NCBI GenBank assembly: GCA_903937035.1 | Contig: CAIZXS010000009.1 | Location: forward strand, 11,141 to 75,140 | Length of the DNA: 64,000 nucleotides | Direction of reading: 5' to 3' | DNA from: an uncultured bacterium | Lineage (GTDB): Bacteria > Patescibacteriota > Minisyncoccia > Moranbacterales > UBA2206 | Part shown: in pieces, positions 1 through 64,000 of the stretch | Layout of the letters: every line of letters starts with the position of its first letter | How positions within the stretch are numbered: position 1 is the first letter of the stretch | Position numbers and translations under genes: made by a program | Notes under the pieces: model-generated | What the model was told of the DNA's origin: nothing | Seen by the model: only the letters and a program-made list of their open reading frames with translations | The model's database searches: none

Positions 1-22
1 TTGAAGATAAAGATAAATAATT

Positions 23-883
23 ATGTCAGAACAAGCGACTATTACAACCAATTCTGAAATCATGGAAACGCCAAGCGCTCCGGTGAGCCATGAAGCAACG
101 CTTTTTGCTGAGCCATTGGGACATATTGGAAGCCTTACCGTTACCAATTCATTGCTGGCTAGTTGGATTGCTGTTTTTGTGTTGGTCATGTTTCTTTTGT
201 CTGTTGGTAAGAGAGTTCGGAAAGTGCCGAGGGGCGTACAGAATATTTTTGAAATTATTCTGGAAAAAGCTCTAGAATTGGCTGACAGCGTGACTGGTTC
301 AAGAAAAAAATCAGAAAAGTTTCTACCAATCTCATTGGCTCTATTTCTTTTCATCTTTGTGAATAATTGGATGGGACTTCTTCCGGGAATGGGAACAATC
401 GGTTTTAATGAGGTGGAAGATGGACATAAGCTTTTCATCCCGCTTTTTCGCGGAGGAACGGCTGACATCAACACGACACTGGCGCTAGCACTTTTTGCGG
501 TTATTGCTTCGCATGTGGCTGGTGTGCTCACGGTTGGCGCGTGGAATTATTTCAATAAATTTGTGAACATTAAGCTTCTCCTGGAGATTCCAGGAAAGAT
601 TAGAAAAGATTTCACAATCGTACTGGTTAACCCGATTAAGATTTTTGTTGGTCTAGTGGAAATTATTAGTGAATTTGCCAAGATGGCTTCACTTACTTTT
701 CGTCTTTTTGGCAACATTTTCGCGGGAGAAGTGCTCCTGGCTTCGATGATGGCGCTTTTCGCCTATATCTTGCCACTGCCATTTATGTTTTTGGAAATGA
801 TTGTGGGAATAATTCAGGCGCTCATTTTTTCGATACTGGCCATGGTGTATATGACAATAGCAACGCAAGAGCATGAACATTAG
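23..883 (+). CDS. atpB: F0F1 ATP synthase subunit a
   Basis: 286 aa polytopic membrane protein. Conserved Arg-containing C-terminal helix motif 'LTFRLFGNIFAGE'. First gene of an atp operon in canonical order. Confidence 0.9.
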   Translation: MSEQATITTNSEIMETPSAPVSHEATLFAEPLGHIGSLTVTNSLLASWIAVFVLVMFLLSVGKRVRKVPRGVQNIFEIILEKALELADSVTGSRKKSEKFLPISLALFLFIFVNNWMGLLPGMGTIGFNEVEDGHKLFIPLFRGGTADINTTLALALFAVIASHVAGVLTVGAWNYFNKFVNIKLLLEIPGKIRKDFTIVLVNPIKIFVGLVEIISEFAKMASLTFRLFGNIFAGEVLLASMMALFAYILPLPFMFLEMIVGIIQALIFSILAMVYMTIATQEHEH

Positions 884-956
884 AGTTAATTAATTTTTTT
901 AATTTATTCTCACGGCGACGTTAAAAACAATAAAATTTAGTCGACCGTAAGAGTAG

Positions 957-1181
<225 letters not shown>

Positions 1182-1199
1182 TCTAGCGAATTTATTCGA

Positions 1200-1341
1200 T
1201 TTCTCTTTGCTAGCAGAGGGAAATCGAGATAAGCACGCTAAAAATTGTTAAATTGTTTCATTGCTAAATTGTTTTTTAAATAACGATTTAACGATTTAAC
1301 GACTTAACAATTTAACCATTTAGCAATATAACAATATATTT
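1200..1341 (+). promoter_or_regulatory. Structured intergenic region between atpE and atpF: 11-bp hairpin plus imperfect tandem/palindromic 8-mer repeats (TAACGATT)n / (AAATTGTT)n
   Basis: Hairpin 'TCGATTTCTCT-N10-AGGGAAATCGA' at ~1218-1249. The repeats 'taacgatttaacgatttaacgacttaacaatttaacc' mirror the upstream 'ttgttaaattgtttcattgctaaattgtt'. Confidence 0.45.
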
Positions 1342-1830
1342 ATGGACGAACTCATCAAAACATTCCACATTGAAGTTAATCTCCTTGTGGCACAGATGGT
1401 TAACTTTGCTATCGTGCTCTTTGTGCTCTACAAATTTGCCTACAAGCCAGTTCTGAAAACTCTCAATAGCCGAACGAACAAAATTGAAAAAGGCCTTGAA
1501 GACGCTGACGCAGCTGGAAAAAAACTGGAAGAGATTGTTGAGAAAGAAAAGGAAGTGATGGCAGTGGCCAAAAAAGAAGCGCAAGAAATCATCAAAGCGG
1601 CTGAGGAGCAAGCCAAGGCCAATTCAATGAGTATCGTGCTGGAAGCGAGAAATCAGAGTGAGAAACTGCTAGTCAGCGCTAAGAGTCAGATCGAACAAGA
1701 GAAAAATAAGATGCTCACAGAAGTGAAAGGCGAAATTGCTAATTTAGTAGTTTTGGCGACAGAGAAGATTATTGGGGAGAAATTGGATCAGAATAAAGAT
1801 AGGGAATTGATTGAGAAGGCGATAAGATAA
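1342..1830 (+). CDS. atpF: F0F1 ATP synthase subunit b
   Basis: 162 aa with an N-terminal TM helix followed by a long charged coiled-coil rich in AEEQAKA/KEK. Position in the operon fits. Confidence 0.85.
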   Translation: MDELIKTFHIEVNLLVAQMVNFAIVLFVLYKFAYKPVLKTLNSRTNKIEKGLEDADAAGKKLEEIVEKEKEVMAVAKKEAQEIIKAAEEQAKANSMSIVLEARNQSEKLLVSAKSQIEQEKNKMLTEVKGEIANLVVLATEKIIGEKLDQNKDRELIEKAIR

Positions 1831-1872
1831 TCATGCAACATGAAGCATGAAACATGTAACATAAATTAGAAT

Positions 1873-2274
1873 ATGCGAATAACATCAACACAATACGCAA
1901 AATCACTATACGAAGCAACTGCGGAAAAATCTCCCGGCGAGGTGGATGTTTTGGTGTCTAATTTTGTGAAAGTGTTGGCTAAAAATGGACAGATGAGACT
2001 GAAGAATGAAATTTTGCGAAAATTTGAAGTGGTATCGAACATGAAAAACGGAATCGTTGTGGCGGAAGTGAAATCGCGTGAAAAATTGAGCGAAGGAATG
2101 ATTGAAAAATTGATGGGTTTTATTAAAGCTAAATATCAAGCAGAAAAAGTGGTAATTGAAAATATTATTGATGAAAAGATTGGTGGCGGGGTGATTGTGA
2201 AAGTGGGGGATGAGATTTTTGACGCGAGCGTGAAGGGGCAACTCAAAAAAATGCAATATATTTTAGGGAAATAA
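1873..2274 (+). CDS. atpH: F0F1 ATP synthase subunit delta (OSCP), short form
   Basis: 133 aa, located between atpF and atpA. The C-terminal '[21 protein letters not shown]' is typical of the delta/OSCP C-terminus. Confidence 0.8.
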
Positions 2275-2309
2275 TTTATTTTAAAATTTTAAATTTCAAA
2301 TTAAAAATT

Positions 2310-3893
2310 ATGAATAAAGACTACATCATCGAACAACTGAAAAAACAAATTGGCGAATTTGAAAGTGTTGCCACGACAGAAAAAGTCGGAACCGTGGTGG
2401 AAATCGGTGACGGCGTGGCGCGGATCATTGGATTGGAAAATGCGGTGTCGAGTGAAATGCTTGAGTTCGTACCCTCCTCCGCCAAGGCTACGGCGGGCGA
2501 TGTCGAAATGAAGGCCGACTTGTCCGCCGAAGCTTCAGCGAAGGCGGAACCGATTTATGGAATGGTGCTTAATCTTGAAGAAGATCGGATTGGAGCGATG
2601 ATTTTGGGTGCTTATGAAGGTATCAAAGAAGGCGACACCGTGCGCTCAACCGGGCGCGTGCTTTCTGTGCCGGTTTCAGAGAATTTTATTGGACGCGTGA
2701 TTAATCCACTGGGAGTTCCGATTGATGGCAAGGGAGCAATCGCAGCAGATAAATTCATGCCGATTGAAAAAATTGCACCGGGTGTGATCACTCGAAAATC
2801 TGTGCATCAGCCGTTGCAAACTGGGATCAAAGCGATTGATGCAATGATTCCAATTGGTCGCGGACAACGCGAACTGATCATTGGAGACCGTCAAACAGGA
2901 AAGACTGCGATTGCAGTGGACACTATCATCAATCAAAAAGGTCAAAATGTGAAATGTATCTATGTGGCAATTGGACAAAAAGAATCTAAGATTGCGAGAA
3001 TTGTAGCAGAATTGGAAGCACGTGGAGCAATGGAATATACGACTGTGGTTGTGGCCGGCGCATCTGATCCAGCGCCACTATCATACATCGCACCCTATGC
3101 TGGTTGTACATTGGGAGAATTCTTTATGGACAAAGGTGAGGACGTGCTCATAATTTACGATGACCTTTCTCGTCACGCTTGGGCTTATCGTCAAATTTCT
3201 CTCATTCTTCGTCGCCCACCAGGACGTGAAGCCTATCCTGGCGATGTTTTCTATATTCATTCCAGACTTCTTGAGCGTAGTGCAAAACTAAATGAAAATT
3301 TTGGCGGTGGTTCAATTACAGCATTGCCAATTATTGAAACGCAATCGGGCGACGTGAGTGCCTACATTCCAACAAACGTGATTTCCATTACGGATGGTCA
3401 AATTTATCTGGAAGCTGATTTATTCTACAAAGGAATTCGCCCAGCACTTAATGTGGGAATTTCCGTGTCGCGCGTGGGTTCTTCCGCGCAAACCAAGGCG
3501 ATGAAAAAAGTGGCGGGAAAATTGCGCTTGGATATTGCCCAGTTCCGAGAGCTCGAAGCGTTTGCTCAATTCGGATCTGATCTTGATGAAAACACCAGGC
3601 AACGCATTGAAAGAGGACGCAGAACCGTAGAAATTTTGAAGCAAGGTCAATATGAGCCGATGCTTGTCGAGCATCAGGTGGCCATTATCTACGCTGTGAT
3701 CAATGGATTCTTGGACGACGTGGCGGTGGAACAAGTAGCCAACTGGGAACGTGATTTTCACAAATATCTTGATTCATCAGCGAAACCGGTCATGGATTTA
3801 ATTTCCGAGAAAAAGGATTTAACAGATGAGGTAGTGGAAAGACTGGTTGGAGCGATTAAAGAGTTTAAAGAAGTATATCAAAACGGTCACTAA
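2310..3893 (+). CDS. atpA: F0F1 ATP synthase subunit alpha
   Basis: 527 aa with the Walker A 'GDRQTGKT' and a conserved alpha C-terminal domain. It carries an unusual ~22-aa Ala-rich, GC-rich insertion in the N-terminal beta-barrel domain (nt ~2468-2553). Confidence 0.95.
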
Positions 3894-3899
3894 AAAAAT

Positions 3900-4859
3900 A
3901 TGAATTCAGCACGCGACATCAAACGTCGAATTAAATCGATTAATAATACTAAAAAAATCACCCGCGCGATGGAGATGGTTTCGGCTGCCAAAATGCGCAG
4001 GAGTGTTGCCAGCGTGGTGGGAATCCGACCCTATGCTCACTCAGCTTGGAGCGTGCTCACGAACTTAGCCAGAGCTTTCAAGGATCATCAGACAGGACTT
4101 TTGGAAGTGCGTGAAGTAAGAAGTGTTTTGGTGATTGCCATTGCGTCAAACCGGGGACTGTGCGGATCATTCAATGCGCAGGTGGCGAAAAAAATTAAAG
4201 ATGAAATTAGCAACCCAGAAAAATTAAAAGTTAATCGGATTGGAGATAAAAAATTGGAATCAAGCGTGCCGAATGTGGATTTGAAAATCGATTTCATTAC
4301 CGTTGGTAAAAAAGGCGAAGCGATGGTGAGGAGACTTGGCAAAGAAATTGTGGCCACTTTTCCAGAGCTAACCTATTTGCCAAAAATTGAAGATGTGCGG
4401 GCTGTTGCCAAAATTGTGATTGCGGATTATCTGGAGAAGAAATATGACAAAGTTGCCGTGATCTATACCGATTTTGTTTCCGCCATCAATCAACAAACAA
4501 AAATCAGACAAATCTTGCCAGTTTCAAAGATTGACCTGGAAAAGCAGATTGCTGAGATGGATATTTTGGCTAATGAAGTAGGTCTTAATGAGCCTGATTT
4601 GGAATACAAGATTGAACCAAGTCCAAAAGAACTCTTGGACTATATTTTTCCGCGTCTGATTGAAATGCAGATTTATCACGCCATTCTCGAATCGAACGCT
4701 TCCAAAGAATCTTCCAGAATGCTAGCTATGCGAAACGCCACGGATGCAGCGGGGGAGATGGCAGATGGACTCACGCTGGCCTACAACCAACTCAGACAAG
4801 CGAAAATTACACAGGAGATCGCGGAAATTTCAGCGGGGAAGGCGACACTTGAACAGTAG
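3900..4859 (+). CDS. atpG: F0F1 ATP synthase subunit gamma
   Basis: 319 aa with N-terminal 'IKRRIKSINNTKKITRAMEMVSAAKMRR' and C-terminal '...ITQEIAEI' gamma signatures. Confidence 0.9.
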   Translation: MNSARDIKRRIKSINNTKKITRAMEMVSAAKMRRSVASVVGIRPYAHSAWSVLTNLARAFKDHQTGLLEVREVRSVLVIAIASNRGLCGSFNAQVAKKIKDEISNPEKLKVNRIGDKKLESSVPNVDLKIDFITVGKKGEAMVRRLGKEIVATFPELTYLPKIEDVRAVAKIVIADYLEKKYDKVAVIYTDFVSAINQQTKIRQILPVSKIDLEKQIAEMDILANEVGLNEPDLEYKIEPSPKELLDYIFPRLIEMQIYHAILESNASKESSRMLAMRNATDAAGEMADGLTLAYNQLRQAKITQEIAEISAGKATLEQ

Positions 4860-4968
4860 ACAGGAAGCAGTGAGCAGAAGACAGTAATTGAGAATAATTT
4901 ATTTATAACACATTAGTATTTAATAACATTTCACAGTGGTCAAGGAATAGAAATCAGTATGGAAAATA

Positions 4969-5000
4969 CTGTTCACTGTTCACTGTTCACTGCTCACTGA
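4969..5000 (+). repeat. Tandem heptamer repeat (TGTTCAC)x4 upstream of atpD
   Basis: 'ctgttcactgttcactgttcactgctcactga', read directly from the sequence. Confidence 0.6.
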
Positions 5001-6386
<1,386 letters not shown>

Positions 6387-6411
6387 TATAACAGGGTAAT
6401 ATATTAACTCT

Positions 6412-6855
6412 ATGTCTGAATCAAAGATAAATTTTAAAATAGTTACTTCGGAAAAAACCGTCTATGAAGATGTGATTGATCAAGCGACTTTTATGACGAC
6501 CGATGGCCAGATTACGATCTTGCCAAATCACCGTTCATATATTACAAGTCTTGAGTCAGGTGAGGCGATGGTAAGGATTAAGGGGGAGGAAGTCTTTCTT
6601 TCTATTTCTGGCGGATTTATCGAGTTTCATAACAACACTCTCATAGTCCTCGCTGACACGGCTGAGCGGGCGGAAGAGATTGACCTTGCACGCGCGGAAG
6701 AAGCGCGAAAGCGGGCTGAAGAATTGAAAAAAGAGGCAATCTCAATGGACGATGAAGACTATGCGCGTGTTGCGGCGGCAATTCAAAAAGAATCAGCCAG
6801 AATCCGCGTGGCGAAAAAGCATTATACGAAGAAGGGGATTAATATTGGTCAATAA
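6412..6855 (+). CDS. atpC: F0F1 ATP synthase subunit epsilon
   Basis: 147 aa, last gene of the operon, with a beta-sandwich N-terminal part and a helical C-terminus rich in AEEARKRAEE. Confidence 0.8.
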   Translation: MSESKINFKIVTSEKTVYEDVIDQATFMTTDGQITILPNHRSYITSLESGEAMVRIKGEEVFLSISGGFIEFHNNTLIVLADTAERAEEIDLARAEEARKRAEELKKEAISMDDEDYARVAAAIQKESARIRVAKKHYTKKGINIGQ

Positions 6856-6957
6856 TTCTCCTAGTGGCATCACTGCCTACCGGTAGCACGCTGCCAAAGG
6901 TTATGGCCGACGGAGCGCGGGCAGGCGAATGTATGAATAAATAAATTTCTCAAAATA

Positions 6958-7106
6958 GTCTCCTCGCCCCTCGGGAGAGGATGTCCGAAGGACAGGTGAG
7001 GGTGCTTACTAATACAGAGAAATTATCAGTTAAATTAAGTTTTTTTTGTTTTTGAAAGAACCCTCATCCGCCCTTCGGGCACCTTCTCCCGGAGGGAGAA
7101 GAGGAT
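6958..7106. repeat. Structured inverted-repeat intergenic element, family 3 (GTCTCCTCGCCC.TCGGGAGAGGATGTC ... CCCTCATCC.GCC.TCGG...TTCTCCC..GGAGAAGAGGAT)
   Basis: Two GC-rich arms, each able to form hairpins, flank ~55 nt of AT-rich sequence. A second copy at 22661-22817 shows compensatory changes in the hairpins. Confidence 0.6.
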
Positions 7107-7143
7107 ATAAAAATAAGTTTACTAAAAATTAAAAAATACTATT

Positions 7144-7935
7144 ATGTTAGACGGTAGTAACTATTTTGATAAGCCGGCAAAAAATGATGTCGAGAATTTA
7201 TGGGAAAAATCCCAGGAAAATAAGCTCATCCGAGATTTGAAGGAAGGTAGGAATTTGCAAGAGGTGATGGAATCTTTGGATAATTTCCAAGAAGCCTTTA
7301 CGACGCTGGACGTGATTGTTTGTTCAGACGGAAGAGTTTTGCCTTCTAGCGGAGCAAAGCTTGGCTTGGCCGGGGAAGGTATTCTTCTTAGTCAAGAAGA
7401 ACTGGATCATTTTATCGTAGAATACAAGGGTAAGATTGCAAAAGTGACTAGTCATGAAGATTGTGGCGCAGCGGGTAAGGCGTTCAAAGATCAGAAAATT
7501 GAAACCGGGACCGCCGATGAATTGGGCGAGAATTTTGCTGAGTGGCTAGCGAAGCAATTGGGCGCCACATATGAACATATTCCGATGAAAGACATGAAAA
7601 ATTCTGTTCACAATGAGCGGGCAATTTGTTTTGATGGCACGGGGAAATTCAATCCAGCCACACTCACAGAAATGCCCGGACATTTTGTTTCTAGTGGCTT
7701 TGGCTTCGGTTTGAGTGAGGAATATATGAAAGAAGAGCTGGGAATACTAACCGGAATTGCGCTGGGTGATCATGGATTTGGAAAAAGATTTACCGGAGAG
7801 GATAAATTCTATATTATTGTTTCTGCTAAAGACGCGCAGCAGTTGGAGGAGATGAAATCAATCGCAAAAGAAGCAGTTGCGAAATTTGGAGACAGCGTGG
7901 ATGTGGTTGGTTTTGTGCATGAGACCGGAAAGTAG
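7144..7935 (+). CDS. Hypothetical protein with beta-carbonic-anhydrase-like zinc-ligand motifs
   Basis: 263 aa. Contains 'VIVCSDGRV' (Cys-x-Asp-x-Arg) followed ~47 aa later by 'SHEDCGAAG' (His-x-x-Cys-Gly), the two zinc-ligand motifs of beta-class carbonic anhydrases. Inferred from motifs only. Confidence 0.4.
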   Translation: MLDGSNYFDKPAKNDVENLWEKSQENKLIRDLKEGRNLQEVMESLDNFQEAFTTLDVIVCSDGRVLPSSGAKLGLAGEGILLSQEELDHFIVEYKGKIAKVTSHEDCGAAGKAFKDQKIETGTADELGENFAEWLAKQLGATYEHIPMKDMKNSVHNERAICFDGTGKFNPATLTEMPGHFVSSGFGFGLSEEYMKEELGILTGIALGDHGFGKRFTGEDKFYIIVSAKDAQQLEEMKSIAKEAVAKFGDSVDVVGFVHETGK

Positions 7936-8062
7936 GGCGCTTTTTGTAAAATTGACGAGAAATTGATTTAGGTATATATTACTAAGTTGTGTGGCGAAAC
8001 TTGTCCGGAACATCGGACGGGTTTTATTATTGTTATTTGACAGGTTAATGGGAGGTGTGGGA

Positions 8063-8998
8063 ATGTGGGATTATAGAAAGAGAGACATTATTACAACGAA
8101 GAAGTTTTTTCATGGAGGTAATCATGATGGATGTGGGCAGCTGGCGATATTATCATCAGCCTATAAGCATTTTCCGTTTATGATGACATGCATGAAAAAC
8201 TCTTACTGCGGGTTAGTTGGTCCAAATCATGCTTACCGAAAGCCCTATGATCTGCTTTCGGCAAATGCTTTTCCGCAGAAGATTGTTAAGCGAAGTCGAA
8301 CTGCGGTTAGAGCACTTAAGCTGGCTATCAATGTGCACGGCGTACAAAGGATTCTTCTTTTCCAGGGGCCAGATTTTCATGAGAATAATGCTTCTTCGCG
8401 ATTTAGGACACGATGGGACGAAGAAGTCTTTCATAAGCAAAATCTGATGGAGGCATCAAGGACAATCAATATTCTTCATCCAGATGTTGAAGTTGTGATC
8501 GTCTATTTTCGCATAATAAACGAAGGGCGAGACGCGCAGTTTGTTGAAATTTCAATGGATGGGGATGAGACTGTTCGACTAGTGACGCCGTATGTAAATT
8601 TCGAAAGCTGCCAAGTAGCGATAATTCTTTGTATGGACTATCGCTTTGCAAAACAGGGGATAGACTGTGTTAGGGAGTTTGTAGGCAGCCCATTTGAAAT
8701 TATCAGTTTTGCTGGAGCAATCGGTAGCTTCATAGAGGGGTCGGACCATGCGCGAAAAGCTGTGGCCGTTGCTTACAAAAGGGGATGCCGAAAATTTGTG
8801 GCTCAGCCACATCAAGATTGCGGATATTTTAAGAGTTCAATGTCTTTCACAAATCCTGAAGAGGAGCAGATGTTTCATGAAGGACAAGTCGAAGAATTCA
8901 GGAGTATGATGCTAAGTGAGTATGCTGATGTTGAAGTTATCGGCATTTACAATGGACTCACTGAAGATTTATCGAGGATAAGGTATATGGCTTGTTAA
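8063..8998 (+). CDS. Paralogous protein with beta-carbonic-anhydrase-like motifs
   Basis: The track ORF runs 7991-8998, but the ATG at 8063 is preceded by a 'GGAGGTG' RBS. 'IILCMDYRF' (C-x-D-x-R) and 'QPHQDCGYF' (H-x-x-C-G) lie ~51 aa apart. The N-terminal half also has 'NHDGCGQ'. Confidence 0.4.
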   Translation: MWDYRKRDIITTKKFFHGGNHDGCGQLAILSSAYKHFPFMMTCMKNSYCGLVGPNHAYRKPYDLLSANAFPQKIVKRSRTAVRALKLAINVHGVQRILLFQGPDFHENNASSRFRTRWDEEVFHKQNLMEASRTINILHPDVEVVIVYFRIINEGRDAQFVEISMDGDETVRLVTPYVNFESCQVAIILCMDYRFAKQGIDCVREFVGSPFEIISFAGAIGSFIEGSDHARKAVAVAYKRGCRKFVAQPHQDCGYFKSSMSFTNPEEEQMFHEGQVEEFRSMMLSEYADVEVIGIYNGLTEDLSRIRYMAC

Positions 8999-9042
8999 AA
9001 GCTCACCTTCTTTTGCTTAATCTACGTTCACAACAAACAATC

Positions 9043-9085
9043 AACGCCCGTTCAGATATTACTTCTGAACGGGCTGTAGTTTTTT
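9043..9085 (+). terminator. Rho-independent terminator
   Basis: GCCCGTTCAGA-loop-TCTGAACGGGC followed by TTTTTT. Lies after 8063-8998. Confidence 0.7.
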
Positions 9086-9256
9086 ATGGGCGCTTGCGCA
9101 AAAGATAGGAATCTAGTAGGATTTAAAAAAGTTCAAGAGGAATTGACTAATATTGGCCCATTTAAGCCAAAGCAGGCTTTTGGGAGATTTTGATTGACAT
9201 TTGTTTGAATCTGTGCTATTGTTCAATGTTAATAATAAATTGGACAAATTATACAT

Positions 9257-9961
9257 ATGGGTAATAACAAAGAAATTAGCTTAGAAATGATTGTGCGTAG
9301 TTGGCGGACAATTTTAGTTTCCACTGTTGTTTTTTCTGTCGTGGCATTTTTCATAAGCACCATCATTGCTCCGCAATATGGCAGTGAAACGCAGATTTTG
9401 ATTTTGCAAAAAAGTGTGGACATCGATGCTTATCGCGCCACAAAGTCTTCTGAGTTTGCTGGTGAGGTGTTGACTCGCGTGGTCAGTTCATCTGATTTCA
9501 TGACAGGGGCGCTTGCAAAGGCAGGGGAGAATTATCTTAAATATGGCGCTACCCCAGAAGATCAGATGAAAAATTGGAACAAAGCAATCAACGTATCCAA
9601 CTTTGGTAGCACAGGAATCATCAAGATCGAAGTTTCTGATACCAGCAAAAAAGAAGATCGCAAGATGACGGAAGCGATTATCTCCGAGCTTTTGGACAAT
9701 GGTGTTAAGTATCATGGTAATGAAAACATCACACTGAAAAAAATTGGTGGTCCAGTCTATTTTAGTGACCCAGTCTTCCCAATTATCTGGCTCAATGTTT
9801 TGGCCGCAGCAATTGCAGGAATATTTTTCTCAATCGGCTTGGTATTCGTTTTGGGCGAAAGAGTGACATCTTGGTTTTCCAAAGGATCTCATGAGAGTTA
9901 TGATTATGCGAATAGTGGCCTAGTGGGTGGAGCATTCGAATATCGCAGAGATAGTTTTTAA
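9257..9961 (+). CDS. Wzz / polysaccharide chain-length determinant-like protein (short)
   Basis: 234 aa with an N-terminal TM (after 'MIVRSWRTIL'), a periplasmic domain and a C-terminal TM 'IIWLNVLAAAIAGIFFSIGLVFVLG'. It opens a polysaccharide biosynthesis locus. Confidence 0.55.
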   Translation: MGNNKEISLEMIVRSWRTILVSTVVFSVVAFFISTIIAPQYGSETQILILQKSVDIDAYRATKSSEFAGEVLTRVVSSSDFMTGALAKAGENYLKYGATPEDQMKNWNKAINVSNFGSTGIIKIEVSDTSKKEDRKMTEAIISELLDNGVKYHGNENITLKKIGGPVYFSDPVFPIIWLNVLAAAIAGIFFSIGLVFVLGERVTSWFSKGSHESYDYANSGLVGGAFEYRRDSF

Positions 9962-10212
9962 GCTATGGTTTGTTTTTCTTTTAGTCCTGACTTTTTTTAA
10001 AAAGGCAGGACGAATAAGAAACGCAAGTTTCAAGGATTGTTCTTTTGAAAAAACCGCTTAACCAATCGAGTTTGGAATAGATGTATTTTGCAGATTGGAT
10101 TGGCTAAGCGGAAAATCCCTTGCATACCAACAAGGGTTAACGTTTTTTTCTGGCGTTGATTGGTAGTCATCGCTAATGCGTGCCTGCGCGAAAAACAGGC
10201 GGAGGGAGAATT

Positions 10213-10824
10213 ATGAGAAGATGGATTTCAGGTATCTTAGGAGGGTTATTTGTACTGGCTGTGATAATTGGCGTGGGGTATTACGGTAATTATCTTTGGA
10301 ATCAAGGAATAATTAGAAATCTCTCTTCCAGAGGGACGGCGGCGGATCATTTAGTTTTGGACAGATCCGAACCATCAACGCTTCGTTATGAGCTTCCGCA
10401 AGTTTCGGCGGCGCAGCAGTCACCAGCACTTCCCGTTGGAGAAAAAACGATGACAATTGACAAGCTCATCGTCAGGGAGGTTGTTGTTGACAGACAAACT
10501 GTTGAAAATTCGCATGTGAAGAAGAAGGAGGTTGATTATTCACATACGAAAAAAAAGGAAGTCGATCAGGAACAAGTGAAGTGTCAGAAAGTTGACCATT
10601 CAAAGGTCGACTATCAAGATGTCGATTACTCGCATGTCAAGCGCCAAGATGTCGACGACCAGTATGTCAATCGTCAGCATATCAACAAGCGGCGCACTGG
10701 TGGAGGCGCAGTCGCAAGGGTTGCGACAAAAGCTCCTTGTCCATCGGGCGTATGCAGCGAGTACGCCTGGAATCCGGCGGATTCCCGCCAGCCTGCTCAG
10801 GGGACAGTGTCCCTGAGGCAGTAG
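10213..10824 (+). CDS. Small membrane-anchored/secreted repeat protein (paralog A)
   Basis: ATG at 10213 preceded by 'GGAGGGAG'. N-terminal hydrophobic anchor, six tandem 10-aa repeats (HVKKKEVDYS...), and a C-terminal 'APCPSGVCSEYAWNPADSRQPAQGTVSLRQ' tail shared with paralog B. Relatively GC-rich. Confidence 0.6.
   Translation: MRRWISGILGGLFVLAVIIGVGYYGNYLWNQGIIRNLSSRGTAADHLVLDRSEPSTLRYELPQVSAAQQSPALPVGEKTMTIDKLIVREVVVDRQTVENSHVKKKEVDYSHTKKKEVDQEQVKCQKVDHSKVDYQDVDYSHVKRQDVDDQYVNRQHINKRRTGGGAVARVATKAPCPSGVCSEYAWNPADSRQPAQGTVSLRQ
10510..10692 (+). repeat. Six in-frame 30-nt tandem repeats encoding decapeptides (HVKKKEVDYS-like) within 10213-10824
   Basis: HVKKKEVDYS / HTKKKEVDQE / QVKCQKVDHS / KVDYQDVDYS / HVKRQDVDDQ / YVNRQHINKR. 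Confidence 0.65.
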
Positions 10825-10884
10825 AAAATCGATCCTGGGGTGTGTCGTGCATGCACGCATACTCTAGGATTGTCTCAAATTAAA

Positions 10885-10990
10885 AATTACATTTCTTTAG
10901 AACATATAAGATTAATTACTTATATATTTCATAAGGAGTGGAAATTTAGCTCCGATGTTCTTATCAGAATAAGTCTTCTCGTGGAAGACT
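10885..10990 (+). promoter_or_regulatory. Conserved ~110-nt leader upstream of paralog B (copy 1 of 2)
   Basis: 'aattacatttctttagaacatataagattaattacttatatatttcataaggagtgg.aatttagctcc...' is repeated at 11594-11705 with compensatory changes in a distal hairpin. Confidence 0.55.
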
Positions 10991-11030
10991 ATGAAATTAA
11001 ACACTTTTTATAAAGAGAAGGGAGTCTATT

Positions 11031-11405
11031 ATGAAGAAGATAGTGTTTATCGTAGTTTTGGCAATTGCAATGGCTATCATGTACGCTTCGCCAAGGTATG
11101 GTGAGGCGGGAGAGTGGCCAAATATTGGCCACACAGAATGGAAAAAATCCGTACATGGTGGGAACGAAACCACCAAACAGTACTATGACCGGATGACGGT
11201 CACCTCACATGAATCTTTTCCGGAATCATTTTCGTCCGGACCTTCCCTGGAGGATAATTGGTTCCCAGTAGAGGGAAATGACAGCTCGAAGAATCCAAGC
11301 GATGAGCTTTTAGGCACAGCTCCGAAGGCATCGAAACCAGAAGCAGGGGTTTCTGCGAGTCCAGCGCTGTTAGTGGAGAAATTGCCATGTCCAAACGGTG
11401 GTTGA
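11031..11405 (+). CDS. Small signal-peptide protein (paralog B), ends at a TGA aligned to a Cys of paralog A
   Basis: 124 aa with a signal peptide 'MKKIVFIVVLAIAMAIMYA'. It ends 'LPCPNGG' + TGA. The next 60 nt in frame encode '..AAWNPADPHQPAQGTVSPRQF', homologous to the tail of paralog A. Confidence 0.6.
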   Translation: MKKIVFIVVLAIAMAIMYASPRYGEAGEWPNIGHTEWKKSVHGGNETTKQYYDRMTVTSHESFPESFSSGPSLEDNWFPVEGNDSSKNPSDELLGTAPKASKPEAGVSASPALLVEKLPCPNGG

Positions 11406-11593
11406 TCCTCAGCTGCCTGGAATCCAGCTGATCCGCACCAGCCCGCACAGGGGACAGTGTCCCCGCGGCAGTTTTAAAACCAATCTTGGGTGTGTGTTAT
11501 GCAAAATCATCGCATACATGCCCCAAGGTTATCTCAAAATTCAGCTATTGACAAAAAAACGAGAATAGGTATACAATAATTAGTTAAATGAAT

Positions 11594-11705
11594 AATTACA
11601 TTTCTTTAGGACATATAAGATTAATTGCTTATATATTTCATAAGGAGTGGTAATTTAGCTCCGTAGTTCTTATGCCAGAAAGCAGGTGTTCTGCTGGAAG
11701 GCTAC
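11594..11705 (+). promoter_or_regulatory. Conserved leader upstream of paralog C (copy 2), preceded by a TTGACA-17-TACAAT promoter-like insert
   Basis: Same leader sequence as 10885-10990. Upstream, 'ttgacaaaaaaacgagaataggtatacaat' looks like a sigma70-type promoter. Confidence 0.5.
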
Positions 11706-11736
11706 AAATCAAAGTTTATTTTAAGGAGGAGTCGCT

Positions 11737-12120
11737 ATGATGAAGTGCAGCAAATCTTTGTATTTTCTGGCAATCATTTTGGTGGTTGGGATGGTTTTTA
11801 TCCAGACCGCTTCCGCATTTCAAACCTATAACAATACCCGTCCAGGAGGAACGCAGCAATTGACTGGTGTTGATTCGGCTGAAATTCGTCCGAATTTGTT
11901 GAACCCCGGCGCACAGCTGTGGTTCCACGATGACGGAAGATGGGACGCACAGGGAGGAAAGTTTTCCCTACTGTTTCCTTCACAGGAGGCCTTTCAGGCC
12001 TACTGTGCCAACCCCAACCCCAGCCCTGCTGAGCTCCGACGGCTTGCAGAAGCAGAGCCTTTGTGTCCAAGCTCCGTCGGTAAAGGACAGAAGTGGTTAA
12101 TGTTTAAAGTCAACCGCTAA
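11737..12120 (+). CDS. Small signal-peptide protein (paralog C)
   Basis: 127 aa with signal peptide 'MMKCSKSLYFLAIILVVGMVFIQTASA'. Same conserved ~110-nt leader as paralog B. C-terminal 'EPLCPSSVG' echoes the 'PCPxG' motif of A and B. Confidence 0.6.
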   Translation: MMKCSKSLYFLAIILVVGMVFIQTASAFQTYNNTRPGGTQQLTGVDSAEIRPNLLNPGAQLWFHDDGRWDAQGGKFSLLFPSQEAFQAYCANPNPSPAELRRLAEAEPLCPSSVGKGQKWLMFKVNR

Positions 12121-12205
12121 TGTCCGACAGTCCTAATTCCAAAGTGTGGAAAGTGTGCCAAAAGCACGCCGACCACCAAGGAGTTGGGACTGGTTTTATT
12201 TTAGA

Positions 12206-12236
12206 CAATCAAAAAACAGGCCATAAACCTGTTTTT
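12206..12236. terminator. Bidirectional terminator between convergent genes 11737(+) and 12262(-)
   Basis: AACAGGCCATAAACCTGTT flanked by an A-run and a T-run. Confidence 0.6.
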
Positions 12237-12261
12237 ATATTGCAAAAAAAATATACATTTT

Positions 12262-13269
12262 TTAAATATTTATTTCATACTTTTGTATTAATTTTTTCAA
12301 CTTTTCCATTTTTTCAGTTTGATCTTTTTTCCACCAGATGTGAAGAGTCATAAGTGAGCGGATCATGAGAGCGGCGTTCAGAGATTTTTCATCAATCGGT
12401 GTGATTGAGTTATAGCCGATTAGGATTTCGCTTTCTTCCTCAAGTCCGACTTTTTCACTTTCTGCTTCGATGCGTGATTTTATCAGTGTCGAAGCTAAGC
12501 ACATCATTGGGTGAGTGATTTTTGGGTTTGGGTCAAAAACGATGATCTCACCATCTTTGTAAAATAAATTATAAGGCCGAAAATCGTTATGGGTGAAAGA
12601 GGGTTTCTTTCCCGTTTTCATTTCATCGTCTAGAAATGCGAGCGCCTTATTCAGGGGCGCGTAAATTGCCTCCTGCAAAATACCCGCTTCAAGCATTTTG
12701 GGCAGTTTTTCTTCGAAAAGATTGTCTTTGATTTCTTCTTGAAAAGTGGCAAATTTGCCATGCACATTTGCTCCTGCAATTGCGTTGCCAAATCCATGAC
12801 TGGTCAGCTTGTGCAGCTTAGCCAAAATCTCTCCACTGGTTCTTGAAATTGCGCTGCTTATGCGCTCCTTGGTGTCCATGCTGTCGCTAAGCAGTGGTGC
12901 GTCAATATATTCCATTGTAGTAAAAGAGATTGGTGTTTTTTTATCTGCCATGTGTTTTCCGAGGATCTTGGGCACTCTTATCCCTGCCTTCCCCCAGCTT
13001 TCCAGAAAATGAGGTTCTGCTTCAATTGTTTCTTTGGCCGTTCCCATCTTAACGATATAGGGATTTTCTTTCCCAAGGTTAAGGCAGAAAACAACTGAAC
13101 GTGAACCGCGAGAAAACAACTCTAGATGGTCTAAGTCGATTGCTTGTTCAGGCAGGAGTCCATTTTGAGCAGCTAAAACTAAATTTGCCTTCGCTTCTTG
13201 GCGGAACTTAACTTCCTGCTCTTTCATCCAAGGTTCAATATTTATAGTTGCCTTAAAAATATTTTCCAT
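12262..13269 (-). CDS. Aminoglycoside/choline-kinase-like phosphotransferase (protein-kinase-like fold)
   Basis: 335 aa with a Brenner-type catalytic motif 'HNDFRPYNLF' and a downstream 'DPNPK' (DFG-like) region. Confidence 0.55.
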   Translation of the reverse strand: MENIFKATINIEPWMKEQEVKFRQEAKANLVLAAQNGLLPEQAIDLDHLELFSRGSRSVVFCLNLGKENPYIVKMGTAKETIEAEPHFLESWGKAGIRVPKILGKHMADKKTPISFTTMEYIDAPLLSDSMDTKERISSAISRTSGEILAKLHKLTSHGFGNAIAGANVHGKFATFQEEIKDNLFEEKLPKMLEAGILQEAIYAPLNKALAFLDDEMKTGKKPSFTHNDFRPYNLFYKDGEIIVFDPNPKITHPMMCLASTLIKSRIEAESEKVGLEEESEILIGYNSITPIDEKSLNAALMIRSLMTLHIWWKKDQTEKMEKLKKLIQKYEINI

Positions 13270-13287
13270 AATCTTTGATTGCTGCGA

Positions 13288-14226
13288 CTATTGTTTTTTT
13301 CGCGCATTGAAATCTACGCAGCCTTCTTTGATTGCCAGGGTGCATTTGCAATAGGGGACTTGGCATTTCTGCACTTTCTCATGCAGGTTTAACTTTCCTT
13401 CGAACATATTACCGAGAATTTCATTGTCGTGCGGGCAGCGCGTGATTGATCCATCAGGACGAATGCGGATAAGATCTTTTCCGGCCGTGCAGGGGACATT
13501 CATAAAAGATAGACTTTCAAAGCTAGCCACGCGATCGACTTCGGATGGAATGTGATCATGGAAAATTTTTCGCTCTTCCTCGCTATAGGCTTTGGGATAA
13601 TTTTTTCCCTCATAAGTTCCGCGGAAAGCACGCGCTTCCAGAATAAAGCCTTCTTTTTTGAACTGCTCAAAAATGGCCGGGAAGCGTTTGATGTCTGGTG
13701 GGTACATTACATAGTTAATTTCGACGCGAAAGCCCGCATCGCGCAAGCGCTTTACTTTCTCGAGCAGATCATCAACTGTGAGTCCTTGGCGCTCACGTTC
13801 AGCCAGATGCATCGAAACATAGAATGACCAGATATTTTCAGGACTAACTTCGGCGAGAAATTTATCAATCGGAAGTCCAAGGTTTGTGCCAATTGTTACT
13901 AGATGTTTTTGAGAGAGACGTTTGACGATTTCCACAAAGCGCGGATAGACGAACGGTTCTCCGCCGGAAATCACTAACCACCATTTCTTGCCCGTGTCGT
14001 CAAAAAATTGGCCGATTTGCTCGGGCATGATGAAATGCGTTTTATAGGGATTGATGGCGGGGACTTTGCTTCTGACCCAATCGCCAGCTCTTGTTTTGAG
14101 GCTGCGTTGTGAGTCATCAAAAAAGCAATAGGGACATTTGAAATTACATTCCAGGTTCAGTAGCCACATGGCAATTTTGTCATAACTCTTTTGTTTCGGG
14201 GAGCTTATTTTTGGGTTTTGGTTCAT
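13288..14226 (-). CDS. Radical SAM domain protein
   Basis: 312 aa with 'CNFKCPYC' (CxxxCxxC) near the N-terminus and a Cys-rich C-terminal region (SPASM/twitch-like). Confidence 0.7.
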   Translation of the reverse strand: MNQNPKISSPKQKSYDKIAMWLLNLECNFKCPYCFFDDSQRSLKTRAGDWVRSKVPAINPYKTHFIMPEQIGQFFDDTGKKWWLVISGGEPFVYPRFVEIVKRLSQKHLVTIGTNLGLPIDKFLAEVSPENIWSFYVSMHLAERERQGLTVDDLLEKVKRLRDAGFRVEINYVMYPPDIKRFPAIFEQFKKEGFILEARAFRGTYEGKNYPKAYSEEERKIFHDHIPSEVDRVASFESLSFMNVPCTAGKDLIRIRPDGSITRCPHDNEILGNMFEGKLNLHEKVQKCQVPYCKCTLAIKEGCVDFNARKKQ

Positions 14227-14273
14227 AATATTTGGTCTAATTAATTTTAGAATTTATAAATTTAAAAAAGTGC

Positions 14274-14311
14274 TGTCATCCTTCGACTCCGCTGTGCTAC
14301 GCTCAGGATGA
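14274..14311. repeat. Collapsed family-1 hairpin (the two TIRs joined: GTCATCC..TCAGGATGAC)
   Basis: A 38-bp stem-loop between the radical SAM and Wzy genes. It carries the same flanking 'CAAGCTT' as the other copies, in the opposite orientation. Confidence 0.55.
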
Positions 14312-14324
14312 CAAGAAAGCTTGA

Positions 14325-15779
14325 TTATGTTTTTTTCCGCCAATATTCTTGACTTGCTCCCAGCCAACTGCCAAGGAGTAGCCAGCTGATGATTTGATAG
14401 GTGAAATCCATCGATGGTGATTCGACCATTGAAATTATTATCATTGAGCCGAAAAGAACGAGTGGAACAACGCCTAGAGTTTTTAGTTCCACATTGAAAT
14501 CCTTGCCCCAAAAATGAAGTTTCTCATTGAATTTTGGGTAACGCAAGAAGCTTTTGCTGGCATAATAGAGCGCTCCAATCAGATAGATGAGATAGAGAAG
14601 AACCCCCAAGACTCCACCTTCCAGAAAGAAACGAACAAGGTCATTGTGCGGATAGACATTGCCAGTCTCTTTACCCTGGGTATCTTTGATGATTTCGCTG
14701 AATGAGCCGATACCATAACCAATGAAAGGTTTTTTCCAGGCCTTAAAAAGGGCCATATCCCAAATCTCATAACGTCCATACATTGAGTCATACATGTGAT
14801 GTTCGAAAATTCCTAAAATTCTCTCTCTAGTTTTATCAAAGAGTAAAACAATAGAAGAGAGCAAGAGTCCGCAATAGACCATTAGCGTTCTAACGTGTGG
14901 CTTCATAATGAAGATTGCCAGCGCTGAAATGAGAAGTCCTGACCAAGCGGTTCGAGAATAGGTCAGGATAAAAAGTAGGCCTAAGATAAAAGCAAAAAAA
15001 TAGATTCCAAGCTTGGAGAGATTTGTTCTTCTGTTTTCCAGGCTTACGGCGAAAAAAGTTACTAGAAATAAGGTGAGGACAATGAAGAGAAATGAGCCGA
15101 AAGTATTGGGATGGGGAAATGTGGCGGCAATTCTCCCAAGGCTTGAGTCATTTTCAAAAAAATAATTACCAGTCAGAAGCTGAAAGATGCCAGTCAGGGC
15201 TGGGATTACAGCGGAAAAAATAATCACAAGGATTGTTTTGAGAAAATTCTCCTTTGAGCTTAGAAAGAGATAACCCAGAAAATAGGCAGAGAATCCAGCC
15301 AGAAGGTAGACTTCAAAGATAAGTCCAATGGCCAGATACTTAGATGGCAGGAGAACTGTAATGCTTAAAGCGGCTGATATGAGTAGGATGAAAAACAAGG
15401 GGATTTTTGCCATTTTCTTGCCGACTCGCAGGATTTCGATGATTGCCAGAAAGATAAGAAAGAGACAAGTTAATGAAAAAGGATTAACATATAAATCTCC
15501 TATATTCACGATATTTTGGAAAAGAGTTCCAATATTAATCTGATAGTTATTGAGCCCGACAACCACGGGAAGAAAAAATAGAATTGTCCAAAGCACTTTT
15601 TTCATATCAAAAAATGCTAATCCAGTAAGGAACATGAAAATAAAGGCGCCCATTACCAAGCGAACGTTTCCTGCGAGTTGTCCAAAGAGCAGTCCAGTAA
15701 GAAAAAAAACAACAGAAAAAAACAGTACGTAAGCATAGAAGCGAGAATTTTTATTCAATTTTGGGATTAGGCTTTGCAT
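14325..15779 (-). CDS. O-antigen ligase / Wzy-like polymerase family membrane protein
   Basis: 484 aa with ~11-12 TM helices, a large periplasmic loop and 'YSRTAWSGLLISALAIFIM', typical of the O-antigen ligase (Wzy_C) family. Confidence 0.7.
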   Translation of the reverse strand: MQSLIPKLNKNSRFYAYVLFFSVVFFLTGLLFGQLAGNVRLVMGAFIFMFLTGLAFFDMKKVLWTILFFLPVVVGLNNYQINIGTLFQNIVNIGDLYVNPFSLTCLFLIFLAIIEILRVGKKMAKIPLFFILLISAALSITVLLPSKYLAIGLIFEVYLLAGFSAYFLGYLFLSSKENFLKTILVIIFSAVIPALTGIFQLLTGNYFFENDSSLGRIAATFPHPNTFGSFLFIVLTLFLVTFFAVSLENRRTNLSKLGIYFFAFILGLLFILTYSRTAWSGLLISALAIFIMKPHVRTLMVYCGLLLSSIVLLFDKTRERILGIFEHHMYDSMYGRYEIWDMALFKAWKKPFIGYGIGSFSEIIKDTQGKETGNVYPHNDLVRFFLEGGVLGVLLYLIYLIGALYYASKSFLRYPKFNEKLHFWGKDFNVELKTLGVVPLVLFGSMIIISMVESPSMDFTYQIISWLLLGSWLGASQEYWRKKT

Positions 15780-15791
15780 ATTGTTGTGCGG

Positions 15792-17018
15792 TTATTTTTG
15801 AAAAAATTTATCAAATAGATCGAAATAGAGCGGCAAAACTTTTTCGGATGAGTATCTTGCGGTTTCTTCTAGATAAGTATTGTTTTTCTCAAAAAGTTTT
15901 TCAGGGTTGATTTTTGCAATCGATTCTTCCCACTTTGTGTAATCAACCAGTGCTCCTGTGCCAGTTTTTTCAATCATCTCTTCGATGACCCCGATTTCTT
16001 TATTGGCAATAATGGGTAGTCCGGCCCCCCAGAAATCTACAATCTTGATGTAAAGCATCATGGTTTTGAACTTGGCGGTAGTTGTCAGGCAAATGCCTGC
16101 GTCGCATGCGCAGAGGTAGTGGTAGCGTTCTGTGGGAGCATAGGATGAAATAGCATAGGAGTCTTTTTCAAACCCATATTTTTCAAAAATTTCTGGTAGA
16201 GATTTTAAGATTCCATAGGATTCTGTTCGCGCGTAATCTTCTTTCAGAAATAGCTGGAAAAAAATAGCAGGATTTTTTTTCCTAAGTCGAGACACGAGAT
16301 CAACCATCTGCTCAAATTCATACCAAGCTTCAACTGTTCCAGTATAGGCAATTACCTTTTTTCCTGTAAATCCGAGCTTTTCGCGCATTTTCTCTCGATT
16401 CCAGTCTTTGTCAGGAAGTAGTGTGGCGTCCCAATAATTTGGTATGACCGTAAATTGTCCCTCATTAAGTTTGTATAATTCTCCTAGATGCTTTTTAAAT
16501 TCTTCAGTTTCTACGATAGTGGAGAAGCTTTTTCGGATAGCGATTTTTTCCAGAAGTCCAATCGCGTTGGCATAGAGCAGATCTTTGAATTTTCTGTAGT
16601 ACTTACGTTCTGCCACATAGGCGCCGCGCGGGCTATAGATGAAAGAAGTGTGCCAAAAATATTTGGCCCAGAGGAGAAAGGGGATAAACTTATAATTTCT
16701 GGCATAGATGACGGGCGATTCACTGGCCGTATCTTTGAGTTGTTTTTTGAAAAGCTGATATGATTTCAGTGAGAAATATAAAATAGAGGGCAGTAGGGTG
16801 AAACGGGGGACATTGATTTTTTGCAAAACTATCCCCGCCCCAGTCAATTTTTTTTCTGCTTCAGTTCGATATTTTTCTTGGGCGTCGAATCTTCCGCTGG
16901 TTTCCAAGACTTCAGTTGCATATCCAAGGCGAGCAGCTTCCAAGAGAATAGGAAAAAGCTGAGCTTGGATAACCCCATTGGTAATTGGCATTTCTGATAG
17001 AAACAAAATCTTTTTCAT
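15792..17018 (-). CDS. Glycosyltransferase, GT-B fold (GT4-like)
   Basis: 408 aa. C-terminal 'GAGLPIIANKEIGVIEEMIEKTGTGALVD' resembles the GT4 donor-binding region. Confidence 0.65.
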   Translation of the reverse strand: MKKILFLSEMPITNGVIQAQLFPILLEAARLGYATEVLETSGRFDAQEKYRTEAEKKLTGAGIVLQKINVPRFTLLPSILYFSLKSYQLFKKQLKDTASESPVIYARNYKFIPFLLWAKYFWHTSFIYSPRGAYVAERKYYRKFKDLLYANAIGLLEKIAIRKSFSTIVETEEFKKHLGELYKLNEGQFTVIPNYWDATLLPDKDWNREKMREKLGFTGKKVIAYTGTVEAWYEFEQMVDLVSRLRKKNPAIFFQLFLKEDYARTESYGILKSLPEIFEKYGFEKDSYAISSYAPTERYHYLCACDAGICLTTTAKFKTMMLYIKIVDFWGAGLPIIANKEIGVIEEMIEKTGTGALVDYTKWEESIAKINPEKLFEKNNTYLEETARYSSEKVLPLYFDLFDKFFQK

Positions 17019-17033
17019 GCTAGCTATTCTATG

Positions 17034-17178
17034 ACTTACGCATTTACCAAAAACAAGCTTTAAAGCGCGTGGCTGTTTGAAGTTCGTTTTTTACTTATTT
17101 TAGCATCTGAAACTATTGAAGTTTTTTCCGGATCAACCTGGGCTATAGAAAAGCTTATTCTTAGCAAACGCGTAAGTT
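17034..17178. mobile_element. MITE-like element, family 2 (~145 bp, TIR ACTTACGCGTTTGCCAAAA / TTTGCAAACGCGTAAGT)
   Basis: Second copy at 39733-39872, and a left-end fragment at ~18266-18290 that abuts the family-1 copy. Intergenic. Confidence 0.65.
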
Positions 17179-17193
17179 ACATGTTCTTTGCTT

Positions 17194-18207
17194 TTAGGTT
17201 TTTTCGATAACCTGATTTATAAACAGTATATCATTTTTCCAGCGAATAGTATCCTTTTTTAGAAAAGTGTCTATTTTTTCCTCTATCTCAGTTTTCTTTG
17301 CTTGAGCTAGTTGAATTTTTTCTGCCAGATCACTTGCCTTGTGATTGGTAAAGAGAGCGACGTCAGAAAAATAATGCTTAATTGTTTCGGAATCTGAAGT
17401 GACAAAGGGTTTTTTGAGCGCCATGATTTCTCTGATCGACCAAAGAACAGTGTCTCGTCTCTTAGTAAGCGCAAGAACGACGTCACAGCGATTCATGAGA
17501 GTCATAAACTCTTTGTGCTTTAGATACCCCGTGGTGGTAACATTCGCCGGGAAAGCATCTTTGATTTTTTGGCTAATCTTTTCGTCATTTCCAGTGAGAA
17601 AAAAAAGTGCCTGTGGCATTATCCTTGCCGTCTCAACTACTTCCTGCCAGGCATCATCAGCCTCGGCAAAGCGATTGACCATAAAAACTTTTAAACCAGC
17701 TTGGTTTTTTAGTTTTGCCTCTAACTCATCGGATAGTGCTATATTTTCCTTTAGAATTTCTAGCTTTGTCGGTGTGTAAAATTGCAAAACAGAACTTTTT
17801 TCAATTCCCCAATTTTTGAGATATTCTAAATTCTTATAATTATGCGCCGTATTCCAAATTGCCCGCTTGGCTAGGAATTTATGAAGTGGGTGAAAGTAGG
17901 TCCATTTTTTGTCGATAAATCCAGCTGTATGTGTGTCGATGATATATGCGGCCGAATTGAATTTGGCATAAAGGTAGACAACAGCGACAGCAATGATGGG
18001 CGGATTTTGTACGAAGATGATTTGTGGTCTAATTTGCCTCAATTTTTTGTATGTGTCAAAACCTTGAATGATATAGCGTACAATTGTGGGAATGGCAAAA
18101 TTACCCCAATACTTTTCGCAAGAGATGATAATTTCGGCGTCAATTTCTCGAGCGAGAAATTCGCTCAATTTGACTTCCTGGACCCAGATTACAAATGCTT
18201 TTTTCAT
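17194..18207 (-). CDS. Putative glycosyltransferase-like protein (GT-B-like), function unclear
   Basis: 337 aa, located between glycosyltransferases in the polysaccharide locus. No strong motif recognised; called from context and length. Confidence 0.35.
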   Translation of the reverse strand: MKKAFVIWVQEVKLSEFLAREIDAEIIISCEKYWGNFAIPTIVRYIIQGFDTYKKLRQIRPQIIFVQNPPIIAVAVVYLYAKFNSAAYIIDTHTAGFIDKKWTYFHPLHKFLAKRAIWNTAHNYKNLEYLKNWGIEKSSVLQFYTPTKLEILKENIALSDELEAKLKNQAGLKVFMVNRFAEADDAWQEVVETARIMPQALFFLTGNDEKISQKIKDAFPANVTTTGYLKHKEFMTLMNRCDVVLALTKRRDTVLWSIREIMALKKPFVTSDSETIKHYFSDVALFTNHKASDLAEKIQLAQAKKTEIEEKIDTFLKKDTIRWKNDILFINQVIEKT

Positions 18208-18301
18208 ACTTTACGAATTAGTACGAATATACGAATAAATATTAGTTCAATTTTTGTCTTATACAGGGCTTACGCGTTTGCCGAAAAAATAATCAATCTG
18301 T

Positions 18302-18439
18302 GTCATCCTGAGCGAAGCGGAGCGTAGTCGAAGGATCTACTTTCCATTATCATAAGCGTTGCTATTAAGTAGAAAGCTCTGGGTTATGGTTAGCAGATCC
18401 TTCGGCTTTGTCCGGGTACGGACTTCGCTCAGGATGACA
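18302..18439. mobile_element. MITE-like element, family 1 (~138 bp, terminal inverted repeats GTCATCCTGAGCGAAGC / GCTTCGCTCAGGATGAC)
   Basis: Near-identical copy at 59161-59299 and a collapsed 38-bp version at 14274-14311. Intergenic. The spurious ORFs 17881-18327 and 14254-14511 read through these copies ('CHPERS'). Confidence 0.7.
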
Positions 18440-18452
18440 ACTTTTTTATTCC

Positions 18453-19661
18453 TTATTCTTTATTATTTACGAACAGCGAACTATACGCGCGTAAGAGTTC
18501 TTTTTGCGCTGAGGCTTGGCTAAAGAGGTAACTCCCGGCTCGTTTCTTGCTTTCAGCTGACATTGACTGGCGCAAGGCAAAACTATCAATAAGGCTGACT
18601 ACCGCCCTGGCAAATTCTTTTTCATTATTATTTTTAACGTAGATTGCTGCATTGCCCGCTGTCGTCTTAGCCTCTTTTAGGTCGTAGGCGATAACTGGCA
18701 GTCCTGCAGTCATATACTCGAGAATTTTATTGTGCAGAGAATTATCTGTGTAGTCATTTTTTGGTTCTGGCATAAGGCCAATTTGAGAGGCATAAAAATA
18801 GCTCGAGATGACTTTGGCATCAGCCCAGCCAGTAAAGATGACATTATCTTTTATTTTATACTCTTCACTCATTTTTACCAAGCGTTCAAAATCATCGCCA
18901 TCACCCATAAGAACAAATCCGATGTCAGTTCTTTTAAGTTCATGCACGATTACTTTGATGCTGCGCAGAAGTTTATCCACTCCGTCCTGCGGGCCCATTA
19001 CACCAAGATATGAGCAGATTGAGCGATACTTTGCTTGAATTTTTTTGGTCAATTCCGTATTGACTAGTTCCGGGCTGATTTGGGTTGGGTCTGGCGCGGA
19101 GCGGACGATGAAATTTTTTGCTCTTACTTTGACGCGAGAGAGGGTTTTCTTTTGACCAGACTCGCAAGTTGAAAGATGAATATCGCAAAAGCGGTAACTC
19201 ATTCGTTCCATGAAAAGCAAGATTTTATAGAGAAAATGCTCCTTGGTTTTACCAAAACGGCAAAGCAACATTTCTGGCATCAGATCGTGTTGATCGTAAA
19301 CAAATTTGACGCCAAGAGGTTTGAAAAATAGAGCGATGATAAAAAAGAAATCTGGTGGATTGGCAGAGTGTAGAATAGAAAAACCACGCGTGAAAAAAAT
19401 TTTCCAAGCTAGATAGAAAGTTAACGTAAAAGAATAAGAATATTCCCAAAGATAGCTAAGGTAGCCAGAAGATTTTGGTGCCATCAAATAACGATGCATG
19501 TGAATGCCGTCTGCTATTTCAAATTTAGTCTGCTCTGGCTTTCTTGGAGAAATAATGGAAACAGTATAGCCAGATTTTTCAAGGGCTCGCGCTTCCATCA
19601 TGATCCGACGGTCCTGGGGGACGGGCAGATTTTGGACTAAAAATAGAACTGATTTTTTCAT
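18453..19661 (-). CDS. Glycosyltransferase family 4
   Basis: 402 aa with GT4-type organisation; C-terminal region 'GLPVIAYDLKEAKTTAGNAAIY'. Confidence 0.65.
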   Translation of the reverse strand: MKKSVLFLVQNLPVPQDRRIMMEARALEKSGYTVSIISPRKPEQTKFEIADGIHMHRYLMAPKSSGYLSYLWEYSYSFTLTFYLAWKIFFTRGFSILHSANPPDFFFIIALFFKPLGVKFVYDQHDLMPEMLLCRFGKTKEHFLYKILLFMERMSYRFCDIHLSTCESGQKKTLSRVKVRAKNFIVRSAPDPTQISPELVNTELTKKIQAKYRSICSYLGVMGPQDGVDKLLRSIKVIVHELKRTDIGFVLMGDGDDFERLVKMSEEYKIKDNVIFTGWADAKVISSYFYASQIGLMPEPKNDYTDNSLHNKILEYMTAGLPVIAYDLKEAKTTAGNAAIYVKNNNEKEFARAVVSLIDSFALRQSMSAESKKRAGSYLFSQASAQKELLRAYSSLFVNNKE

Positions 19662-19666
19662 TTGAT

Positions 19667-20326
19667 TTAGGATTTGATAATTTTTCTGAGCATGAATAAT
19701 GCTGTTTCAACTATAATAGCAAAATCCAAAAAGATTGAATAATTTTCGATGTAGTGCAAGTCGTGGTCAATATTTTCATGGATCGGTTTTTTGCGATCAG
19801 CATGAATTTGCCAGAGTCCAGTAATTCCCGGTTTAACAAAGAGTCTTGTTCTTTCAAAAAGGCTGTAATCTTTTGCAATAAATTCCATTTCTGGTCTTGG
19901 TCCGACAATGCTCATCTCACCTTTGAGCACATTTACGAATTGTGGCAATTCATCTAGTCCTGTGTTTCTCAGAAATTTTCCCAAGGGGGCTATTCTCGGG
20001 TCGTCGCTTTTATTTGGTGTTACGGCATAGGGATTTGTATTGGCATAGAGTGTGCGGAATTTATAGAGGCGAAAAAGTTTTCCGTCTTTGCCAACGCGTT
20101 TTTGAGAAAAAATGATCGGATCGCTCGAAGTCAACTTTTTAGCAATGGCGATGAAAAGCATGAGGGGAGCGGAAAAGATTAGAATCACCAAAGACAAAAA
20201 GACGTCAATGAAGCGTTTGAGGAAACTTGAAGCTGAGCTGATTCCGAAATAATTCAGTTTGTTGGAATTATTTGCGATGCTGATTGAGGCGTATTGGAGG
20301 TAATTTTCCGTATTTAGTTTGTTCAT
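19667..20326 (-). CDS. Initiating phosphoglycosyl transferase (bacterial sugar transferase, WbaP/PglC-like small form)
   Basis: 219 aa with a single N-terminal TM and the hallmark 'DELPQFVNVLKGEMSIVGPRPE'. Confidence 0.85.
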   Translation of the reverse strand: MNKLNTENYLQYASISIANNSNKLNYFGISSASSFLKRFIDVFLSLVILIFSAPLMLFIAIAKKLTSSDPIIFSQKRVGKDGKLFRLYKFRTLYANTNPYAVTPNKSDDPRIAPLGKFLRNTGLDELPQFVNVLKGEMSIVGPRPEMEFIAKDYSLFERTRLFVKPGITGLWQIHADRKKPIHENIDHDLHYIENYSIFLDFAIIVETALFMLRKIIKS

Positions 20327-20384
20327 GGGTGGTCAAAATTAGTCAATTAAGTAACCGTCAATCATAGCGCATTTTTCATTCTTT

Positions 20385-20417
20385 GTCAATAGCGAAGGTC
20401 TTGAGCTATTGACAAAT
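20385..20417. promoter_or_regulatory. Perfect 11-bp inverted repeat TTGTCAATAGC-N11-GCTATTGACAA in a divergent promoter region
   Basis: Lies between the phosphoglycosyl-transferase gene (minus strand) and the secreted-protein gene 20528 (plus strand). Overlaps TTGACA-like -35 hexamers. Confidence 0.5.
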
Positions 20418-20527
20418 TTTAAATATGGTGCTATGCTTGACTGTTACCAATTTTGACAGATTTTTGACAAAAAAAACCGGCTCAAATCCGAGCCAAAATT
20501 AGCATCACAAGAAAAAGGAGAATCACC

Positions 20528-21127
20528 ATGAAAAAAAGCATTCTTATGGCAGTGGCAGTTGTTTTTCTGGTAATGGCGATGTTTTCAGCTGCGTTTGGGC
20601 AGTATGAGGACATCAGAGTTGTACCTCGTGATTCTGATACTTATGCCTATGGAACAGTAGGGATTAAGTTGTACCTGAACAGTAGTAATGTTTGGGAGAA
20701 ACAACTCAATCCTTTCGGAGGAACGCCCACGCCCGGGTTTAATAACCCAGTATGGGCTGCGGCCGAAGCGATGACCCAGGCCAATACAACACCGGGATCG
20801 GATGGCAAAACCCGTTATCCGGCGCCATGGATTTATCCGGCGGATGTAACGACCGCTCCAGCAGTCAGCTACTATGTGTTTGGTGATTCTGGCGTGCTCG
20901 ATACAATCAAGGGCGCACTCTCGGGGACTGGTATTTCCGTGTATTATAGCAAGGTTGATTACCCGGTTTCGGTGGAGACAGCCTTGGGAAATGCAAACAC
21001 CGGACTTCTCTATTCGATGGTATCTGGGTTGGTAGCCTACATACCCGTTGAAGATCAGTCTGGCCAACTGATATTCAAAGACAAATGGTTTAAAGCACTG
21101 ATTGCAGTTGATTCGTTCAAGTTCTGA
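20528..21127 (+). CDS. Secreted hypothetical protein (signal peptide)
   Basis: 199 aa with signal peptide 'MKKSILMAVAVVFLVMAMFSAAFGQ'. Noticeably more GC-rich than its surroundings and preceded by an RBS 'AAAGGAG'. Confidence 0.6.
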   Translation: MKKSILMAVAVVFLVMAMFSAAFGQYEDIRVVPRDSDTYAYGTVGIKLYLNSSNVWEKQLNPFGGTPTPGFNNPVWAAAEAMTQANTTPGSDGKTRYPAPWIYPADVTTAPAVSYYVFGDSGVLDTIKGALSGTGISVYYSKVDYPVSVETALGNANTGLLYSMVSGLVAYIPVEDQSGQLIFKDKWFKALIAVDSFKF

Positions 21128-21142
21128 TAATACATTGGAACA

Positions 21143-21196
21143 GCACAGGTCGCTTTGTCTTTCTGAACCAAGAAAGATAAAGCGGCCTGTTTTTAC
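21143..21196 (+). terminator. Rho-independent terminator (19-bp stem with two G-U wobbles, then TTTTT)
   Basis: CAGGTCGCTTTGTCTTTCT-gaacca-AGAAAGATAAAGCGGCCTG-TTTTT after 20528-21127. Confidence 0.7.
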
Positions 21197-21286
21197 ATTA
21201 AAAAATGCTTGACAAAAAGCTAGATTTAGTGTAGGCTGAACAGTTAATATGATTTGGCAATAATAACCTGTAAATCGTTAATTTTT

Positions 21287-22651
21287 ATGCAAAAAAGTAA
21301 TCGCAATTTTATTTTATTTTGGATTTTTTCTATCCTATTTCTCGTAGGTTGGTATTTTTATTGGCAAGTGAAAAATAATAAGGAATTTGGGACAATGAGT
21401 GCTGTTATCGATTTTTTGCCAATGAACGAACTTAAAAAGGCCAAGTTCAAAACAATGGCTGGCTTTGCTGAGTATCTTTTTGCGAAAGACGGAGAGGAAA
21501 AAACGTTTATGTTGCTTTTTCAAAATAACATGGAGCTTCGTCCCGGCGGGGGATATATCGGTTCGTTTGGAGTTTTAAAAATGCAAGACGGAAAAGTTTT
21601 AGATCTTTCCACGCATGACCTTTCGAATTTTGATGGACGCGTTCCCAATGGCATTGCTCCTCCATATCCAATCAAAGAAACCTTACGCGTTTCGGATTGG
21701 AAGCTGCGCGACTCAAATTTTTCTCCAGATTTTTTGGAGAATACTAAGAAAGCTGATGAGTTTTATCGCTTGGGTCAGGGACAGGAAGATTTTGCGGGGA
21801 TTGTGGCAATTAATAGTAATGTGCTCACTTCTTTTCTCAAAGTGACGGGACCGGTGGAGATTCCAGGTTATCCGGGAACTTATGACAGTGAAAATGCAGT
21901 TCTTGATCTAGAATATCAAGTTGAACAAGGAGCTTACAAGCAGGGTATTGAAAGAGGCGAGAGAAAAAGCATAATGAATCTGTTGGCAAAAGAAATCCAG
22001 AAAAAAGTTTTCACGCTTAGTATGAGTGAGAAAATAAAACTTGCAGAGATCATTTTGGATGATTTGAATCGCAAAGACATTCAATTGTATTTTAAGGATG
22101 ATAAACTGGAAAGACAGGCGCAGCTTGCGCAGTGGGATGGTAGCGTGGACAAGAATTGGTCAGAGGACTACCTGATGTTGGTTGATGCCAATATGGGATC
22201 TTTGAAAAGCGATTATTACATGCGCCGGTCATTTAACTATACGGTAGATTTATCAGGAGATGTTCCTCGGGCTAATTTGAAAGTGACCTACAATCATACT
22301 GGGAAGGAAAAAAATTGGATGACAAAAGATTATCTGACTTATCTGCGAGTCTACGCTCCAAAAAGTAGTTGGCTTACAGATTCGAAGAATTTGGGCGAGA
22401 AGCGATTTGGTGATGACTTGGGCAAAAAATATTTTGGGACATTAGTGGGCGTCCCTTTGGGTCAAACGAAAACAATTGAATTTTTCTATGATCTGCCAAG
22501 AGCAGCGGTGGAAAATTATGACCTCTTAATCCAGAGACAATCTGGCTCTGGCGAGGTGAAGGGAGAAGTGATAATTATATATAAGAGTCAAAAGAAGATG
22601 GTCTATCAGGTTAATCTTTCAAGTGATTGGAAATTGAGTGATAATCAATAA
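21287..22651 (+). CDS. Membrane-anchored extracytoplasmic protein, paralog of 57651-59111 ('NNMELRPGGG' family)
   Basis: The track ORF begins at a TTG at 21254; the first ATG is at 21287. N-terminal TM. Shares long blocks with 57651-59111: 'KTFMLLFQNNMELRPGGG', 'W+LRDSNFSPDF', 'GIVAINSNVL..LKVTGP', 'MMVDANMGSLKSDYYM'. Confidence 0.6.
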   Translation: MQKSNRNFILFWIFSILFLVGWYFYWQVKNNKEFGTMSAVIDFLPMNELKKAKFKTMAGFAEYLFAKDGEEKTFMLLFQNNMELRPGGGYIGSFGVLKMQDGKVLDLSTHDLSNFDGRVPNGIAPPYPIKETLRVSDWKLRDSNFSPDFLENTKKADEFYRLGQGQEDFAGIVAINSNVLTSFLKVTGPVEIPGYPGTYDSENAVLDLEYQVEQGAYKQGIERGERKSIMNLLAKEIQKKVFTLSMSEKIKLAEIILDDLNRKDIQLYFKDDKLERQAQLAQWDGSVDKNWSEDYLMLVDANMGSLKSDYYMRRSFNYTVDLSGDVPRANLKVTYNHTGKEKNWMTKDYLTYLRVYAPKSSWLTDSKNLGEKRFGDDLGKKYFGTLVGVPLGQTKTIEFFYDLPRAAVENYDLLIQRQSGSGEVKGEVIIIYKSQKKMVYQVNLSSDWKLSDNQ

Positions 22652-22660
22652 TTAATTTTA

Positions 22661-22817
22661 GTCTCCTCGCCCTTCGGGAGAGGATGTCACGAGCACGTGA
22701 CAGGTGAGGGCAAGGGCTATAAATTAAGAATAAGCTAATTTAGTTTTTGCTTGACATAGTACCATTTCCCTCATCCCCGCCTCGGCGGGGCCACCTTCTC
22801 CCTGATGGAGAAGGATC
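22661..22817. repeat. Structured inverted-repeat intergenic element, family 3, second copy
   Basis: Same arms as 6958-7106. Internal hairpin GTCACGAGCACGTGAC here versus GTCCGAAGGAC in copy 1. Followed by a terminator. Confidence 0.6.
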
Positions 22818-22827
22818 TATATAAAAA

Positions 22828-22858
22828 ATCCCCTGCCTTGGCAGGGGATTTTTTATGC
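22828..22858. terminator. Bidirectional terminator between convergent genes 21287(+) and 22853(-)
   Basis: AAAAAATCCCCTGCC-ttgg-GGCAGGGGATTTTTT. Confidence 0.8.
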
Positions 22859-24355
22859 TCCTCCTATTCCTAGGATTGGAACTGGTTCGGGGAAAATAAA
22901 GGAATTGAGGATTGTGACACCATCTTTTTCATCAGTAAAGAAGAGTTTCTCCAGGCCATTATTATGGATGACGAAAGGCGTGTCTAGGCTGCCACTAATT
23001 AGATCTAGGCAGTTGCGATGATCGCGTGCGTCTAGCTCGATTATTTTTGTGTATTTTCCAACACTAAAAATGATGTGTTCATAGTCTTTGTACCACTGGA
23101 TGTTTTTTAGGTTTTCAGAATAGCGTGTGATATTGTTCAAGTCATTTTCATAGCGAATCGGCTGTACGGTCCAATTGCGAGTGTAGTATACGGAGATTTC
23201 ATTGTTGCTATAAAAAAGTAATTTTTTCCCATCATTAGAAAAGTGCATTTCTGTTACTTGACTTCCGAGTGCTCGGAAATATTCTTCATTTTCTCCATTA
23301 TTATAGATGAAAAGATTTTGATTTTGATCAAGAAAGGCGATACGAGATTCGTCATAGACAGTGATTCTTTTTATGGTTGGGTTATTCGTGTCGGGAAAGC
23401 TATTGGTAATTTGAACTTTTTCCGATTTTCCATCAAGACTAGTCTTGAAAATGAGATTGTTGGGTGATTGGACAAAATAAACACCATTATAGGCCAAGTC
23501 ATATGCACTGATGTCGCTTGCAATTTTGGTTATGTCACTCGCATCTTTGATGTTTGCCCGAAAAAGCGATGTGCCCTCCAAAAAGAAGAGATAGCCTTTT
23601 TCTTTTGGATCCCACCTTGCATAACGAATATCATTTTTTCCAAAAAAAGTGTTCAGGTTTGTTGTGCTATTATCACTAAGATCAATGACGAAATAGGCGG
23701 TTTGGAAGTGGTTTTCCAATGAGCTTGTTTTTAATTCTGCCACATTATTTTTTTCCACAGGGACAGAAAGATAATTTTCATCTGGTGACCACTCGATATT
23801 TTCCTTCTTATCCTCCGCGAGAAGTTTCCATCCGGTAAGCGTGTAATTGCTGATAACGAGTTCACTATCTAGATCTAATTCTTTCACGAGGAGTGCATTT
23901 TCCGCGTTGGTCGTGAAAGCAATGAAGCGATTTCTGGGTGATGTAAAAAACTTATCGATTCCACGTGCTGCTTCATAGGGGGTTTTTTCGTAATTTTTTC
24001 TTGTTAGGACAACATTCCAAAATTCGCTAGAGATGCCGCTATGGACGTCGATTTTTTTATTCCAGGAATAGAAATCTTTTGCAGAGATTTCAATTTCGTA
24101 ATCTGCAGGAAGGAGGCCTGAAAGGTTGAATGAGTTATTGATTCTGTTTGGCGTAGCCGTTTCATCAGTATTGCCATTGAGAGTTGTGGTGATGTTTTGC
24201 GGATTGGCTTTGAAAGAAATCGTTCCGCTATAAACGAAAACACCTCGATGCCAATCGAAGCGATAACCGCGGGCTTCCAAGACGATAATCGGGGTAATTA
24301 TGAAGAAAATTAAGACGAGGGACCAAAAAAATAGAGTGCGTTTGAATCTTTCCAT
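22853..24355 (-). CDS. Membrane-anchored hypothetical protein with a large extracytoplasmic domain
   Basis: 500 aa with an N-terminal TM 'LFFWSLVLIFFIITPIIVL'. The remainder is rich in beta-strand-like repeats (propeller-like). Confidence 0.5.
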   Translation of the reverse strand: MERFKRTLFFWSLVLIFFIITPIIVLEARGYRFDWHRGVFVYSGTISFKANPQNITTTLNGNTDETATPNRINNSFNLSGLLPADYEIEISAKDFYSWNKKIDVHSGISSEFWNVVLTRKNYEKTPYEAARGIDKFFTSPRNRFIAFTTNAENALLVKELDLDSELVISNYTLTGWKLLAEDKKENIEWSPDENYLSVPVEKNNVAELKTSSLENHFQTAYFVIDLSDNSTTNLNTFFGKNDIRYARWDPKEKGYLFFLEGTSLFRANIKDASDITKIASDISAYDLAYNGVYFVQSPNNLIFKTSLDGKSEKVQITNSFPDTNNPTIKRITVYDESRIAFLDQNQNLFIYNNGENEEYFRALGSQVTEMHFSNDGKKLLFYSNNEISVYYTRNWTVQPIRYENDLNNITRYSENLKNIQWYKDYEHIIFSVGKYTKIIELDARDHRNCLDLISGSLDTPFVIHNNGLEKLFFTDEKDGVTILNSFIFPEPVPILGIGGA

Positions 24356-24380
24356 GGATAAATATTAGCGGGATTTTGCG

Positions 24381-24464
24381 GTTTTGTCCAGCCCCGCACT
24401 AACCTTGCACTTGCACCTCCGGTGCGAATTGGCCAAAGGCCAGTGCAAGGTTAGTGCGGGGTTG
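24381..24464. promoter_or_regulatory. GC-rich 20-bp perfect palindrome CCCCGCACTAACCTTGCACT...AGTGCAAGGTTAGTGCGGGG around a 30-nt loop, abutting a TATAAT box
   Basis: Sits in the divergent intergenic region between 22853-24355 (minus) and 24510-25250 (plus). Unusually GC-rich for this genome. Confidence 0.5.
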
Positions 24465-24509
24465 TGCTATAATAAATTTAGCAATAAGTGATTTAACTTA
24501 AGTTTTCAT

Positions 24510-25250
24510 ATGAGTCGGAATAGCAGTATATTATTAGTAGGCGTATTTTGTTTGGTTGCCCTGATTTTTGGCAATGTTTTTTGGCAGATGTTTAATCAGG
24601 GTAATGACGAAGCTTTCGAAAAAATCAAAAAAGAAACAGATGCTAATTTGGCAAAAAAACAAATTGCTGCTGCCACTTCGCCAGCTTCAGGCGCGCCGGC
24701 TGCATTGGGCGCTTCAACGAATACTGTGCCAGAAAACAATCCAAGTGAATCAGAAGCTGCCCAGAGCCTGCCTCCAAAAAATACTGACCCACAAGTGAAG
24801 GAACTAGAGAAAACTCCAGACAGTACAATAGAAAAGCCGAAGGATGGCACGGAGGACTGGAAAACCTATACAGATGAAAAAAATAAATTTGAATTTAAGT
24901 ATCCAAGCGATGCACAAGTGGTCCATGGCGGGGATTTAGTTCGTGTTTCTCAAAATAATAAAACTTGGAAGTTCAGGGTGTATTCCGATGAGGATAAGTT
25001 AGATTTGCAATCTTGGTATAGCAAGGAGTTTTCAGAAAAGGAGCGAAAGAATTGCACTCTCACAGAGTCGACCTTGAAAGTGGGAAGTTATGAGACAAAA
25101 TATGTCAACCCTAACTCCGGCCAAACGGAATGCGAGAAAGCCGGTTACTATTCAATTAGTAGTACTAAGGAGCGGGTAATTAGAGCGGAGCTTGGCGATG
25201 AAACGATGGACAATGTGAATAAAATTTTGAAAACTTTCATATTTCAATAG
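24510..25250 (+). CDS. Membrane-anchored/secreted hypothetical protein
   Basis: 246 aa with an N-terminal TM, a low-complexity Ala/Pro/Ser linker, then a globular domain. Confidence 0.5.
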   Translation: MSRNSSILLVGVFCLVALIFGNVFWQMFNQGNDEAFEKIKKETDANLAKKQIAAATSPASGAPAALGASTNTVPENNPSESEAAQSLPPKNTDPQVKELEKTPDSTIEKPKDGTEDWKTYTDEKNKFEFKYPSDAQVVHGGDLVRVSQNNKTWKFRVYSDEDKLDLQSWYSKEFSEKERKNCTLTESTLKVGSYETKYVNPNSGQTECEKAGYYSISSTKERVIRAELGDETMDNVNKILKTFIFQ

Positions 25251-25443
25251 GGTGTAAATTGTGACGCATCCGGGGCACACATTTTTTTTGACAGAATAAT
25301 TGATAAATAGTATAGTATAAGAAGTAAGAGAATTTCGTTAAGGCTATTCTTAATAGCTTAGCGAATGACAGCGATGGTGGGCCGGTCGATCTTCCGAAGC
25401 CCTCTTACTCGAAGTTAATAATCTTTAATCTAGAATTGCGTTT

Positions 25444-25785
25444 ATGACTACAATCCAAGTTACTGACAAAGAGTTTGTTGAATATGTTGTAAAACAAATT
25501 GTTAACAAACCAGATGATGTTAGAGTGGAAAGGAAGATTGATGAAATGGGTGTGCTAATTACGCTTGATGTCAATCCTGAAGATATGGGAATGATCATCG
25601 GTCGTGAGGGTGCTACAGCAAAAGCTTTGCGAACACTTTTGCGTGTGATTGGTGCAAGGAATAATGCTCGAGTTAATCTCAAGATTAACGAGCCAGAAGG
25701 ATCTGAGCGAAAACCAAGAGAAGATAGGGAGCCAAGAGAAGAGGTACGAAAAAGTATTGACGATGTCGTAGGTGATATTGTTTAA
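25444..25785 (+). CDS. khpA: KH-domain RNA-binding protein (KhpA/YlqC-like)
   Basis: 113 aa with a 'MIIGREGATAKALRTLLRV' KH motif. It sits immediately upstream of trmD, as in the rpsP-khpA-rimM-trmD context. Has a charged C-terminal tail. Confidence 0.7.
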   Translation: MTTIQVTDKEFVEYVVKQIVNKPDDVRVERKIDEMGVLITLDVNPEDMGMIIGREGATAKALRTLLRVIGARNNARVNLKINEPEGSERKPREDREPREEVRKSIDDVVGDIV

Positions 25786-25865
25786 TACTACCTAAATTTA
25801 GAAATATGCAAAAAGGCTGGCGGATGCTGGCCTTTTTTGATTTGTTTTGCTATTATGAATGTATT

Positions 25866-26534
25866 ATGCAATTCCACATTGTTACAATTTTTCCGCGTAT
25901 TTTGGACTCATATCTTTCCGAGTCTATAATTGGCCGTGCTCAAAAAAGCCGGATTATAGAAATTTTCACACATAATTTGCGGGATTATACGACAGACAAG
26001 CATGGGAAAATTGATGACACTCCTTATGGTGGTGGGGCAGGAATGGTACTTCAAGTTCAGCCGATCTATGCTTGCGTCGAGGCGGTGAAAAAGCTGATTG
26101 CGAAAAAGTCTAAAAAAACTATAGTCATCGGGAGCAAAACGCGCATAATCCTTTTCTCTGCCAAAGGCAAAAAATATACCCAGCGGTCAGCGGAAAGATT
26201 GGCGAAATATGACAAGCTGATTTTAATCTGTGGACGATATGAAGGTGTGGATGAGCGCGTAGCGCAGAGTATTGCTGATGAAGAAATTTCCATTGGAGAT
26301 TATGTTCTCACGGGAGGTGAACTTCCGGCAATGGTTGTGATTGACTCGGTGACGCGGCTTTTGCCTGGAGTTTTAGGCAATGATGCCAGTTCCAAGTACG
26401 AATCGCACAGTCGGAAAAATTATAAAGAGCATCCTCAATATAGTAAACCAGCCAGTTTCAATGGTTGGGAAGTCCCGGCAGTTCTTTTGGGTGGCAATCA
26501 CGGCGAGATAGGAAAGTGGCGAGAAAAAAATTAA
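25866..26534 (+). CDS. trmD: tRNA (guanine37-N1)-methyltransferase
   Basis: The track ORF starts at 25806; TrmD-like N-terminus 'MQFHIVTIFPRILDSYLSESIIGRA' begins at the ATG at 25866. Conserved 'DDTPYGGGAGMVL' and 'GRYEGVDERV'. Confidence 0.85.
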   Translation: MQFHIVTIFPRILDSYLSESIIGRAQKSRIIEIFTHNLRDYTTDKHGKIDDTPYGGGAGMVLQVQPIYACVEAVKKLIAKKSKKTIVIGSKTRIILFSAKGKKYTQRSAERLAKYDKLILICGRYEGVDERVAQSIADEEISIGDYVLTGGELPAMVVIDSVTRLLPGVLGNDASSKYESHSRKNYKEHPQYSKPASFNGWEVPAVLLGGNHGEIGKWREKN

Positions 26535-26555
26535 ACTTATTTAATTTCGAAAAAA

Positions 26556-27668
26556 ATGGCCAAACGTGAACGACATGGAGTGAATAAAAATTTACTTTTC
26601 GTAGTGCTTCTCCTCATTACTTTTGGCCTGGCAATGATCGCTTCAGCCGGAATTGCCTATTCTCGCAGTCGCTTCGGAGATTCCTATTATTTCTTTAAAC
26701 ATCAACTTTTCTACGGTGTTTTGCCAGGATTTTTTGTTTTATATGTCACGCAAAAAATTGACTACAACTTTTGGAAAAAAATTGCCTTCCCCCTTTTTAT
26801 CTTAAGTATTTTCTTTCTCGTTTTAGTCTTTGTGCCAGGAGTCGGCTCGAAGATATATGGCGCGAGCCGCTGGCTTCAATTGGGTCCGTTTTCTTTTCAA
26901 CCTTCGGAAATGTTGAAATTGTCGATCATTATCTATCTCTCGGCTTGGCTCGAAAGTCGCGCTGAAAAAGTGAAAGATTTCTATGAAGGCTTGATTCCCT
27001 TTCTTGCCGTGGTGGGAGTTGTCAGTTTTCTTTTGGAAAAACAGCCAGACATGGGAACGCTAGGCGTAATCATTTTTATTGCCATGTCAATATTTTTTAT
27101 TTCAGGCGCTCGACTCTCACATATGTTTATGATCGCTGCTTCTGGATTTGCCGCGCTTGCCATTCTCATTAAATTTGAATCCTATCGCATGGATCGTTTT
27201 TTGGTATTTCTTCACCCCGAACTTGATCCGCGCGGGATTGGCTATCAAATCAATCAAGCGCTTCTTGCAATCGGTTCCGGGGGAATTTTTGGAGTGGGAT
27301 TAGGCCATAGTTTGCAAAAATTCAACTATTTACCGGAACCGGTGGGCGATTCAATTTTTGCTATTATTGGAGAGGAGCTTGGGATGATTGGTGTTGTTTC
27401 GTTGGTTTTATTATTTTTGTCTCTTGCGATGATTGGCTTTCGGATTGCCAAGAATGCCCCTGATCGCTTTTCCCAACTCACGGCGATTGGCATTACATGC
27501 TGGATCACTTTTCAAGCTTTCATTAACATCTCAGCTATCTCCGGACTCATTCCACTCACCGGTATTCCATTACCATTCATCAGTTACGGCGGAACATCAC
27601 TGGTTTTTTTGATGGCAGGAATCGGGGTGCTTTTGAATATTTCCAAACAGACGAGTTTGAATAATTGA
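26556..27668 (+). CDS. SEDS-family peptidoglycan glycosyltransferase (FtsW/RodA)
   Basis: 370 aa, ~10 TM helices, conserved 'PEPVGDSIFAIIGEELGMIG' and 'PLPFISYGGTS'. Confidence 0.85.
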   Translation: MAKRERHGVNKNLLFVVLLLITFGLAMIASAGIAYSRSRFGDSYYFFKHQLFYGVLPGFFVLYVTQKIDYNFWKKIAFPLFILSIFFLVLVFVPGVGSKIYGASRWLQLGPFSFQPSEMLKLSIIIYLSAWLESRAEKVKDFYEGLIPFLAVVGVVSFLLEKQPDMGTLGVIIFIAMSIFFISGARLSHMFMIAASGFAALAILIKFESYRMDRFLVFLHPELDPRGIGYQINQALLAIGSGGIFGVGLGHSLQKFNYLPEPVGDSIFAIIGEELGMIGVVSLVLLFLSLAMIGFRIAKNAPDRFSQLTAIGITCWITFQAFINISAISGLIPLTGIPLPFISYGGTSLVFLMAGIGVLLNISKQTSLNN

Positions 27669-27692
27669 TTTAATTTTTTAAAATCAAAAAAT

Positions 27693-28526
27693 ATGAGTGA
27701 AAAAATGGGAAACGGAGGAGAAATTCTTTTTACGAGGCATAGTAAGGCAAAGTATGGAACCTACGGAGAAGCAGTTAAATCGGAGAATCCGGAGGCCCCT
27801 CATGATCCAAACAGGCAATTGGAGAATGATTTGCCAGAAGCGGGGATTGAGCTAGCGAGAAAAAAAGCAGAAGAACTCTTCGCGACAATGAATCCGGAAA
27901 CGGACGCGCTATTTTTTGCATCCAGCAAAGAGATGCGAGCGTTTGAGACCGCTAAAATTTATCGGGACATTGCCAAGGAAAAAGGTTTTGAAATTATTAT
28001 TCCCTATACCGAAGAAAACAAGGAAAAAAAGAGCGGCATAACCAGAAAATTAGCCGACGAAAATATCAAAGCAATTGACAGTCTATCGCTGAAAATTCCA
28101 AATTCATTAGTGGGAAATGTGTTTAATCCGGAAGCGTACTTGGGTGAAATCAATTGGAGTGCAGTTGACGAAGAGACTAAGCGAAAATGGAAAGAAGCGA
28201 GAGAAATAATCAACTCGGATGATCAAGGGTCATGGGGCGCTAATTTCTATAAACATTCAGAGGCGATCCAAAAAATATTTCCCGAAATAAAATCTTCCCG
28301 AGATGAATATGCAACAACTTTTCAAAAATTATTAAGACTTACTGAATTTGCTCAAAATAAGATTAAAGAAGTCGGGCATGGTAAAAATGTAAAAGTGCTA
28401 TCTTTTGGTCATGAAAACTACATGGGATATGCAATGAATAAATATTTGGGAGATCATAATTTGGGCAATTGCGAGACTGTTTCAATTGATGTGGATGGGA
28501 AAGAGCTTATTAAAAAAAGAAGTTAG
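27693..28526 (+). CDS. Histidine phosphatase superfamily (PGM/SixA branch)-like protein
   Basis: 277 aa. 'LFTRHSKAKYG' (RHG-like), 'LFFASSKEMRAFETAKI' (like the SP.xRAxQTA motif) and a second His in 'VLSFGHENYM'. Paralogous to 37413-38258. Confidence 0.5.
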   Translation: MSEKMGNGGEILFTRHSKAKYGTYGEAVKSENPEAPHDPNRQLENDLPEAGIELARKKAEELFATMNPETDALFFASSKEMRAFETAKIYRDIAKEKGFEIIIPYTEENKEKKSGITRKLADENIKAIDSLSLKIPNSLVGNVFNPEAYLGEINWSAVDEETKRKWKEAREIINSDDQGSWGANFYKHSEAIQKIFPEIKSSRDEYATTFQKLLRLTEFAQNKIKEVGHGKNVKVLSFGHENYMGYAMNKYLGDHNLGNCETVSIDVDGKELIKKRS

Positions 28527-28557
28527 ATTGAATTAACAATTTACAGTAGTCAGCTAT

Positions 28558-30057
28558 ATGAAAGAACTTAAAAAGAATAAGTATAAAATTTTGCGTAACA
28601 GGAGGGTGATGCCGCTTCCTGCGATTTGGAATGGCAAAAGCCAATCGAGTGAGGGCGCAAGAAATATCCATCATGTCGCTCTAAAAAAGATCTGGAATTA
28701 TCTTGAAAATGAAGAAATAATCGCATTTTACATAGGAGAGGAGTGGACTGATATTGGAGAATATATCGCAAAAAGAATGATTGAGGATAAAAAGTATATT
28801 CCCAATGTGTATAAGCTGCAAAGGGAAAGGGGGAGATTCTTGGTTTTGCTTTCAAAGGAAATCCGAAGATTGAAATTGGGCAATCTCAATTTAGACCAAC
28901 TTTTTGCGGAGTATCAAAAAATTGAAAATGCGTGGGTTGATTTTGATCATGTTAATATGCCGACTTGGCTTATCGGAGGTGAATATTTTCAAATAAAGCT
29001 CAAAAACAAGCTGGGTATGTTGGGTATATCAGAAGAAGAGATATATACACTTTTGACACCGAATGAATTATCCTTCAGTGCAAAGGAAGAGTTGGGAATT
29101 TTGAAAATAGCGCTAAAATTAAAAAGTGATTTGCGAAGCAATAAGAAGTGGATTCTTTCAGGTGATGCAAGGAGGGGCATGGCTGCATTGGTAAAAAAAT
29201 ATCATTGGATTCCTTTCGGTTATGATGGTCCAGATCTTTATGATACAAAGTATTATGAAAAAGCCGTGCGAGAAATGGTGGAAAAAATGAATTCAAGAGA
29301 AATTAAGCAAAAAATTGAAAAAATAGACAGCTACAGCTCGAAAATAAAAGAAAGGCAGGGAAAAATTTTTGCAAAATATCACTTATCGAAAGAGCTGAGA
29401 AGACAGATCAAAATCATCCAGACCTTAGCCAAAATGACGGACGAACGAAAGGAGTATACTTTTCAATCGCACATTGCATTTCAAGGTGTAATAGAACATA
29501 TAGCACGAATCTTGGGGCATGATTGCTTGGTGCTAAAGCATCTTATTTTGGATGAGATTAGGCAATATCAGAATGATCCGAAAAAAATTATTAAGTTGGG
29601 AGAAGAAAGAATGAAAAGCCCTGTGATGTTTTATAGGCATGATGGGAAGCTGGACATTATCACTGGCCCAAGAGCGAAAAAAATGTTCAAAGAAATGATT
29701 GGAGAGGATGTCGCTTCGGATGGTTTGATTTTAAAAGGCAGTGTGGGAAGCAAGGGGAGTGTTCCAATTGTGCGAGGAATCGTTAGAATTCTTAGTACAC
29801 CGCAAGAGATGAATAAATTAAAAGACGGAGAAATTTTGGTGACGGCGATGACTACGCCGGAATATGTTCCGGCGATGCGTCGCAGCCTCGCCATCATCAC
29901 CGACGAAGGCGGCGTGACGTGTCACGCGGCGATTGTGAGCCGCGAGCTGGGAAAGCCTGCGATTATCGGCACAAAAATCGCGACAAAATTTTTGAAAAAC
30001 GGAGAGTTCATTGAAATGGATATGAAAAAAGGCCAAATAAAAAAACTAGCCCAATGA
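28558..30057 (+). CDS. PEP-utilizing-enzyme mobile (swivel phosphohistidine) domain protein with a ~380-aa helical N-terminal domain; no ATP-grasp domain
   Basis: The C-terminal 100 aa 'GEILVTAMTTPEYVPAMRRSLAIITDEGGVTCHAAIVSRELGKPAIIGT' match the phosphohistidine swivel domain of PEP synthase, PPDK and rifampin phosphotransferase. Confidence 0.75.
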   Translation: MKELKKNKYKILRNRRVMPLPAIWNGKSQSSEGARNIHHVALKKIWNYLENEEIIAFYIGEEWTDIGEYIAKRMIEDKKYIPNVYKLQRERGRFLVLLSKEIRRLKLGNLNLDQLFAEYQKIENAWVDFDHVNMPTWLIGGEYFQIKLKNKLGMLGISEEEIYTLLTPNELSFSAKEELGILKIALKLKSDLRSNKKWILSGDARRGMAALVKKYHWIPFGYDGPDLYDTKYYEKAVREMVEKMNSREIKQKIEKIDSYSSKIKERQGKIFAKYHLSKELRRQIKIIQTLAKMTDERKEYTFQSHIAFQGVIEHIARILGHDCLVLKHLILDEIRQYQNDPKKIIKLGEERMKSPVMFYRHDGKLDIITGPRAKKMFKEMIGEDVASDGLILKGSVGSKGSVPIVRGIVRILSTPQEMNKLKDGEILVTAMTTPEYVPAMRRSLAIITDEGGVTCHAAIVSRELGKPAIIGTKIATKFLKNGEFIEMDMKKGQIKKLAQ

Positions 30058-30120
30058 TAGTGTGAACACAAGGTTCACGATATATCATTAGGCTAGCGAC
30101 GTAGTTGGTTGGTTTGCCAA

Positions 30121-30624
30121 TTACATTTGGAGTGCGGGGTCAAAAACTCCATATGCAATCATCTGATCAATCTGACGAATTTCTCCGTCATTACAGAGGA
30201 TGCGATATACTGCCGCGCTCTTTCCGTTGATGCCCAAGGCGATCATGAAAGGTCTGCCGGAACAAACCACAGTTTTATCTGCAAGCCCTGTGATAAACCT
30301 TTTTGCAGATACGGAGTTGTCGGCGAGGGAGGTGTACAGGGCGATATTGATATGGGTTCCATCGGACAGGATTACAATTTTTTCACCGTCAATGACTTCC
30401 ATGCTGTCGGGATCGCCAACAACGGAAGAATAACGACGGATTTCATTGTAATTCAGTGCTGTGGCCACATCAAGATGGCGTCCCCCGGTTCCAACAACCA
30501 AAACGGGTATTTTTACGGGAAGGAGGTGGCGGAGAGATGCGATTTCTTCAAATCCCTTGGGAGTCATGCGGGGATTTGGGCCATTAGTCTTATCACCATG
30601 AGTTACTACAAAAATTTCGTTCAT
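30121..30624 (-). CDS. Small SixA-like histidine-phosphatase-fold protein (degenerate RHG as THG)
   Basis: 167 aa. 'FVVTHGDK', then 'MTPKGFEEIASL', then 'VLVVGTGGRHLDVATAL', matching the SixA layout RHGDA...PLT.xG...LVSPFxRAxQT. Assignment is tentative. Confidence 0.35.
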   Translation of the reverse strand: MNEIFVVTHGDKTNGPNPRMTPKGFEEIASLRHLLPVKIPVLVVGTGGRHLDVATALNYNEIRRYSSVVGDPDSMEVIDGEKIVILSDGTHINIALYTSLADNSVSAKRFITGLADKTVVCSGRPFMIALGINGKSAAVYRILCNDGEIRQIDQMIAYGVFDPALQM

Positions 30625-30714
30625 TCTCGGGTCCTTTCATAATTGCTATTGGTTTGTAAAATGTACTTCCAAGCTTTTTATTTTAACTGCTAATTATATA
30701 TCAAATTCAGCTAA

Positions 30715-33700
30715 TTGTCAAGCCGTCGCTTAGCTAGAGCTGATTTGAGCCTCAATATGCTTACAAAAAACTTCCAACAACTATCCAAATCAGACGCTCA
30801 AATCGCCGGTGGCAAAGGTGCGTCACTTGGCGAAATGACAAACGCGGGAATTCCAGTTCCACCCGGCTTTGTCGTGCTTTCTGATGCTTTCGAACAGTTC
30901 CTTGCCGAAACGGATTTGAATGTGGAAATTGAGGCAATTCTCAAAACTGTGGATAATCAGAAAATGCATACGGTGGAAAATGCGTCAGAAGAAATTCAAG
31001 CGCTAATTCTCCAAGCTAAGATGCCGGAAGATATTGCAAAAGAGATTCAGGAAAACTTCAAAAAACTAGATGCCAAGTTTGTAGCCGTGAGATCAAGTGC
31101 CACCGCCGAAGATGGTGCAGAAGCGGCCTGGGCTGGGCAGCTAGACAGTTATCTCAATACGAACCAAGAAGCACTTCTCAGAAACGTCCAAAAATGTTGG
31201 GCGTCACTTTTCACGCCGAGAGCCATCTTTTATCGCTTTGAAAAAAAACTGCACAAGCAAAAAATATCCGTGGCAGTGGTCGTGCAAAAAATGATCCAAA
31301 GTGAAATTTCTGGCATCGCTTTTTCCGTTCATCCAGTCACCGAGGATTATAATCAAATGATTATCGAAGCTGGCTTTGGTTTGGGCGAAGCGATTGTTTC
31401 CGGGTCAATTACGCCGGATGCCTATGTGGTGAGCAAAAATCCGAGAAAAATAGAGGACATCAATATTTCCCAGCAGCCCAAGGGACTTTTTAGAAAAAAA
31501 GATGGCGGAAATGCCTGGCAAGATATTCCCGAGAAAGAAGGCAAAAAACAAAAACTATCAAAAAAACAAATCCTGGAATTGTCAGATCTAATCATAAAAA
31601 TCGAAGACCACTATCAATTCCCGGTGGACATTGAGTGGGCATATGAAAACAAGAAATTCTATATTGTGCAATCGAGACCGATTACGACGCTTATCAAAAA
31701 GTTGGGAGATATGCCAAAGAAAAATGTTGGCAGTGGAAGTGGAATCTTGGAGAATAATTTAGGCAAAAAGGATGGAAAAGTAATTGGGAAATTGTCGGAC
31801 TACCAACAAATGTTTAAATGGCAAAATTCTCTTCCTTATCTCGTAACGTCACTTTTTTTGACTTACTATAAAAAATTAGATGTTTTGATTCTGTCTGATC
31901 CTAAGTTGTGGGTAGCATATTTGCCTCTATCGAAAATGGAAAAAACTCACCAAGATGGGTTTAAGATTTATGGTGACAAAAAAAGATATGCAGAGTATAG
32001 GGATGACTTTAAGAAGTATATGGAAAATTCCGAGAAGTTCTTTAAGAATGTTATCCACAGTAAAGATTTGGACAAAAGCCAGACAAGAGAATTCTTGAAT
32101 AGGGTGGCAAAACTTTTTTCGTATTATTCAAAAGCAGAATTTTTTTATACTGAAAAGGCATACTTTGAGCAGGAGAATAACCTGGCTATCAAAGAAAATT
32201 TTGCAACTTTTGAGCAGCTAAAAATAGATGGTCGAAAATTTTTGAATAAAATATTTTTCGAAAAAGATACCTACTTGCTCCAACTAATGAATAGATTATC
32301 CGAAAAATTCAAAATTTCATCAGATTTTCTTCTGACATATAATCAACAAGAAATTCTCGATTTGTTTGAGGGGGGTATTGTGGATGAAAAAATAATTTTG
32401 CAAAGAAAAAGAGCGTATATTTCAAAAGGAAAAAAGGAGGGGATTGCTAGTTATCATGGAACGGAAGCGGAGAAAATGATTAAAGAATTTAATTCGGAGC
32501 AATCTGAAAGCGGAAATGTGTTGAAAGGGCAAGTTGCCAATAAGGGATATGCGAAAGGCGAAGCTCGAGTTTTTAAATTTGGCTTGAATGATTTTCATCT
32601 ATTGAAAGAAATGATTGATTCTATGAAAAAGGGAGAAATATTGGTAGCTGAAACTACGGCGCCTGAAATAATGGTAGCTTGCCAAAAAGCTAGCGCTATC
32701 GTGACTAATCAGGGAGGCATGATGAGTCATGCAGCGATTATTTCACGAGAAATCGGCATCCCGTGTATTGTGGGGACAAGTATTGCAACAGAGGTTATCC
32801 AAAATGGCGATTTGGTGGAAGTGGATGCTAATGAGGGAGTGGTGAGAATTTTAAGAAGAAACTCTGATGAAGAAAGTGGAATTGTTTTCAACAAAAAGTA
32901 TGAGCGTGTTTTTGGCGGACCGAATATGTCGTTTCTAATTTCGGATATTATTACGGATGTGTATGCCCCAAAATATGGATTCGTGACGATGTATAAAAAT
33001 TCCATTTGGACATGCTACATGCCCATTGAAGAAAAAAACAAAACTTTAGCAGAAGGAGCGGAGTTGTATGAGAATATGGAGAAGTATGAGGAATTTAGAA
33101 GTGAATATCTGAAATTTATTGATGCTTATGATAAACACTTTCGCGAAATATTTAATCCAAATAAAGTTATTACCAAAGAAATATTTGAAGCGCTTATTGA
33201 TCTATTTAAAAAAGCGGAGTCATATTATGCATATACGCAATATTTCTACACCGATGGGATTTCCCAAGCAAATAAAGAATTTGAAGTAGAATTTGGAGCT
33301 CTCAAAGAAAAGGGTCGAGAACTTTTGAATAGGCAATATTTTTCTGGCAATAATTACCTAAACGAAGTCCTTGAGGCAGTTTCTAAGATAATAGCTATTA
33401 AAAAAGATGAACTGTATAATTATGCCTGGCAGGATATTAGTTTGCTTTGGAATAGCAATAATGCCAAAAAAGACATTCGTAAATGGGAAACTTATGTCAC
33501 GTATCCAATAAATGGGTCCAAGAGCACTGCCTTTGAATCGGAAGCTTTGGAAATTATTGATCAATTTTTATCAAATCATAACGATCACCGTGAAATACTG
33601 AGTGGCACGGTTGCCAATAGGGGCAAAGTCGTGGGTAATGCTTATGTTCTTGATAAGGGCTATGATCACAGGGGTATCGGAAAATTTATTGATGAGATGG

Positions 33701-35241
33701 AAAAAGGCGCTATTCTTATCACTGAGACAACTTCGCCTGAGATCATGACTGCTTGCGAGAAAGCCAGCGCAATTGTGGCTAATCAAGGAGGACTGATGTC
33801 GCACGCCGCCATCGTTTCTCGGGAATTAGACATCCCTTGCATTGTCGGATTGGAGGGAGCGACTGAAATTATAAAGAATGGTGATTTGGTTGAAGTGGAT
33901 GCGGATAATGGAATCGTTAGGATTTTGGAAAAGGCGAAAAATGATGAATATTTCAAGTTCAAATTTCCGGCCTATCGGTATTTTATGGCAAATAGGCTGA
34001 TTCCTACTTTTAAATATGAAGGGGTCTATTTATGGGGGGAGATATTTGGCGAATATTCTTTCGATGGTATACACAGAACTTGCACTAATAAAAACGTTCT
34101 CCTTGAGCCGGGAAAAAAACTTTTTGCGCTACTGAAAAAAGGTGATCAAAAACTGGAAAAAGAACTTCTTGCGCTTGTGAATAAGATTATTCCATTGGCA
34201 AGAGATCTTCAAGAAATTATCTTGAGAGATAAGCTCACCGGTCATGTTTCCAATCTCAATGATTTTTTCCCCAATTACGAGAAAGTATTCAATAAAGCCT
34301 TGGCGTTCGGTTATCCTCTTGATTATGCTATTGATGAATATCTCAAGAAAGATGCTTCGCTCTCAGAAAATTTGCAATCCCCATACAGTTCTTTTTTGAT
34401 GGAGGAGGAATATGAATTGTATGAAATATTTTCAAAAAAATATAAAAAACCAGAACTAGGCAGGGCACTTGAGCGCCACCTGGCGAAATATGCTTGGATT
34501 AAATCTGATTATCAAGGAGAAAATGTGCTGACAATTGATGATTTATATGCAAAAGAAGCTCGGCTGATGGATACGAAACAGGAAAAAACCAAAAGTGTCG
34601 GTGGAAAAATTTCCGCTCCAAAAAATTTGCAGGAATGGATTTCTCTTCTGATATATTTGAGAGATGTGAGAAAAAAAGTAGGGATGATTGGTGTGGTTTT
34701 GCTAGACCGATATTTAAAGCAGGAATGTCAAAGATTGAAAAAAGATTATCTGAAAGCCAGACTGTTATCGGTGGCAGAGTTTGAGCAGTATAAAAATAAA
34801 AAACTTCCGGAATATCTGGACAAAAGAAATGAACGCATGTCTCCTGATGGCATAGAAATTATACCCAATGAAAAATGGCAAAAGTATCCCTTTAATCAAG
34901 AAGTGGTGGTGGACAAGGAAAAGCTTTTAACAGGAGTGGTTGCCAATAAAGGTAAGGTTAAGGGAATAGCAAGGATAATCATTGGAAAACACGATTTTCA
35001 TAAGATGGGAAAAGGAGAGATTATCGTTGCTTCAATGACTAGACCGGAATTTATGCCAATTCTCAGAAAAGCTTCTGCCATACTAACTGAGCAGGGTGGC
35101 ATCACTTGTCACGCAGCGATTATCTCAAGAGAGTTGGGTGTGCCTTGTATTATTGGTATCGAAAATCTGACAGCGGCATTGAAGGACGGAGATTTGGTGG
35201 AAGTAGACGCGGATAATGGGGTGGTTAGAATTTTGAAATAA
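30715..35241 (+). CDS. Giant multidomain phosphotransferase: PEP-synthase-type N-terminal ATP-grasp (PPDK_N) domain plus three [helical domain + swivel phosphohistidine domain] modules
   Basis: 1508 aa; the track ORF starts at a TTG at 30715, and the first ATG is at 30757. Residues 1-325 match PEP synthase/RPH ATP-binding domains ('AQIAGGKGASLGEM', 'VAVRSSATAEDG', 'FSVHPVTED', 'YIVQSRPIT'). Swivel domains with catalytic His lie at ~nt 32560-32850 (QGGMMSHAAIISRE), 33600-33920 (QGGLMSHAAIVSRE) and 34920-35238 (QGGITCHAAIISRE). Confidence 0.8.
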   Translation: MSSRRLARADLSLNMLTKNFQQLSKSDAQIAGGKGASLGEMTNAGIPVPPGFVVLSDAFEQFLAETDLNVEIEAILKTVDNQKMHTVENASEEIQALILQAKMPEDIAKEIQENFKKLDAKFVAVRSSATAEDGAEAAWAGQLDSYLNTNQEALLRNVQKCWASLFTPRAIFYRFEKKLHKQKISVAVVVQKMIQSEISGIAFSVHPVTEDYNQMIIEAGFGLGEAIVSGSITPDAYVVSKNPRKIEDINISQQPKGLFRKKDGGNAWQDIPEKEGKKQKLSKKQILELSDLIIKIEDHYQFPVDIEWAYENKKFYIVQSRPITTLIKKLGDMPKKNVGSGSGILENNLGKKDGKVIGKLSDYQQMFKWQNSLPYLVTSLFLTYYKKLDVLILSDPKLWVAYLPLSKMEKTHQDGFKIYGDKKRYAEYRDDFKKYMENSEKFFKNVIHSKDLDKSQTREFLNRVAKLFSYYSKAEFFYTEKAYFEQENNLAIKENFATFEQLKIDGRKFLNKIFFEKDTYLLQLMNRLSEKFKISSDFLLTYNQQEILDLFEGGIVDEKIILQRKRAYISKGKKEGIASYHGTEAEKMIKEFNSEQSESGNVLKGQVANKGYAKGEARVFKFGLNDFHLLKEMIDSMKKGEILVAETTAPEIMVACQKASAIVTNQGGMMSHAAIISREIGIPCIVGTSIATEVIQNGDLVEVDANEGVVRILRRNSDEESGIVFNKKYERVFGGPNMSFLISDIITDVYAPKYGFVTMYKNSIWTCYMPIEEKNKTLAEGAELYENMEKYEEFRSEYLKFIDAYDKHFREIFNPNKVITKEIFEALIDLFKKAESYYAYTQYFYTDGISQANKEFEVEFGALKEKGRELLNRQYFSGNNYLNEVLEAVSKIIAIKKDELYNYAWQDISLLWNSNNAKKDIRKWETYVTYPINGSKSTAFESEALEIIDQFLSNHNDHREILSGTVANRGKVVGNAYVLDKGYDHRGIGKFIDEMEKGAILITETTSPEIMTACEKASAIVANQGGLMSHAAIVSRELDIPCIVGLEGATEIIKNGDLVEVDADNGIVRILEKAKNDEYFKFKFPAYRYFMANRLIPTFKYEGVYLWGEIFGEYSFDGIHRTCTNKNVLLEPGKKLFALLKKGDQKLEKELLALVNKIIPLARDLQEIILRDKLTGHVSNLNDFFPNYEKVFNKALAFGYPLDYAIDEYLKKDASLSENLQSPYSSFLMEEEYELYEIFSKKYKKPELGRALERHLAKYAWIKSDYQGENVLTIDDLYAKEARLMDTKQEKTKSVGGKISAPKNLQEWISLLIYLRDVRKKVGMIGVVLLDRYLKQECQRLKKDYLKARLLSVAEFEQYKNKKLPEYLDKRNERMSPDGIEIIPNEKWQKYPFNQEVVVDKEKLLTGVVANKGKVKGIARIIIGKHDFHKMGKGEIIVASMTRPEFMPILRKASAILTEQGGITCHAAIISRELGVPCIIGIENLTAALKDGDLVEVDADNGVVRILK

Positions 35242-35276
35242 AAAAACAGCCCAATCTCTCGCAGGAGATTGGGCTG
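35241..35276 (-). terminator. Terminator (T-run on the minus strand) after the LMW-PTP gene; may also pause plus-strand transcription from the giant gene
   Basis: CAGCCCAATCTC-tcgcag-GAGATTGGGCTG, with an A7 run on the plus strand, which is a T7 run on the minus strand. Confidence 0.6.
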
Positions 35277-35288
35277 AGGTTGTGGCGG

Positions 35289-35735
35289 TTATTTTTCAGA
35301 AAACCGGCGCGTTACCACCCTGTACATCTTGGCCATGACGTTTTCGGCAACTTCGTCATGGTCTCGCTGGTCGCTGGATGGCCAGGGGTTGGAGAGTTGA
35401 ATGTTAAAGATCTTTTCGGTTGGTACCTTATACTTCCCGAAAAGTTCTCCGGCTACCGTCTCATCCACGCAAACGATGAGTTCATATCGTGATAGATCAA
35501 GTGAGCCGACCCATCTTTTCTGGTGGCCAGAGAGATCAAGCCCTAACCGTTTGGCAGAAACTACGCCATTAGGACTGGCGGAGCCACCGTTCTTGGTGAA
35601 CTCCATCATTCCAGCGCTTTCTACCGTAACTTCATGGCCAGCGTTTTGGAGATACATCCCCAGAACGGCAGCCATAAGCGGGCTGCGATCGGAATTGCCA
35701 ATACATACACAAAGAACTTGTTTGATATTAAGCAC
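35289..35735 (-). CDS. Low-molecular-weight protein tyrosine phosphatase / arsenate-reductase-fold phosphatase
   Basis: 148 aa with an N-terminal P-loop 'VLCVCIGNSDRSPLMAAVL' (CX4-5R, CxGNxxRS signature). Confidence 0.75.
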   Translation of the reverse strand: MLNIKQVLCVCIGNSDRSPLMAAVLGMYLQNAGHEVTVESAGMMEFTKNGGSASPNGVVSAKRLGLDLSGHQKRWVGSLDLSRYELIVCVDETVAGELFGKYKVPTEKIFNIQLSNPWPSSDQRDHDEVAENVMAKMYRVVTRRFSEK

Positions 35736-35897
35736 TATTCACCTCACTGGTTGATTGTTTTGCCATTGTGGCACATGAAAACTACTTTCCTCGACTGACC
35801 CAATAGTATAGCATATCTAGCGTAAAAAGTCAAATGTCAGTTTGATTTTATGGTTTAAATGGGGTAGTATTGAGTAAGATTGGATAATTTTTGATGT

Positions 35898-37388
35898 ATG
35901 GAGAGGAAAAATAGCTATCAAAAAATGTGGGGAGCGCACGCGATGGGCGTTTTTTGGGGTGAGCTGGTGATGCGCAATTTTTCTAGGAAGAATAAATATA
36001 AAACGGTGGCCGGTATCAGCGAAAAAAACGCTGTTTTTTATTATCACAAAAGCGTGGGAACAGCATTTTATAATTCAGTTCCCGAAATGGACGTATCGGG
36101 CGCAATTGGTCGGGAAAGATTTTCTAATCAAAAAGAACTAAAGAAATATATTGAAAATTCCAAGGAGGCTATTGGAAAATCTGATGCATTGTATTTTGAC
36201 GTGTTAAAAGAAGACTTAGATAAAAAGAACGCTAGAGCGCTTTTCAACCTATTGGAAGCGCAAGCAGATTGTTTTAATGAGATATACAGCTACTATCATG
36301 CTTGTCAGCCACAATATTTTTCTGAAATAGAAAAAGATATAAAATTATATCTGGCTAAAAAAGGACTGAGTCGAGAGGCTAATTATTATATCGGCTTACT
36401 TTCTTCTCAGGAAGAATTGGATGTGATCGCCAAAGAGGAAGTTGAATGGCTGACTATTGCCAGGATGATGCAAGAAAAAAAGTTAGATAGGGCTTCATTG
36501 GTCGAAGCTAGCGAGATGGAAAATAAATTAAAAAGGCATATTGATAAATATATGTCTTTAGGTAGCGGGGAGGGAGGGCGACCATGGGATAAAAAGTATT
36601 ATTGGGGTATTTTTGAAAAAATTGATTTTGATATTAATAAGAAGATATCAGATATTAATGAAAGAAAAAAAGTCTTAATGCAAGAAAAAGAGGCATTTAT
36701 TCGGGAGAAAGAAATTTCCAATGAGGTCGTGGAACTTGCCAATGCCGTGGGAAAACTTGGCATGCTGCGATTGGAGATTCGTCTCAGTTGGATGCGGTTT
36801 AGTCACACTATTACCAACACGCTTTTAGCGCTGGGGAAAGAAATTAGTCTTGATAATATCTTGGAAATAAGGATGGATGAAATCAGGAACATAATAGAAA
36901 ATAACGATCATGCAGTGACGGAAGAAGAAATAAAAAGACGCCAGGAAGCCTTTTTGTTTTTAGTTGAAAATGAAGAGGAAAAATTATTCATTGGAAATGA
37001 AGCGATTAGTCTCAAGGAAAAGCTTGTGCCTTCCGAGATTTCAGACACTTTGGAGATAAAAGGATTTGTGGCTTGCAAGGGTATGGTTCGAGGGAAAGTT
37101 TTTATGATTGATTGGAATAATAAAAATCTGACTGAAGCGATGAGAAACATGGCGGAAGGAGCTATTCTAATAGCTGGACAAACCAGACCTCAGCTTATGC
37201 CAGTTATCAAAAAAGCGGCGGCGATTGTAACTGATGAAGGAGGGATTATGTGTCACGCTGCTATTGTTTCCCGTGAGCTCAACATTCCTTGCATCATCGG
37301 CACCAAAATCGCTACCCAAGTTCTCAAAGATGGTGATTTGGTGGAGGTTGACGCAAATGAGGGAATTGTTAGAATTATAAAGAATTAA
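35898..37388 (+). CDS. PEP-utilizing-enzyme mobile domain protein (helical N-domain + swivel phosphohistidine domain)
   Basis: 496 aa with C-terminal 'GAILIAGQTRPQLMPVIKKAAAIVTDEGGIMCHAAIVSRELNIPCIIGT'. Same modular layout as 28558 and 38277. Confidence 0.75.
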   Translation: MERKNSYQKMWGAHAMGVFWGELVMRNFSRKNKYKTVAGISEKNAVFYYHKSVGTAFYNSVPEMDVSGAIGRERFSNQKELKKYIENSKEAIGKSDALYFDVLKEDLDKKNARALFNLLEAQADCFNEIYSYYHACQPQYFSEIEKDIKLYLAKKGLSREANYYIGLLSSQEELDVIAKEEVEWLTIARMMQEKKLDRASLVEASEMENKLKRHIDKYMSLGSGEGGRPWDKKYYWGIFEKIDFDINKKISDINERKKVLMQEKEAFIREKEISNEVVELANAVGKLGMLRLEIRLSWMRFSHTITNTLLALGKEISLDNILEIRMDEIRNIIENNDHAVTEEEIKRRQEAFLFLVENEEEKLFIGNEAISLKEKLVPSEISDTLEIKGFVACKGMVRGKVFMIDWNNKNLTEAMRNMAEGAILIAGQTRPQLMPVIKKAAAIVTDEGGIMCHAAIVSRELNIPCIIGTKIATQVLKDGDLVEVDANEGIVRIIKN

Positions 37389-37412
37389 AAATAATTAATT
37401 AATAAAAAAAAT

Positions 37413-38258
37413 ATGGAACAAAACGAATCAAGTATGTTTATGACTCGGCACACGATAAAGCCCAAAGGCGAGGATCTTAAATCGGAAAGATATCCTGGCG
37501 CGTCTGAGCGTGGCGTAGATTTGGCAAAAGAGAGAGCGAAGGAAGAGATCTTGAGTTTGATTGAAAAGGCAAAACCAGGAACAGTGGTGATTATTAGCGG
37601 TGCGTCTGAAGTGGACAGAACAAAATCAGCCGGAGAAATATATGGGGATGAGCTCCAGGAGTTACTCAAGGATAATCCGGGCTATCTGGTTGTCACAAGA
37701 AGCGAAGTTCAAGACATGTTGAGTCAAAAAGATGGCAAGGCACTTGATAAATTAGCAGAAATTGTTAGAAGTAATCCTGATAAAAAGATTGTTATTGATT
37801 TTCCATTATTCTTGAAAGAATTTGGTTTCGGTGCTGGGAGGTGGACAGAAAAAGATGGAAATCTTACAAAATATTTTCAAGCATTGTTAGAAAAACACAA
37901 TAATGATGAAATGGCATGCGTCAAGGATTGGATTGAAAATGAAGGACGCATTGATGGGTCGTCTTTGCAAGGACCGAATCCAGCTGAGATGGCAAAAGAG
38001 CACATCGAGGGACTAAAAAGAATTAATGATTTTGCTCGAAAACTGATTGGAGGGAGTCGGCCAATTATGGTGGGCGGTGTAGGGCATAGTGTGAATTTGG
38101 ATGCTACCGCAATATATTTGTCCAATAATGGTCAAGTAACAATGGAGGGATTTGAAAAACTAGGTGGGGAGTTGATAAAAGAAACCGAACTGATGCAGTT
38201 AGAGACAAAAGATGGAAAGACCATCTTCAATTACAGAGGCAAGGAATTTATTGTTTAG
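37413..38258 (+). CDS. Histidine phosphatase superfamily-like protein (paralog of 27693)
   Basis: 281 aa. 'FMTRHTIKPKG', 'VVIISGASEVDRTKSAGEI' and a second His in 'MVGGVGHSVNLDATAI'. Confidence 0.5.
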   Translation: MEQNESSMFMTRHTIKPKGEDLKSERYPGASERGVDLAKERAKEEILSLIEKAKPGTVVIISGASEVDRTKSAGEIYGDELQELLKDNPGYLVVTRSEVQDMLSQKDGKALDKLAEIVRSNPDKKIVIDFPLFLKEFGFGAGRWTEKDGNLTKYFQALLEKHNNDEMACVKDWIENEGRIDGSSLQGPNPAEMAKEHIEGLKRINDFARKLIGGSRPIMVGGVGHSVNLDATAIYLSNNGQVTMEGFEKLGGELIKETELMQLETKDGKTIFNYRGKEFIV

Positions 38259-38276
38259 TCTGCTAATTAGTAAATC

Positions 38277-39722
38277 ATGGATATGACTTGGAAAATTTAT
38301 ACACGAGGAACAATTTTCCCTCACTCATTCTCACTTTCCTTTAAAGCGCATCAGCTGTCAGAAAAGCTGATTGGCTTTAATTTTCTAGCTTTCTTCTATA
38401 TTAATATTGAAGATAAATTGTGGTGGGCATGGAAAGAAGACGATGTTCTTTTCCTAGGCGCTTCAATCCTCAAAAGATGTGAGACGAAGAGGGGGCAAGA
38501 AAGGGATTTTAAGAAATTTGATGAATTTTGCAAAAGAGCGCTAAAAGCGGCGGATAAAGTAAGAAGGATGGATCTGGGAAAATTTAGTGACAGAGAGTTG
38601 CTCGGACTGTACGATTATATTTACAAAGAATCTGCCAACGCGCATGGTCTCATGAATCCCTATATCGACGTAATTGATGTTGTTTTTGAAGATTTTTTGA
38701 TGGAAAAAATTAAGACTGAATTGAAAGCTGCAACAGAAGCTGAGGCGCTGAATGTTTACAAAGAGCTAACTGTCCCAAGCTGTTTGACGTATTTGATTAG
38801 AGAAGAAGAGGATATTATTCGAGGTATTATTAGTGGAAAATCAGTTGGGGAAATAGCTAAAACTATTTTTAAGAAATATTGGTGGATAAGTCTTGGGTGG
38901 GAAAATATGCATCCCCATAGCGAGCAGTATTTTGCGAAAAAAATTACAAAACATTTCAAGCTCAAAAATTTAGCTGAACGCTTGGGGAAAATAAAAAGCT
39001 ATGGTCGGGAGATAAAAAACAAAAGAAAAATAATAATCAAGCAATATGGGTTGTCAAAAAATATTGCGTATTGGCTGGATGTCTTGGACGAGCTGGCCTA
39101 TTATCATGATGTGAGAAAAGAGATGCAAATGAGAACTGTTTATGCGTCGCATCAGGTGCTGGAGGAGATTAGTAAGAGGATTGGTATTCCAGTGAAAAAT
39201 CTATTGTGGTTTTGGGAAGATGAGGTGAAAGAATTTTTGTTAAACAAATCGTTTGACAGGGAGGAACTAGAAAATAGAAAAAAAGCCTTTTTTAGTGTAG
39301 TGTATAAGGGTAGCACTTCTTGGTTATCAGGAGAGAAGGCTCTCAGTGAAAGCAAGAAGTATATTGGCCTAGAAAATGGGAAACATGATTTGGTAAGGGA
39401 ATTTAGGGGTTTTGCCGCATCCAAGGGGATGGTGAGGTCAAAAGTGAAAGTGTGCGCGGGATATGTAGAAGCTTTAAAGAAGGTAAAAAAAGGTGAAATT
39501 TTAGTGTGTGGAATGACTACACCTGACTATGTTCCTGCTATGCGAAAAGCTTCTGCTATAATAACAGATGAGGGTGGTATTACTTGCCATGCTGCGATTA
39601 TCAGTAGGGAGCTGGGCATTCCCTGTGTCGTGGGAACAAAAGTCGCTACTCAAGTTTTACATGATGGTGATTTGGTCGAGGTTGATGCGAATGTGGGAAT
39701 TATTAGAATTTTAAATAACTAA
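38277..39722 (+). CDS. PEP-utilizing-enzyme mobile domain protein (helical N-domain + swivel phosphohistidine domain)
   Basis: 481 aa with C-terminal 'GEILVCGMTTPDYVPAMRKASAIITDEGGITCHAAIISRELGIPCVVGT'. Confidence 0.75.
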   Translation: MDMTWKIYTRGTIFPHSFSLSFKAHQLSEKLIGFNFLAFFYINIEDKLWWAWKEDDVLFLGASILKRCETKRGQERDFKKFDEFCKRALKAADKVRRMDLGKFSDRELLGLYDYIYKESANAHGLMNPYIDVIDVVFEDFLMEKIKTELKAATEAEALNVYKELTVPSCLTYLIREEEDIIRGIISGKSVGEIAKTIFKKYWWISLGWENMHPHSEQYFAKKITKHFKLKNLAERLGKIKSYGREIKNKRKIIIKQYGLSKNIAYWLDVLDELAYYHDVRKEMQMRTVYASHQVLEEISKRIGIPVKNLLWFWEDEVKEFLLNKSFDREELENRKKAFFSVVYKGSTSWLSGEKALSESKKYIGLENGKHDLVREFRGFAASKGMVRSKVKVCAGYVEALKKVKKGEILVCGMTTPDYVPAMRKASAIITDEGGITCHAAIISRELGIPCVVGTKVATQVLHDGDLVEVDANVGIIRILNN

Positions 39723-39732
39723 AGTATTAGAG

Positions 39733-39872
39733 GACTTACGCGTTTGCCAAAAGCAAGCTTTTCCATAGCCAAGATTGGTTTAAAACCCTAGTGATTTTAG
39801 GGGCTAAAATAAACAAAAACAAGCTCTGAGACACCACGCGTTTTAAAGATTGTTTTTGGTAAAGGCGTAAGT
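39733..39872. mobile_element. MITE-like element, family 2, second copy
   Basis: Shares 'GACTTACGCGTTTGCCAAAAGCAAGCTT' on the left and 'GGTAAAGGCGTAAGT' on the right. Lies between 38277-39722 and murG. The spurious ORF 39736-39930 lies inside it. Confidence 0.65.
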
Positions 39873-39891
39873 TATATACTAGATAAATTTT

Positions 39892-40995
39892 ATGCGTATC
39901 ATTCTTGCTGGAGGAGGAACTGGTGGACATCTTACACCGCTTGTGGCGGTGGCGAGGAAGATCAGAGAAAAAGTTCCTGAAGTCGAGTTTTGTTTCATTG
40001 GACCAAAAGGAAAATTAGAAGATGATATTATGGGGCAAGAAAATATTCCTATTAGAAATATCCAGACAGGAAAGTTGCGACGCTATTTTTCTTTTCGAAA
40101 CATCTTGGATTTTTTCAAAATTCCATTGGGAATCGTGAAATCCATGTGGCTTTTATTGGTGTTGATGCCTGACGCCATTTTTTCCAAGGGAGGCTACGCT
40201 TCGTTTCCTGTCGTTGTCGCTGGTTGGCTATACCGCATTCCAATCCTCATTCATGAGTCTGATTCCAACCCGGGCTTGGCCAATTCGATGCTGGGAAAAT
40301 TTTCCAGCCGTGTTGCTGTGTCATATATGGAAGCAGAGAAATATTTTCCGGCTGCGCAGGTTGTGCTCACGGGAAATCCATTACGCGATAATATTAATAA
40401 GGGTAGCGTTGAAAAGGCACGACAATTTTTAGGTTTCACTGAATCACGAAAGATTATTTTTGTTTGGGGTGGGTCACAGGGAGCAAAGAATATCAATGAC
40501 AAAATCGTGCGTCTTCTTCCTCGGCTTTTGCATAAGTATCAGGTTGTTCATCAGGTTGGTGAAAATAATTTCGAGGAAGTTAGTCGTATGGCAGGGGAGC
40601 TTGGTTATAAGGTGGGGCATGATGGCTATTTTGCCGCGCCATTTTTCAAAGAAGAGCTAATAGATATTTTGGCAGCTGCGGATTTGGTCATTTCGAGGGC
40701 GGGGAGCACTTCTATTGCAGAAATCGCCGCCAATAAAAAACCGGCTATTATTATTCCATTGGAGACTTCTGCTAGTGATCATCAAAGAATGAATGCCTAT
40801 TCTTTGGCACGAATCGGTGGTTGTGTAGTGATGGAGGAAAATAATATGGGGGAGCATATGTTATTGGAAAAAATTGATGAAATTATGGATAACGAAACAT
40901 TGCGCAATAACCTCTCCGCAAATATCGGGACATTTTATCATCCGGATGCGGCAGAAAAAATCGCAGATGGAATTTTAGGAATGATTAAAGAATAA
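39892..40995 (+). CDS. murG: Undecaprenyldiphospho-muramoylpentapeptide beta-N-acetylglucosaminyltransferase
   Basis: 367 aa. 'MRIILAGGGTGGHLTPLVAVA' and C-terminal 'GAGSTSIAEIAANKKPAIIIP' motifs. Adjacent to murC. Confidence 0.85.
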   Translation: MRIILAGGGTGGHLTPLVAVARKIREKVPEVEFCFIGPKGKLEDDIMGQENIPIRNIQTGKLRRYFSFRNILDFFKIPLGIVKSMWLLLVLMPDAIFSKGGYASFPVVVAGWLYRIPILIHESDSNPGLANSMLGKFSSRVAVSYMEAEKYFPAAQVVLTGNPLRDNINKGSVEKARQFLGFTESRKIIFVWGGSQGAKNINDKIVRLLPRLLHKYQVVHQVGENNFEEVSRMAGELGYKVGHDGYFAAPFFKEELIDILAAADLVISRAGSTSIAEIAANKKPAIIIPLETSASDHQRMNAYSLARIGGCVVMEENNMGEHMLLEKIDEIMDNETLRNNLSANIGTFYHPDAAEKIADGILGMIKE

Positions 40996-41004
40996 AATAA
41001 CTAT

Positions 41005-42399
41005 ATGGAACTAGATTTAAGAAAATTAAAGAAAGTCTATGTGATCGGCATCAAGGGTTCTGGTGTTGTCGGTGTGGTGGAAATTTTGAACTCCGAAGGA
41101 ATTGAAGTGACGGGCTCGGATACGGCAGAAAAATTTTTCACGGATGAAGTTTTACAAAAAAACAAAATTAAATATTTTGAGAATTTTTCAGTTGAAAATA
41201 TTCCCAAGGATGTCGATTTGGTGATTTACTCTACTGTCTATAATGTGAAAAATAATGTCGAATTTCAGGAAGCCTTGAAAAGAAAATTGCCCATGCTCAG
41301 TTATCCCGAGATACTTGCTCAGTTGTTTAATGTTAAATATGGCATTGCGATTTGTGGGACACATGGAAAAACGACTACCTCGGCGTGGCTTGCTAATACT
41401 TTGAAAGAGCTCGGCGCTGATCCTTCGGCTGCGATTGGTAGCCGAGTGACAAATTGGGGTGGCAATGCACTAATTGGTGAGGGTGAATTTTTTGTGATGG
41501 AAGCAGATGAGTATCAAAATAAATTAGCGCGCTATAATCCTAATGGCGTCATCCTGACGAGTTGTGATTATGATCATCCGGATTTTTTTCTTGATTTTGA
41601 TTCGTATAAACAAGTGTTTAAGGATTTTGTGGCGCGTATTCCCAAAACTGGTTTTTTAGTTGTTTGTGGTGACGCGACGAACACATTAGAGGTTGCAAAA
41701 TCAGCTACTTGTGCGGTTTTGACCTATGGTTTTTCTACTGATTGTGATTATCAGATTTCTAATTTAGAATTGAAAAAAGAAAATGAATTACATGTTCAAT
41801 CTTTTGATGTCTTGCGGGGAGAAGATTTGCTTGGTAGGTTCGAGATTGGACTAGTAGGGAAGCATAATGTATTGAATGCTCTTGCTGTGATTGTCGTTTG
41901 CCATAAGCTTAATTTTGGTGCGGAAAAAATTCAGGAAACGCTTAGATTATTTCGTGGAACATCGCGGAGGTTTGAATTTATTGGCTCGAGGCATGGCGCA
42001 ATTTTGATTGATGATTATGGGCATCATCCGGATGAAATTCGTGCGACGCTGAGCGCTGCGCGTGGCCTATATCCGGAAAAAAATATTTGGGCGGCTTTTC
42101 ATCCGCACACTTTCACTCGCACCAAAGCTTTGCTTTCTGAATTTTCACAAAGCTTTGCTGATGCGGATAGGGTGATAATTTTGGATATCTATGGTAGCGC
42201 GCGTGAAGCGCAAGGTGGTGTGCATTCCAAAGACTTGGTGGAGCTAGTTAATAAATATGATAGAGGAAAAGCGGAATACATTGCAACAATCGATGAAGCG
42301 GTGGGATTTCTCAAAGACAAAATTGGCTCAGATGATGTCGTCATCGCTATTGGCGCCGGAAATGTCTGGGAGGTGGTATCGAAGTTAAAAGAAAAATAA
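41005..42399 (+). CDS. murC: UDP-N-acetylmuramate--L-alanine ligase
   Basis: 464 aa. 'GIKGSGVVGVVEIL' Rossmann and 'ICGTHGKTTTSAWLA' Mur-ligase P-loop. Confidence 0.85.
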   Translation: MELDLRKLKKVYVIGIKGSGVVGVVEILNSEGIEVTGSDTAEKFFTDEVLQKNKIKYFENFSVENIPKDVDLVIYSTVYNVKNNVEFQEALKRKLPMLSYPEILAQLFNVKYGIAICGTHGKTTTSAWLANTLKELGADPSAAIGSRVTNWGGNALIGEGEFFVMEADEYQNKLARYNPNGVILTSCDYDHPDFFLDFDSYKQVFKDFVARIPKTGFLVVCGDATNTLEVAKSATCAVLTYGFSTDCDYQISNLELKKENELHVQSFDVLRGEDLLGRFEIGLVGKHNVLNALAVIVVCHKLNFGAEKIQETLRLFRGTSRRFEFIGSRHGAILIDDYGHHPDEIRATLSAARGLYPEKNIWAAFHPHTFTRTKALLSEFSQSFADADRVIILDIYGSAREAQGGVHSKDLVELVNKYDRGKAEYIATIDEAVGFLKDKIGSDDVVIAIGAGNVWEVVSKLKEK

Positions 42400-42418
42400 A
42401 AATATAGTAAAAATAAAA

Positions 42419-45265
42419 ATGCCAAAACATGTATCCGCCTTGGGCGGAAAAAAACAAATTTACAATCTCACTCCCGAAGAAGTCTTGAAAAAATTCAATT
42501 CAAATCAGGATGGATTGAGTTTGGACGAAGCGAAAAACAGGCTAACTGAGTTTGGAGAAAATAAGATCACTAAAAAGCAAAATTGGAAATGGTTGAAATT
42601 AATTTTCGCTCAATTTAATGATGCACTGGTTTGGATTTTGCTTGTGGCAGCGGGACTGGCTTTGGCTTTTGGGGAATATCGCGATGCGACAATTATTTCC
42701 ATTATCGTTCTTTTGAATGCTACGGTTGGTTTTTTTCAGGAGTTCAAGGCGGACCGAGTTTTGGAAAGCATTAAAAAGTTAACAGCTAGTTACGCACTTG
42801 TGTTTCGCTTGAGCGAGAAAAGACAGCTTGATACGAAGCTGGTTGTGCCTGGGGATATTGTTTTTATCGCGGCTGGCGATAGTATCGCAGCGGATGGATA
42901 TATTTTGGAAAGTTATGACTTGAAAGTTAATAGTTTCATTTTTACTGGGGAATCGAAACCAAAAAGGAAAGAATCAAAAATAATCGAGGACAACGGTGTA
43001 GTTTTTGCTGATATTGATAATATGGTTTTTATGGGGGAGACGGTGGCAACTGGCGAAGCAAGATTTGTGGTGACAGGCACTGGAATGAATACGGAGCTTG
43101 GGCGCATCGCGCATCTTACGCAAGAAGTTGAAAATGATCTGACGCCACTTCAAAAGCAAATGCGTACGCTTGGACGGGATGTGACAATTCTCTCTGTTTT
43201 CATCGGCATTGTAGTTCTTGTCGCTGGGCAATATTTCAAGATGTCTCTCTATCAGAATTTTCTATTTGCCCTAGCTCTCTCAGTTTCTGTCGTTCCAGAG
43301 GGGTTGCCAGCGGCCATTTCCGTGGCGCTGTCTTTTGGTATGAAGCGCCTTATTAAAGAAAATGTGTTGGCTAAAAAATTAAATGCTGTTGAGACTCTCG
43401 GTTCCGTCTCAATGATATGTACGGATAAAACCGGAACGATTACTCGCAATGAATTGGCTGTGACGAAGATTGTAATCAATGGAGAGCTTTTGGAGTTGGA
43501 TGGAGCGGGTTATGTTCCAGCTGGAAATTTTTATTATAAGGGTGAAAAAATTGATCCGAAAGTCGTTCCTAACCTGGAATTGCTATTTAAAATAGGAACG
43601 CTTTGCAATGATGCTAGTCTTGCGTATGACGAAAAAAGCTATAAGATAATTGGCGATCCGACGGAAGGAGCGATTATTGTGGCGGGGCAAAAATATAATA
43701 AGACAAAAAAAATCTACGAGAGAGGGGAGAAGAAGGTTGATGAAAATCCATTTTCTTCAGAGCGAATGCGGATGAGCGTGATATATTCATCTCCCACCAC
43801 TTTTTCACGTAGCTCTCGGCTTGGCAGTGGTGTAACGGGCGAAAAAGTGGTGGGGGATAAAAATGCCAAAACAATCTCCTATGTCAAGGGCTCGCCAGAT
43901 GTAATGATTGATCTTTGTAATTTTATCAAAATCGGGGAAAGTATTTTGCCTTTCAATGAGGAGGAAAAAAACAACGCTAGGTTGATGTATAATCAAATGT
44001 CAAAAGATGCTCTGCGTGTCTTGGCTTTTGCTTATCGCGATCTGGGTGGATTTTCGGAAAATAAATACTTACTGGAAGCGGAAAAAGGTTTGGTTTGGGT
44101 GGGAATGATGGCGATGATTGATCCACCGCGTGCGAATGTGGGGAACGCAATCGCGGAGTGTAGAAACTTAGGCATCAGCGTTGTTATGATTACGGGTGAT
44201 TATGAAATAACGGCGAAAGCGATTGCAGAAAATGTGGGACTGATCAGTGAACAAAAATCAGTGAACAGTAATCAGGAATTGGGAAATAATTTAGTTATCA
44301 ACGGTAAACAACTTGATGAGATATCTGACAAGGAATTATATCAAAAAATCAAAAAAGGCGTTTGTGTTTTTGCGCGGATTGCGCCGGAGCAGAAATTGCG
44401 GATTGCAACAGTGCTCAAAAAAAATGGCGAAGTTGTTGCTATGACAGGAGATGGTGTGAATGATGCACCCGCGCTCAAAAAAGCCGATATTGGTGTCGCC
44501 ATGGGAATCATCGGTACGGACGTTTCGAAAGAAGCGGCAAGTATGATTCTTATGGACGACAATTTTGCTTCAATTGTGAAAGGTGTGCGAGTTGGCCGAA
44601 CGGTTTTTCAGAATCTCAAAAAATTTGTACACTACGTTTTTACTTCCAATGCTAGCGAGTTATTTACGGTGATTATCGGCGTGCTTTTGCAAATTCCTTC
44701 TCCAATTTCGGCTGTGCAAATTTTGGCAGTTGATTTGGGGACAGATATCTTTCCGTCCTTCGCGCTTGGCCTTGAGCCAGAAGAGCCGGGAACATCAAAA
44801 ACGGGATTGAATTCCAAAAATAGTGTGATGAGTTTTGGCGGTTTTCGCCGGATTATCTATCTTGGATTGATTATGGCAACAGGCGCGGTCGTAGCGTTTA
44901 TTTGGTCAATGCTTCGTGGTGGCTGGTATTTTGGTGAGAGTTTTTCTGTGGATAGTGTCTTGTATCTTAAATCGACTACAGCGGCTTACGCGGTCCTTTC
45001 GATGACACAGATGGCCAATCTTTTGCAGGCGCGTAGCGAAACACTTTCACCGTTCCAATTAGGATTTTTCAAGAATATTTATGCGATTGGTTCGATCGTA
45101 GTATCCTTTGTGATCTTGCTTCTTTTTATGTATTTGCCGTTCTGCCAGGAATACCTGCGAATGCTTCCGATTGATGGAAAGGATTGGCTTGTTGTTTTAG
45201 GCTCATTTTTGGCGGTCTTTTTCTGGGAAGAAGTGCGTAAAGATGATAGACAGAAGGGAATATGA
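42419..45265 (+). CDS. P-type cation-transporting ATPase (type II, Ca2+/Mg2+-like)
   Basis: 948 aa. 'ICTDKTGTITRNEL' (DKTGT), 'MITGDYEITAKAIA', 'GDGVNDAPALKKADIGVAMG', and about 10 TM helices. Confidence 0.85.
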   Translation: MPKHVSALGGKKQIYNLTPEEVLKKFNSNQDGLSLDEAKNRLTEFGENKITKKQNWKWLKLIFAQFNDALVWILLVAAGLALAFGEYRDATIISIIVLLNATVGFFQEFKADRVLESIKKLTASYALVFRLSEKRQLDTKLVVPGDIVFIAAGDSIAADGYILESYDLKVNSFIFTGESKPKRKESKIIEDNGVVFADIDNMVFMGETVATGEARFVVTGTGMNTELGRIAHLTQEVENDLTPLQKQMRTLGRDVTILSVFIGIVVLVAGQYFKMSLYQNFLFALALSVSVVPEGLPAAISVALSFGMKRLIKENVLAKKLNAVETLGSVSMICTDKTGTITRNELAVTKIVINGELLELDGAGYVPAGNFYYKGEKIDPKVVPNLELLFKIGTLCNDASLAYDEKSYKIIGDPTEGAIIVAGQKYNKTKKIYERGEKKVDENPFSSERMRMSVIYSSPTTFSRSSRLGSGVTGEKVVGDKNAKTISYVKGSPDVMIDLCNFIKIGESILPFNEEEKNNARLMYNQMSKDALRVLAFAYRDLGGFSENKYLLEAEKGLVWVGMMAMIDPPRANVGNAIAECRNLGISVVMITGDYEITAKAIAENVGLISEQKSVNSNQELGNNLVINGKQLDEISDKELYQKIKKGVCVFARIAPEQKLRIATVLKKNGEVVAMTGDGVNDAPALKKADIGVAMGIIGTDVSKEAASMILMDDNFASIVKGVRVGRTVFQNLKKFVHYVFTSNASELFTVIIGVLLQIPSPISAVQILAVDLGTDIFPSFALGLEPEEPGTSKTGLNSKNSVMSFGGFRRIIYLGLIMATGAVVAFIWSMLRGGWYFGESFSVDSVLYLKSTTAAYAVLSMTQMANLLQARSETLSPFQLGFFKNIYAIGSIVVSFVILLLFMYLPFCQEYLRMLPIDGKDWLVVLGSFLAVFFWEEVRKDDRQKGI

Positions 45266-45318
45266 TTTGGATGGTTTTTGTGTTAGAATGGTAGTATAAA
45301 TAGAGCCAAGATAATTAT

Positions 45319-46290
45319 ATGCTAACCATTCAAAAAAACATTCCACTTGCACCACTTACCACTTTCAAAATCGGCGGACCGGCGAAGTTTTTTTGTGCGA
45401 TAAGGAATGAATATGAACTTTTAGAAGCACTAAATTTTGCCCATGAAAGTAAGCTGGAAATTTTCATGCTTGGCGGGGGGAGTAATGTTTTATTTAGTGA
45501 CAAGGGTTTTGATGGGTTGGTGATTAAGCCGCAATCGTCAGAAGTCAACGAGCAGGAATCAGCGAACAGTAGGCAAGGGGGAATTGAAATTGCAGGAGAA
45601 GCTATCGAGTGTTGGGCGGGAGAGAATCTTTCGCGCATAGTCAATCTTGCTAAAGAAAATAGTTTCACAGGAATGGAATGGGCAATTGGGATTCCTGGCA
45701 CGGTTGGTGGTGCTATTCGTGGCAATGCTGGCGCTTTTGGCGGAGAGATAGCGAACAATATTGAAAGTGTGCGTGCGCTAGAAATTTTTGGCAGTCGTAC
45801 TAATATCGTGGAGTATAAAAAAGCGGACTGTAATTTTTCCTATCGAAATAGCTTTTTTAAGGAAACCCCCGGAATGATTGTTTTATCGGCTAAGCTAAAA
45901 GCTGCAAAAGGCGAAAAAGAGACAATCGAAAAAAAGATGCAAGAAATTATCAAGATTCGCACAGAGCATCAGCCAAAAGGCTTTAGTTCTGGTAGTTTTT
46001 TTCAAAATCCAGTGACAGAAAATCAAGAATTGATTGCGGGATTCGAAAAGGATACTGGGGCAAAAGCTAGGGACGGAGTGATTCCGGCTGGCTGGCTGAT
46101 CGAAGAAGCTGGCTTTAAGGGGAAAAAAATTGGCGGAGTAATGGTGAGCGAGAAGCATGCTAATTTTTTTATCAACGACGGAACGGGCACTGCAGAGGAT
46201 GTTGTAATTCTTGCCGGAATAATCAAGCAGAAGATACGAGAAGAATTTGATACTCAAATCAAAGAAGAGATCATTTATGTCGGATTCTAG
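45319..46290 (+). CDS. murB: UDP-N-acetylenolpyruvoylglucosamine reductase
   Basis: 323 aa with an FAD-binding N-terminus 'PLAPLTTFKIGGPAKFF', 'LGGGSNVLFSD', and a MurB C-terminal domain. Confidence 0.8.
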   Translation: MLTIQKNIPLAPLTTFKIGGPAKFFCAIRNEYELLEALNFAHESKLEIFMLGGGSNVLFSDKGFDGLVIKPQSSEVNEQESANSRQGGIEIAGEAIECWAGENLSRIVNLAKENSFTGMEWAIGIPGTVGGAIRGNAGAFGGEIANNIESVRALEIFGSRTNIVEYKKADCNFSYRNSFFKETPGMIVLSAKLKAAKGEKETIEKKMQEIIKIRTEHQPKGFSSGSFFQNPVTENQELIAGFEKDTGAKARDGVIPAGWLIEEAGFKGKKIGGVMVSEKHANFFINDGTGTAEDVVILAGIIKQKIREEFDTQIKEEIIYVGF

Positions 46291-46365
46291 TTATAGATTA
46301 GTCTAATTAACATATCGGGGTTTTAGGGAAAAAGTCATTTTCCTCATAATCTCGATCAAAAACAT

Positions 46366-46740
46366 ATGGTAGTTAAAAAACCACAAAGCATGAGAATGAT
46401 GTTTAAGGGTATGGAATCGAACAAGAAGGCCGAGGCCTATATTGAAAAAAGATTACAAAAAGTCAATCGAATAATCAAGACTGTTTTGGAGTTTGAGGTG
46501 GAAATTTGCCTAGATAAAAAGGGTAAGTATCGCGTAGAATTAATGGTAAAGACTCCCTACGCGCTTTACCGAGCGGAAGAAATATCCGAAAGCATTGAAG
46601 GCTCAGCTGACATTGCTTGTGAGGAATTGACATTGCAAATCGTGAAAGACAAAAGCAAAATGATTGACCTCAAAAGACGCGGCGCAAGATCGTTGAAGAA
46701 AAAAATTGTACTGGATGAGGATGCGAGGTTTAAGAAATAA
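46366..46740 (+). CDS. Ribosome hibernation promoting factor / RaiA (YfiA) family, short form
   Basis: 124 aa; 'AEAYIEKRLQKVNRI...VEICLDKKGKYRVELMVKT...YRAEEISESIEGSADIACEEL' follows the HPF beta-alpha-beta-beta-beta-alpha pattern. The real start may be an internal Met (MRMMFKGM). Confidence 0.6.
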   Translation: MVVKKPQSMRMMFKGMESNKKAEAYIEKRLQKVNRIIKTVLEFEVEICLDKKGKYRVELMVKTPYALYRAEEISESIEGSADIACEELTLQIVKDKSKMIDLKRRGARSLKKKIVLDEDARFKK

Positions 46741-46780
46741 AATGAAATTTTAGAAAGTTAATTTTTAAAAGGGGAATAAA

Positions 46781-47221
46781 ATGAAGGATTTTTTTAAGCC
46801 AAATAAGACAATTATCATTATATTGTTTATGGTTATCATTTCTGTGGGTGTTATTTTTGTCGCCCCTCAGTTAATAGGCCCGGGAGGTGAGAATTGCTTC
46901 GGTGGCTGTAGATCACCTATAATCGATGTCGTTACAACGAAAATTCTTTGGCTTATTTTTATTCCGTTAGGCCTTGTTCTGCATTCTATCGGTGTTGGTG
47001 GTCCTGACGATTTTCTTGATGGATTGGCTATGCTTTTTTCGGTATTGGCGTATCTTTACCTAATTTCATGTATTTTAAATTTTATAATTTATAAAATTAG
47101 AACAAGAAATGAAGAAATTAGTTACGAAAAACAAAAAAGCGATGCCATTACTAGTGTGCTTATCGTTGTCTTAGTAATTATTGCAGGAATTATAGAATTA
47201 GTATTTTCAAGAAAAATGTAA
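46781..47221 (+). CDS. Small integral membrane protein (hypothetical)
   Basis: 146 aa with 4 predicted TM segments. RBS 'AAAGGGGAA'. Confidence 0.5.
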   Translation: MKDFFKPNKTIIIILFMVIISVGVIFVAPQLIGPGGENCFGGCRSPIIDVVTTKILWLIFIPLGLVLHSIGVGGPDDFLDGLAMLFSVLAYLYLISCILNFIIYKIRTRNEEISYEKQKSDAITSVLIVVLVIIAGIIELVFSRKM

Positions 47222-47231
47222 ATAAAAAGTT

Positions 47232-47270
47232 GACTTGACAGGCTTGACCATTTTTTGCTAGAGTGAAAAC
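47232..47270 (+). promoter_or_regulatory. Sigma70-like promoter (TTGACA-18-TAGAGT) driving a long structured leader
   Basis: 'ttgacaggcttgaccattttttgctagagtg' lies ~230 nt upstream of the 47495 start codon. Confidence 0.4.
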
Positions 47271-47494
47271 GTAAATATTTTAAACACATGCAAAAGGCTA
47301 AAAGAACAATTTCTCAAGGTTTTCCAGTTCCGGCAAGGGCAGGCTGCTTTTGTGTGTTTGGAATCGGAGATTAAACTTCATCATTACAAACAGACATGAA
47401 ACAGCTTGCCTTTTGTGAGCTGTTTTTTTGTTCTTTGGTAGAGGTGTTTCTGTTTTTTACTTTATTGTTTCAACGAGAATGAAAGGAGTAAGCG

Positions 47495-47842
47495 ATGGAC
47501 TACGAAATAGGAAAACTTAATTTGGGACAAGCAGAAGAAGTCAGTGTATTGTTGAGGGAAAAAGGCATTGAAAAAACTGTTGATGAAATTTTAACTTCCA
47601 AGTGTCTCGTGGCGATTGATGAAAGTGGAAACATTATTTCTTTTGCTGAGCATATTGGTCAGGACAAAGCCGATGTGCATCATTTCAGGGCGCTAAGTAA
47701 AAAAGAAAAAACGAGAATAAAAGTTGGATTTTTCTCGGTAATTTTTAGGAAGCAAGTATGGGAGAGCAAGGGACCTATTGAAGTTGGTACCGAGACTGAA
47801 ATTACTGAGAATCATGGCGGCTATATGTTTCCTGGAGGATGA
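47495..47842 (+). CDS. Hypothetical protein
   Basis: 115 aa with RBS 'GAAAGGAG'. Preceded by a ~230-nt leader with a sigma70-like promoter. Confidence 0.45.
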   Translation: MDYEIGKLNLGQAEEVSVLLREKGIEKTVDEILTSKCLVAIDESGNIISFAEHIGQDKADVHHFRALSKKEKTRIKVGFFSVIFRKQVWESKGPIEVGTETEITENHGGYMFPGG

Positions 47843-47865
47843 ACTTTTCCAAGTAAAAACAGAAA

Positions 47866-47900
47866 AATTATGAGAGCGGTCAACGCGCCGCTCTCATAAT
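47866..47900 (+). terminator. Probable terminator after 47495-47842
   Basis: TGAGAGCGG-tcaacgc-GCCGCTCTCA, followed by an interrupted T-run. Confidence 0.45.
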
Positions 47901-47964
47901 GAAATTTTTGACAAATAAGCTAATAAAACCTATTCTTAAACTAATAATTATAATATACATAACT

Positions 47965-49194
47965 ATGAAACAATCACAACTATTTTCCAAAACCAACAAA
48001 GTCGCGCCTAAGGATGAGGAAAGTATTAATGCTCAACTGCTGATCCGCGGAGGCTATGTCGACAAGTTAATGGCTGGGACATATTCCTATTTGCCCCTCG
48101 GTTGGCGAACATACAAAAAACTGGAAGAGATTATCCGAGAAGAAATTAATGCTGTCGATGGACAGGAGATTTTTATGCCTTCAATGCATCCGAAAGAGAA
48201 TTGGGAGAAAACTGGCCGTTGGGATGGACTCGACGTTCTCGTTAAGGTTGGATTAGGCGAAGAAAGGAATATGGCGCTGGCTCCGACACATGAAGAAGTG
48301 GTGGCTCCGTTGGCGAAAAAAATCGTTGAGTCTTATAAGGATTTGCCAAAAGCTGTCTATCATTTTCAGAATAAATTTCGAGGAGAAAAAAGAGCGAAAT
48401 CGGGAATTCTACGTTTGCGCGAATTTATTATGAAAGATTTATATTCTTTCCATGTTGACCAAACTGATCTTGACGCATATTACGACCGAGTGGCGCAAGC
48501 CTATAAAAATATTTTCGAGCGAGCGGGGATTGGCGCGCAGACCTATTTCACCTATGCCTCTGGTGGAACATTTGCCAAATATTCTCATGAGTTTCAAGCC
48601 GAAACAGAAGCTGGCGAGGATACGATTTATGTTTGTGATGCTTGTCACATTGCTATCAACAAGGAAATTATTGAAGATTTGGAGCATAAATGTCCTCTTT
48701 GTGGTAATGCAAGTCTGCGTGAAACAAAAGCTGTTGAGGTGGGTAATATCTTTAAGCTTGGCACAAAGTATTCTACACCCTTCAATTTGACCTATAAGGA
48801 CCAAAACGGAGAGGAAAAGCCAATTATCATGGGTTGCTATGGAATCGGCCCACAACGCCTTATGGGCACGATTGTCGAGATTTTTCACGACGACAAAGGC
48901 ATCCTCTGGCCGGAAGCTGTGGCGCCTTTTAGAGTGCATCTGATTGGTCTCGGAAAAGATCTTTCTGCTGCAGAAGAATTGTATCAAAAACTAGTCACAG
49001 AAAAAATCGAAGTGCTCTTTGATGACCGTGAAGTCTCCGCCGGAGAAAAATTTGCCGATGCGGATCTCTTGGGTCTCCCATATCGTATTATCATCAGCGA
49101 AAAATCCCTCGCTGCTGGTGGAGTGGAGCTCAAAAAACGTAATGAAAAAGACAGTCAAATCGTGAAAATTGAGGAACTTTTAGGGGGGTTATGA
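47965..49194 (+). CDS. proS: Prolyl-tRNA synthetase (short bacterial form lacking the large insertion domain)
   Basis: The track ORF starts at 47899; a ProRS-like N-terminus 'MKQSQLFSKTNKVAPKDEESINAQLLIRGGYVDKLMAGTYSYLPLG' begins at the ATG at 47965. Class II motifs and a C-terminal anticodon-binding domain are present. Confidence 0.8.
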   Translation: MKQSQLFSKTNKVAPKDEESINAQLLIRGGYVDKLMAGTYSYLPLGWRTYKKLEEIIREEINAVDGQEIFMPSMHPKENWEKTGRWDGLDVLVKVGLGEERNMALAPTHEEVVAPLAKKIVESYKDLPKAVYHFQNKFRGEKRAKSGILRLREFIMKDLYSFHVDQTDLDAYYDRVAQAYKNIFERAGIGAQTYFTYASGGTFAKYSHEFQAETEAGEDTIYVCDACHIAINKEIIEDLEHKCPLCGNASLRETKAVEVGNIFKLGTKYSTPFNLTYKDQNGEEKPIIMGCYGIGPQRLMGTIVEIFHDDKGILWPEAVAPFRVHLIGLGKDLSAAEELYQKLVTEKIEVLFDDREVSAGEKFADADLLGLPYRIIISEKSLAAGGVELKKRNEKDSQIVKIEELLGGL

Positions 49195-49207
49195 TAATAT
49201 TAAAGAA

Positions 49208-49642
49208 ATGAAAAAATGCCCATTTTGTGATCCGGAAATAATTAGCACTCAGTCGATATTTGAAAATGGAAATGTGCGCGTTATTTACAACAGGAGCCCT
49301 GTGAATACGGGGCAATGTATGGTTGTGCCTAAGAGGCATGTCACGAATATTCGCGAATTAAACCAGGAGGAGTTAATTGATCTTATTACTACTGTGCAGT
49401 TAGTTTCTCGGAGATATCAAGAAACTATGAAATTGGAAGGTTTTAATTATGGATTTAATGAAGGCCATTATTCAGGACAAAGAGTTGATCATTTTCATTT
49501 TCATATAATGCCACGAGTTGAGGGTGACAAAGAAAAACTTTCAGATTATCATCTTTTCCACAGAAAACCTGAAACAAAAATAACCCTATCTCCCGATGAG
49601 ATGAGGCCTGCTGTGGATGAGATGAAAAATTTGTTTTTGTAG
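49208..49642 (+). CDS. HIT-family (histidine triad) hydrolase
   Basis: 144 aa with 'VDHFHFHIMPR' (HxHxHxx). Confidence 0.8.
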   Translation: MKKCPFCDPEIISTQSIFENGNVRVIYNRSPVNTGQCMVVPKRHVTNIRELNQEELIDLITTVQLVSRRYQETMKLEGFNYGFNEGHYSGQRVDHFHFHIMPRVEGDKEKLSDYHLFHRKPETKITLSPDEMRPAVDEMKNLFL

Positions 49643-49649
49643 TTATTCG

Positions 49650-49684
49650 AAAAAAAGAGCGCTCCAATTGGAGCGCTCTTTTAG
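49650..49684. terminator. Bidirectional terminator between HIT(+) and the nucleotide-sugar dehydrogenase(-)
   Basis: AAAAAAGAGCGCTCC-aatt-GGAGCGCTCTTTT. Confidence 0.8.
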
Positions 49685-49698
49685 TTCTATAAATTCTA

Positions 49699-51024
49699 TT
49701 ATTTCCTCCCAATTCCACTATACTTGATTCCTAGTTTTTTGATTTTGTTTTTGTCGAGGCAATTCATTCCGTCGACGATGGCTTTTACGCCATTTTTCTT
49801 GAATTCTTTTGGATCTAGCGCGGCGAATTCGCTGTGGTTGGTGACGAGGATAATCGCTGTGCATTTTTTGAGAAATGTCGTGAGGTTGGGCACATCGGAC
49901 ATGGAGCTAATGAAGGGGTCATAACGGATGATTTTGGCTTTCTTTTTTTTGAGTTCCAAGATTATTTTGATGGCAGGGGATTCGCGGAGATCATCTACAT
50001 CAGCCTTATAGGAAAGTCCCATTACGCCAATAGCCGTATCTTTCATTGGCAATTTAATGTCATTTAAGAGATCTTGCATGGATTCGACAGTATAGGCTGG
50101 CATTGAGTTGTTGATTTCTCGAGCTACGCGCAGAAACTTGTGATCAAAGCCGGAGGCTTTGGCTTTTTCGATTAAGTAATAGGGATCAACAGGGATGCAA
50201 TGTCCACCAACGCCACGGCCTGGATAATGTGCCATAAAGGCAAAGGGTTTGGTGGCGGCGCCATCGATGACGTTTTTGACGTCGATTTCTAGCTTATCGA
50301 AACTCTTGGCCAGTTCGTTCACAAAAGCGATGTTGATATCGCGGAAAGAGTTTTCTACTACCTTGCAAGCCTCTGCTTCCTTGATCGAGCCCATCAGTTT
50401 GATCGGAGCGTCAATGATAGTTTCATAGAAGTTTTTAGCGATTGCGAGACCCGCAGGAGATGATGCGCCAAGGACACGCGGGATGTTGGTGACATTCCAT
50501 TTTTTGTCTCCCGGATTGATACGTTCTGGGCAGTGGCCAAGAAAAAAATCTTTACCTTCCTTGAGTCCAGCCTGAGTGAGAATTGGAGCGATGACATCAT
50601 CACAGATTCCAGGGTTGATGGTTGACTCAATCATAATGAGTTGTCCGATCTTGTGATTTTTGACAATCATTTCGGTGGCGGAGGTGAGGGGAGTGAGAAT
50701 CGGAAAAAATTTCTCATCAACGGGTGTTGGCACACAAACCACAACGATATCAGCTTTTTTGAGGATAGCTGGGTCAGTCGTCGCAGTTATTTTTTTCAGG
50801 AGATGTTTTCTTTCTTCGATGAATTCTTCCTTGAAAGGACTTTGACCTTTTTTAATCAAATCAACTTTCTTTTTGTCGAGGTCGAGTCCAAACGTCTCAT
50901 AGTCTTTTTCCGCACAACGCATCGCCAGAGGTAATCCGACATAGCCTAGACCAATAATTACTACAGATTCAAGCTTTTTTTTATCCGCCGGAGCCTGGGC
51001 GAAGGTGGACTTTTCATTTGCCAT
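49699..51024 (-). CDS. Nucleotide-sugar dehydrogenase (UDP-glucose/UDP-ManNAc/UDP-GlcNAc 6-dehydrogenase family)
   Basis: 441 aa with N-terminal 'VVIIGLGYVGLPLA' NAD-binding, a central catalytic Cys region and a C-terminal UDP-binding domain. Confidence 0.8.
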   Translation of the reverse strand: MANEKSTFAQAPADKKKLESVVIIGLGYVGLPLAMRCAEKDYETFGLDLDKKKVDLIKKGQSPFKEEFIEERKHLLKKITATTDPAILKKADIVVVCVPTPVDEKFFPILTPLTSATEMIVKNHKIGQLIMIESTINPGICDDVIAPILTQAGLKEGKDFFLGHCPERINPGDKKWNVTNIPRVLGASSPAGLAIAKNFYETIIDAPIKLMGSIKEAEACKVVENSFRDINIAFVNELAKSFDKLEIDVKNVIDGAATKPFAFMAHYPGRGVGGHCIPVDPYYLIEKAKASGFDHKFLRVAREINNSMPAYTVESMQDLLNDIKLPMKDTAIGVMGLSYKADVDDLRESPAIKIILELKKKKAKIIRYDPFISSMSDVPNLTTFLKKCTAIILVTNHSEFAALDPKEFKKNGVKAIVDGMNCLDKNKIKKLGIKYSGIGRK

Positions 51025-51308
51025 AGTTTTTTGTTGTTATTAGTTAATTTCAGACCTTCTAAATAATAGCGAAAAAGTGGATTTTTTGCAAAGGCGTTGC
51101 TAGTGAGGCTATTTTGTGCTAAATTGAAATCGCTAGGGACTGGCTGATGGGTGGGGCGATAGACGTTTAATGTGAATATATGTTTGTCCCAGAAGATTTT
51201 CCAAATACGTTCTTGGCTATATGAGGCTGTATTGCACTTAGGCCAAAAACTATTGTATAATTTATGCGCAGGCTTGAACCCTGCGCTTAACCTTTAAATC
51301 ACAAAATA

Positions 51309-52790
51309 ATGAATGTACGGCCAAAAATTCATCTGGATTCTTTTGAGGAATATCGCATCTCAGTTCTTCGTCGTATCGAATGGATGTTGCAGAATCACTA
51401 TAAGGATTTGAAAAAAATTACGATGAAGGATATTAAGAAGGACGAAGGAGAAATTAATTGCTATGAAAATTTCAATCAACTAGAGTCTATCGATCCCAAT
51501 AAGATTATAATCTTGGATGATGATAAAATTAGTTCAACCCCAGCAGAAAAAGCCATCTTGGCTGGGAAATTTTTATGGGAACATACGGCAGCTGGGGAGG
51601 CGACGCGTTTGGGCTTGGGAACGAAGTATATCTTGAACTTAAGTCAGTTCACTCTTGAAGACGTTGTTTTTCACATAAAGCGTGAGGCCTTATCAGAATT
51701 AGAAAAAAGAGGCACCAAGGGTGCGGAATTGTCCAAGGAAAAGAAAAGAATGAATAGAGAAGTGACTAATGAAAAAGTATTGGCAGTTTGCGAAGGTGAT
51801 CCAAGAAAGTTAATGAATATATCTCTGGGTAATCGCCATATGCTTCAGATGGCTTTTGATGTTTTTAAGATTGCCAAAAAAAATCACAAGGATCCTAAGG
51901 CTGTTTTGGCGAAGCAAACAGCACTTATTGTTCTCAATGAACAGACGGCCGAAGAGATCTTAGAGGAATTTAAGCAATTTAATTTCTTCTGCTTGAATCC
52001 TAAGAAAACCTTTTTCATGATTCAACGCAGTTTCCATGGAATTTACATCAAAGAAGGAGATTTGTTTTATGATCCAACAACCGAGAAGAACAAGAGATTG
52101 CATAACCATGGTCAAATGATGATGCAAAAAGCGCATGATAATGTGATTTTTCGCGTTGATCCAAAAAATACTAGTAAAAGGGAATATATTACTAATAAAG
52201 AATTTGAAAAAATTCTTACTGCCCATGATGATTTATTGTCCTATAATGTGGAAGATTTGGGATTTTTGACTGGTTCAGTTGACTTTCCGAGTCTAACTTT
52301 GGCACTTGAGTTAGGAAAGAAGGGCTATAATATGATTATGGAAATCGTGGCGCAAAATCCAGTGAAGCCGCAAAAAGGGGGAGCATGTTGCTTTGATAAG
52401 AAACTGAAGCGAGTAGTTATGATTGAAAGTAACCAACTCAAGGACATAAAGAACGAAGAAATTAAGCACCTCAATAAGAACTTTAATCATTATCCCAATC
52501 CGGTCCAGTCATATCGGGTAATGAAAGAAGAGGGTTTGCCATTGTCATTTGAGGTTAAAAATGCCTACAATCAAAGTGGCGATCGTCAGGAATACATCTA
52601 TGCTAATCCGGTTCAGGGTAATTTGAATTTTTTGGTTAAAACTGCCTATGTGATGCGTAAAAATCTAAAGTCGATTTATAATTGGAAATCGCCAGCTACG
52701 ACGCCGATTGCCGTGAAAGCCATGTTTGAGCAAGACAAACAGGAAGGTTTTGGAGAATTTGTAAAAAAAATCAAAAAAGGGAGATGTTGA
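51309..52790 (+). CDS. Possible UDP-sugar pyrophosphorylase-like (UDPGP family) protein
   Basis: 493 aa. 'HTAAGEATRLGLGTKYIL' resembles the 'GGQGTRLG' nucleotide-binding motif of UAP1/USP enzymes. Size and the nucleotide-sugar gene context fit. Tentative. Confidence 0.35.
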   Translation: MNVRPKIHLDSFEEYRISVLRRIEWMLQNHYKDLKKITMKDIKKDEGEINCYENFNQLESIDPNKIIILDDDKISSTPAEKAILAGKFLWEHTAAGEATRLGLGTKYILNLSQFTLEDVVFHIKREALSELEKRGTKGAELSKEKKRMNREVTNEKVLAVCEGDPRKLMNISLGNRHMLQMAFDVFKIAKKNHKDPKAVLAKQTALIVLNEQTAEEILEEFKQFNFFCLNPKKTFFMIQRSFHGIYIKEGDLFYDPTTEKNKRLHNHGQMMMQKAHDNVIFRVDPKNTSKREYITNKEFEKILTAHDDLLSYNVEDLGFLTGSVDFPSLTLALELGKKGYNMIMEIVAQNPVKPQKGGACCFDKKLKRVVMIESNQLKDIKNEEIKHLNKNFNHYPNPVQSYRVMKEEGLPLSFEVKNAYNQSGDRQEYIYANPVQGNLNFLVKTAYVMRKNLKSIYNWKSPATTPIAVKAMFEQDKQEGFGEFVKKIKKGRC

Positions 52791-52815
52791 TAAATATTTG
52801 AAAAAATGAAAAGTT

Positions 52816-53931
52816 ATGCGCATCGCTATACAAGCAGCAGATTTAGACGCGAGTCGGATTGATGGGACTCGCGTTTATATTCACAACATGCTTAAGTTTT
52901 TTGGCAAACTGGATTCATCAAGTGAGTTTATTCTATATCACAAAAACAAATTCAATCCGGAACTTACTCCGCCTGAATTTAGTAACTATCAGGTTAAACA
53001 AAAAAGCTTTCCACTTTTTTGGACTCAAGCCTGGCTTGCGAATGAATTGCGAAAAGATACGCCGGATGTACTTTGGATGCCGATGCATAATATTCCAGTT
53101 CTGCATTCTCCAAATTTGAAAACTGTGGTAACTGCGCACGACCTGGCTTATAAATATTTTCCGGAGTATTTTCCTAAAAAAGACCTGTTCAAACTTAATC
53201 TTTTGGGGAAGTGGGCTTTTACCAAGGCGGATAAGATTATTGCGATTTCGCAGTCGACCAAACGAGATATCTTGAAATTTTATCCAGGCGTTCCAGAGGA
53301 TAAGATCCGAGTTATTTATCATGGCTTTGATGCTGAAGTTTTTTCTATTGCGCGTGATTTTGAAATTGAACATGAAGTAAAAAAAAGAATGGGTATTTCG
53401 GGCGAATATATCCTTTATGCTGGTGCCATTCAGCCAAGAAAGAACCTGGGCGTTTTAGTTTCAGCTTTTGATGTGTTTAAGAAAAAAACTAAGTCAGAAA
53501 TAAAATTGGTCATCGCCGGCGAAAGGGCTTGGTTGGCTGATGACGTTTTTGAGCAAATCGATAAAAGTCAGTTTAAAAAAGACATCATCACGCCAGGCAG
53601 GCTAACTTTTTCGGACATGGGAACGCTAGTTCGGGGTGCCAATGTCTATGTTTACCCATCACTCTATGAGGGTTTTGGTATCCCTGTTTTGGAAATTTTA
53701 GCTTCTCGAGTGCCTTTGATTTGTGCATTGAATTCTAGCTTGGGCGAAGTAGGCGGGGATGCTCCACTATATTTTCAAGAAAAAAATCCGCATGATTTGG
53801 CGGAAAAAATCGAACTGGTTTTGGGTGATAAAAACTTAAGAGACGAGATGATAAGAAGGGGCTCTGAACAAGTAAAGAAGTTTTCTTGGGAGAAATGCGC
53901 ACGGGAGACTTTAGAATATTTGAAAAGTTGA
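52816..53931 (+). CDS. Glycosyltransferase family 4
   Basis: 371 aa. 'YPSLYEGFGIPVLEILASRVPLICA' (E-x7-E-like region). Confidence 0.75.
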   Translation: MRIAIQAADLDASRIDGTRVYIHNMLKFFGKLDSSSEFILYHKNKFNPELTPPEFSNYQVKQKSFPLFWTQAWLANELRKDTPDVLWMPMHNIPVLHSPNLKTVVTAHDLAYKYFPEYFPKKDLFKLNLLGKWAFTKADKIIAISQSTKRDILKFYPGVPEDKIRVIYHGFDAEVFSIARDFEIEHEVKKRMGISGEYILYAGAIQPRKNLGVLVSAFDVFKKKTKSEIKLVIAGERAWLADDVFEQIDKSQFKKDIITPGRLTFSDMGTLVRGANVYVYPSLYEGFGIPVLEILASRVPLICALNSSLGEVGGDAPLYFQEKNPHDLAEKIELVLGDKNLRDEMIRRGSEQVKKFSWEKCARETLEYLKS

Positions 53932-53934
53932 AAT

Positions 53935-54423
53935 TTATTCTTCGTGAAATAGAATCTGATAGCTGAGATATCCGATTCCAAGGCAAGCTAAAAGAAAAAA
54001 TAAGTTTAAAAAAACATTCATTTCTAGCTGGCTATTGAAGATGAGTAAGACGCCAAGTAATATAAATGAAATGATGATTTTTTTCGACTCTTTCTTTTGA
54101 GGAGCAGTGTTGACGCTGACTTTTTCAGGCGTGATTTTTTTGGCGAAAATTCTTAGCAAAAGAACATTGAGAAGAATCGTGATGATGATTTTAGAAAAGC
54201 CAATATGAGAAATGATGATTCCCGGGAGGACTGCTTCGGCGATAAGTGTCAGTATGAAAAAAACAAGCACCATAAAAAGGCTGTCATGTAGTAGTTTATA
54301 CATTATAATAATCGTTTCTTTCTCTATTAGCTTTGGATAGATTCTATTATTCAGTTTGGCGAATAGGTTTGGAATTTGCATAGTTTTTGAAAAAAAATTA
54401 TTGCACTGTCGTTTGAATGCCAT
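53935..54423 (-). CDS. Small integral membrane protein (hypothetical)
   Basis: 162 aa with 4 TM helices. Overlaps the upstream gene by 26 nt. Confidence 0.45.
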   Translation of the reverse strand: MAFKRQCNNFFSKTMQIPNLFAKLNNRIYPKLIEKETIIIMYKLLHDSLFMVLVFFILTLIAEAVLPGIIISHIGFSKIIITILLNVLLLRIFAKKITPEKVSVNTAPQKKESKKIIISFILLGVLLIFNSQLEMNVFLNLFFLLACLGIGYLSYQILFHEE

Positions 54424-55744
54424 AGCGCGCTTTTATTTTCAGGATCATATTGCGCAGGGCCAATTTGAGGTTTTGAATTGTCATATTTTTTTCATAGAGT
54501 AAGTTGAGGTTGTCGATTTTTAGATCATCTTTTGTCGTGAATGTGAATTCATAATATTTTCCTGCTGAGTCTTCCGTATCATTAAGGGGGAGAAGGCAAG
54601 AATAATTTCCAAAAAAATCTTTTTTCAAGTCGCATCCACCCAAGACCTCAAGACTCTTAGCTGAAACGGTAATTGGCTTTTTTTTCAACCACGAACTCGC
54701 GATTTTTTTTGATGGTAATTCATGTTTTCGGAGGTTTTCAATCCTATACCATTCGCCTGAGTCGGGTGTGAAGAAGATTGTTCCGTCGGGGTGGACACTG
54801 GTAAGCGTGAATAGCTTCTCCTTTGTATAAAGGGAGAATTCATCGCCGCCGACTGTGATAATGTCGCTCCAATTGTAGCCTTGATTAATGAAAATTTCTG
54901 GGTCGCCGATCGGATAGATTCTATTGGTACTGACAATATAGGCAGATGTTCCGTAGGTCACTATCGACCCATCGGCAAATCCAACCGGATTTTCTGCAAG
55001 AACGTAATTACTAAGAAAATCAACATTTTTGGAAATAGCTATATTTTCATCGTATATGCTATGAAACGCACTACTGCTGATAAATTTTTTTAATGTTCCT
55101 TGCGAGTTTAATATGTAGTATTCTTCGTTAATTTTAAAGATAGAATCGGCGGGGTAATTTTTTGTGTCAGAGATTTCCTCGCCAGGAGAATTGTATTTTA
55201 ATTCGTCGTCACTCTCAACGGAGAGAAAAGCTGTTTGGGGAAAATTTAGTGCCGCAACAGTTGCAAGGCTATTGAATTTTCTTAATTTGCCATCGGAAAT
55301 GAGATAGTAATCACTCTTGTTTTTTATGAGTGTTCCATCTCTGAAGCCGATTGGATTGCCTTCTGGGTAGAGAAATGCGCGGTAGGACTTGCGAAGAGCG
55401 ATATGAGAATCATCTGGCTTTTTCGATTGTCTATTTGGCGTGAAGCTGAGTTTTATTTTGGAAAAACTGCCAACGAGAGAGGCGTCAAAATAGCTCTTCT
55501 GTTTGGCCTGAAATTTTCCATCAGTGATCAGTGTCCCGTCGTTGGTTCTGGGATTTAGCGCATTTCCCTTATTTGAGGTGAGCATCAAAAAGGAAAAATT
55601 GAATTCTTGCGTGGGGAAGAATATGAAATAGGCGACATAGAGCGATGCGCAAAAACAAAAAAAATAGAAAAGTGCTTGCAAACGTCTATAACGTGAGTAA
55701 CTATTTTTTTCTAGCTTGATTTCTTTTGTTAGGTCAAAAAACAT
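54398..55744 (-). CDS. Membrane-anchored extracytoplasmic hypothetical protein
   Basis: 448 aa with an N-terminal TM 'LFYFFCFCASLYVAYFIFF' and a large beta-rich ectodomain. Confidence 0.5.
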   Translation of the reverse strand: MFFDLTKEIKLEKNSYSRYRRLQALFYFFCFCASLYVAYFIFFPTQEFNFSFLMLTSNKGNALNPRTNDGTLITDGKFQAKQKSYFDASLVGSFSKIKLSFTPNRQSKKPDDSHIALRKSYRAFLYPEGNPIGFRDGTLIKNKSDYYLISDGKLRKFNSLATVAALNFPQTAFLSVESDDELKYNSPGEEISDTKNYPADSIFKINEEYYILNSQGTLKKFISSSAFHSIYDENIAISKNVDFLSNYVLAENPVGFADGSIVTYGTSAYIVSTNRIYPIGDPEIFINQGYNWSDIITVGGDEFSLYTKEKLFTLTSVHPDGTIFFTPDSGEWYRIENLRKHELPSKKIASSWLKKKPITVSAKSLEVLGGCDLKKDFFGNYSCLLPLNDTEDSAGKYYEFTFTTKDDLKIDNLNLLYEKNMTIQNLKLALRNMILKIKARYGIQTTVQ

Positions 55745-55754
55745 AGCTTCAGGG

Positions 55755-57548
55755 TTAGCGTTTTAATAAATAGATATTACCTTTAGTTAGAGTTTGAGAT
55801 TCAAATGGGAGGCTTCGAGATAGGACACTGTCTTGGGATAAATCAGGGACAACGAGATATTTTCTTTCGATTTGATACTCTTTTTGTAAAATTAATTTTT
55901 CTAGCAGGCCAAATTTTTCATATAGCGTCAAGCTTTCGTCAGGGATGATTAGATAAACGTTAGTAAACTTCTTGGTATTAATTTTATCTAAATCGGATGG
56001 GTTAAAGAAATAGGCTGTCTGTTTTCCATAAAGAAAATTCATTGGAGCGCTAATCATCGACCAGCCGTCACCTGAAGCTAGTTGATCGATAAGCACTAAA
56101 TCTGTGTCGGAGAAGTTTTCACTGAGCGATTTTGTTTGTGCTAATAGTTGTTTGTTTTCAGAGAAGTTCATGAGTGACAAGGAAAAGATCAAGCTGGTAG
56201 CGACAAATAAGGCAGAAAGAGTGAGGAAATAAATTTTTTTTGCAAAAAGCTGATTGATTAGCAGCGCTGTGTAGAAAATTCCCATCGGAATGATAGCGAA
56301 AGAAAAGCGACGTAGCATCCAAGGATGATCTGGGGAAATTCCCGGGTGGACAATATAGATGAGAAGGGGGATTGTTAGGATGAATGGAACGAGGATGGAA
56401 TAATTTTTTTTTCGAAGAAAATAAAGCAGTCCCAGCACTTCAATAATAAGAAATATTAAAATGCCGTAATAATTGAAAATTTTGCCCAGATAGATTAGTG
56501 TGGGGATCGTGCCAAGGCTAGCACTTTCGAAAGAAAAAGAATGCACTAGCCCCTTTAGGGAGGAAAGGTAAAATTGACTATTGATTTTGAGTGTAGCGAG
56601 ATAGCTGAGCAGAAAAATTCCCAGGAGCCAAAATATTTTTTGCTTTTCAACTTTTGAAAAAATAGTCTTTTCTTTCCTTTGCAGGGCAAAGAGTGTTGCG
56701 CCCAACATAAAAAGAAGTGTCCAGGCTTCGAGTCTGGTGAATGCGAGAAGAAGGAATGTCGAGAGGGCAGTAAGAAGGAAGAATTGATCTCGATATTTCA
56801 AGAAGAGGGAGGTTTCCAGTAGAGCGAACCAGACAAAGCCGAGTGCTAAATTTTCGCCTAAGGTGAGTTTTAGAAACCAAGAAAAAGTAAATGTGCTAAG
56901 CGTGAGAAGCAACCCAAACCAGGCGGTTCTTTGATTTGAGTGAATTTTGACCAGGGCGAAAAAAGAAAGTAGAAAAATAAAAAATAAGATGCCATTTGCG
57001 ATTGAATATCCCAATAGCCCAAAAAGACTATAAAAAACAGCCAGCCATGCGGTATAGCCTAGTGAAAAATGAGTAACTAATTTTCCGTCCTGGGTGTAGT
57101 TAAAACCCGGGTAATTGAGTGCAGTGCCTGGGCCATAAATTCCAAAAAACTCACGGGAAGAAGTTGTCTCAAATGGCAACTTATGGTTTTGGGACAATCT
57201 TGCGGCGGCTTCACTAAAAGATCCTTGATCGCGTCCGGAAAAAACAGACGGTTCAGCGTGGAATGAGAAGTATACGATTACCAGAATAGAAATAAGGGAA
57301 AGGATTATGAATTGGAGGTTATTTAGCACTTTTCGGTTATGAAAAAAAAGAACTATTAATGCGAGTAGCCCGAGCAGGAGGAAAATAGCTAGAATCGGCC
57401 AATAGAAAATTCCAAGCAGTGTTAAAATAATTGCCAAAAATTCCAACCCTAAAAGAAAGATTCCAAGGGCGGAAAATAGCTTATATCCATTGAGATTACG
57501 CGGTATTTTCATTAATCTAATTATATATTCAAAAAGTCTTTTTGCCAA
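55755..57548 (-). CDS. Large polytopic membrane protein, possibly a GT-C-fold glycosyltransferase (ArnT/PMT-like)
   Basis: 597 aa with ~14 TM helices, an Asp-containing first extracytoplasmic loop ('SGRDQGSF') and a soluble C-terminal domain. Sits in a glycosylation locus. Tentative. Confidence 0.35.
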   Translation of the reverse strand: MAKRLFEYIIRLMKIPRNLNGYKLFSALGIFLLGLEFLAIILTLLGIFYWPILAIFLLLGLLALIVLFFHNRKVLNNLQFIILSLISILVIVYFSFHAEPSVFSGRDQGSFSEAAARLSQNHKLPFETTSSREFFGIYGPGTALNYPGFNYTQDGKLVTHFSLGYTAWLAVFYSLFGLLGYSIANGILFFIFLLSFFALVKIHSNQRTAWFGLLLTLSTFTFSWFLKLTLGENLALGFVWFALLETSLFLKYRDQFFLLTALSTFLLLAFTRLEAWTLLFMLGATLFALQRKEKTIFSKVEKQKIFWLLGIFLLSYLATLKINSQFYLSSLKGLVHSFSFESASLGTIPTLIYLGKIFNYYGILIFLIIEVLGLLYFLRKKNYSILVPFILTIPLLIYIVHPGISPDHPWMLRRFSFAIIPMGIFYTALLINQLFAKKIYFLTLSALFVATSLIFSLSLMNFSENKQLLAQTKSLSENFSDTDLVLIDQLASGDGWSMISAPMNFLYGKQTAYFFNPSDLDKINTKKFTNVYLIIPDESLTLYEKFGLLEKLILQKEYQIERKYLVVPDLSQDSVLSRSLPFESQTLTKGNIYLLKR

Positions 57549-57650
57549 ACCTGTTCTTTTCGGATAGAATTATAATGTTTTTTAAATCGTAAATTAAGCA
57601 AATATCCTAATTCAGGAGTTTTTGCAGAAAATGAAACAAAAAATCACCTT

Positions 57651-59111
57651 ATGACAAAAATAAATTTCGAAAGAGGAAGTTCAAATGGATCCAAGGTTAA
57701 GTTTTATCTAGCATTAAAAAAGTTCTTTAAGAAAAAAAATATTATTCGACTGACTCTTCTCACAGTCTTTGTTTTAGTTTGCGTTTTTTTGTTTTCCCTT
57801 GCAAAAAGTAATAAGCAGATAATCGGAGTGAAAACCTTATCTGCATTGAACAAGTTTTCCAATCTGTTACCAATTACCAAGGATGAACAAAAAGAACTTT
57901 CCGTGCTCAATGCACTTGTGGAGAATTTTACTCAAAAAGATGGAGAAATCAAAACGTTTATGTTGCTTTTGCAAAATAATATGGAACTTCGTCCAGGGGG
58001 TGGATTTTTGGGTCAGTACGCGATCATTAAGATAAAAGACGGCGAGGTGCTTTCATCATATTTTGAAGATGCTAATCTATTGGATCAAAGAATCAAAGCT
58101 AAGGTGCCAACGCCCTATCCATTTGAGCGGATGATGCAACTCAAAAATTGGAAATTTCGTGATTCCAATTTTTCCCCAGACTTTCCTATTAATGTTGAAA
58201 AAGCGAAATATTTTTACCGCTTGAGTGGCAAAGGTAGCACTGCGTTTGATGGCGTAATTGCGATTAATGCCCAGGTCCTAAACGACATTTTGAAATTAAC
58301 CGGACCGATCACTGTTCCTGGCTATGCGACTGAGTTCAATTCAGATAACGCTTTTCTCAAGCTGGAAGAGGTTGTGGAAAAACAATATATCATGAATCCA
58401 GAAATTGATACGCAAAACAGAAAAGCGATTATGAAAAAAATGTTGCCAATTGTTATTGATAAGCTTTTTACTCTTGGTAATATTTCCAAGTTGACGGAAT
58501 TGGCTCACCAGGAGTTTCGTTCCAAAAATGTGATGGTCAATTTTTCCGATGAGAAATTGCAAGCACTGGCTGCTGGTGTGGCTTGGACGGGTGAGATGAA
58601 TCAGAATTGGGATGGCGACTATTTGATGATGGTGGACGCCAATATGGGGGCTCTAAAAACGGACTATTACATGAAACGGGAAATTAACTATGATATTGAC
58701 TTGACCGGAGAAAAGCCAGTCGTGAATCTGGGAATCCTCTATAAAAATACAGCGCCCTATGGTGATTGGCGTACCAGCGACTATCACACCTATATGCGAC
58801 TCTATTTGCCCAAAGGCGCGACGCTTTTGGAGCGGGTAATGATGAATAATATCAGCGCGGGAGAAGATTTTGGCAAGAGCTGGATCGGTTTTATGGGGCA
58901 CGTGCTGATTGGCGGGCAGACGGATGTGAAAATTAAATATGAGTTGCCGGCTGAATTTCCACGTGATAATTACAAACTACTCATTCAAAAGCAATCTGGT
59001 GTGTCGGATATTCCGGTTAAGGTCCATGTAAAAACAAAAGACGGTGAATTCAATCAAGAGCAAATAATGAATAGTGATTTACATTTTGAAGTTAAAGAAA
59101 ATACTAATTGA
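57651..59111 (+). CDS. Membrane-anchored extracytoplasmic protein, paralog of 21287-22651 ('NNMELRPGGG' family)
   Basis: 486 aa. 'KTFMLLLQNNMELRPGGGFLGQYAIIKIKDGEV', 'WKFRDSNFSPDF', 'GVIAINAQVLNDILKLTGP', 'MMVDANMGALKTDYYM'. Confidence 0.6.
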   Translation: MTKINFERGSSNGSKVKFYLALKKFFKKKNIIRLTLLTVFVLVCVFLFSLAKSNKQIIGVKTLSALNKFSNLLPITKDEQKELSVLNALVENFTQKDGEIKTFMLLLQNNMELRPGGGFLGQYAIIKIKDGEVLSSYFEDANLLDQRIKAKVPTPYPFERMMQLKNWKFRDSNFSPDFPINVEKAKYFYRLSGKGSTAFDGVIAINAQVLNDILKLTGPITVPGYATEFNSDNAFLKLEEVVEKQYIMNPEIDTQNRKAIMKKMLPIVIDKLFTLGNISKLTELAHQEFRSKNVMVNFSDEKLQALAAGVAWTGEMNQNWDGDYLMMVDANMGALKTDYYMKREINYDIDLTGEKPVVNLGILYKNTAPYGDWRTSDYHTYMRLYLPKGATLLERVMMNNISAGEDFGKSWIGFMGHVLIGGQTDVKIKYELPAEFPRDNYKLLIQKQSGVSDIPVKVHVKTKDGEFNQEQIMNSDLHFEVKENTN

Positions 59112-59160
59112 TTTTTTGAGTTATCATGACTTCGTGTTCGTTTAAAGGCAACCAAGCTTT

Positions 59161-59299
59161 GTCATCCTGAGCGAAGCGGAGCGAAGTCGAAGGATCTATT
59201 TTCCATTATCGTAAGCATTATTGTTAATTAGAAAACTATGAGTTACGGCTAGTAGATCCTTCGACTGCGTCCTGAGTACAGGACTTCGCTCAGGATGAC
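59161..59299. mobile_element. MITE-like element, family 1, second copy
   Basis: ~90% identical to 18302-18439 with the same TIRs. Sits between 57651-59111 and 59341-60513. Confidence 0.7.
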
Positions 59300-59340
59300 A
59301 AATTTAATTCGAACGTGTAAATTCTAAGTTGTAATAAATA

Positions 59341-60513
59341 ATGAGTATTTTGCTTAAAATTGACAAGGTTCGCACCCTAGTTCGCAGCAATGGTCTTTTT
59401 GGAAGTGCGAAAAAAGTTTTTGGTTATGTTCGAAAGTATCGCGCTGCTTTCGTCGTGACTCCTGGGGATATTCTTTTTATTGCTTCTGGTGTGGGGGATA
59501 GTGCGCATTTTCGAACGTGGAACGTGGCCGAGGAATTGTGCTTGCATAATTTGCGTGCATCAGTCACGATTTCTGATAATCCTCAATTGCTTGAATTGGT
59601 GGACCAATTTAAAATCTTTATTTTCCACAAAACAGTTTATTCTGAGAAAATTGCCAAAGTCGTTGAGAAAATAAAAGCGCAAAAAAAGGAGATCATTTTC
59701 GATACGGATGATTTGAATTTCGACCTAAAATATTCCGGACAAATGGATTATTTGAAAAATGCTGGCGAGGCGGAAAAAGCTCAATATGTGAAAGGTTTGG
59801 GACGAGAGATTTTGGAAGACGAATATGTAAAAGTGGCAACGACCACAACGACCTATTTGGCTAGAATTTTGGAAGAAAAAGGCAAAACAGTTTTTGTGGT
59901 GAAAAATAGAATTTGTGATGCTGAATTGGATTTGGCGAACAAGCTTTGGGAGACTGGCAGAAAAGCAAAGGATGATTTTGTCTATTTAGGATATTTTAGC
60001 GGAACGCCAAGTCATAATAAGGATTTTGCCATAATCACAGATGCGCTTGTTGTGGTGATGCGGAAATATGCTAATGTGAAATTGATTTTGGCTGGACCAT
60101 TAGAGAAAGAAAACGGCCTCAATGAATTTGCGGACAGAATCATTACATTGCCATTAGTGCCAAGAGGAGAACATTATCGAAATATTCAAAAAGCAGACAT
60201 TAACTTGGTTTCTTTGGAAAGCAACCCTTTCTGTGAAGCGAAATCCGAGCTGAAATTTTTCGAAGCAGGCATTTTGGGTATTCCGACAGTGGCTATTAGA
60301 AACGAAACCTTCGCGGGTGCAATCGAAGATGGCGTGACTGGATTTTTAGCGGGAAATGCTCTAGAATGGACCGAGAAGTTGGGGCGATTAATTGAGGACG
60401 CCGATTCGCGAAAAGCGATAGGGGAGAAGGCTCGAGAAAAAACGCTCAAAGATTATACAAATAAAAATAGTCATAGCGATGAATATTATAATTATTTAAG
60501 CAAAAAACTATGA
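59341..60513 (+). CDS. Glycosyltransferase (GT-B fold, GT4-like)
   Basis: 390 aa with C-terminal 'FEAGILGIPTVAIRNETFAGAIEDGVTGFLAG'. Confidence 0.65.
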   Translation: MSILLKIDKVRTLVRSNGLFGSAKKVFGYVRKYRAAFVVTPGDILFIASGVGDSAHFRTWNVAEELCLHNLRASVTISDNPQLLELVDQFKIFIFHKTVYSEKIAKVVEKIKAQKKEIIFDTDDLNFDLKYSGQMDYLKNAGEAEKAQYVKGLGREILEDEYVKVATTTTTYLARILEEKGKTVFVVKNRICDAELDLANKLWETGRKAKDDFVYLGYFSGTPSHNKDFAIITDALVVVMRKYANVKLILAGPLEKENGLNEFADRIITLPLVPRGEHYRNIQKADINLVSLESNPFCEAKSELKFFEAGILGIPTVAIRNETFAGAIEDGVTGFLAGNALEWTEKLGRLIEDADSRKAIGEKAREKTLKDYTNKNSHSDEYYNYLSKKL

Positions 60514-61463
60514 AAGTACTTGTAACAGGAGGTGCGGGGTTCATTGGGTCAAACCTGGCAAATAAGTTATTGGAGCGCGGGGATCAGGTGGTGATTATTG
60601 ATAACTTCAATGATTATTATGACCCGAAAGTGAAACGCGATCGCATTAAAACCATTCTTAAGGGCAAAAAATTTAAACTCTACAAAGGCGATATTCGCGA
60701 CGTGAAACTTTTAGAGCGGATTTTTAAAGCAGAAAAGCTGGACAAGGTGGTGCATTTGGCGGCAATGGCTGGCGTGCGTTATGCGATTGAAAATCCCTTG
60801 ATCTATGCTGATGTGAACGTGCTCGGTACAACCAATCTCTTGCAACTCGCGGCGAAATATAAATTGAAAAATTTTGTTTATGCTTCCTCTTCTTCGGTTT
60901 ACGGTAATAATAAAAAACTACCATTTTCCGAAACTGATTCGGTGGATACGCCGATTTCCCCCTATGCTGCGACCAAAAAAGCGACTGAGCTGATGGCGCA
61001 TGTTTTTTCTCATGTGCATGGACTGCCCACAACGGGCTTGCGCTTTTTTACGGTCTATGGACCATGGGGACGACCGGATATGGCCCTTTTTAAATTTACG
61101 AAAAATATTTTGGCTGGACTTCCAATTGATGTGTATAATCACGGAAAAATGAGTCGCAATTTTACCTATGTCGATGATATCGTTTCTGGCACAATCACCG
61201 TGCTCGATGCTAATTTGCCATGTGGCGTGATGAATATCGGCGGAGATAAAGAAGAGACGCTTATACGTTATATTGAAGTACTGGAGAAATGCCTTGGGAA
61301 AAAAGCGCAGATGAATATGATGCCGATGCAACCAGGGGATGTACCTTCAACTGTGGCGGATATTGGGAAATTGCGAAAATTAGGCTGGAAGCCGACGACT
61401 AGGATTGAAAAAGGTATTGCAAATTTTGTGGAATGGTATATGCGGTATTATAAGATAAAGTAA
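60510..61463 (+). CDS. NAD-dependent nucleotide-sugar epimerase/dehydratase (UDP-glucuronate/UDP-glucose 4-epimerase-like SDR)
   Basis: 317 aa. 'VLVTGGAGFIGSNL', the catalytic 'YAATKKATE' (YxxxK) and 'ASSSSVYG'. Overlaps the upstream gene by 4 nt (ATGA). Confidence 0.8.
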   Translation: MKVLVTGGAGFIGSNLANKLLERGDQVVIIDNFNDYYDPKVKRDRIKTILKGKKFKLYKGDIRDVKLLERIFKAEKLDKVVHLAAMAGVRYAIENPLIYADVNVLGTTNLLQLAAKYKLKNFVYASSSSVYGNNKKLPFSETDSVDTPISPYAATKKATELMAHVFSHVHGLPTTGLRFFTVYGPWGRPDMALFKFTKNILAGLPIDVYNHGKMSRNFTYVDDIVSGTITVLDANLPCGVMNIGGDKEETLIRYIEVLEKCLGKKAQMNMMPMQPGDVPSTVADIGKLRKLGWKPTTRIEKGIANFVEWYMRYYKIK

Positions 61464-61465
61464 GC

Positions 61466-62730
61466 ATGATTAGAAAGCTAAAAAATAATGCCTTTGCCTG
61501 GAATAGTTTTGTGCTTTTTTCCGGCAGTATGGTGAATAATGTTCTCAATTACATTTTTCATTTAGTCGTAGGGAGAATGGTGAGTGTGACTGTCTATGGA
61601 GAGACGGAATCTTTGATTTCTCTTATGTCCATTATTTCTGTTCCAGCTGCGACACTGGTGATGGTGATGACAAAATACGCAGCCGAGTGCAAGGCGCAAG
61701 ATGATAAAAAACGGAGCTATGAACTTTTGCGTTATTTTAACAAAAAAATAATGCAATATGGTACTCCGGTTTTTCTACTGACTATCCTTCTAACTCCATA
61801 TATCAGTCGCTTTTTGAATATTGAAAGCAATGTCCCTCTGCTTATCGTTTGGACATCAATGCTGCTTTCGCTTTTTTCTTCTGGCGCTTCCGGGATGCTG
61901 ACTGGTTGGCAAAAATTCAAACAATCGAGTTGGGCGGCGATTGCCGGAGGTGCTCTAAAATTAGTTTCGGCATTGATTTTTATTGCTATTGGACTAAAGA
62001 TAAATGGGTTGATGCTGAGTTTTTTTCTTTCCGCAGTCGGAACGTATGTTATTGCGCTAATTTGCCTCAGATTTATCATTGTTGCGGGAAAGGGGGATAA
62101 TAATGAAATAAGTAAACTAAATTTTGGATCAGTTAAAAGTACGGTGGCAACTTTTTTTATGGGAAATCTGGCGATAAATGCTTTGGGAAATCTGGATATG
62201 GTTTTGGCAAAGCATAACTTGAGTGATATCGAAGCCGGGCAATATGGCGCACTGACGATTGTTTCGAAGATAATTTTTTTCGCGACCGGTGTGATTGCTT
62301 CAGTTCTTTTCTCGATGTCGGCGGAGCATAATCATAAAAATGCGAATACAAGAAAACTCTTTCTTCAGGCCTTTTTCTGATGTTGGGAGTGTCGCTGATC
62401 TCAATCGCAGTTTATTTTGCTGCTCCAAAATTGATTCTTTCTTTGCTTTTTGGTGCAAAATATAATGACGTTTCCGCCTATTTGGGCTGGTTTGCTATCA
62501 TGGTTGTTCTTTTCTCTCTTGTTAATCTTACTTTGCAATATTTGCTTTCCTTGCATCGCATCAAGGTTGTCTATGGCATGCTCACAGTGGCGATTTCGTC
62601 CGCGATTGCAATTCTTTTCCTTGGACACACGATTTCTGCTATACTAACCATAGGTATCGTGGCTCAACTTGTGGCACTGATTAGTACGCTACCTTTTATG
62701 TTAAATTCATTCAGCAAGCATCCTAAATAA
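61466..62730 (+). pseudogene. Wzx-like polysaccharide flippase (MOP superfamily), interrupted by a +1 frameshift at a T5 homopolymer (~62370-62374)
   Basis: ORFs 61466-62380 (304 aa) and 62380-62730 (116 aa) are both polytopic. Inserting one T into 'gcctttttctga' fuses them into a ~420-aa, 12-TM protein ('...LFLQAFFLMLGVSLISIAVYF...'). Confidence 0.6.
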
Positions 62731-62741
62731 AACTTAATCAT

Positions 62742-63686
62742 ATGGAAGAGTCAAGGAAAAAAACGCTCTCAGTTATAGTCCCAGTTTACAACGAAGAGAA
62801 AAACGTTCCACTTTTCTATGAAAAGATTCAAAAAGTGCTTAATGCACTAAATTATGCTTGGGAGATTGTTTTTATTAATGATGGCAGTCTCGACAAGAGC
62901 ATATTGGAATTGGAGAAGATTTCTAAGGATGATTCTCGTGTACGGGTGATCGATTTCTCTCGCAATTTTGGCAAGGAGATTGCTGTTACTGCCGGGATTA
63001 ATAGTTGCATCGGAGATGCTTGCATGATCTTGGACGCTGATTTGCAGCATCCCATTGAGCGCATTCCGGAGTTTATTAAGAAATGGGAAAAGGGCGCTGA
63101 GGTCGTGGTTGGTGTACGAGCAAAGAATAAGGGCGAAGGTTTTGTCAAAAAAGTTGGCTCCTATATTTTCTATAAAATGATCAACCAAATCTCAGACATG
63201 GAGATCGTGACTCGCGCAACGGATTTTCGTTTGTTGGATCGCGTGGTGATTAATGAGTTTAATAGATTGACCGAAAAAAATCGGATGACAAGAGCGCTTA
63301 TTGACTGGCTAGGTTTTCGACGGGAGTATATCCAATTTGAGGCGAATGAGCGGATTCATGGTGCGCCAGCCTATAGTTTTTGGAAATTAGTGCGCTTAGC
63401 TTTCAACAGTATGATTTCGTTCAGTCTGTTTCCCTTGAAATTTGCTGGTTATATGGGAATTATTATCACATTTCTTTCGGGTCTTTTGGGCGTTTTTATT
63501 TTAGTTGATCGCTATATTACGCAAGAATTGCATTTCTCTGGCTCAGTTATTTTGGCAGTCGTGATTCTGTTTTTGATTGGTATCGTACTGATTTGTCTTG
63601 GACTGATCGCACTTTATATCGCTAATATCCACGCGGAAGTGACTAATCGACCGATGTATATCGTAAGGAAAAGCAAAAATGGCTAG
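62742..63686 (+). CDS. GT2 polyprenyl-phosphate sugar transferase (GtrB/ArnC/DPM1-like)
   Basis: 314 aa. 'SVIVPVYNEEKNV', 'FINDGSLDKS', 'DADLQHP' (DxD) and two C-terminal TM helices. Confidence 0.8.
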   Translation: MEESRKKTLSVIVPVYNEEKNVPLFYEKIQKVLNALNYAWEIVFINDGSLDKSILELEKISKDDSRVRVIDFSRNFGKEIAVTAGINSCIGDACMILDADLQHPIERIPEFIKKWEKGAEVVVGVRAKNKGEGFVKKVGSYIFYKMINQISDMEIVTRATDFRLLDRVVINEFNRLTEKNRMTRALIDWLGFRREYIQFEANERIHGAPAYSFWKLVRLAFNSMISFSLFPLKFAGYMGIIITFLSGLLGVFILVDRYITQELHFSGSVILAVVILFLIGIVLICLGLIALYIANIHAEVTNRPMYIVRKSKNG

Positions 63687-63800
63687 TTTACGGGAATTGC
63701 TTGACAAAAATCTTCAAAAGCCTTAAACTATCTCAGTAACCTAAATTATACAAAAAAGAGCGATATTTTCGTCTCTGGTTTTTTATTAAAGACAAACTTT

Positions 63801-64000
63801 ATGCTGACTATAAGACTCGCAAGAACAGGCAAAAGAAATACGGCACAATTCAAGATAATGCTTCAAGAGCGCACAGTTGCTCCAGGAGGGCGTCATGTTG
63901 AGATTTTGGGGAGCTATAATCCTCATTCTAAGGCAGTGGTTCTTAATGCTGATCGGATCAAATATTGGATTGAGAGAGGGGCATTTCTTTCAGATACGAT
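63801..64000 (+). CDS. rpsP: 30S ribosomal protein S16 (5' partial, runs off the window)
   Basis: 'MLTIRLARTGKRNTAQFKIMLQERTVAPGGRHVEILGSYNP' matches the bS16 N-terminus. Confidence 0.8.
   Translation, partial: MLTIRLARTGKRNTAQFKIMLQERTVAPGGRHVEILGSYNPHSKAVVLNADRIKYWIERGAFLSDT

Follow-up and report, generated by a model that had tools for sequence, protein, structure and literature searches.

The 64,000-nucleotide stretch of DNA analyzed here (hereafter, the window) derives from a Candidatus Moraniibacteriota (CPR) bacterium and carries three small genes, A, B and C, in tandem within a Wzx/Wzy-type surface-glycan cluster. The neighbors of this array include a Wzz-like gene, an APH-type kinase, a radical SAM enzyme, Wzy_C, glycosyltransferases, Bac_transf and DUF4012. 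The features given with coordinates in the window lie on the forward (+) strand. The initial annotation of this locus predicted that all three genes encode proteins with an N-terminal signal or anchor, and we find that each does have a hydrophobic N-terminus. It also described the region as more GC-rich than the genome; the array is indeed at 44–45% against approximately 40% for the window, a marginal difference given that other 1-kb bins reach 46%.

Gene A (10213..10824) starts with an ATG preceded by the Shine-Dalgarno sequence GGAGGGAG and encodes an N-terminal membrane anchor, a variable, low-complexity middle with roughly 10-residue repeats (a direct repeat was detected here), and a C-terminal Cys-loop module. 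Gene B (11031..11405) encodes a signal peptide and a lineage-specific body, and it ends in a TGA (11403-11405) at the expected place of the second Cys of the module. Gene C (11737..12120) encodes a signal peptide followed by a conserved domain of unknown fold (YNNTRPGG..DGRWD.QGGKFSL..CPSSVGKGQKW). None of the three matches a family in Pfam or NCBIfam. Gene C has 18 homologs and A-like proteins occupy the same position in all related loci. Gene B is known from the window and from a single related locus (L008), in which its ortholog, B', is full length; a search of 5.8 billion proteins returned no homolog of B other than itself. The body of B has a dN/dS of 0.25 and no similarity to the bodies of A and C.

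Comparison with related genomes places A and C in a conserved gene neighborhood. In L008, a Candidatus Moraniibacteriota metagenome-assembled genome (MAG) that is the closest relative, the flanking genes have 87–92% DNA identity to the window. The order Wzz-like, A-like, C-like is found in L008, L009/L010, L017 and L020-L021, and also in L011, L013 and L016, where the Wzz position is filled by an unannotated gene of 213–234 amino acids; L019 and L022 have the A-like and C-like genes only. In eight of these loci, a radical SAM gene and Wzy_C follow the array on the opposite strand. The 1.8 kb of the L017 contig 3' of C contains no radical SAM gene. A and C are thus ancestral members of a Wzz/A/C/radical-SAM/Wzy_C glycan cluster that is conserved in at least 10 related genomes. 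B is probably a young extra gene, and we propose that it arose by tandem duplication of a junction (the A-type C-terminal module, the hairpin behind it and the leader) around a new body.

A near-identical leader before B and C had been reported, and we find that these sequences (10877-10964 and 11586-11673) are 92% identical over 88 nt, with two occurrences of the leader core pattern against 0.00 expected by chance. If anything, this description was understated: the motif also precedes gene A, a copy that the first reading had missed, so that all three genes have it, and its structure covaries across approximately 10 genomes. Copy 1 (9965..10031) lies between the Wzz-like gene and A, with stems P0, P1 and P2 and an alternative hairpin (GAAAC-GCAA-GUUUC). 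Copy 2 (10882..10953) precedes B, in a 5' UTR that runs to 11030 and has a distal hairpin at approximately 10972-10990, and copy 3 (11591..11662) precedes C, in a 5' UTR that runs to 11736 with a distal hairpin at approximately 11674-11702. The three copies score 58.5, 76 and 69.4 bits, respectively, with the covariance model. With a leave-out model that draws on 14 instances, all from other genomes and none from the window or L008, the scores are 41.7 bits (E = 1.6e-8), 60.2 bits (E = 9.5e-14) and 48.9 bits (E = 1.5e-10). This model returns exactly these three copies, the next match in the window having E = 0.11, and covariance models find no further copies in the window. Among 185,579 species genomes, the exact 23-nt leader core occurs in one MAG only, L008, at the same locus.

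The leader is a structured 5'-UTR RNA. In an alignment of 20 instances, 93.5% of cells are paired, compared to 43–52% when the partner columns are slid, and changes on both sides of a pair are found in 58 cells compared to 3–20; 10 of the 14 pairs carry such changes and none of 500 shuffles reaches the observed covariation score. When scanned with 4227 Rfam families, the window has no match at gathering thresholds, and the region gives only chance-level matches far below them. The compensatory changes noted in the initial annotation are in the distal hairpin (P4). By themselves, the distal hairpins are not thermodynamically unusual (z = -0.1 and +1.2); no P4 consensus emerged from an alignment of 14 sequences, and with 10 of them covariation was modest and limited to the outer stem.

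At the 5' end of the mRNA, the leader folds into a long hairpin (P0-P1-P2). The purine strand of this hairpin (AAGRAR) may alternatively be taken up by a strand further downstream, in a hairpin P3, which would give two mutually exclusive folds. The P3 strands, which were chosen by eye and without a shuffle control, are fully complementary in 20/20 instances with 8 different sequence pairs, and the best P3-containing fold is predicted to be only 0–6.7 kcal/mol above the minimum. Such an RNA would most likely co-regulate A, B and C after transcription initiation. Masking of the Shine-Dalgarno sequence by a leader strand is predicted in just 3 of 8 B/C-type leaders and was therefore not adopted as the mechanism.

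The leader could instead act as DNA, as an operator palindrome or promoter element for a regulator with no folded RNA involved. The two strands of the inner stem (ATATAAG/CTTATAT) make up a perfect inverted repeat, and a weak promoter-like match (AGGACA-18-TATATT) overlaps leader copy 3. However, the stem sequences differ completely between lineages and keep their complementarity, the loops measure between 4 and about 17 nt, a variation that no fixed half-site or -35/-10 spacing would withstand, and P1 needs G-U pairs that are found on the plus strand only, where model scores are 22–56 bits above those of the minus strand. Good promoters are also predicted upstream of the motif. In the window, a sigma-70-like promoter with 11/12 consensus matches (TTGACA-18-TACAAT; 11548..11577) lies just upstream of leader copy 3, in an insertion of approximately 50 nt that is absent from repeat copy 1, and L008 has the equivalent TTGACA-N17-TATAAT. 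Promoters are predicted at this place in L019 and L022 as well, making four genomes in all, and these sequence predictions indicate that the motif is transcribed. We consider a purely DNA-level role unlikely.

Strong hairpins of 40–50 nt follow the coding tails of A and B. The hairpin after the A stop codon (10830..10872; -27.5 kcal/mol, z = -6.2) is terminator- or attenuator-like with no U tract, and hairpins of different sequence are found at the same place after A in L008, L017, L019, L020 and L021. The hairpin after the B tail (11482..11530; -22.4 kcal/mol, z = -4.1) is paralogous to it. Gene C is followed by a terminator, a long branched hairpin with a U tract (12128..12203; -35.8 kcal/mol, z = -5.4), and C has a comparable structure behind it in L013, L017 and L021. 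An integron-cassette (attC) reading of the post-tail hairpins appears unlikely on inspection by eye, with no integrase nearby and no visible GTTRRRY-type core.

A and B had also been noted to share an element at their 3' ends. We find that 10765-10845 and 11415-11495 are 79% identical over 81 nt, where 0.00 such matches are expected by chance. By tail alignment, a six-frame pattern scan and profile search, this element is the coding sequence of a Cys-loop module that is conserved as protein. The module spans 10738..10821 in A (CPSGVCSEYAWNPADSRQPAQGTVSLRQ) and comprises approximately 30 residues with the pattern C-x1-4-C..W-N/D-P..D..Q-P..G-x-V/I-S/T-x-R-x-F/Y, of which both Cys, the W, the QP, the G, the V/I, the S/T and the R are conserved in 13 tails. 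Searching its profile against 1.84 billion representative proteins gave only 14 matches, about 11 of them true, and all of the true matches are at the C-terminus of small membrane-anchored proteins. The module is found at the end of all A-like proteins and at the start of some C-like proteins: four C homologs bear it directly after the signal peptide. Because the module is fused to the mature N-terminus of some C homologs, it is probably tied functionally to C, and the two may interact. The predicted structure of a fused module-plus-C protein has low confidence (pLDDT 61.9, and below 50 in the module part), and a Foldseek search of this model against the PDB gave nothing (best E = 1.6).

We next turn to gene B, in which the module is interrupted. 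In a gap-free alignment, the TGA at 11403-11405 falls opposite TGC 10753-10755 of A, and the frame then stays open for 23 more codons to a TAA at 11475-11477, encoding a cut-off module remnant (11406..11477; SSAAWNPADPHQPAQGTVSPRQF, then TAA); both features were correctly recognized in the initial annotation, which proposed a recent TGY-to-TGA nonsense mutation truncating B. The alignment of orthologous loci that it called for bears this out. At the TGA position, A and the B' of L008 have TGC and A' has TGT; B' also has an intact tail, and both Cys are kept in 12/12 other module copies. TGC is therefore ancestral and TGA derived. The surroundings of the stop have also changed in B: the aromatic residue that follows the Cys pair in every other module is Ala, a Pro beside the TGA site is lost, and 8 of the 14 differences between B and B' from this stretch to the end of the tail fall within 15 nt around the stop. 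Past the TGA, the tail still looks selected (pS 0.40, pN 0.10 and pN/pS 0.25 for B versus B'). This comparison of 22 codons appears to fit both a recent nonsense mutation and a tail that is still translated, and cannot separate them. A derived Q (in QPAQG) is common to A and B of this genome only.

We conclude that the TGA in B is most likely an ordinary nonsense mutation, probably a recent one, in an extra gene copy. The change from TGC to TGA, in a cluster of eight substitutions in 15 nt, would have stripped the module from B, whose product would now be a truncated secreted protein. Although no longer translated, the tail would still be recognizable because the event is recent, and possibly also because of gene conversion from A.

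A first alternative is leakiness or programmed read-through of the UGA, so that B is mostly truncated with a minor full-length form that keeps the tail under selection. UGA is generally the leakiest stop codon, and the B-specific changes in the tail are mostly synonymous (CCA, CCC, TTT) outside the three codons beside the stop. Against this, no read-through signal is visible at the B stop, and we know of none for this case. A protein made by read-through would be missing two residues that are invariant in other modules, the second Cys and the conserved aromatic residue. A recent mutation would account just as well for the conserved tail, as would conversion from A, with which B shares the derived Q. 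We regard read-through as improbable.

A second alternative, which the initial annotation had raised from the alignment, is that the UGA encodes selenocysteine (Sec) in a Cys-to-Sec swap within the C-x4-C motif and that B is made at full length with its module. Like bacterial selenoprotein genes, B has an in-frame TGA opposite the Cys of its homologs (here exactly aligned in both paralog and ortholog) and a conserved downstream frame, which runs uninterrupted to the stop position used by B' and has the low pN/pS given above. In addition, the substitutions beside the TGA make a perfect, B-specific 7-bp hairpin (UCAGCUG-N9-CAGCUGA) that starts 4 nt after the UGA, and approximately 13% of known bacterial selenoprotein genes have no canonical SECIS (PMC13326102), which counts in favor of this reading. 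However, B is unlike these genes in several respects. The post-UGA hairpin (-8.8 kcal/mol) does not rise above background (z = -0.06 for the 48-nt fold versus shuffles), and the same stretch of the Cys-coding A folds more strongly (-16.4 kcal/mol). The 64-kb window contains no tRNA at all, and its Pfam matches include no SelA, SelB or SelD family. The loss of the conserved aromatic and Pro residues beside the site fits decay better than recoding, Cys is used in all other module copies, and the derived TGA is confined to a single clonal species. The module would also be outside the cytoplasm, and its Cys pair is typical of a disulfide loop. Among the titles and abstracts listed by full-text searches on selenocysteine or selenoproteins in CPR or Patescibacteria, none dealt with Sec use in these bacteria. 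Taken together, the selenocysteine reading is very unlikely.

A third alternative, which the initial annotation had raised in the form of a terminator in B, is that the 3' element is conserved as RNA. In this view, GGGGACAGTGTCCCC followed by a U run would terminate transcription or serve as a regulatory hairpin, and the similarity of the peptides would be secondary. A, B and B' all have the hairpin (GGGGAC-AGT-GUCCCC), A' has it in slightly altered form, and in B it is followed 7 nt on by UUUU. However, the G-T-V/I-S peptide is also present in L009 and L010, where it is encoded differently (GGGACAGTCAGCCCG and GGGACAATCAGCCAG) and the GGGGAC/GTCCCC hairpin cannot form; for instance, the Ser codon of the module is TCC in the window and L008 and AGC in L009/L010. 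The pN/pS between tails (0.25–0.49) also places the conservation at the protein level. Moreover, GGGGACAGTGTCCCC followed by TTTT fails as an intrinsic terminator: a consensus terminator scan does not call it, the U run starts 7 nt past the stem, and the stem itself is absent in L009 and L010. The A copy of this hairpin lies within the translated ORF, and a far stronger hairpin follows each coding tail. We give an RNA-level explanation of the element very little credence.

Two further candidates for the TGA were rejected. An alternative genetic code (tables 4 or 25) does not apply, as TGA is a normal stop that terminates 12/55 genes in the window, 10 of these 12 with a further in-frame stop within 0–6 codons, and with table 11 ORFs tile the window in long unbroken frames and Pfam-matched ORFs span full domains. 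A sequencing error is ruled out because the 4.5 kb around the TGA are 100% identical in 7 contigs from 6 different samples, all sampled contigs of the species being identical.

The module and the leader each resemble known systems in part. Like the PEP-CTERM/exosortase, LPXTG/sortase and GlyGly-CTERM/rhombosortase tags, the module is a short, conserved C-terminal unit on unrelated, fast-evolving bodies, and genes for PEP-CTERM proteins are typically in exopolysaccharide-type clusters, as are the module genes. Unlike these tags, the module has no transmembrane helix or basic tail, and it is also found at the mature N-terminus of C-like proteins. We rejected a PEP-CTERM- or LPXTG-type sorting signal, given that the tail (...AWNPADSRQPAQGTVSLRQ) is hydrophilic to its end and that scans of the window found no sortase, exosortase or rhombosortase family. 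In a second comparison, the module is similar to the peptides of radical SAM and SPASM/twitch systems (ranthipeptides, sactipeptides and QhpC-QhpD) in being a short Cys peptide encoded beside a radical SAM enzyme, with synteny in 8 loci. The neighboring radical SAM enzyme has a C-x12-G-x4-C stretch that resembles the start of the SPASM/twitch motif, and its scores of 37–62 bits against the twitch and STM4011 radical SAM families fall well short of the 170–200 bits required. The module carriers differ from RiPP-type peptides in having Sec-type signals or membrane anchors, not leader peptides. In a final comparison, the leader RNA is like riboswitches, RNA thermometers and protein-binding leaders in its conserved, covarying fold at the 5' end of an mRNA, in the two mutually exclusive pairings predicted for one strand and in its repetition before functionally linked genes. 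Unlike these regulators, it belongs to no Rfam family, the predictions do not consistently include Shine-Dalgarno sequestration or a terminator, and it is so far known from approximately 10 related CPR genomes only.

The account that emerges, of three genes for exported proteins, a protein module, a derived nonsense TGA and a structured RNA leader, is in our view likely to be correct as a whole. A more ambitious model, which we offer tentatively and consider less likely to hold than to fail, is that the leader represents a new CPR-restricted class of bistable, riboswitch-like RNA that co-regulates exported proteins tagged with the Cys-loop, that the tag docks onto the C domain or is modified by the radical SAM enzyme or the glycan machinery, and that together these would form a previously unrecognized accessory module of surface-glycan clusters in ultra-small bacteria.

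For the gene B question, a single orthologous locus settled the matter of selenocysteine, and this lead can be dropped. A fresh nonsense mutation in a young paralog can be all that lies behind a TGA opposite Cys. Of continuing use is an undescribed structured RNA with good covariation support before three linked CPR genes, and to our knowledge very few regulatory RNAs are known in CPR bacteria. The Cys-loop module, small and portable, is also of use, as it connects the A and C families, both without known function, through their shared gene neighborhood and natural fusions. The surface-glycan clusters of these organisms have a conserved five-gene core consisting of the Wzz-like gene, A, C, the radical SAM gene and Wzy_C. 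The RNA, the module and this five-gene core provide handles on surface construction and its regulation in episymbiotic, ultra-small bacteria.

The array consists of three small exported-protein genes on the plus strand, A (10213-10824), B (11031-11405) and C (11737-12120), and the three hydrophobic N-termini and two repeat pairs reported in the initial annotation were all found in the window. The two copies of the leader repeat (10877-10964 versus 11586-11673) share 92% identity over 88 nt, and those of the 3' repeat (10765-10845 versus 11415-11495) share 79% over 81 nt; in the window, a degenerate pattern for either repeat matches exactly twice, with a chance expectation of 0.00. In a pairwise alignment the repeated unit proves longer than first described: it begins ~30 codons before the end of one gene, takes in a strong hairpin and reaches into the 5' UTR of the following gene. 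Its second copy has an extra ~50 nt that carry a near-consensus promoter (TTGACA-18-TACAAT, 11548-11577). Seven contigs, drawn from six samples, show 100% identity over the 4.5 kb around the TGA that ends B, so this TGA is real.

We compared the array with related loci. An exact search with the leader core returned one genome, a Candidatus Moraniibacteriota (CPR) MAG (locus L008), in which the genes flanking the array are 87-92% identical to those of the window. Two loci (L009 and L010) were found by a back-translated search with the tail alignment, and L011-L022 are contigs coding for C homologs; together the loci represent ~10 distinct related genomes. Every one of these genomes has an A-like gene followed directly by a C-like gene. 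Upstream of this pair, all loci except L019 and L022 have a Wzz-like gene or, in its place, an unannotated gene of equal size, and a radical SAM gene and Wzy_C lie downstream on the opposite strand in eight loci. A and C are conserved cluster members. B is present only in the window and L008; on this distribution, it was inserted between A and C recently and in this lineage alone. Searches with the B body detected no relatives; between the window and L008 this body has a dN/dS of 0.25, indicative of purifying selection.

A Wzz-like chain-length gene borders the array on one side. Beyond the other end of the array, on the opposite strand, lie genes for an APH-type kinase, a radical SAM enzyme, a Wzy_C protein, glycosyltransferases and an initiating sugar transferase; a DUF4012 gene is also nearby. 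This setting is a Wzx/Wzy-type surface-glycan cluster. The window contains two DUF4012 genes (21254-22651 and 57651-59111), each adjoining glycosyltransferases, and seems to hold two surface-glycan clusters, at ~9-22 kb and ~50-64 kb. A Polysacc_synt (Wzx-like flippase) gene at 61466-62730 appears split into ORFs of 304 and 116 aa that overlap at an ATGA (62378-62380 / 62380), which could mean that the gene is frameshifted, is a pseudogene or truly consists of two parts. The radical SAM protein (13288-14226, minus strand) has a C-x12-G-x4-C followed by CxxxxCxC near its C-terminus, like a twitch/SPASM auxiliary-cluster region; against the closest NCBIfam families (STM4011, twitch radical SAM) it falls far short of the cut-offs. 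Elsewhere, four neighboring genes (28558-39722) form an unusual paralogous set, each with a PEP-utilising 'mobile' domain at its end; the product of one, 1508 residues long, combines a PPDK_N domain with three mobile domains.

The 3' element of A and B encodes a ~30-residue Cys-loop module whose conservation, judged from coding sequence, is at the protein level. All A-like tails fit C-x1-4-C-x3-W-(N/D)-P-x-D-x2-3-Q-P-x2-G-x-(V/I)-(S/T)-x-R-x-(F/Y). A-like proteins have unrelated bodies that are of low complexity and evolve fast. Most differences among the four tails found in the window and L008 are synonymous (pN/pS 0.25-0.49), and in L009 and L010 a Ser codon is AGC rather than TCC, with loss of the GGGGAC/GTCCCC hairpin. 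A module profile matched only 14 of 1.84 billion representative proteins; the ~11 true members are all small, anchored in the membrane and tipped by the module at the extreme C-terminus. In four C homologs (P0007 of L019, 4001-4444, together with P0008, P0012 and P0016) the module (AQNPC.GK.C..GWN..D.RQP.PGQV.LR) instead directly follows the signal peptide and is fused to the C domain; L019 has an additional, separate A-like gene bearing its own tail. From these natural fusions we infer a joint function of the module and the C domain.

The bodies of A-like proteins have features of their own. The middle of A (10501-10700) contains ~10-residue VDYSHxKKKE-like repeats, similar to those of a distant A-like protein (P0033). 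In the L008 ortholog A' these repeats give way to an unrelated middle rich in Pro and Gln, so the A body was replaced or remodeled between close species. Many A-like proteins of relatives (P0022, P0023, P0024, P0026, P0027 and P0028) have a second Cys motif, (I/V)N(I/V)YCGG(K)PC or NCCP, upstream of a Lys-rich stretch; A of the window lacks it.

The TGA of B (11403-11405) aligns gap-free to a TGC of A (10753-10755), and the frame beyond it is open for 23 further codons, up to a TAA. The window uses the standard genetic code, with TGA as the stop of 12 of 55 genes. In the L008 ortholog B' (...CPNGDCSPYAWNPADPYQPAPGTVSPRQF) the aligned codon is TGC and the stop position is the same, so TGC is ancestral. 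Both Cys residues are found in every other module copy (12 in the fetched loci, more in the profile search). These observations bear out the reading first favored: the TGA is derived, most probably a nonsense mutation that strips the module from B. Relative to B', B has 8 differences in the 15 nt GGT TGA TCC TCA GCT (within 11400-11431), versus 6 in the other 57 nt of the tail, and an aromatic residue invariant in other module copies is Ala in B. A single multi-nucleotide (template-switch-like) event, instead of eight independent ones, could account for these eight substitutions. They produce CAGCTG...CAGCTG, a perfect 7-nt inverted repeat (UCAGCUG-N9-CAGCUGA), and the resulting 7-bp hairpin begins 4 nt past the UGA (-8.8 kcal/mol).

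Outside the TGA, the tails of B and B' still look selected (pS 0.40, pN 0.10), which is expected over 22 codons if the nonsense mutation is recent; leaky read-through of the UGA into this tail is improbable. Selenocysteine, which the initial annotation had raised as possible because a TGA aligned to Cys resembles a selenoprotein, is less probable still, since no tRNA genes or SelA, SelB or SelD families occur within the 64-kb window, the 48-nt fold after the UGA is unremarkable (z = -0.06), and the Cys-coding A folds more stably (-16.4 kcal/mol) than the stretch downstream of the UGA in B. The likeliest reading is that a young paralog has suffered an ordinary nonsense mutation. A further trait of the tails is the QPA(Q/P)G codon, which is CAG in A and B of the window (10798-10800 and 11448-11450), CCG in A' and B' (L008, 2255-2257 and 2941-2943) and CCN in more distant relatives. 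Because the derived Q is common to A and B of the window genome only, this pattern hints at gene conversion between two tails within a genome.

We next consider the leader. One architecture recurs, ahead of A in nearly all loci and, in the closer ones, also ahead of C. In order, it comprises a pyrimidine strand (UUUCUU), a variable hairpin and a purine strand (AAGRAR) with a short hairpin after it. From an alignment of twenty instances, RNAalifold predicts helices P1 (4 pairs) and P2 (10 pairs), with both-side changes in 10 of 14 pairs; single-sequence folds add an outer helix, P0. Leader cells are paired in 93.5% of cases, compared to 43-52% with slid partners, 58 cells are changed on both sides compared to 3-20 when slid, and none of 500 shuffles attained the observed covariation score. 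In the 64-kb window a covariance model finds exactly three copies (9965-10031, 10882-10953 and 11591-11662), scoring 22-56 bits higher on the plus strand than on the minus strand. When the model is built without window or L008 sequence, on 14 instances from other genomes, it regains all three (E = 1.6e-8, 9.5e-14 and 1.5e-10, respectively), the next window match having E = 0.11. On this comparative evidence, the leader is a covarying RNA structure on all three genes. In four genomes promoter-like sites are predicted immediately ahead of the motif, which therefore would lie at the mRNA 5' end. The purine strand has an alternative partner, a downstream strand with which it forms hairpin P3 (for example, GAAGC/GCUUC, GAAAC/GUUUC, GGAGU/GCUCC, GGAAC/GUUCC and AAAUG/CAUUU); P3 strands, chosen by eye with no shuffle control, are complementary in 20 of 20 instances, and the best P3-containing fold exceeds the minimum by just 0-6.7 kcal/mol. 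Many leaders also have a distal hairpin, P4 (flanks GAAAG...GGAAG), which shows modest covariation. The leader resembles a riboswitch or other structured leader but matches no Rfam family, and is a new, narrowly distributed structured RNA outside described families.

Strong hairpins also follow the tails of A (10830-10872, z = -6.2) and B (11482-11530, z = -4.1), and relatives have different hairpins in the same place. These hairpins have no U tracts and probably attenuate or stabilize transcripts. C is followed by a terminator, a long branched hairpin with a U tract (12128-12203, z = -5.4). After the C gene of L013, L017 and L021 we see a like-shaped structure of partly conserved sequence (..UCAAAGU..[hairpin]..GACUGUCA..GGGGG-UUUU). 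A 77-aa ORF in public gene calls (12120-12353) is probably spurious, because it overlaps the C terminator and the 3' end of the opposite-strand kinase gene.

B is a recent addition with an A-type module and a C-type leader. We propose that the module-hairpin-leader junction was tandem-duplicated around a new body to give B, which would then have lost its module in the window species and be secreted without it. The leader may toggle between the long hairpin (P0-P1-P2) and the P3-containing fold, and so may co-regulate the three genes through translation, RNA stability or early termination. At the cell surface, the module would dock onto the C domain or be processed with it. In its logic and its association with polysaccharide clusters the module is like C-terminal sorting tags, but it has no helix or basic tail, and no sortase family was found in the window. 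Like RiPP precursors it adjoins a radical SAM enzyme, one that matches twitch-type families weakly; unlike them, its carriers are Sec-exported proteins. New here are a narrowly distributed structured RNA and, in the glycan clusters of CPR bacteria, a peptide module that connects two protein families of unknown function.

Follow-up and report, generated by a model that had tools for sequence, protein, structure and literature searches.

Dikinases of the rifampin phosphotransferase (RPH) type are the closest described relatives of the locus considered here. In RPH (PDB 5FBS/5FBT/5HV1), an ATP-grasp domain is followed by a helical acceptor-binding domain and a C-terminal swivel domain with the catalytic histidine, and the swivel shuttles 49 A between the two sites of the enzyme (PMC4844700). 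In HpeHI of Rhodococcus, CreHI of Corynebacterium and PpsAB, the phenylphosphate synthase of Thauera, the ATP-grasp domain is a separate protein that forms a transient complex with a carrier, that is, an RPH-like acceptor domain with a C-terminal swivel histidine (PMC12167813). These three systems occur in free-living bacteria and serve aromatic catabolism. The ATP-grasp and swivel domains of phosphoenolpyruvate (PEP) synthase and pyruvate phosphate dikinase (PPDK) are homologous to those of the present locus, but there the swivel precedes a C-terminal PEP/pyruvate TIM barrel.

The island analyzed here is a 12-kb gene block of an ultra-small (CPR) bacterium. Its parts place it in the small-molecule dikinase superfamily of RPH, PpsAB, CreHI and HpeHI, where split components have already been described. 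In HpeHI, CreHI and PpsAB each grasp protein has a single carrier, whereas one grasp is accompanied by six or more carriers in the island. The features are listed in Table 1, numbered along the window, which is the whole 64,000-nucleotide stretch of DNA that was analyzed.

Table 1. Features of the island, with window coordinates
Feature	Position	Strand	Description
Island	27693-39722		12-kb gene block
hp1	27693..28526	+	277 aa; divergent, histidine-phosphatase-superfamily-like; 31 nt upstream of modA
modA	28558..30057	+	499 aa; helical acceptor-type domain aa 1 to ~395; PF00391 aa 422-492, E 1.1e-23
modA swivel	29746-30045	+	aa 397-496; H456
small	30121..30624	-	167 aa; SixA-sized; predicted histidine-phosphatase fold; atypical T-H-G
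Promoter-like	30693..30721	-	TTGACA-17-TATAAT upstream of small; 12/12 positions, consensus match only
giant	30715..35241	+	1508 aa; ATP-grasp and three [helical + swivel] modules; PF01326, PF00391 x3
ATP-grasp (PPDK_N)	30799..31704	+	giant aa 29-330; PF01326 E 1.1e-100
giant swivel 1	32608..32856	+	aa 632-714; H672, GGMMSH
giant swivel 2	33676..33930	+	aa 988-1072; H1030, GGLMSH
giant swivel 3	34933..35235	+	aa 1407-1507; H1466, GGITCH
Terminator-like hairpin	35247..35276	.	12-bp stem, between convergent stops of giant and LMW-PTP genes
LMW-PTP	35289..35735	-	148 aa; LMW-PTP/ArsC fold; PF01451 aa 7-101, E 1.6e-11
modB	35898..37388	+	496 aa; PF00391 aa 419-489, E 2.7e-24
modB swivel	37059-37385	+	aa 388-496; H453, GGIMCH
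hp2	37413..38258	+	281 aa; divergent histidine-phosphatase superfamily; 18 nt upstream of modC
modC	38277..39722	+	481 aa; PF00391 aa 404-474, E 5.1e-27
modC swivel	39402-39719	+	aa 376-481; H438

Domains and proteins of the island

The island encodes one PPDK_N ATP-grasp domain, six PEP-utilizer swivels, six acceptor-type helical domains and four phosphatase-fold proteins. The original prediction of six swivels with the catalytic histidine kept in all of them was borne out by the PF00391 matches (those to three stretches of the giant protein reaching E 5.7e-73) and by six copies of the motif GGxxxHAAI[IV]SRE. As also predicted, a mostly helical sequence of ~265-395 aa precedes every swivel, and the sole PPDK_N match (Pfam) in the island lies in the giant protein. 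A PEP-utilizers_C TIM barrel, whose absence had been noted, was not found in any island protein by Pfam and NCBIfam searches, in the flanking genes (21254-46290) or, among the matches listed (25 of 28 families), in the other large ORFs of the window. In this respect the island resembles HpeHI, CreHI and PpsAB and differs from PEP synthase and PPDK.

The ATP-grasp domain of the giant protein matches PEP synthase (8a8e, E 4.2e-90) and RPH (5hv1, E 3.4e-78) in the PDB; it is 42-46% identical to its orthologs, with dozens of residues invariant across 19 of them, and by its sequence it looks functional. The gene had been taken to start at the TTG at 30715; this codon overlaps the perfect minus-strand promoter match, and the ATG at 30757 may be the true start. 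From the N-terminus to about residue 720, the domain order is that of RPH. The PEP-synthase-type motif GG[IV]TCHAA, with its Thr two residues N-terminal of the His, is kept in modA, modC and giant swivel 3, while A1022 of giant swivel 2 stands where Thr is near-invariant.

In line with the RPH-like layout that had been proposed, the AF2 model of modC (pLDDT 95.3) superposes on the RIF-binding domain and swivel of RPH-Lm (Foldseek E 2.6e-13, TM 0.56-0.58), the only full-length PDB match; the remaining matches cover the swivel alone. As modeled, at least one helical domain of the island has the RPH acceptor-domain fold. Positions 307-478 of the modC family profile align with RPH 699-866. We infer that HDxRKExQ in the modules is the counterpart of the RPH catalytic block R666/E667/K670; the direct alignment goes no further than RPH residue 699, short of these residues. 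Giant modules 1 and 2 have the dissimilar motif FYTD...KxxxRxxxN, and modB has R-L-E. The final ~180 aa of modB are 38-45% identical to the giant modules and modC. modA shares 30% identity with modC across 413 aa and is related to the helical domain of giant module 3; the PigC and RPH models of NCBIfam align to it from aa 269-280 onward.

Profiles or fold prediction support hp1, hp2 and small as divergent members of the histidine phosphatase superfamily, in line with the original prediction, although PF00300 matches none of the three themselves. The family of hp2 (A3) has R12, H13, R69 and H225 invariant, 6/36 of its members match PF00300, and the PDB entry that its profile matches best is 3eoz, a putative PGAM (E 0.015, across the RH...R region). 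Searched alone, hp1 matches nothing in Pfam, NCBIfam or the PDB sequences; its suspected paralogy with hp2 is supported by hhalign against family A3 (probability 95%, E 2.4e-8, RH...R region) and by the A3 HMM (E 1.8e-6), and R15-H16, R82 (in SSKEMRAFETA) and a late GH can be read directly. Unlike typical members of the superfamily, hp1 and hp2 are ~280 aa long, with a long insert, and fall under Pfam thresholds. The family of small has T-H-G instead of the R-H-G of SixA and its superfamily, with neither the canonical Arg nor the second His. The predicted LMW-PTP was recovered with an intact P-loop, C-x5-R-S (C11-IGNSD-R17-S by direct reading), but its acid loop is NPWP, not DPYY, and its match to a Wzb-type NCBIfam model (E 2.7e-7) is well under the model cutoff.

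Related loci and genomic setting

In Patescibacteria and DPANN, proteins with one ATP-grasp and two to five modules are common, and so are tandem arrays of 2 to >10 stand-alone modules. Among homologs of the giant protein, the best 120 each have a single PPDK_N domain, together with two swivels in 58, three in 36, four in 19 and five in 7. Separate ATP-grasp genes of 312-329 aa stand beside arrays of grasp-less modules in at least 13 related loci; these genes are the counterpart of HpeI, as modA, modB and modC are of HpeH. The single ATP-grasp that had been noted holds for this island but not in general, since another island has two grasp-bearing giants. Unlike in HpeHI, CreHI and PpsAB, the carriers may be fused, two to five per chain, to the grasp domain, and the island has partner phosphatases. 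Its carriers are also shorter, ~480 aa vs ~600-640 aa (the latter from NCBIfam PRK08296-type models of 568-633 positions; HpeH is 71 kDa), and resemble the PRK08296-type models in the swivel only.

The helical domains form paralog groups, most of which occur once per locus and are common to CPR and DPANN. modC, with >6000 homologs, belongs to the most widespread group (cluster 1), modA groups with L006 and L033 (cluster 15), and modB is a singleton (cluster 73). In the close relative L006, modA-like and modC genes are retained, and no grasp domain lies less than 10 kb from them. The anticipated association with phosphatases recurs elsewhere: the 76 non-module genes inside arrays include 9 His_Phos_1, 5 HAD and 5 HD proteins, and the hp2 family adjoins modules or PPDK_N in 7/7 contexts. 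Genes inside arrays match 48 Pfam families, and PEP-utilizers_C is not one of the 25 commonest of these. In at least seven genomes, modules are syntenic with the housekeeping genes MetK, AhcY and a PfkB-type nucleoside kinase. Synteny in related genomes had been proposed as a check. The island lies in the FtsW-MurG gap, which contains different genes in three close Moraniibacteriota relatives, one variant encoding an APH-family kinase and a Bro-N protein. The flanks are 92-99% identical, yet identity falls to 61.5% for modA. Another island has an rve integrase within it.

Proposed mechanism and alternative readings

We favor, at slightly better than an even chance, the reading that the island is a many-module "acceptor, water dikinase" of the RPH/PpsAB type, in which one grasp charges several carriers in cis and in trans for different acceptors, with partner phosphatases. 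By analogy with RPH, PpsAB and HpeHI, ATP would be bound by the ATP-grasp of the giant protein and the swivel histidine pyrophosphorylated; the gamma-phosphate would go to water, and the phosphorylated swivel would return to its own helical domain to phosphorylate a hydroxyl of the bound small molecule, the products being AMP, Pi and acceptor-phosphate. The gene organization suggests that the grasp would serve three tethered modules in cis and, by forming transient complexes, the grasp-less modA, modB and modC in trans. Trans-charging is plausible given the separate grasp genes beside grasp-less arrays. Given that the helical domains are ancient and divergent paralogs, the acceptor may differ from one module to the next. 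hp1-modA and hp2-modC would be genetic pairs of a histidine-phosphatase-like protein and a module, and the four phosphatase-like proteins might hydrolyze or isomerize the phospho-products or discharge the phosphohistidine carriers. Every one of these steps, from cis and trans charging to acceptors and phosphatase targets, is a matter of inference, and several points count against them: the reach of giant swivels 2 and 3 to the N-terminal grasp, the departure of giant modules 1 and 2 and modB from HDxRKExQ, the L006 modules with no grasp nearby and, for the phosphatase roles, the residues missing from small and LMW-PTP. A substrate shared by kinase and phosphatase would give a futile cycle unless regulated.

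The swivels might instead hand phosphate on to proteins, or pass it among themselves, in a relay or regulatory network whose carriers are reset by phosphatases, as with SixA. Three His_Phos-type proteins and a PTP amid six phosphohistidine carriers, the SixA-like size and predicted fold of small, the Thr that is the PEP synthase/PPDK regulatory site (PMC12167813) and the possibility of mutual relay within one chain are consistent with this. We consider it unlikely, given that the helical fold is that of a small-molecule-binding domain, that the HAD (YjjG/nucleotidase-like) and HD hydrolases of other arrays are typically small-phosphoester enzymes, and that known phospho-acceptor proteins, such as HPr or response regulators, were not found among the Pfam families listed for arrays. 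There is a similarly small chance that this is a fast-turnover accessory island for RPH-like inactivation of antibiotics or host/phage compounds, alongside APH-type kinases, or for anti-phage defence. The variable gap with its APH-family kinase and Bro-N, the divergence of modA and the integrase point in that direction, as do the resistance role of RPH (PMC4844700) and the rph-like genes that a survey of the CPR resistome counted (PMC8651080). However, PADLOC gave no significant match (all E > 1e-3), CPR and DPANN alike conserve most paralog groups in one copy per locus, the modules keep housekeeping synteny, and partner phosphatases would reverse an inactivating phosphorylation.

Activating ligases such as PigC, RedH and HapC, in which a carbonyl or hydroxyl is phosphorylated to drive condensation, would make the island a biosynthetic assembly. 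This is improbable: the NCBIfam PigC and RedH models do cover 160-230 aa of modA and modB, beyond the swivel, and two to five modules per chain are reminiscent of assembly-line enzymes, but the scores are 57-77 bits against family cutoffs of 1300, and no other secondary-metabolite genes were found in the island or, among the families listed, in arrays. The very small genomes of these organisms, with little biosynthetic capacity, also count against it. It is more doubtful still that the stand-alone modules work as grasp-independent transphosphorylases from a phospho-donor metabolite to an acceptor; HpeH alone does move phosphate from 4-phosphoacetophenone to acetovanillone (PMC12167813) and L006 would fit, but most longer arrays are accompanied by PPDK_N genes or domains. 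PEP synthase is nearest to the swivel sequences, yet the pieces are almost certainly not remnants of a disrupted ppsA or ppdK gene: every ORF is intact and no TIM barrel was found; the stand-alone modules belong to full-length ~480-aa families with thousands of homologs; their N-terminal domains are unrelated to PEP synthase/PPDK and have a predicted RPH fold; and six swivels with one grasp, the swivel DNA copies being only 64-70% identical to one another, are not collinear with one gene.

For the many-module dikinase, the context in other genomes weakly suggests scavenged nucleosides, cofactor precursors or sugars as acceptors. The overall interpretation offered in the original prediction is partly supported. 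Its statement that the organization is undescribed seems right for the many-module form, for which no published description was found in the literature open to searching and which seems to be the new part; the principle of separate grasp and separate carrier is known from PpsAB, CreHI and HpeHI (PMC12167813). Such multi-headed versions of the known two-part kinase occur widely among CPR bacteria and DPANN archaea.

Domain composition and class of the island

The six PEP-utilizing mobile (swivel) domains that the original prediction placed within 12 kb are all recovered by Pfam. PF00391 matches modA, modB and modC, which are stand-alone modules made of a helical acceptor-type domain followed by a swivel, and it matches three copies in a 1508-aa protein (the giant), in which an ATP-grasp domain precedes three such modules. 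The catalytic His is kept in all six swivels within GGxxxHAAI[IV]SRE (modA 456; giant 672, 1030 and 1466; modB 453; modC 438). Among the island proteins, the PPDK_N domain (PF01326) is confined to aa 29-330 of the giant, as had been claimed (E 1.1e-100), and this domain aligns with the rifampin phosphotransferase (RPH; 5hv6) grasp domain at E 2.3e-61. Neither the island proteins nor the annotated neighbours have a PF02896-type match, that is, the PEP/pyruvate-binding TIM barrel is absent, as predicted. The island of swivel, grasp and phosphatase-like genes is confirmed as an observation; its coordinates are collected in the table.

Features of the window and of the related loci used for comparison
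Feature	Position	Strand	Remark
F-type ATP synthase subunits	~2310-6386		
DUF4012 paralog, first	21254-22651	+	
500-aa beta-propeller-like protein	22853-24355	-	
KH protein, TrmD			upstream of island
FtsW	26556-27668		upstream of island
FtsW-MurG gap, window	27669-39891		hp1, modA, small, giant, LMW-PTP, modB, hp2, modC
hp1	27693-28526	+	
modA	28558-30057		
Long ORF	30109-30642	+	antisense shadow of small gene
small	30121-30624	-	SixA-sized
TTGACA-17-TATAAT, perfect match	30693-30721	-	for small gene; overlaps the giant's assigned TTG start 30715 (+)
giant	30715-35241	+	
giant A1022	33778-33780		swivel 2
LMW-PTP	35289-35735	-	
Long ORF	35401-35754	+	antisense shadow of LMW-PTP gene
modB	35898-37388		
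hp2	37413-38258	+	
modC	38277-39722		
MurG	39892-40995		downstream of island
MurC			downstream of island
948-aa P-type cation ATPase	42419-45265	+	between murC and murB
MurB			downstream of island
DUF4012 paralog, second	57651-59111	+	
FtsW-MurG gap, Moraniibacteriota relative L006	L006:6648-11614		M20 amidohydrolase, modA-like gene, modC
FtsW-MurG gap, Moraniibacteriota relative L049	L049:5029-12472		678-aa grasp + swivel protein, protein without assignment, APH-family kinase, Bro-N protein, hp2 (90% identical), 514-aa module
Island in unrelated CPR (JGI 3300076002)	L047:201-18331 / L048:6265-24860		901-kb contig
AbiEii-family gene, one array	L052:7761-8504		between hp2-family gene and stand-alone PPDK_N gene

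ATG 30757 is the probable translation start of the giant, as the region homologous to PEP synthase sets in at aa 17. The T/S of T/SxxGGxxxH is kept in five of the six swivels, the exception being swivel 2 of the giant, where Ala (A1022) stands in place of a Thr that is near-invariant in orthologs; this swivel may be a weakened or specialised carrier.

The modules resemble one another outside the swivel as well, all six being homologous past it. modA and modC share 30% identity over 413 aa, modA and giant aa 1250-1507 share 33% over 296 aa, and modules 1 and 2 of the giant share 36% over 363 aa. As DNA, the swivel copies share just 64-70% identity, which makes them old duplicates. They are the sole repeats found in the repeat scan, which detected no repeats bounding the island.

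The helical domain before the swivel had been likened to the RIF-binding domain of RPH, and structure prediction of modC bears this out. In the very confident AlphaFold model (106 homologs; pLDDT 95.3, pTM 0.93), the swivel comes after a mainly helical domain that has a small sheet at its N terminus. The top Foldseek matches of this model are six RPH entries (E 2.6e-13 to 5.7e-11), with TM of 0.56-0.58 for 5fbt, 5fbu and 5hv1 and lower values for the remaining three; matches other than RPH reach TM ~0.2 and cover the swivel alone. In the modC family profile, module positions 307-478 align with RPH-Lm 699-866. Near-invariant motifs of the helical domain in this family are R10-G11, D131/D134, WWTxLGWE and HDxR280-K281-E282xQ284. 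In RPH, the R666/E667/K670 block of the acceptor domain contacts phosphate (PMC4844700). The last modC motif sits roughly where RPH 666-670 should fall, the profile alignment itself starting only at RPH 699. The conserved motif in modules 1 and 2 of the giant differs, reading FYTD...KxxxRxxxN.

Several known systems share parts with the island. RPH turns ATP and rifampin into AMP, Pi and rifampin-phosphate, with the swivel His shuttling between sites 49 A apart (PMC4844700); PpsAB, CreHI and HpeHI carry out the same chemistry with the grasp and the [acceptor + swivel] parts on separate proteins in transient contact (PMC12167813). The features of the RPH/PpsAB/HpeHI dikinase superfamily that can be tested, namely a PPDK_N grasp, the swivel His, an RPH-fold helical domain and the absence of a barrel, are all present in the island, and the superfamily's reaction, in which ATP, acceptor and H2O yield AMP, Pi and acceptor-phosphate by way of beta-phospho-His, would follow by homology. 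RPH proper is a narrower class (NCBIfam NF041857 / NF000283): with the curated equivalog cutoff at 999 bits, the giant reaches 444.6 bits and the modules 51-62 bits, far too low for this class. In PEP synthase and PPDK the swivel is followed, at the C terminus, by a TIM barrel that binds PEP/pyruvate; the island proteins have none, and the match to NF005057 is restricted to model positions 5-461 of 798, in split stretches. With PTS Enzyme I, whose swivel has an inserted HPr-binding helical subdomain and is accompanied by a PEP-binding barrel, the island shares the swivel alignment only; HPr, EII and the PEP barrel are found neither in the island nor among the listed Pfam families of the arrays. 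On these profile comparisons, the island proteins are neither PEP synthase/PPDK nor Enzyme I, both of which require the barrel, nor RPH proper. It was also considered that the island consists of pieces of a disrupted ppsA. This was rejected, as no TIM barrel was found in the island or its annotated surroundings and six swivels against one grasp are non-collinear with such a gene.

Phosphatase-like proteins and their association with modules

Three histidine-phosphatase-type proteins (hp1, hp2 and small) had been proposed to be interleaved with the modules. PF00300 misses all three window sequences, and as single sequences they have no match in Pfam, NCBIfam or PDB sequence searches, but deeper tests support the proposal, through profiles for hp1 and hp2 and through the fold for small; profiles or structure are needed to place these proteins. 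In the hp2 family, R12, H13, R69 and H225 are invariant. PF00300 is passed by 6 of 36 hp2 homologs, the window hp2 protein itself not being one of them, and the best PDB match of the family profile is a putative PGAM, at E 0.015. hp1 aligns with the N-terminal half of the hp2 family only (hhalign probability 95%). The two genes lie 31 nt upstream of modA (hp1) and 18 nt upstream of modC (hp2), and the hp2 family adjoins modules or PPDK_N wherever its context was examined (seven of seven).

The likeness of small to SixA holds in part: it has a predicted histidine-phosphatase fold, but the first catalytic Arg and the second His are missing. The family consensus is V-T-H-G...R49...VICxGRP, in which H9 and R49 are conserved, Thr replaces the first Arg and the second His is absent; hhalign finds no relation of small to the hp2 family. 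In each of the four loci seen, the gene of the small family and the modules are on opposite strands.

The predicted low-molecular-weight protein tyrosine phosphatase (LMW-PTP) is found as stated, with PF01451 at 45 bits against a cutoff of 23.2 and an intact C-x5-R-S P-loop, read directly as VCIGNSDRS. The Pfam match stops at model position 95 of 144, and the DPYY acid loop cannot be recognised: direct reading gives NPWP at its expected place, in an uncertain alignment. small and LMW-PTP each form a unit of their own on the minus strand, and the LMW-PTP gene is separated from the giant by a strong hairpin. Opposite each of the two runs a long plus-strand ORF; the minus-strand genes are the conserved ones.

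Genomic setting and recurrence of the arrays

The island is embedded in a cell-division/cell-wall cluster. The window is low in GC (~0.40), and its composition shows no break where the island lies. The original prediction called for a synteny check in related genomes, in which the flanks prove to be shared and the gap contents to differ. The genome-collection scan found L006 (Candidatus Moraniibacteriota MAG ELA543) at 94% identity over the query domain; over full proteins its modC is 94.8% identical and its modA-like protein 61.5%. Flanking proteins are 92-99% identical among the Moraniibacteriota relatives, and the FtsW-MurG inserts differ. The likeness to L006 places the organism of the window in the CPR/Patescibacteria. 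The FtsW-MurG gap is a gene-content hotspot in the three relatives compared. A second link of such islands to the dcw cluster comes from an unrelated CPR genome, in which a 28-kb island directly follows MraY-FtsW-MurG-MurC-MurB. Present there are two grasp-bearing giants (1619 and 2300 aa), four stand-alone modules and an HD protein, besides an rve integrase and a His_Phos gene on the minus strand.

Some further features of these regions can be recorded. The P-type ATPase gene is kept at its place in L006 and L049, the latter with an additional Y1 transposase-like gene at this spot, and L006 has an additional 703-aa ORF between murG and murC. The two DUF4012 paralogs are ~38% identical mutually, as judged via the L006 ortholog (96.7% identical to the first). 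Window positions 1-21000 and 46300-64000 encode, besides ATP synthase subunits, several GT1/GT2 glycosyltransferases, Wzy_C, a flippase, nucleotide-sugar enzymes, a radical SAM protein and an APH-family kinase. Across the 64-kb window there are no tRNA genes or Rfam matches, and PADLOC models of defence systems gave no significant match.

Beyond these relatives, modC has more than 6000 homologs of ~480 aa, and the named ones, from Patescibacteria, Woesearchaeota and Margulisiibacteriota, bear generic labels only. Tandem module arrays occur in 10 exact-match loci and in all 41 genome-collection loci, with 239 swivel-bearing ORFs in total and 2-10 modules per array, reaching ten or more. At least 13 loci have PPDK_N as a gene of its own (312-329 aa where complete), at or near the array. 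When 197 helical domains were clustered, each group occurred once per locus and was common to bacterial CPR and archaeal DPANN. The presence of cluster 1 (modC type) in 38 of 38 loci reflects the use of this type to select them; cluster 2 occurs in 14, clusters 3 and 4 in nine each and cluster 5 in eight. These groups are ancient specialised paralogs rather than recent amplifications.

The giant also has a wide family. Its 120 best homologs (1009-2533 aa) each carry one grasp domain, together with two swivels in 58, three in 36, four in 19 and five in seven; a form of ~1040 aa, composed of the grasp and two modules, is orthologous to giant aa 1-1090. PF02350 (epimerase) and PF01989 were considered as extra domains on giant homologs and rejected, these matches being weak, below threshold and on or near swivels.

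Among the 76 array-internal non-module genes scanned, His_Phos_1 is the commonest family (9), followed by HAD (5), HD (5) and cytidylyltransferase-like proteins (3). In at least seven genomes (loci L004, L009, L017-L019, L027 and L030; e.g., L004:3632-11431) a PfkB-type nucleoside-kinase-like gene, AdoHcy hydrolase and SAM synthetase precede the array, and a 137-aa cytidylyltransferase-like gene adjoins the modC-type module. This neighbour may be a clue to the acceptor, that is, phosphorylation followed by nucleotidylylation. In another array, an AbiEii-family (toxin-like nucleotidyltransferase) gene lies beside an hp2-family gene.

Proposed mechanism and significance

By homology, the grasp domain of the giant would charge the His of swivels both in cis and in trans, and each charged module would then phosphorylate its own acceptor. 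The analysis establishes the domains, the fold, the catalytic residues, a gene organisation that recurs and its association with phosphatases; we infer the charging in trans, the distinct acceptor of each module, the small-molecule nature of the acceptors and the role of the phosphatases. As to the acceptors, the synteny is a hint of salvage of nucleosides, cofactors or sugars, and the hotspot behaviour together with the APH neighbour hints at adaptive or xenobiotic substrates. A broader proposal, which we regard as tentative and on balance unlikely, is that the arrays form a phosphoryl-distribution hub, so far unrecognised, that CPR and DPANN have in common. One grasp would charge many interchangeable carriers (2-5 fused, up to ~10 free), each having a separate acceptor pocket and, in many cases, a histidine-phosphatase-type partner to itself. 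The hub would stand in for an entire set of conventional small-molecule kinases in trapping or salvaging host-derived metabolites in ultra-small cells, and rapid exchange of modules at hotspots, the FtsW-MurG gap among them, would adapt the acceptors to the host.

The original prediction knew of no described system with this organisation. The principle of a separate charger and carrier is known from PpsAB, CreHI and HpeHI, but the many-carrier organisation was not found in the literature searched. Our search, which was incomplete, returned no description of one grasp serving many carriers, of chains of 2-5 carriers, of CPR/DPANN-restricted arrays of conserved paralog groups or of systematic pairing with the histidine-phosphatase fold. 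One CPR resistome survey merely counts rph-like genes (PMC8651080).

If one grasp does feed many acceptor-specific carriers, this would be a new route to kinase diversity, with a shared charger and swappable heads, and would widen the subfamily of two-component dikinases, which was defined recently, beyond aromatic catabolism to a large group that is phylogenetically distinct. The conserved genetic pairing with the histidine-phosphatase fold makes a partnership of kinase and phosphatase, or of kinase and mutase, open to direct test. Being soluble and modular, the proteins lend themselves to recombinant work even though the hosts are uncultured. CPR and DPANN have genomes of ~1 Mb with few recognisable metabolic enzymes, and in a genome this small the 12-kb island would make up about 1%; such a system could account for part of the "missing" salvage metabolism in these symbionts.

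Follow-up and report, generated by a model that had tools for sequence, protein, structure and literature searches.

Rifampin phosphotransferase and the two-component small-molecule dikinases combine an ATP-grasp domain, a middle domain and a swivel domain with its histidine (PMC4844700, PMC12167813), and the Hpe pathway includes a later step that takes the phosphate off again (PMC12167813). Within the HP (histidine phosphatase) superfamily, SixA dephosphorylates the phosphohistidine of NPr and of Ndk (PMC7948535, PMC12934123), and branch 1 of this superfamily includes dPGM, PhoE, the PspA-type phosphoserine phosphatase, CobC and FBPase-2. We analyzed a 64,000-nt stretch of patescibacterial DNA (the window) with a 12-kb island, flanked by ftsW and murG, whose kinases, like the split forms of related loci, share the ATP-grasp/substrate-binding/swivel logic of rifampin phosphotransferase, HpeHI, CreHI and PpsAB. 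The island and related loci differ from these systems in that one ATP-grasp domain is accompanied by up to 6–9 paralogous modules, three of which are fused in a 1508-aa chain in the island. HP-fold partners are undescribed for rifampin phosphotransferase and the two-component dikinases, and a literature search on Patescibacteria returned nothing relevant, either for dikinase arrays or for HP partners.

The kinase set of the island comprises a single ATP-grasp domain and six modules, paralogous to one another, that consist of a middle domain and a swivel His each. The ATP-grasp domain (PPDK_N; PF01326, 1.1e-100) forms the N-terminus of the 1508-aa dikinase [30715..35241 (+), with its true start probably at the ATG at 30757] and is followed by three modules (PF00391, three matches). 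The other modules are a 499-aa protein [28558..30057 (+)] with a divergent substrate-binding-like middle domain and a C-terminal PEP-utilizers swivel (PF00391, 1.1e-23), a 496-aa protein [35898..37388 (+)] and a 481-aa protein [38277..39722 (+)], the latter two recognized by Pfam and the swivel motif. This motif, GG-x-(T/M)-(C/S)-H-A-A-I, was found in all six swivels (6/6); in the 499-aa protein it reads GGxTCHAAI and the catalytic His is kept. The swivels share a mean identity of 55% and the middle domains 22–28%, and all modules could therefore be served by one protein. No sequence relatives of the middle domains were detected in the PDB. Just upstream of the swivel they show homology to the part of RPH/PigC/RedH-type dikinases that binds the substrate and, judged by this homology, probably already hold the acceptor site. 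PF01326 and PF00391 were the only domains found, and Pfam detected the PEP-utilizers_C TIM barrel in none of the swivel proteins. The absence of this C-terminal domain rules out a PEP synthase or PPDK identity of the kinases, in agreement with an earlier note on this DNA, which had suggested a role outside central carbon metabolism. The gene content of the island varies between close relatives; its interpretation as a hypervariable defence system is unsupported, as PADLOC gave zero defence-system matches among the eight island proteins. Rfam gave no match anywhere in the window.

The four reading frames that the earlier note had assigned to phosphatases (P1 to P4) are all present, at the coordinates and on the strands given here. 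Three of the products, all very divergent in sequence, have a modelled or predicted HP fold, as had been proposed: P1 [277 aa, family A1; 27693..28526 (+)], P2 [167 aa, 'THG' family; 30121..30624 (−)] and P4 [281 aa, family A2; 37413..38258 (+)]. The AlphaFold model of P1 (pLDDT 91.1) gave 118 Foldseek matches at E ≤ 0.001 (best 4.8e-6), exclusively to HP-superfamily structures, and contains the three-layer alpha/beta core of branch 1 (PF00300). P4 is a paralogue-level relative of P1 with weak direct pairwise similarity. An hhalign comparison of A1 and A2 detected full-length homology (98.8% probability, E 4.6e-17) in which all four catalytic positions align, and P4 is predicted to adopt the HP fold from this profile homology. 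Single-sequence searches with P1, P2 and P4 against Pfam, NCBIfam and PDB sequences yielded noise alone; PF00300 did not match these three proteins even at E ≤ 1 and thus stayed below the Pfam gathering threshold. PF00300 was the sole Pfam family matched repeatedly by family members (27 of the 36 in A1 and 7 of the 35 in A2). Only part of the family members matched PF00300, and weakly (best values 1.2e-5, 2.3e-5 and 3.5e-4). In NCBIfam, no dPGM or GpmB match was obtained for the HP-fold proteins. Family profiles searched against the PDB gave no match for A1, a marginal match to 3eoz at the RHG/SxxxR region for A2 and scattered weak HP matches for the THG family.

The Arg-His pair is kept in both capped families, as R15-H16-S in P1, where it is placed after strand E10–15 of the model, and as R12-H13-T in P4. 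The second Arg, which in branch 1 opens the helix behind strand 2 in the motif S-x-x-x-R-A/T-x-x-T-A, is R82 in P1, R69 in P4 and R49 in P2 and is invariant or near-invariant, and the second catalytic His, in a Gly-His after a late core strand, is H240 in P1 and H225 in P4. In the A1 alignment R82 and H240 are invariant and R15, H16 and E241 near-invariant; in the A2 alignment R12, H13, R69 and H225 are invariant. The RH[ST]/R/GH layout noticed earlier in P1 and P4 is therefore conserved throughout A1 and A2 and is not a chance resemblance. With a full Arg-His/Arg/His set, P1 and P4 are predicted to be catalytically complete HP enzymes; the placement of the catalytic residues in the models we infer from their position at the ends of core strands. 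P1 and P4 resemble the branch 1 HP enzymes in core fold, in the Arg-His/Arg/His set and in having a cap, and they are kinase-paired like FBPase-2, although P1/P4 and their partner are separate polypeptides. They differ from these enzymes in sequence (10–16% identity), in a Ser/Thr instead of Gly as third residue of the motif, in their partner kinase, which is a swivel dikinase or a PfkB kinase, and in the cap, which is far larger and unrelated. In P1 the cap is a helical insertion of ~130 residues, in which I172, G182 and N184 are invariant and W181 is near-invariant in dikinase-linked and PfkB-linked members alike. A large conserved cap is typical of HP enzymes acting on small molecules and sets P1 and P4 apart from SixA.

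P2 is a minimal HP-fold protein without cap (model pLDDT 94.6), of SixA-like size (~160 aa). E. coli SixA is the second-best structural neighbor of the model, with about 15% identity to P2, and no curated model recognizes P2. Since hhalign comparisons of the THG family with A1 (3%) and A2 (42%) were not significant, the assignment of P2 to the HP superfamily rests on structure. P2 had been described as SixA-like with THG in place of RHG, and the substitution is a trait of the family: position 8 is T in 63 of 73 members and R in none, so that the RHG motif of SixA is not present, and P2 keeps His9-Gly10 behind Thr8. A second substitution had been missed. The C-terminal catalytic His of SixA corresponds to Arg124 in P2, with Arg at this site in 55 of 73 members; His50, beside Arg49, might compensate for the missing His. 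Conserved pocket candidates are H9, K12, R49, H50 and R124, and in the family, which comprises 341 clusters at 50% identity, conservation is strong at the nucleophile His and at a group of polar residues. As P2 is without two canonical phosphate-pocket residues, it could be inactive or act as a carrier. Relative to its neighbors, the P2 gene runs convergently to the 499-aa gene and divergently from the 1508-aa gene. A candidate sigma-70-type promoter [TTGACA-17-TATAAT; 30693..30721 (−)], recognized by its consensus match alone (12/12), lies ~69 nt before the start codon of P2 and suggests that P2 is transcribed on its own. We discarded the + strand ORF 30109–30642 as a P2 shadow, because its composition is unlikely and it belongs to no family, in contrast to the minus-strand product with its 341 relatives and confidently predicted fold.

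In an unbiased genome scan, A1/A2 genes adjoin swivel-domain dikinase genes in 11 of 17 loci; in the other six, and in L004, a PfkB sugar kinase gene abuts the HP gene. Adjacency of A1/A2 and swivel genes was recorded in L003, L005–L007, L010–L018, L022–L024 and L028, with the HP gene either following a swivel-ending gene at 5–80 nt or immediately preceding a module. The PfkB-paired A1 loci contain no swivel gene within 10 kb, and L024 has the gene order swivel, HP, PfkB. In L010, a close relative, the genes of the dikinase and of an APH-type kinase flank an RHG-type HP gene; the 282-aa island protein of this locus (9110–9958) is not HP-like. Stand-alone ATP-grasp genes, representing split dikinase forms, occur in L007, L011 and L014. 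P2-type genes were located by a pattern scan based on a narrow alignment, the broad P2 alignment being without a conserved stretch. Eight of the nine loci with usable flanks place them within a swivel array and on the strand opposite to it, and the P2-type genes in arrays (window, L008/9 and L029–L037) always have this orientation; in L024 the distance between the P2-type gene and the nearest swivel gene is 7 kb, and the P2-type gene adjoins pyruvate kinase and enolase. P2-type and P1/P4-type genes seldom share a locus, on contigs that are short. Adjacency of HP and kinase genes recurs in about 30 independent loci, indicating that the HP-fold proteins are genuine partners of the phosphorylation system. 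The analysis shows the folds, the conserved residues and the gene linkage, and A1, A2 and THG as conserved partners of kinases; the clustering of HP genes with phosphohistidine modules noticed in the earlier note extends to many Patescibacteria genomes, to which the three families appear to be restricted. A canonical His_Phos_1 gene is additionally present in the L003 and L005 genomes. Each locus has one or two HP genes against 1–9 very different modules. A cassette of an HP gene with one orthologous module was tested as well, and the neighboring module was not orthologous between loci. The lack of a fixed HP-module pairing argues against a product cycle with one phosphatase per module and agrees with a generic target, for instance the phosphohistidine of the swivels.

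The explanation that we tentatively prefer is a Patescibacteria-specific, ATP-driven dikinase system in which P1 and P4 would be small-molecule-phosphate enzymes, P2 would act on swivel phosphohistidine and P3 would be a passenger. The ATP-grasp domain and the six modules would constitute the dikinase system, with the three HP-fold proteins as functional partners. P1 and P4 would be capped enzymes, hydrolases or mutases, whose substrates are the small-molecule phosphates that the adjoining kinases produce, and by removing or relocating phosphate on these products they would create a transient-phosphorylation or substrate cycle, for which PFK-2/FBPase-2, or the dikinase and subsequent dephosphorylation of the Hpe pathway, may serve as models. 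To our knowledge, PfkB kinases form no phospho-enzyme and no phosphohistidine intermediate, and we read P1 and P4 in this way because of their PfkB partners and the cap conserved in both linkage types. Of the two possibilities raised in the earlier note, a phosphorelay or a substrate cycle, the former is weakened for P1 and P4 on the same grounds and the latter fits them better. A phosphohistidine-directed role is plausible mainly for P2, since it has no cap, has SixA as structural neighbor, resides in swivel arrays and has a predicted promoter of its own, and since the swivels are conserved. Transcribed separately, P2 may act on the phosphohistidine of the swivel domains and so reset or throttle the array, using a rearranged pocket in which Thr-His follows strand 1, the second motif is Arg-His and an Arg takes the place of the second His. 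In this proposal, what serves as substrate and which way the phosphoryl groups flow are inferred. A bolder version, which we consider decidedly unlikely, makes P2 a dedicated swivel-phosphohistidine partner, either a permuted-pocket phosphatase or a phospho-carrier, that would form a PTS-like His-to-His network in Patescibacteria together with P1/P4 and the dikinase. Its pocket would be His/Arg-His/Arg instead of Arg-His/Arg/His, and the ATP-driven network would trap or process scavenged metabolites.

An unlikely alternative, if a serious one, which corresponds to the reversible phosphorelay of the earlier note, is that P1, P4 and P2 all dephosphorylate swivel His~P, as SixA-like brakes against futile ATP use or for tuning flux. 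The tight 5–80 nt spacing to swivel-ending genes, the conservation of the swivels next to diverged middle domains and the independence of HP genes from any particular module type would all be accommodated, and the rare co-residence of P2-type and P1/P4-type genes is as expected for analogues, within the limit set by short contigs. The superfamily also contains proven phosphohistidine phosphatases, such as SixA acting on NPr and Ndk (PMC7948535, PMC6282199, PMC12934123). However, the P1 family is equally paired with PfkB kinases in loci with no swivel within 10 kb, P1 and P4 carry a large conserved cap that SixA does not have, and the presence of two weakly similar capped paralogues from different families suggests different small substrates. 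Very unlikely in our view is a relay in which the HP-fold His takes the phosphoryl group from swivel His~P and passes it to the substrate, with P2 as carrier rather than hydrolase; dPGM-like mutase or phosphotransferase chemistry would then replace the missing PEP-utilizers_C catalytic domain. As far as we know, HP enzymes all act via a phospho-His intermediate. This agrees with such a relay, as do the conserved nucleophile His of A1, A2 and THG, the basic pocket (K12, R49, H50, R124) that P2 retains after losing two hydrolysis-aiding residues, and the lack of a recognizable third catalytic domain in any swivel protein. Against the relay stands the acceptor site that the middle domains probably hold already; it also leaves the PfkB pairing unexplained, and transfer from swivel to HP protein has no known precedent. 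Highly improbable, finally, is that P2 is a pseudo-enzyme or a binder with a regulatory function, that the HP genes are housekeeping phosphatases or phosphoglycerate mutases in a variable island, or both. The RHG Arg and second His missing from P2, the P2-type gene beside pyruvate kinase and enolase and the differing island content of close relatives would suit this, but not the strong conservation of the nucleophile and polar residues across the 341 clusters, the kinase adjacency in about 30 loci, the separate His_Phos_1 gene of the L003 and L005 genomes or the lack of an NCBIfam dPGM or GpmB match.

Under the preferred small-molecule cycle, the system may help episymbionts to capture or detoxify host-derived compounds. 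A tiny Patescibacteria genome here devotes 12 kb to paralogous phosphohistidine kinase modules, and relatives carry up to nine such genes running. Three uncharacterized HP-fold families, invisible to Pfam, are now linked to kinases, and a kinase/phosphatase pair offers a concrete experimental handle, as it can be assayed far more easily than an orphan kinase. The THG clade shows a rearrangement of the catalytic tetrad that is canonical in a textbook enzyme superfamily, and this bears on the evolution of phosphohistidine chemistry and on the short list of phosphohistidine phosphatases.

The fourth protein, P3 [148 aa; 35289..35735 (−)], belongs to the LMW-PTP family, with a Pfam LMWPc match (PF01451, 1.6e-11) of 45 bits against a cut-off of 23.2 bits and matches to LMW-PTPs in the PDB at about 1e-6 (1.5e-6). 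Its P-loop, C11-IGNSD-R17-S18, is intact and aligns with the C-X5-R-S loop of bovine LMW-PTP, Wzb and YwlE, from which it differs in having Asp16 for the second Cys. N116-P117-W118 presumably aligns with the DPY/DPF of these three proteins, a placement that is indicative only; the general-acid Asp would accordingly be Asn116 in P3. The LMW-PTP assignment made in the earlier note is correct, and its word textbook, used there of the P-loop, applies to the P-loop alone. P3 had also been counted as part of the phosphatase/phosphohistidine system. A homologue was found in none of 38 related loci outside the window, so that P3 is not a conserved companion of the dikinase arrays, and a counterpart is missing from the same island in L010. 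Given these absences and the Asn at the general-acid site, P3 is probably a lineage-specific local passenger outside the conserved system. The gene has its own promoter-like site (35833–35805), and a terminator-like element [35247..35276 (−)], consisting of a 12-bp GC-rich hairpin and a T-run, lies immediately past its stop codon.

The window appears to come from a Patescibacteria genome of the Moranbacteria type. Its gene order includes trmD, ftsW, a 12-kb insert, murG, murC, a P-type ATPase gene and murB, and the identical or near-identical proteins originate from Moraniibacteriota MAGs. The insert consists of eight genes encoding, in this order, the capped histidine-phosphatase (HP)-fold protein P1 (27693-28526, + strand), a protein of 499 aa whose C-terminal part is a PEP-utilizers swivel domain, the SixA-like P2 (30121-30624, - strand), a 1508-aa protein (30715-35241) with a PPDK_N ATP-grasp domain and three swivel domains, the LMW-PTP-family protein P3 (35289-35735, - strand), a 496-aa swivel protein, the second capped HP-fold protein P4 (37413-38258, + strand) and a 481-aa swivel protein. 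The true start of the 1508-aa dikinase is likely the ATG at 30757 and not the TTG at 30715. This chain contains one ATP-grasp domain and three repeats of a middle domain followed by a swivel with its catalytic His; three further modules of this kind are stand-alone genes. All six swivels of the window retain the motif GG-x-(T/M)-(C/S)-H-A-A-I with its catalytic His. Mean identity is 55% among the swivels and 22-28% (partial lengths) among the middle domains.

None of the insert-encoded proteins contains the PEP-utilizers_C barrel, and on the upstream side of the swivel NCBIfam similarity runs on for a short distance, matching RPH/PigC/RedH in their substrate-binding regions. Judged from these sequence features, the kinase side is of the rifampin-phosphotransferase or two-component small-molecule dikinase type (PMC4844700, PMC12167813). 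PEP synthase was ruled out for the partner kinases because the barrel is absent, which agrees with the earlier note in placing the cluster outside central carbon metabolism. Although the partner kinases are similar to RPH and to HpeHI/CreHI/PpsAB, the window adds the combination of one ATP-grasp domain with many modules as well as HP-fold partners, and no description of either was found in the literature searched. No defence-system signal and no RNA-family signal were found.

As single sequences, P1 and P4 gave no match in Pfam, NCBIfam or PDB sequences, and their pairwise BLAST similarity is marginal (E 0.039). Their relatives in Patescibacteria form 71 clusters (P1 family) and 47 clusters (P4 family). 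R15-H16 is present in 90% or more of the P1 family, and S78, R82-A83-x-x-T86-A87 and H240, the latter followed by a near-invariant E241, are invariant; in the P4 family R12-H13, R69-T70 and H225 are all invariant. Profile-profile comparison identified the two families as homologous over their full length with the four catalytic positions aligned (probability 98.8%, E 4.6e-17). The only Pfam family matched repeatedly was PF00300, by 27 of 36 P1-family members (best 1.2e-5) and 7 of 35 P4-family members (best 2.3e-5), and in a phosphoglycerate-mutase-like structure from Plasmodium the P4 profile weakly matched the stretch from RHG to SxxxR. In a confident AlphaFold2 model of P1 (pLDDT 91.1, pTM 0.89), R15-H16 lies at the end of strand 10-15, strand 71-77 is followed by helix 81-96 with R82 at its start, and H240 immediately follows strand 232-239; the modelled catalytic residues occupy the canonical topological positions, with about 130 inserted helical residues between them. 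A Foldseek search of the PDB with this model returned HP-superfamily structures only (118 matches at E<=0.001), namely phosphoserine phosphatases, dPGMs and acid phosphatases, with TM-scores of 0.40-0.48 because the core alone aligns. By predicted fold and full catalytic set, and for P4 by profile homology to P1, both are assigned to the HP superfamily.

The minus-strand ORF encoding P2 is a real gene; in a search of 1.84 billion proteins, 341 cluster representatives matched a profile built from nine of its relatives. A + strand ORF (30109-30642, 177 aa, TTG start) that fully overlaps it was rejected as a shadow ORF on account of its Cys-rich composition and lack of relatives. Weak PF00300 matches occur in 19 of 73 P2-family members, and the weak PDB matches of the profile are almost all HP enzymes. 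Position 8 is Thr in 63/73 and never Arg, and is followed by His9 (63/73), Lys12 (51/73), Asn/Asp17 (72/73), Pro18 (71/73), Arg49 (71/73), His50 (60/73), Gly123 (59/73) and Arg124 (55/73); in the model, Arg124 follows strand 119-122, at the site of the canonical second His. With Thr8-His9, Arg49-His50 and Arg124 so placed, the family appears to keep two His and two Arg in permuted positions. P2 is structurally close to SixA and lacks a cap, but fails two of the defining residues of SixA; its modelled fold puts it in the HP superfamily. The window proteins P1, P4 and P2 lie outside every curated family model. What the earlier note had read from single sequences, an RH[ST]..S(x)RA/T..GH layout in P1 and P4 and a SixA-like P2 with THG for RHG, is conserved at the family level.

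A 12/12 match to the sigma-70 consensus TTGACA-17-TATAAT is located at 30693-30721 (-), approximately 69 nt upstream of P2, in the 132-nt gap where P2 and the dikinase gene are head-to-head. Together with a Shine-Dalgarno-like GAAAGGA, this suggests that P2 is transcribed separately. Where P2 and the 499-aa gene lie tail-to-tail, the gap between them contains a long imperfect inverted repeat (30052-30092).

P3 scores above the Pfam LMWPc threshold (45 bits vs 23.2), matches many LMW-PTP structures and has an intact P-loop (C11-I-G-N-S-D-R17-S18). Its P-loop had been described as textbook, which holds for the P-loop but not for the general-acid motif: D-P-(Y/F) of bovine LMW-PTP/Wzb/YwlE aligns with N116-P117-W118, a placement to be taken as indicative. 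P3 is accordingly classified from sequence as an atypical family member.

Related loci came from exact-protein look-up, from scanning a genome collection with the P1 family (17 loci) and from scanning metagenomes with the P2 family (10 loci). Their six-frame ORFs were scanned with our own HMMs for swivel, ATP-grasp and middle domains, the three HP families and P3. Counts are raw numbers from about 38 loci, many on short contigs and some redundant (L001/L002/L025; L003/L017; L008/L009; L032/L033/L035). Co-occurrence with swivel proteins was found for the P1, P4 and P2 families but not for P3, of which no homologue was detected in the 38 other loci; P3 is probably an unrelated passenger. In the unbiased genome scan, a swivel gene is directly adjacent to the P1-family gene on the same strand in 11/17 loci. 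Usually the swivel gene comes first, with 5-80 nt between its end and the HP start; elsewhere the HP gene immediately precedes a middle-domain plus swivel gene, and in L014 it lies between a stand-alone ATP-grasp gene and a module. Swivel adjacency was also seen in all five P4-family loci examined, window included. Loci without the system have zero swivel domains within 20 kb. A PfkB-family kinase gene immediately follows the HP gene in all six swivel-less genome-scan loci and in L004 (swivel-less loci with PfkB: L001/L025, L004, L019, L020, L021, L026 and L027), and in L024 swivel, HP and PfkB genes are consecutive. By Pfam these partners belong to the sugar/nucleoside kinase family, with no subfamily assignable. 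The P2-type gene and its swivel neighbours are no more than about 100-900 nt apart, and without exception on opposite strands, in 8/9 metagenome loci (L038, too short to judge, left out), in L008/L009 and in the window; the P2-type gene is tail-to-tail with one swivel gene and head-to-head with the next. In the short L031 a middle-domain gene is the sole neighbour seen. The single exception is L024, with the P2-type gene outside the swivel array; there (1750-4799) it is divergent from a barrel-only pyruvate kinase gene (342 aa, no C-terminal domain), followed by enolase.

Three observations are to be read mechanistically: the folds, the conservation of catalytic residues and the conserved kinase linkage. 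P1 and P4 could act as hydrolases or mutases on a small-molecule phosphate, a reading we hold tentatively. PfkB kinases transfer phosphate directly, without a phospho-enzyme intermediate, so that the PfkB pairing favours a small-molecule substrate, as does the large cap, whose residues I172, W181, G182 and N184 are conserved in dikinase-linked and PfkB-linked members alike. Precedents point the same way: PFK-2/FBPase-2 pairs a kinase with an HP phosphatase, and there are dikinase pathways in which phosphate is removed later (PMC12167813). Counting against it, as many as nine highly diverged modules share one or two HP genes, and different loci have non-orthologous modules beside the HP gene. 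This would fit phosphatases acting on the swivel phosphohistidine, a generic target given that swivels are more alike than middle domains, but the PfkB partners offer no such target, and we regard this alternative as unlikely. The same pairing qualifies the earlier association of the phosphatases with phosphohistidine carriers, which otherwise stands as a linkage of HP families to kinases across loci; a relay involving P1 and P4 is highly improbable.

For P2, a protein-directed, regulatory role on the phosphorylated swivel is conceivable and close to an even call, based on the missing cap, the likeness to SixA, the almost constant embedding in swivel arrays and the predicted separate transcription. 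It would be analogous to SixA, which acts on NPr and on the catalytic phosphohistidine of Ndk (PMC7948535, PMC12934123). Since its pocket is altered, P2 might alternatively serve as a carrier or bind without being active.

The ftsW-murG island is hypervariable, as its content in L010 (5038-12419) differs from that in the window (27693-39722), yet the pairing of an HP-fold gene beside a kinase gene persists. The island of L010, a close relative, encodes a dikinase of 678 aa, an HP protein of the RHG type (hhalign 82% to the P1 family), an APH-type kinase, a 282-aa protein unrelated to the HP families, a P4 orthologue 90% identical to P4 of the window and a single stand-alone module, and it lacks P2 and an LMW-PTP. 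The same HP and swivel cluster is carried by L018 (labelled Bdellovibrionales) and L028 (labelled Gammaproteobacteria), which are probably mis-binned contigs and not occurrences outside the radiation. Runs of 5-8 consecutive swivel-domain genes, often accompanied within the 20 kb examined by just a single ATP-grasp gene or by none, are present in L030, L034, L037, L011 and L018. A glycogen-type gene pattern not seen in the window occurs in L011 (14382-20659), where genes for a GT5 synthase, a GH57 protein, a GDE_C-type protein and a double APH-domain kinase lie directly downstream of a large swivel array, a neighbourhood that recalls glucan-water-dikinase/phosphoglucan-phosphatase cycles.
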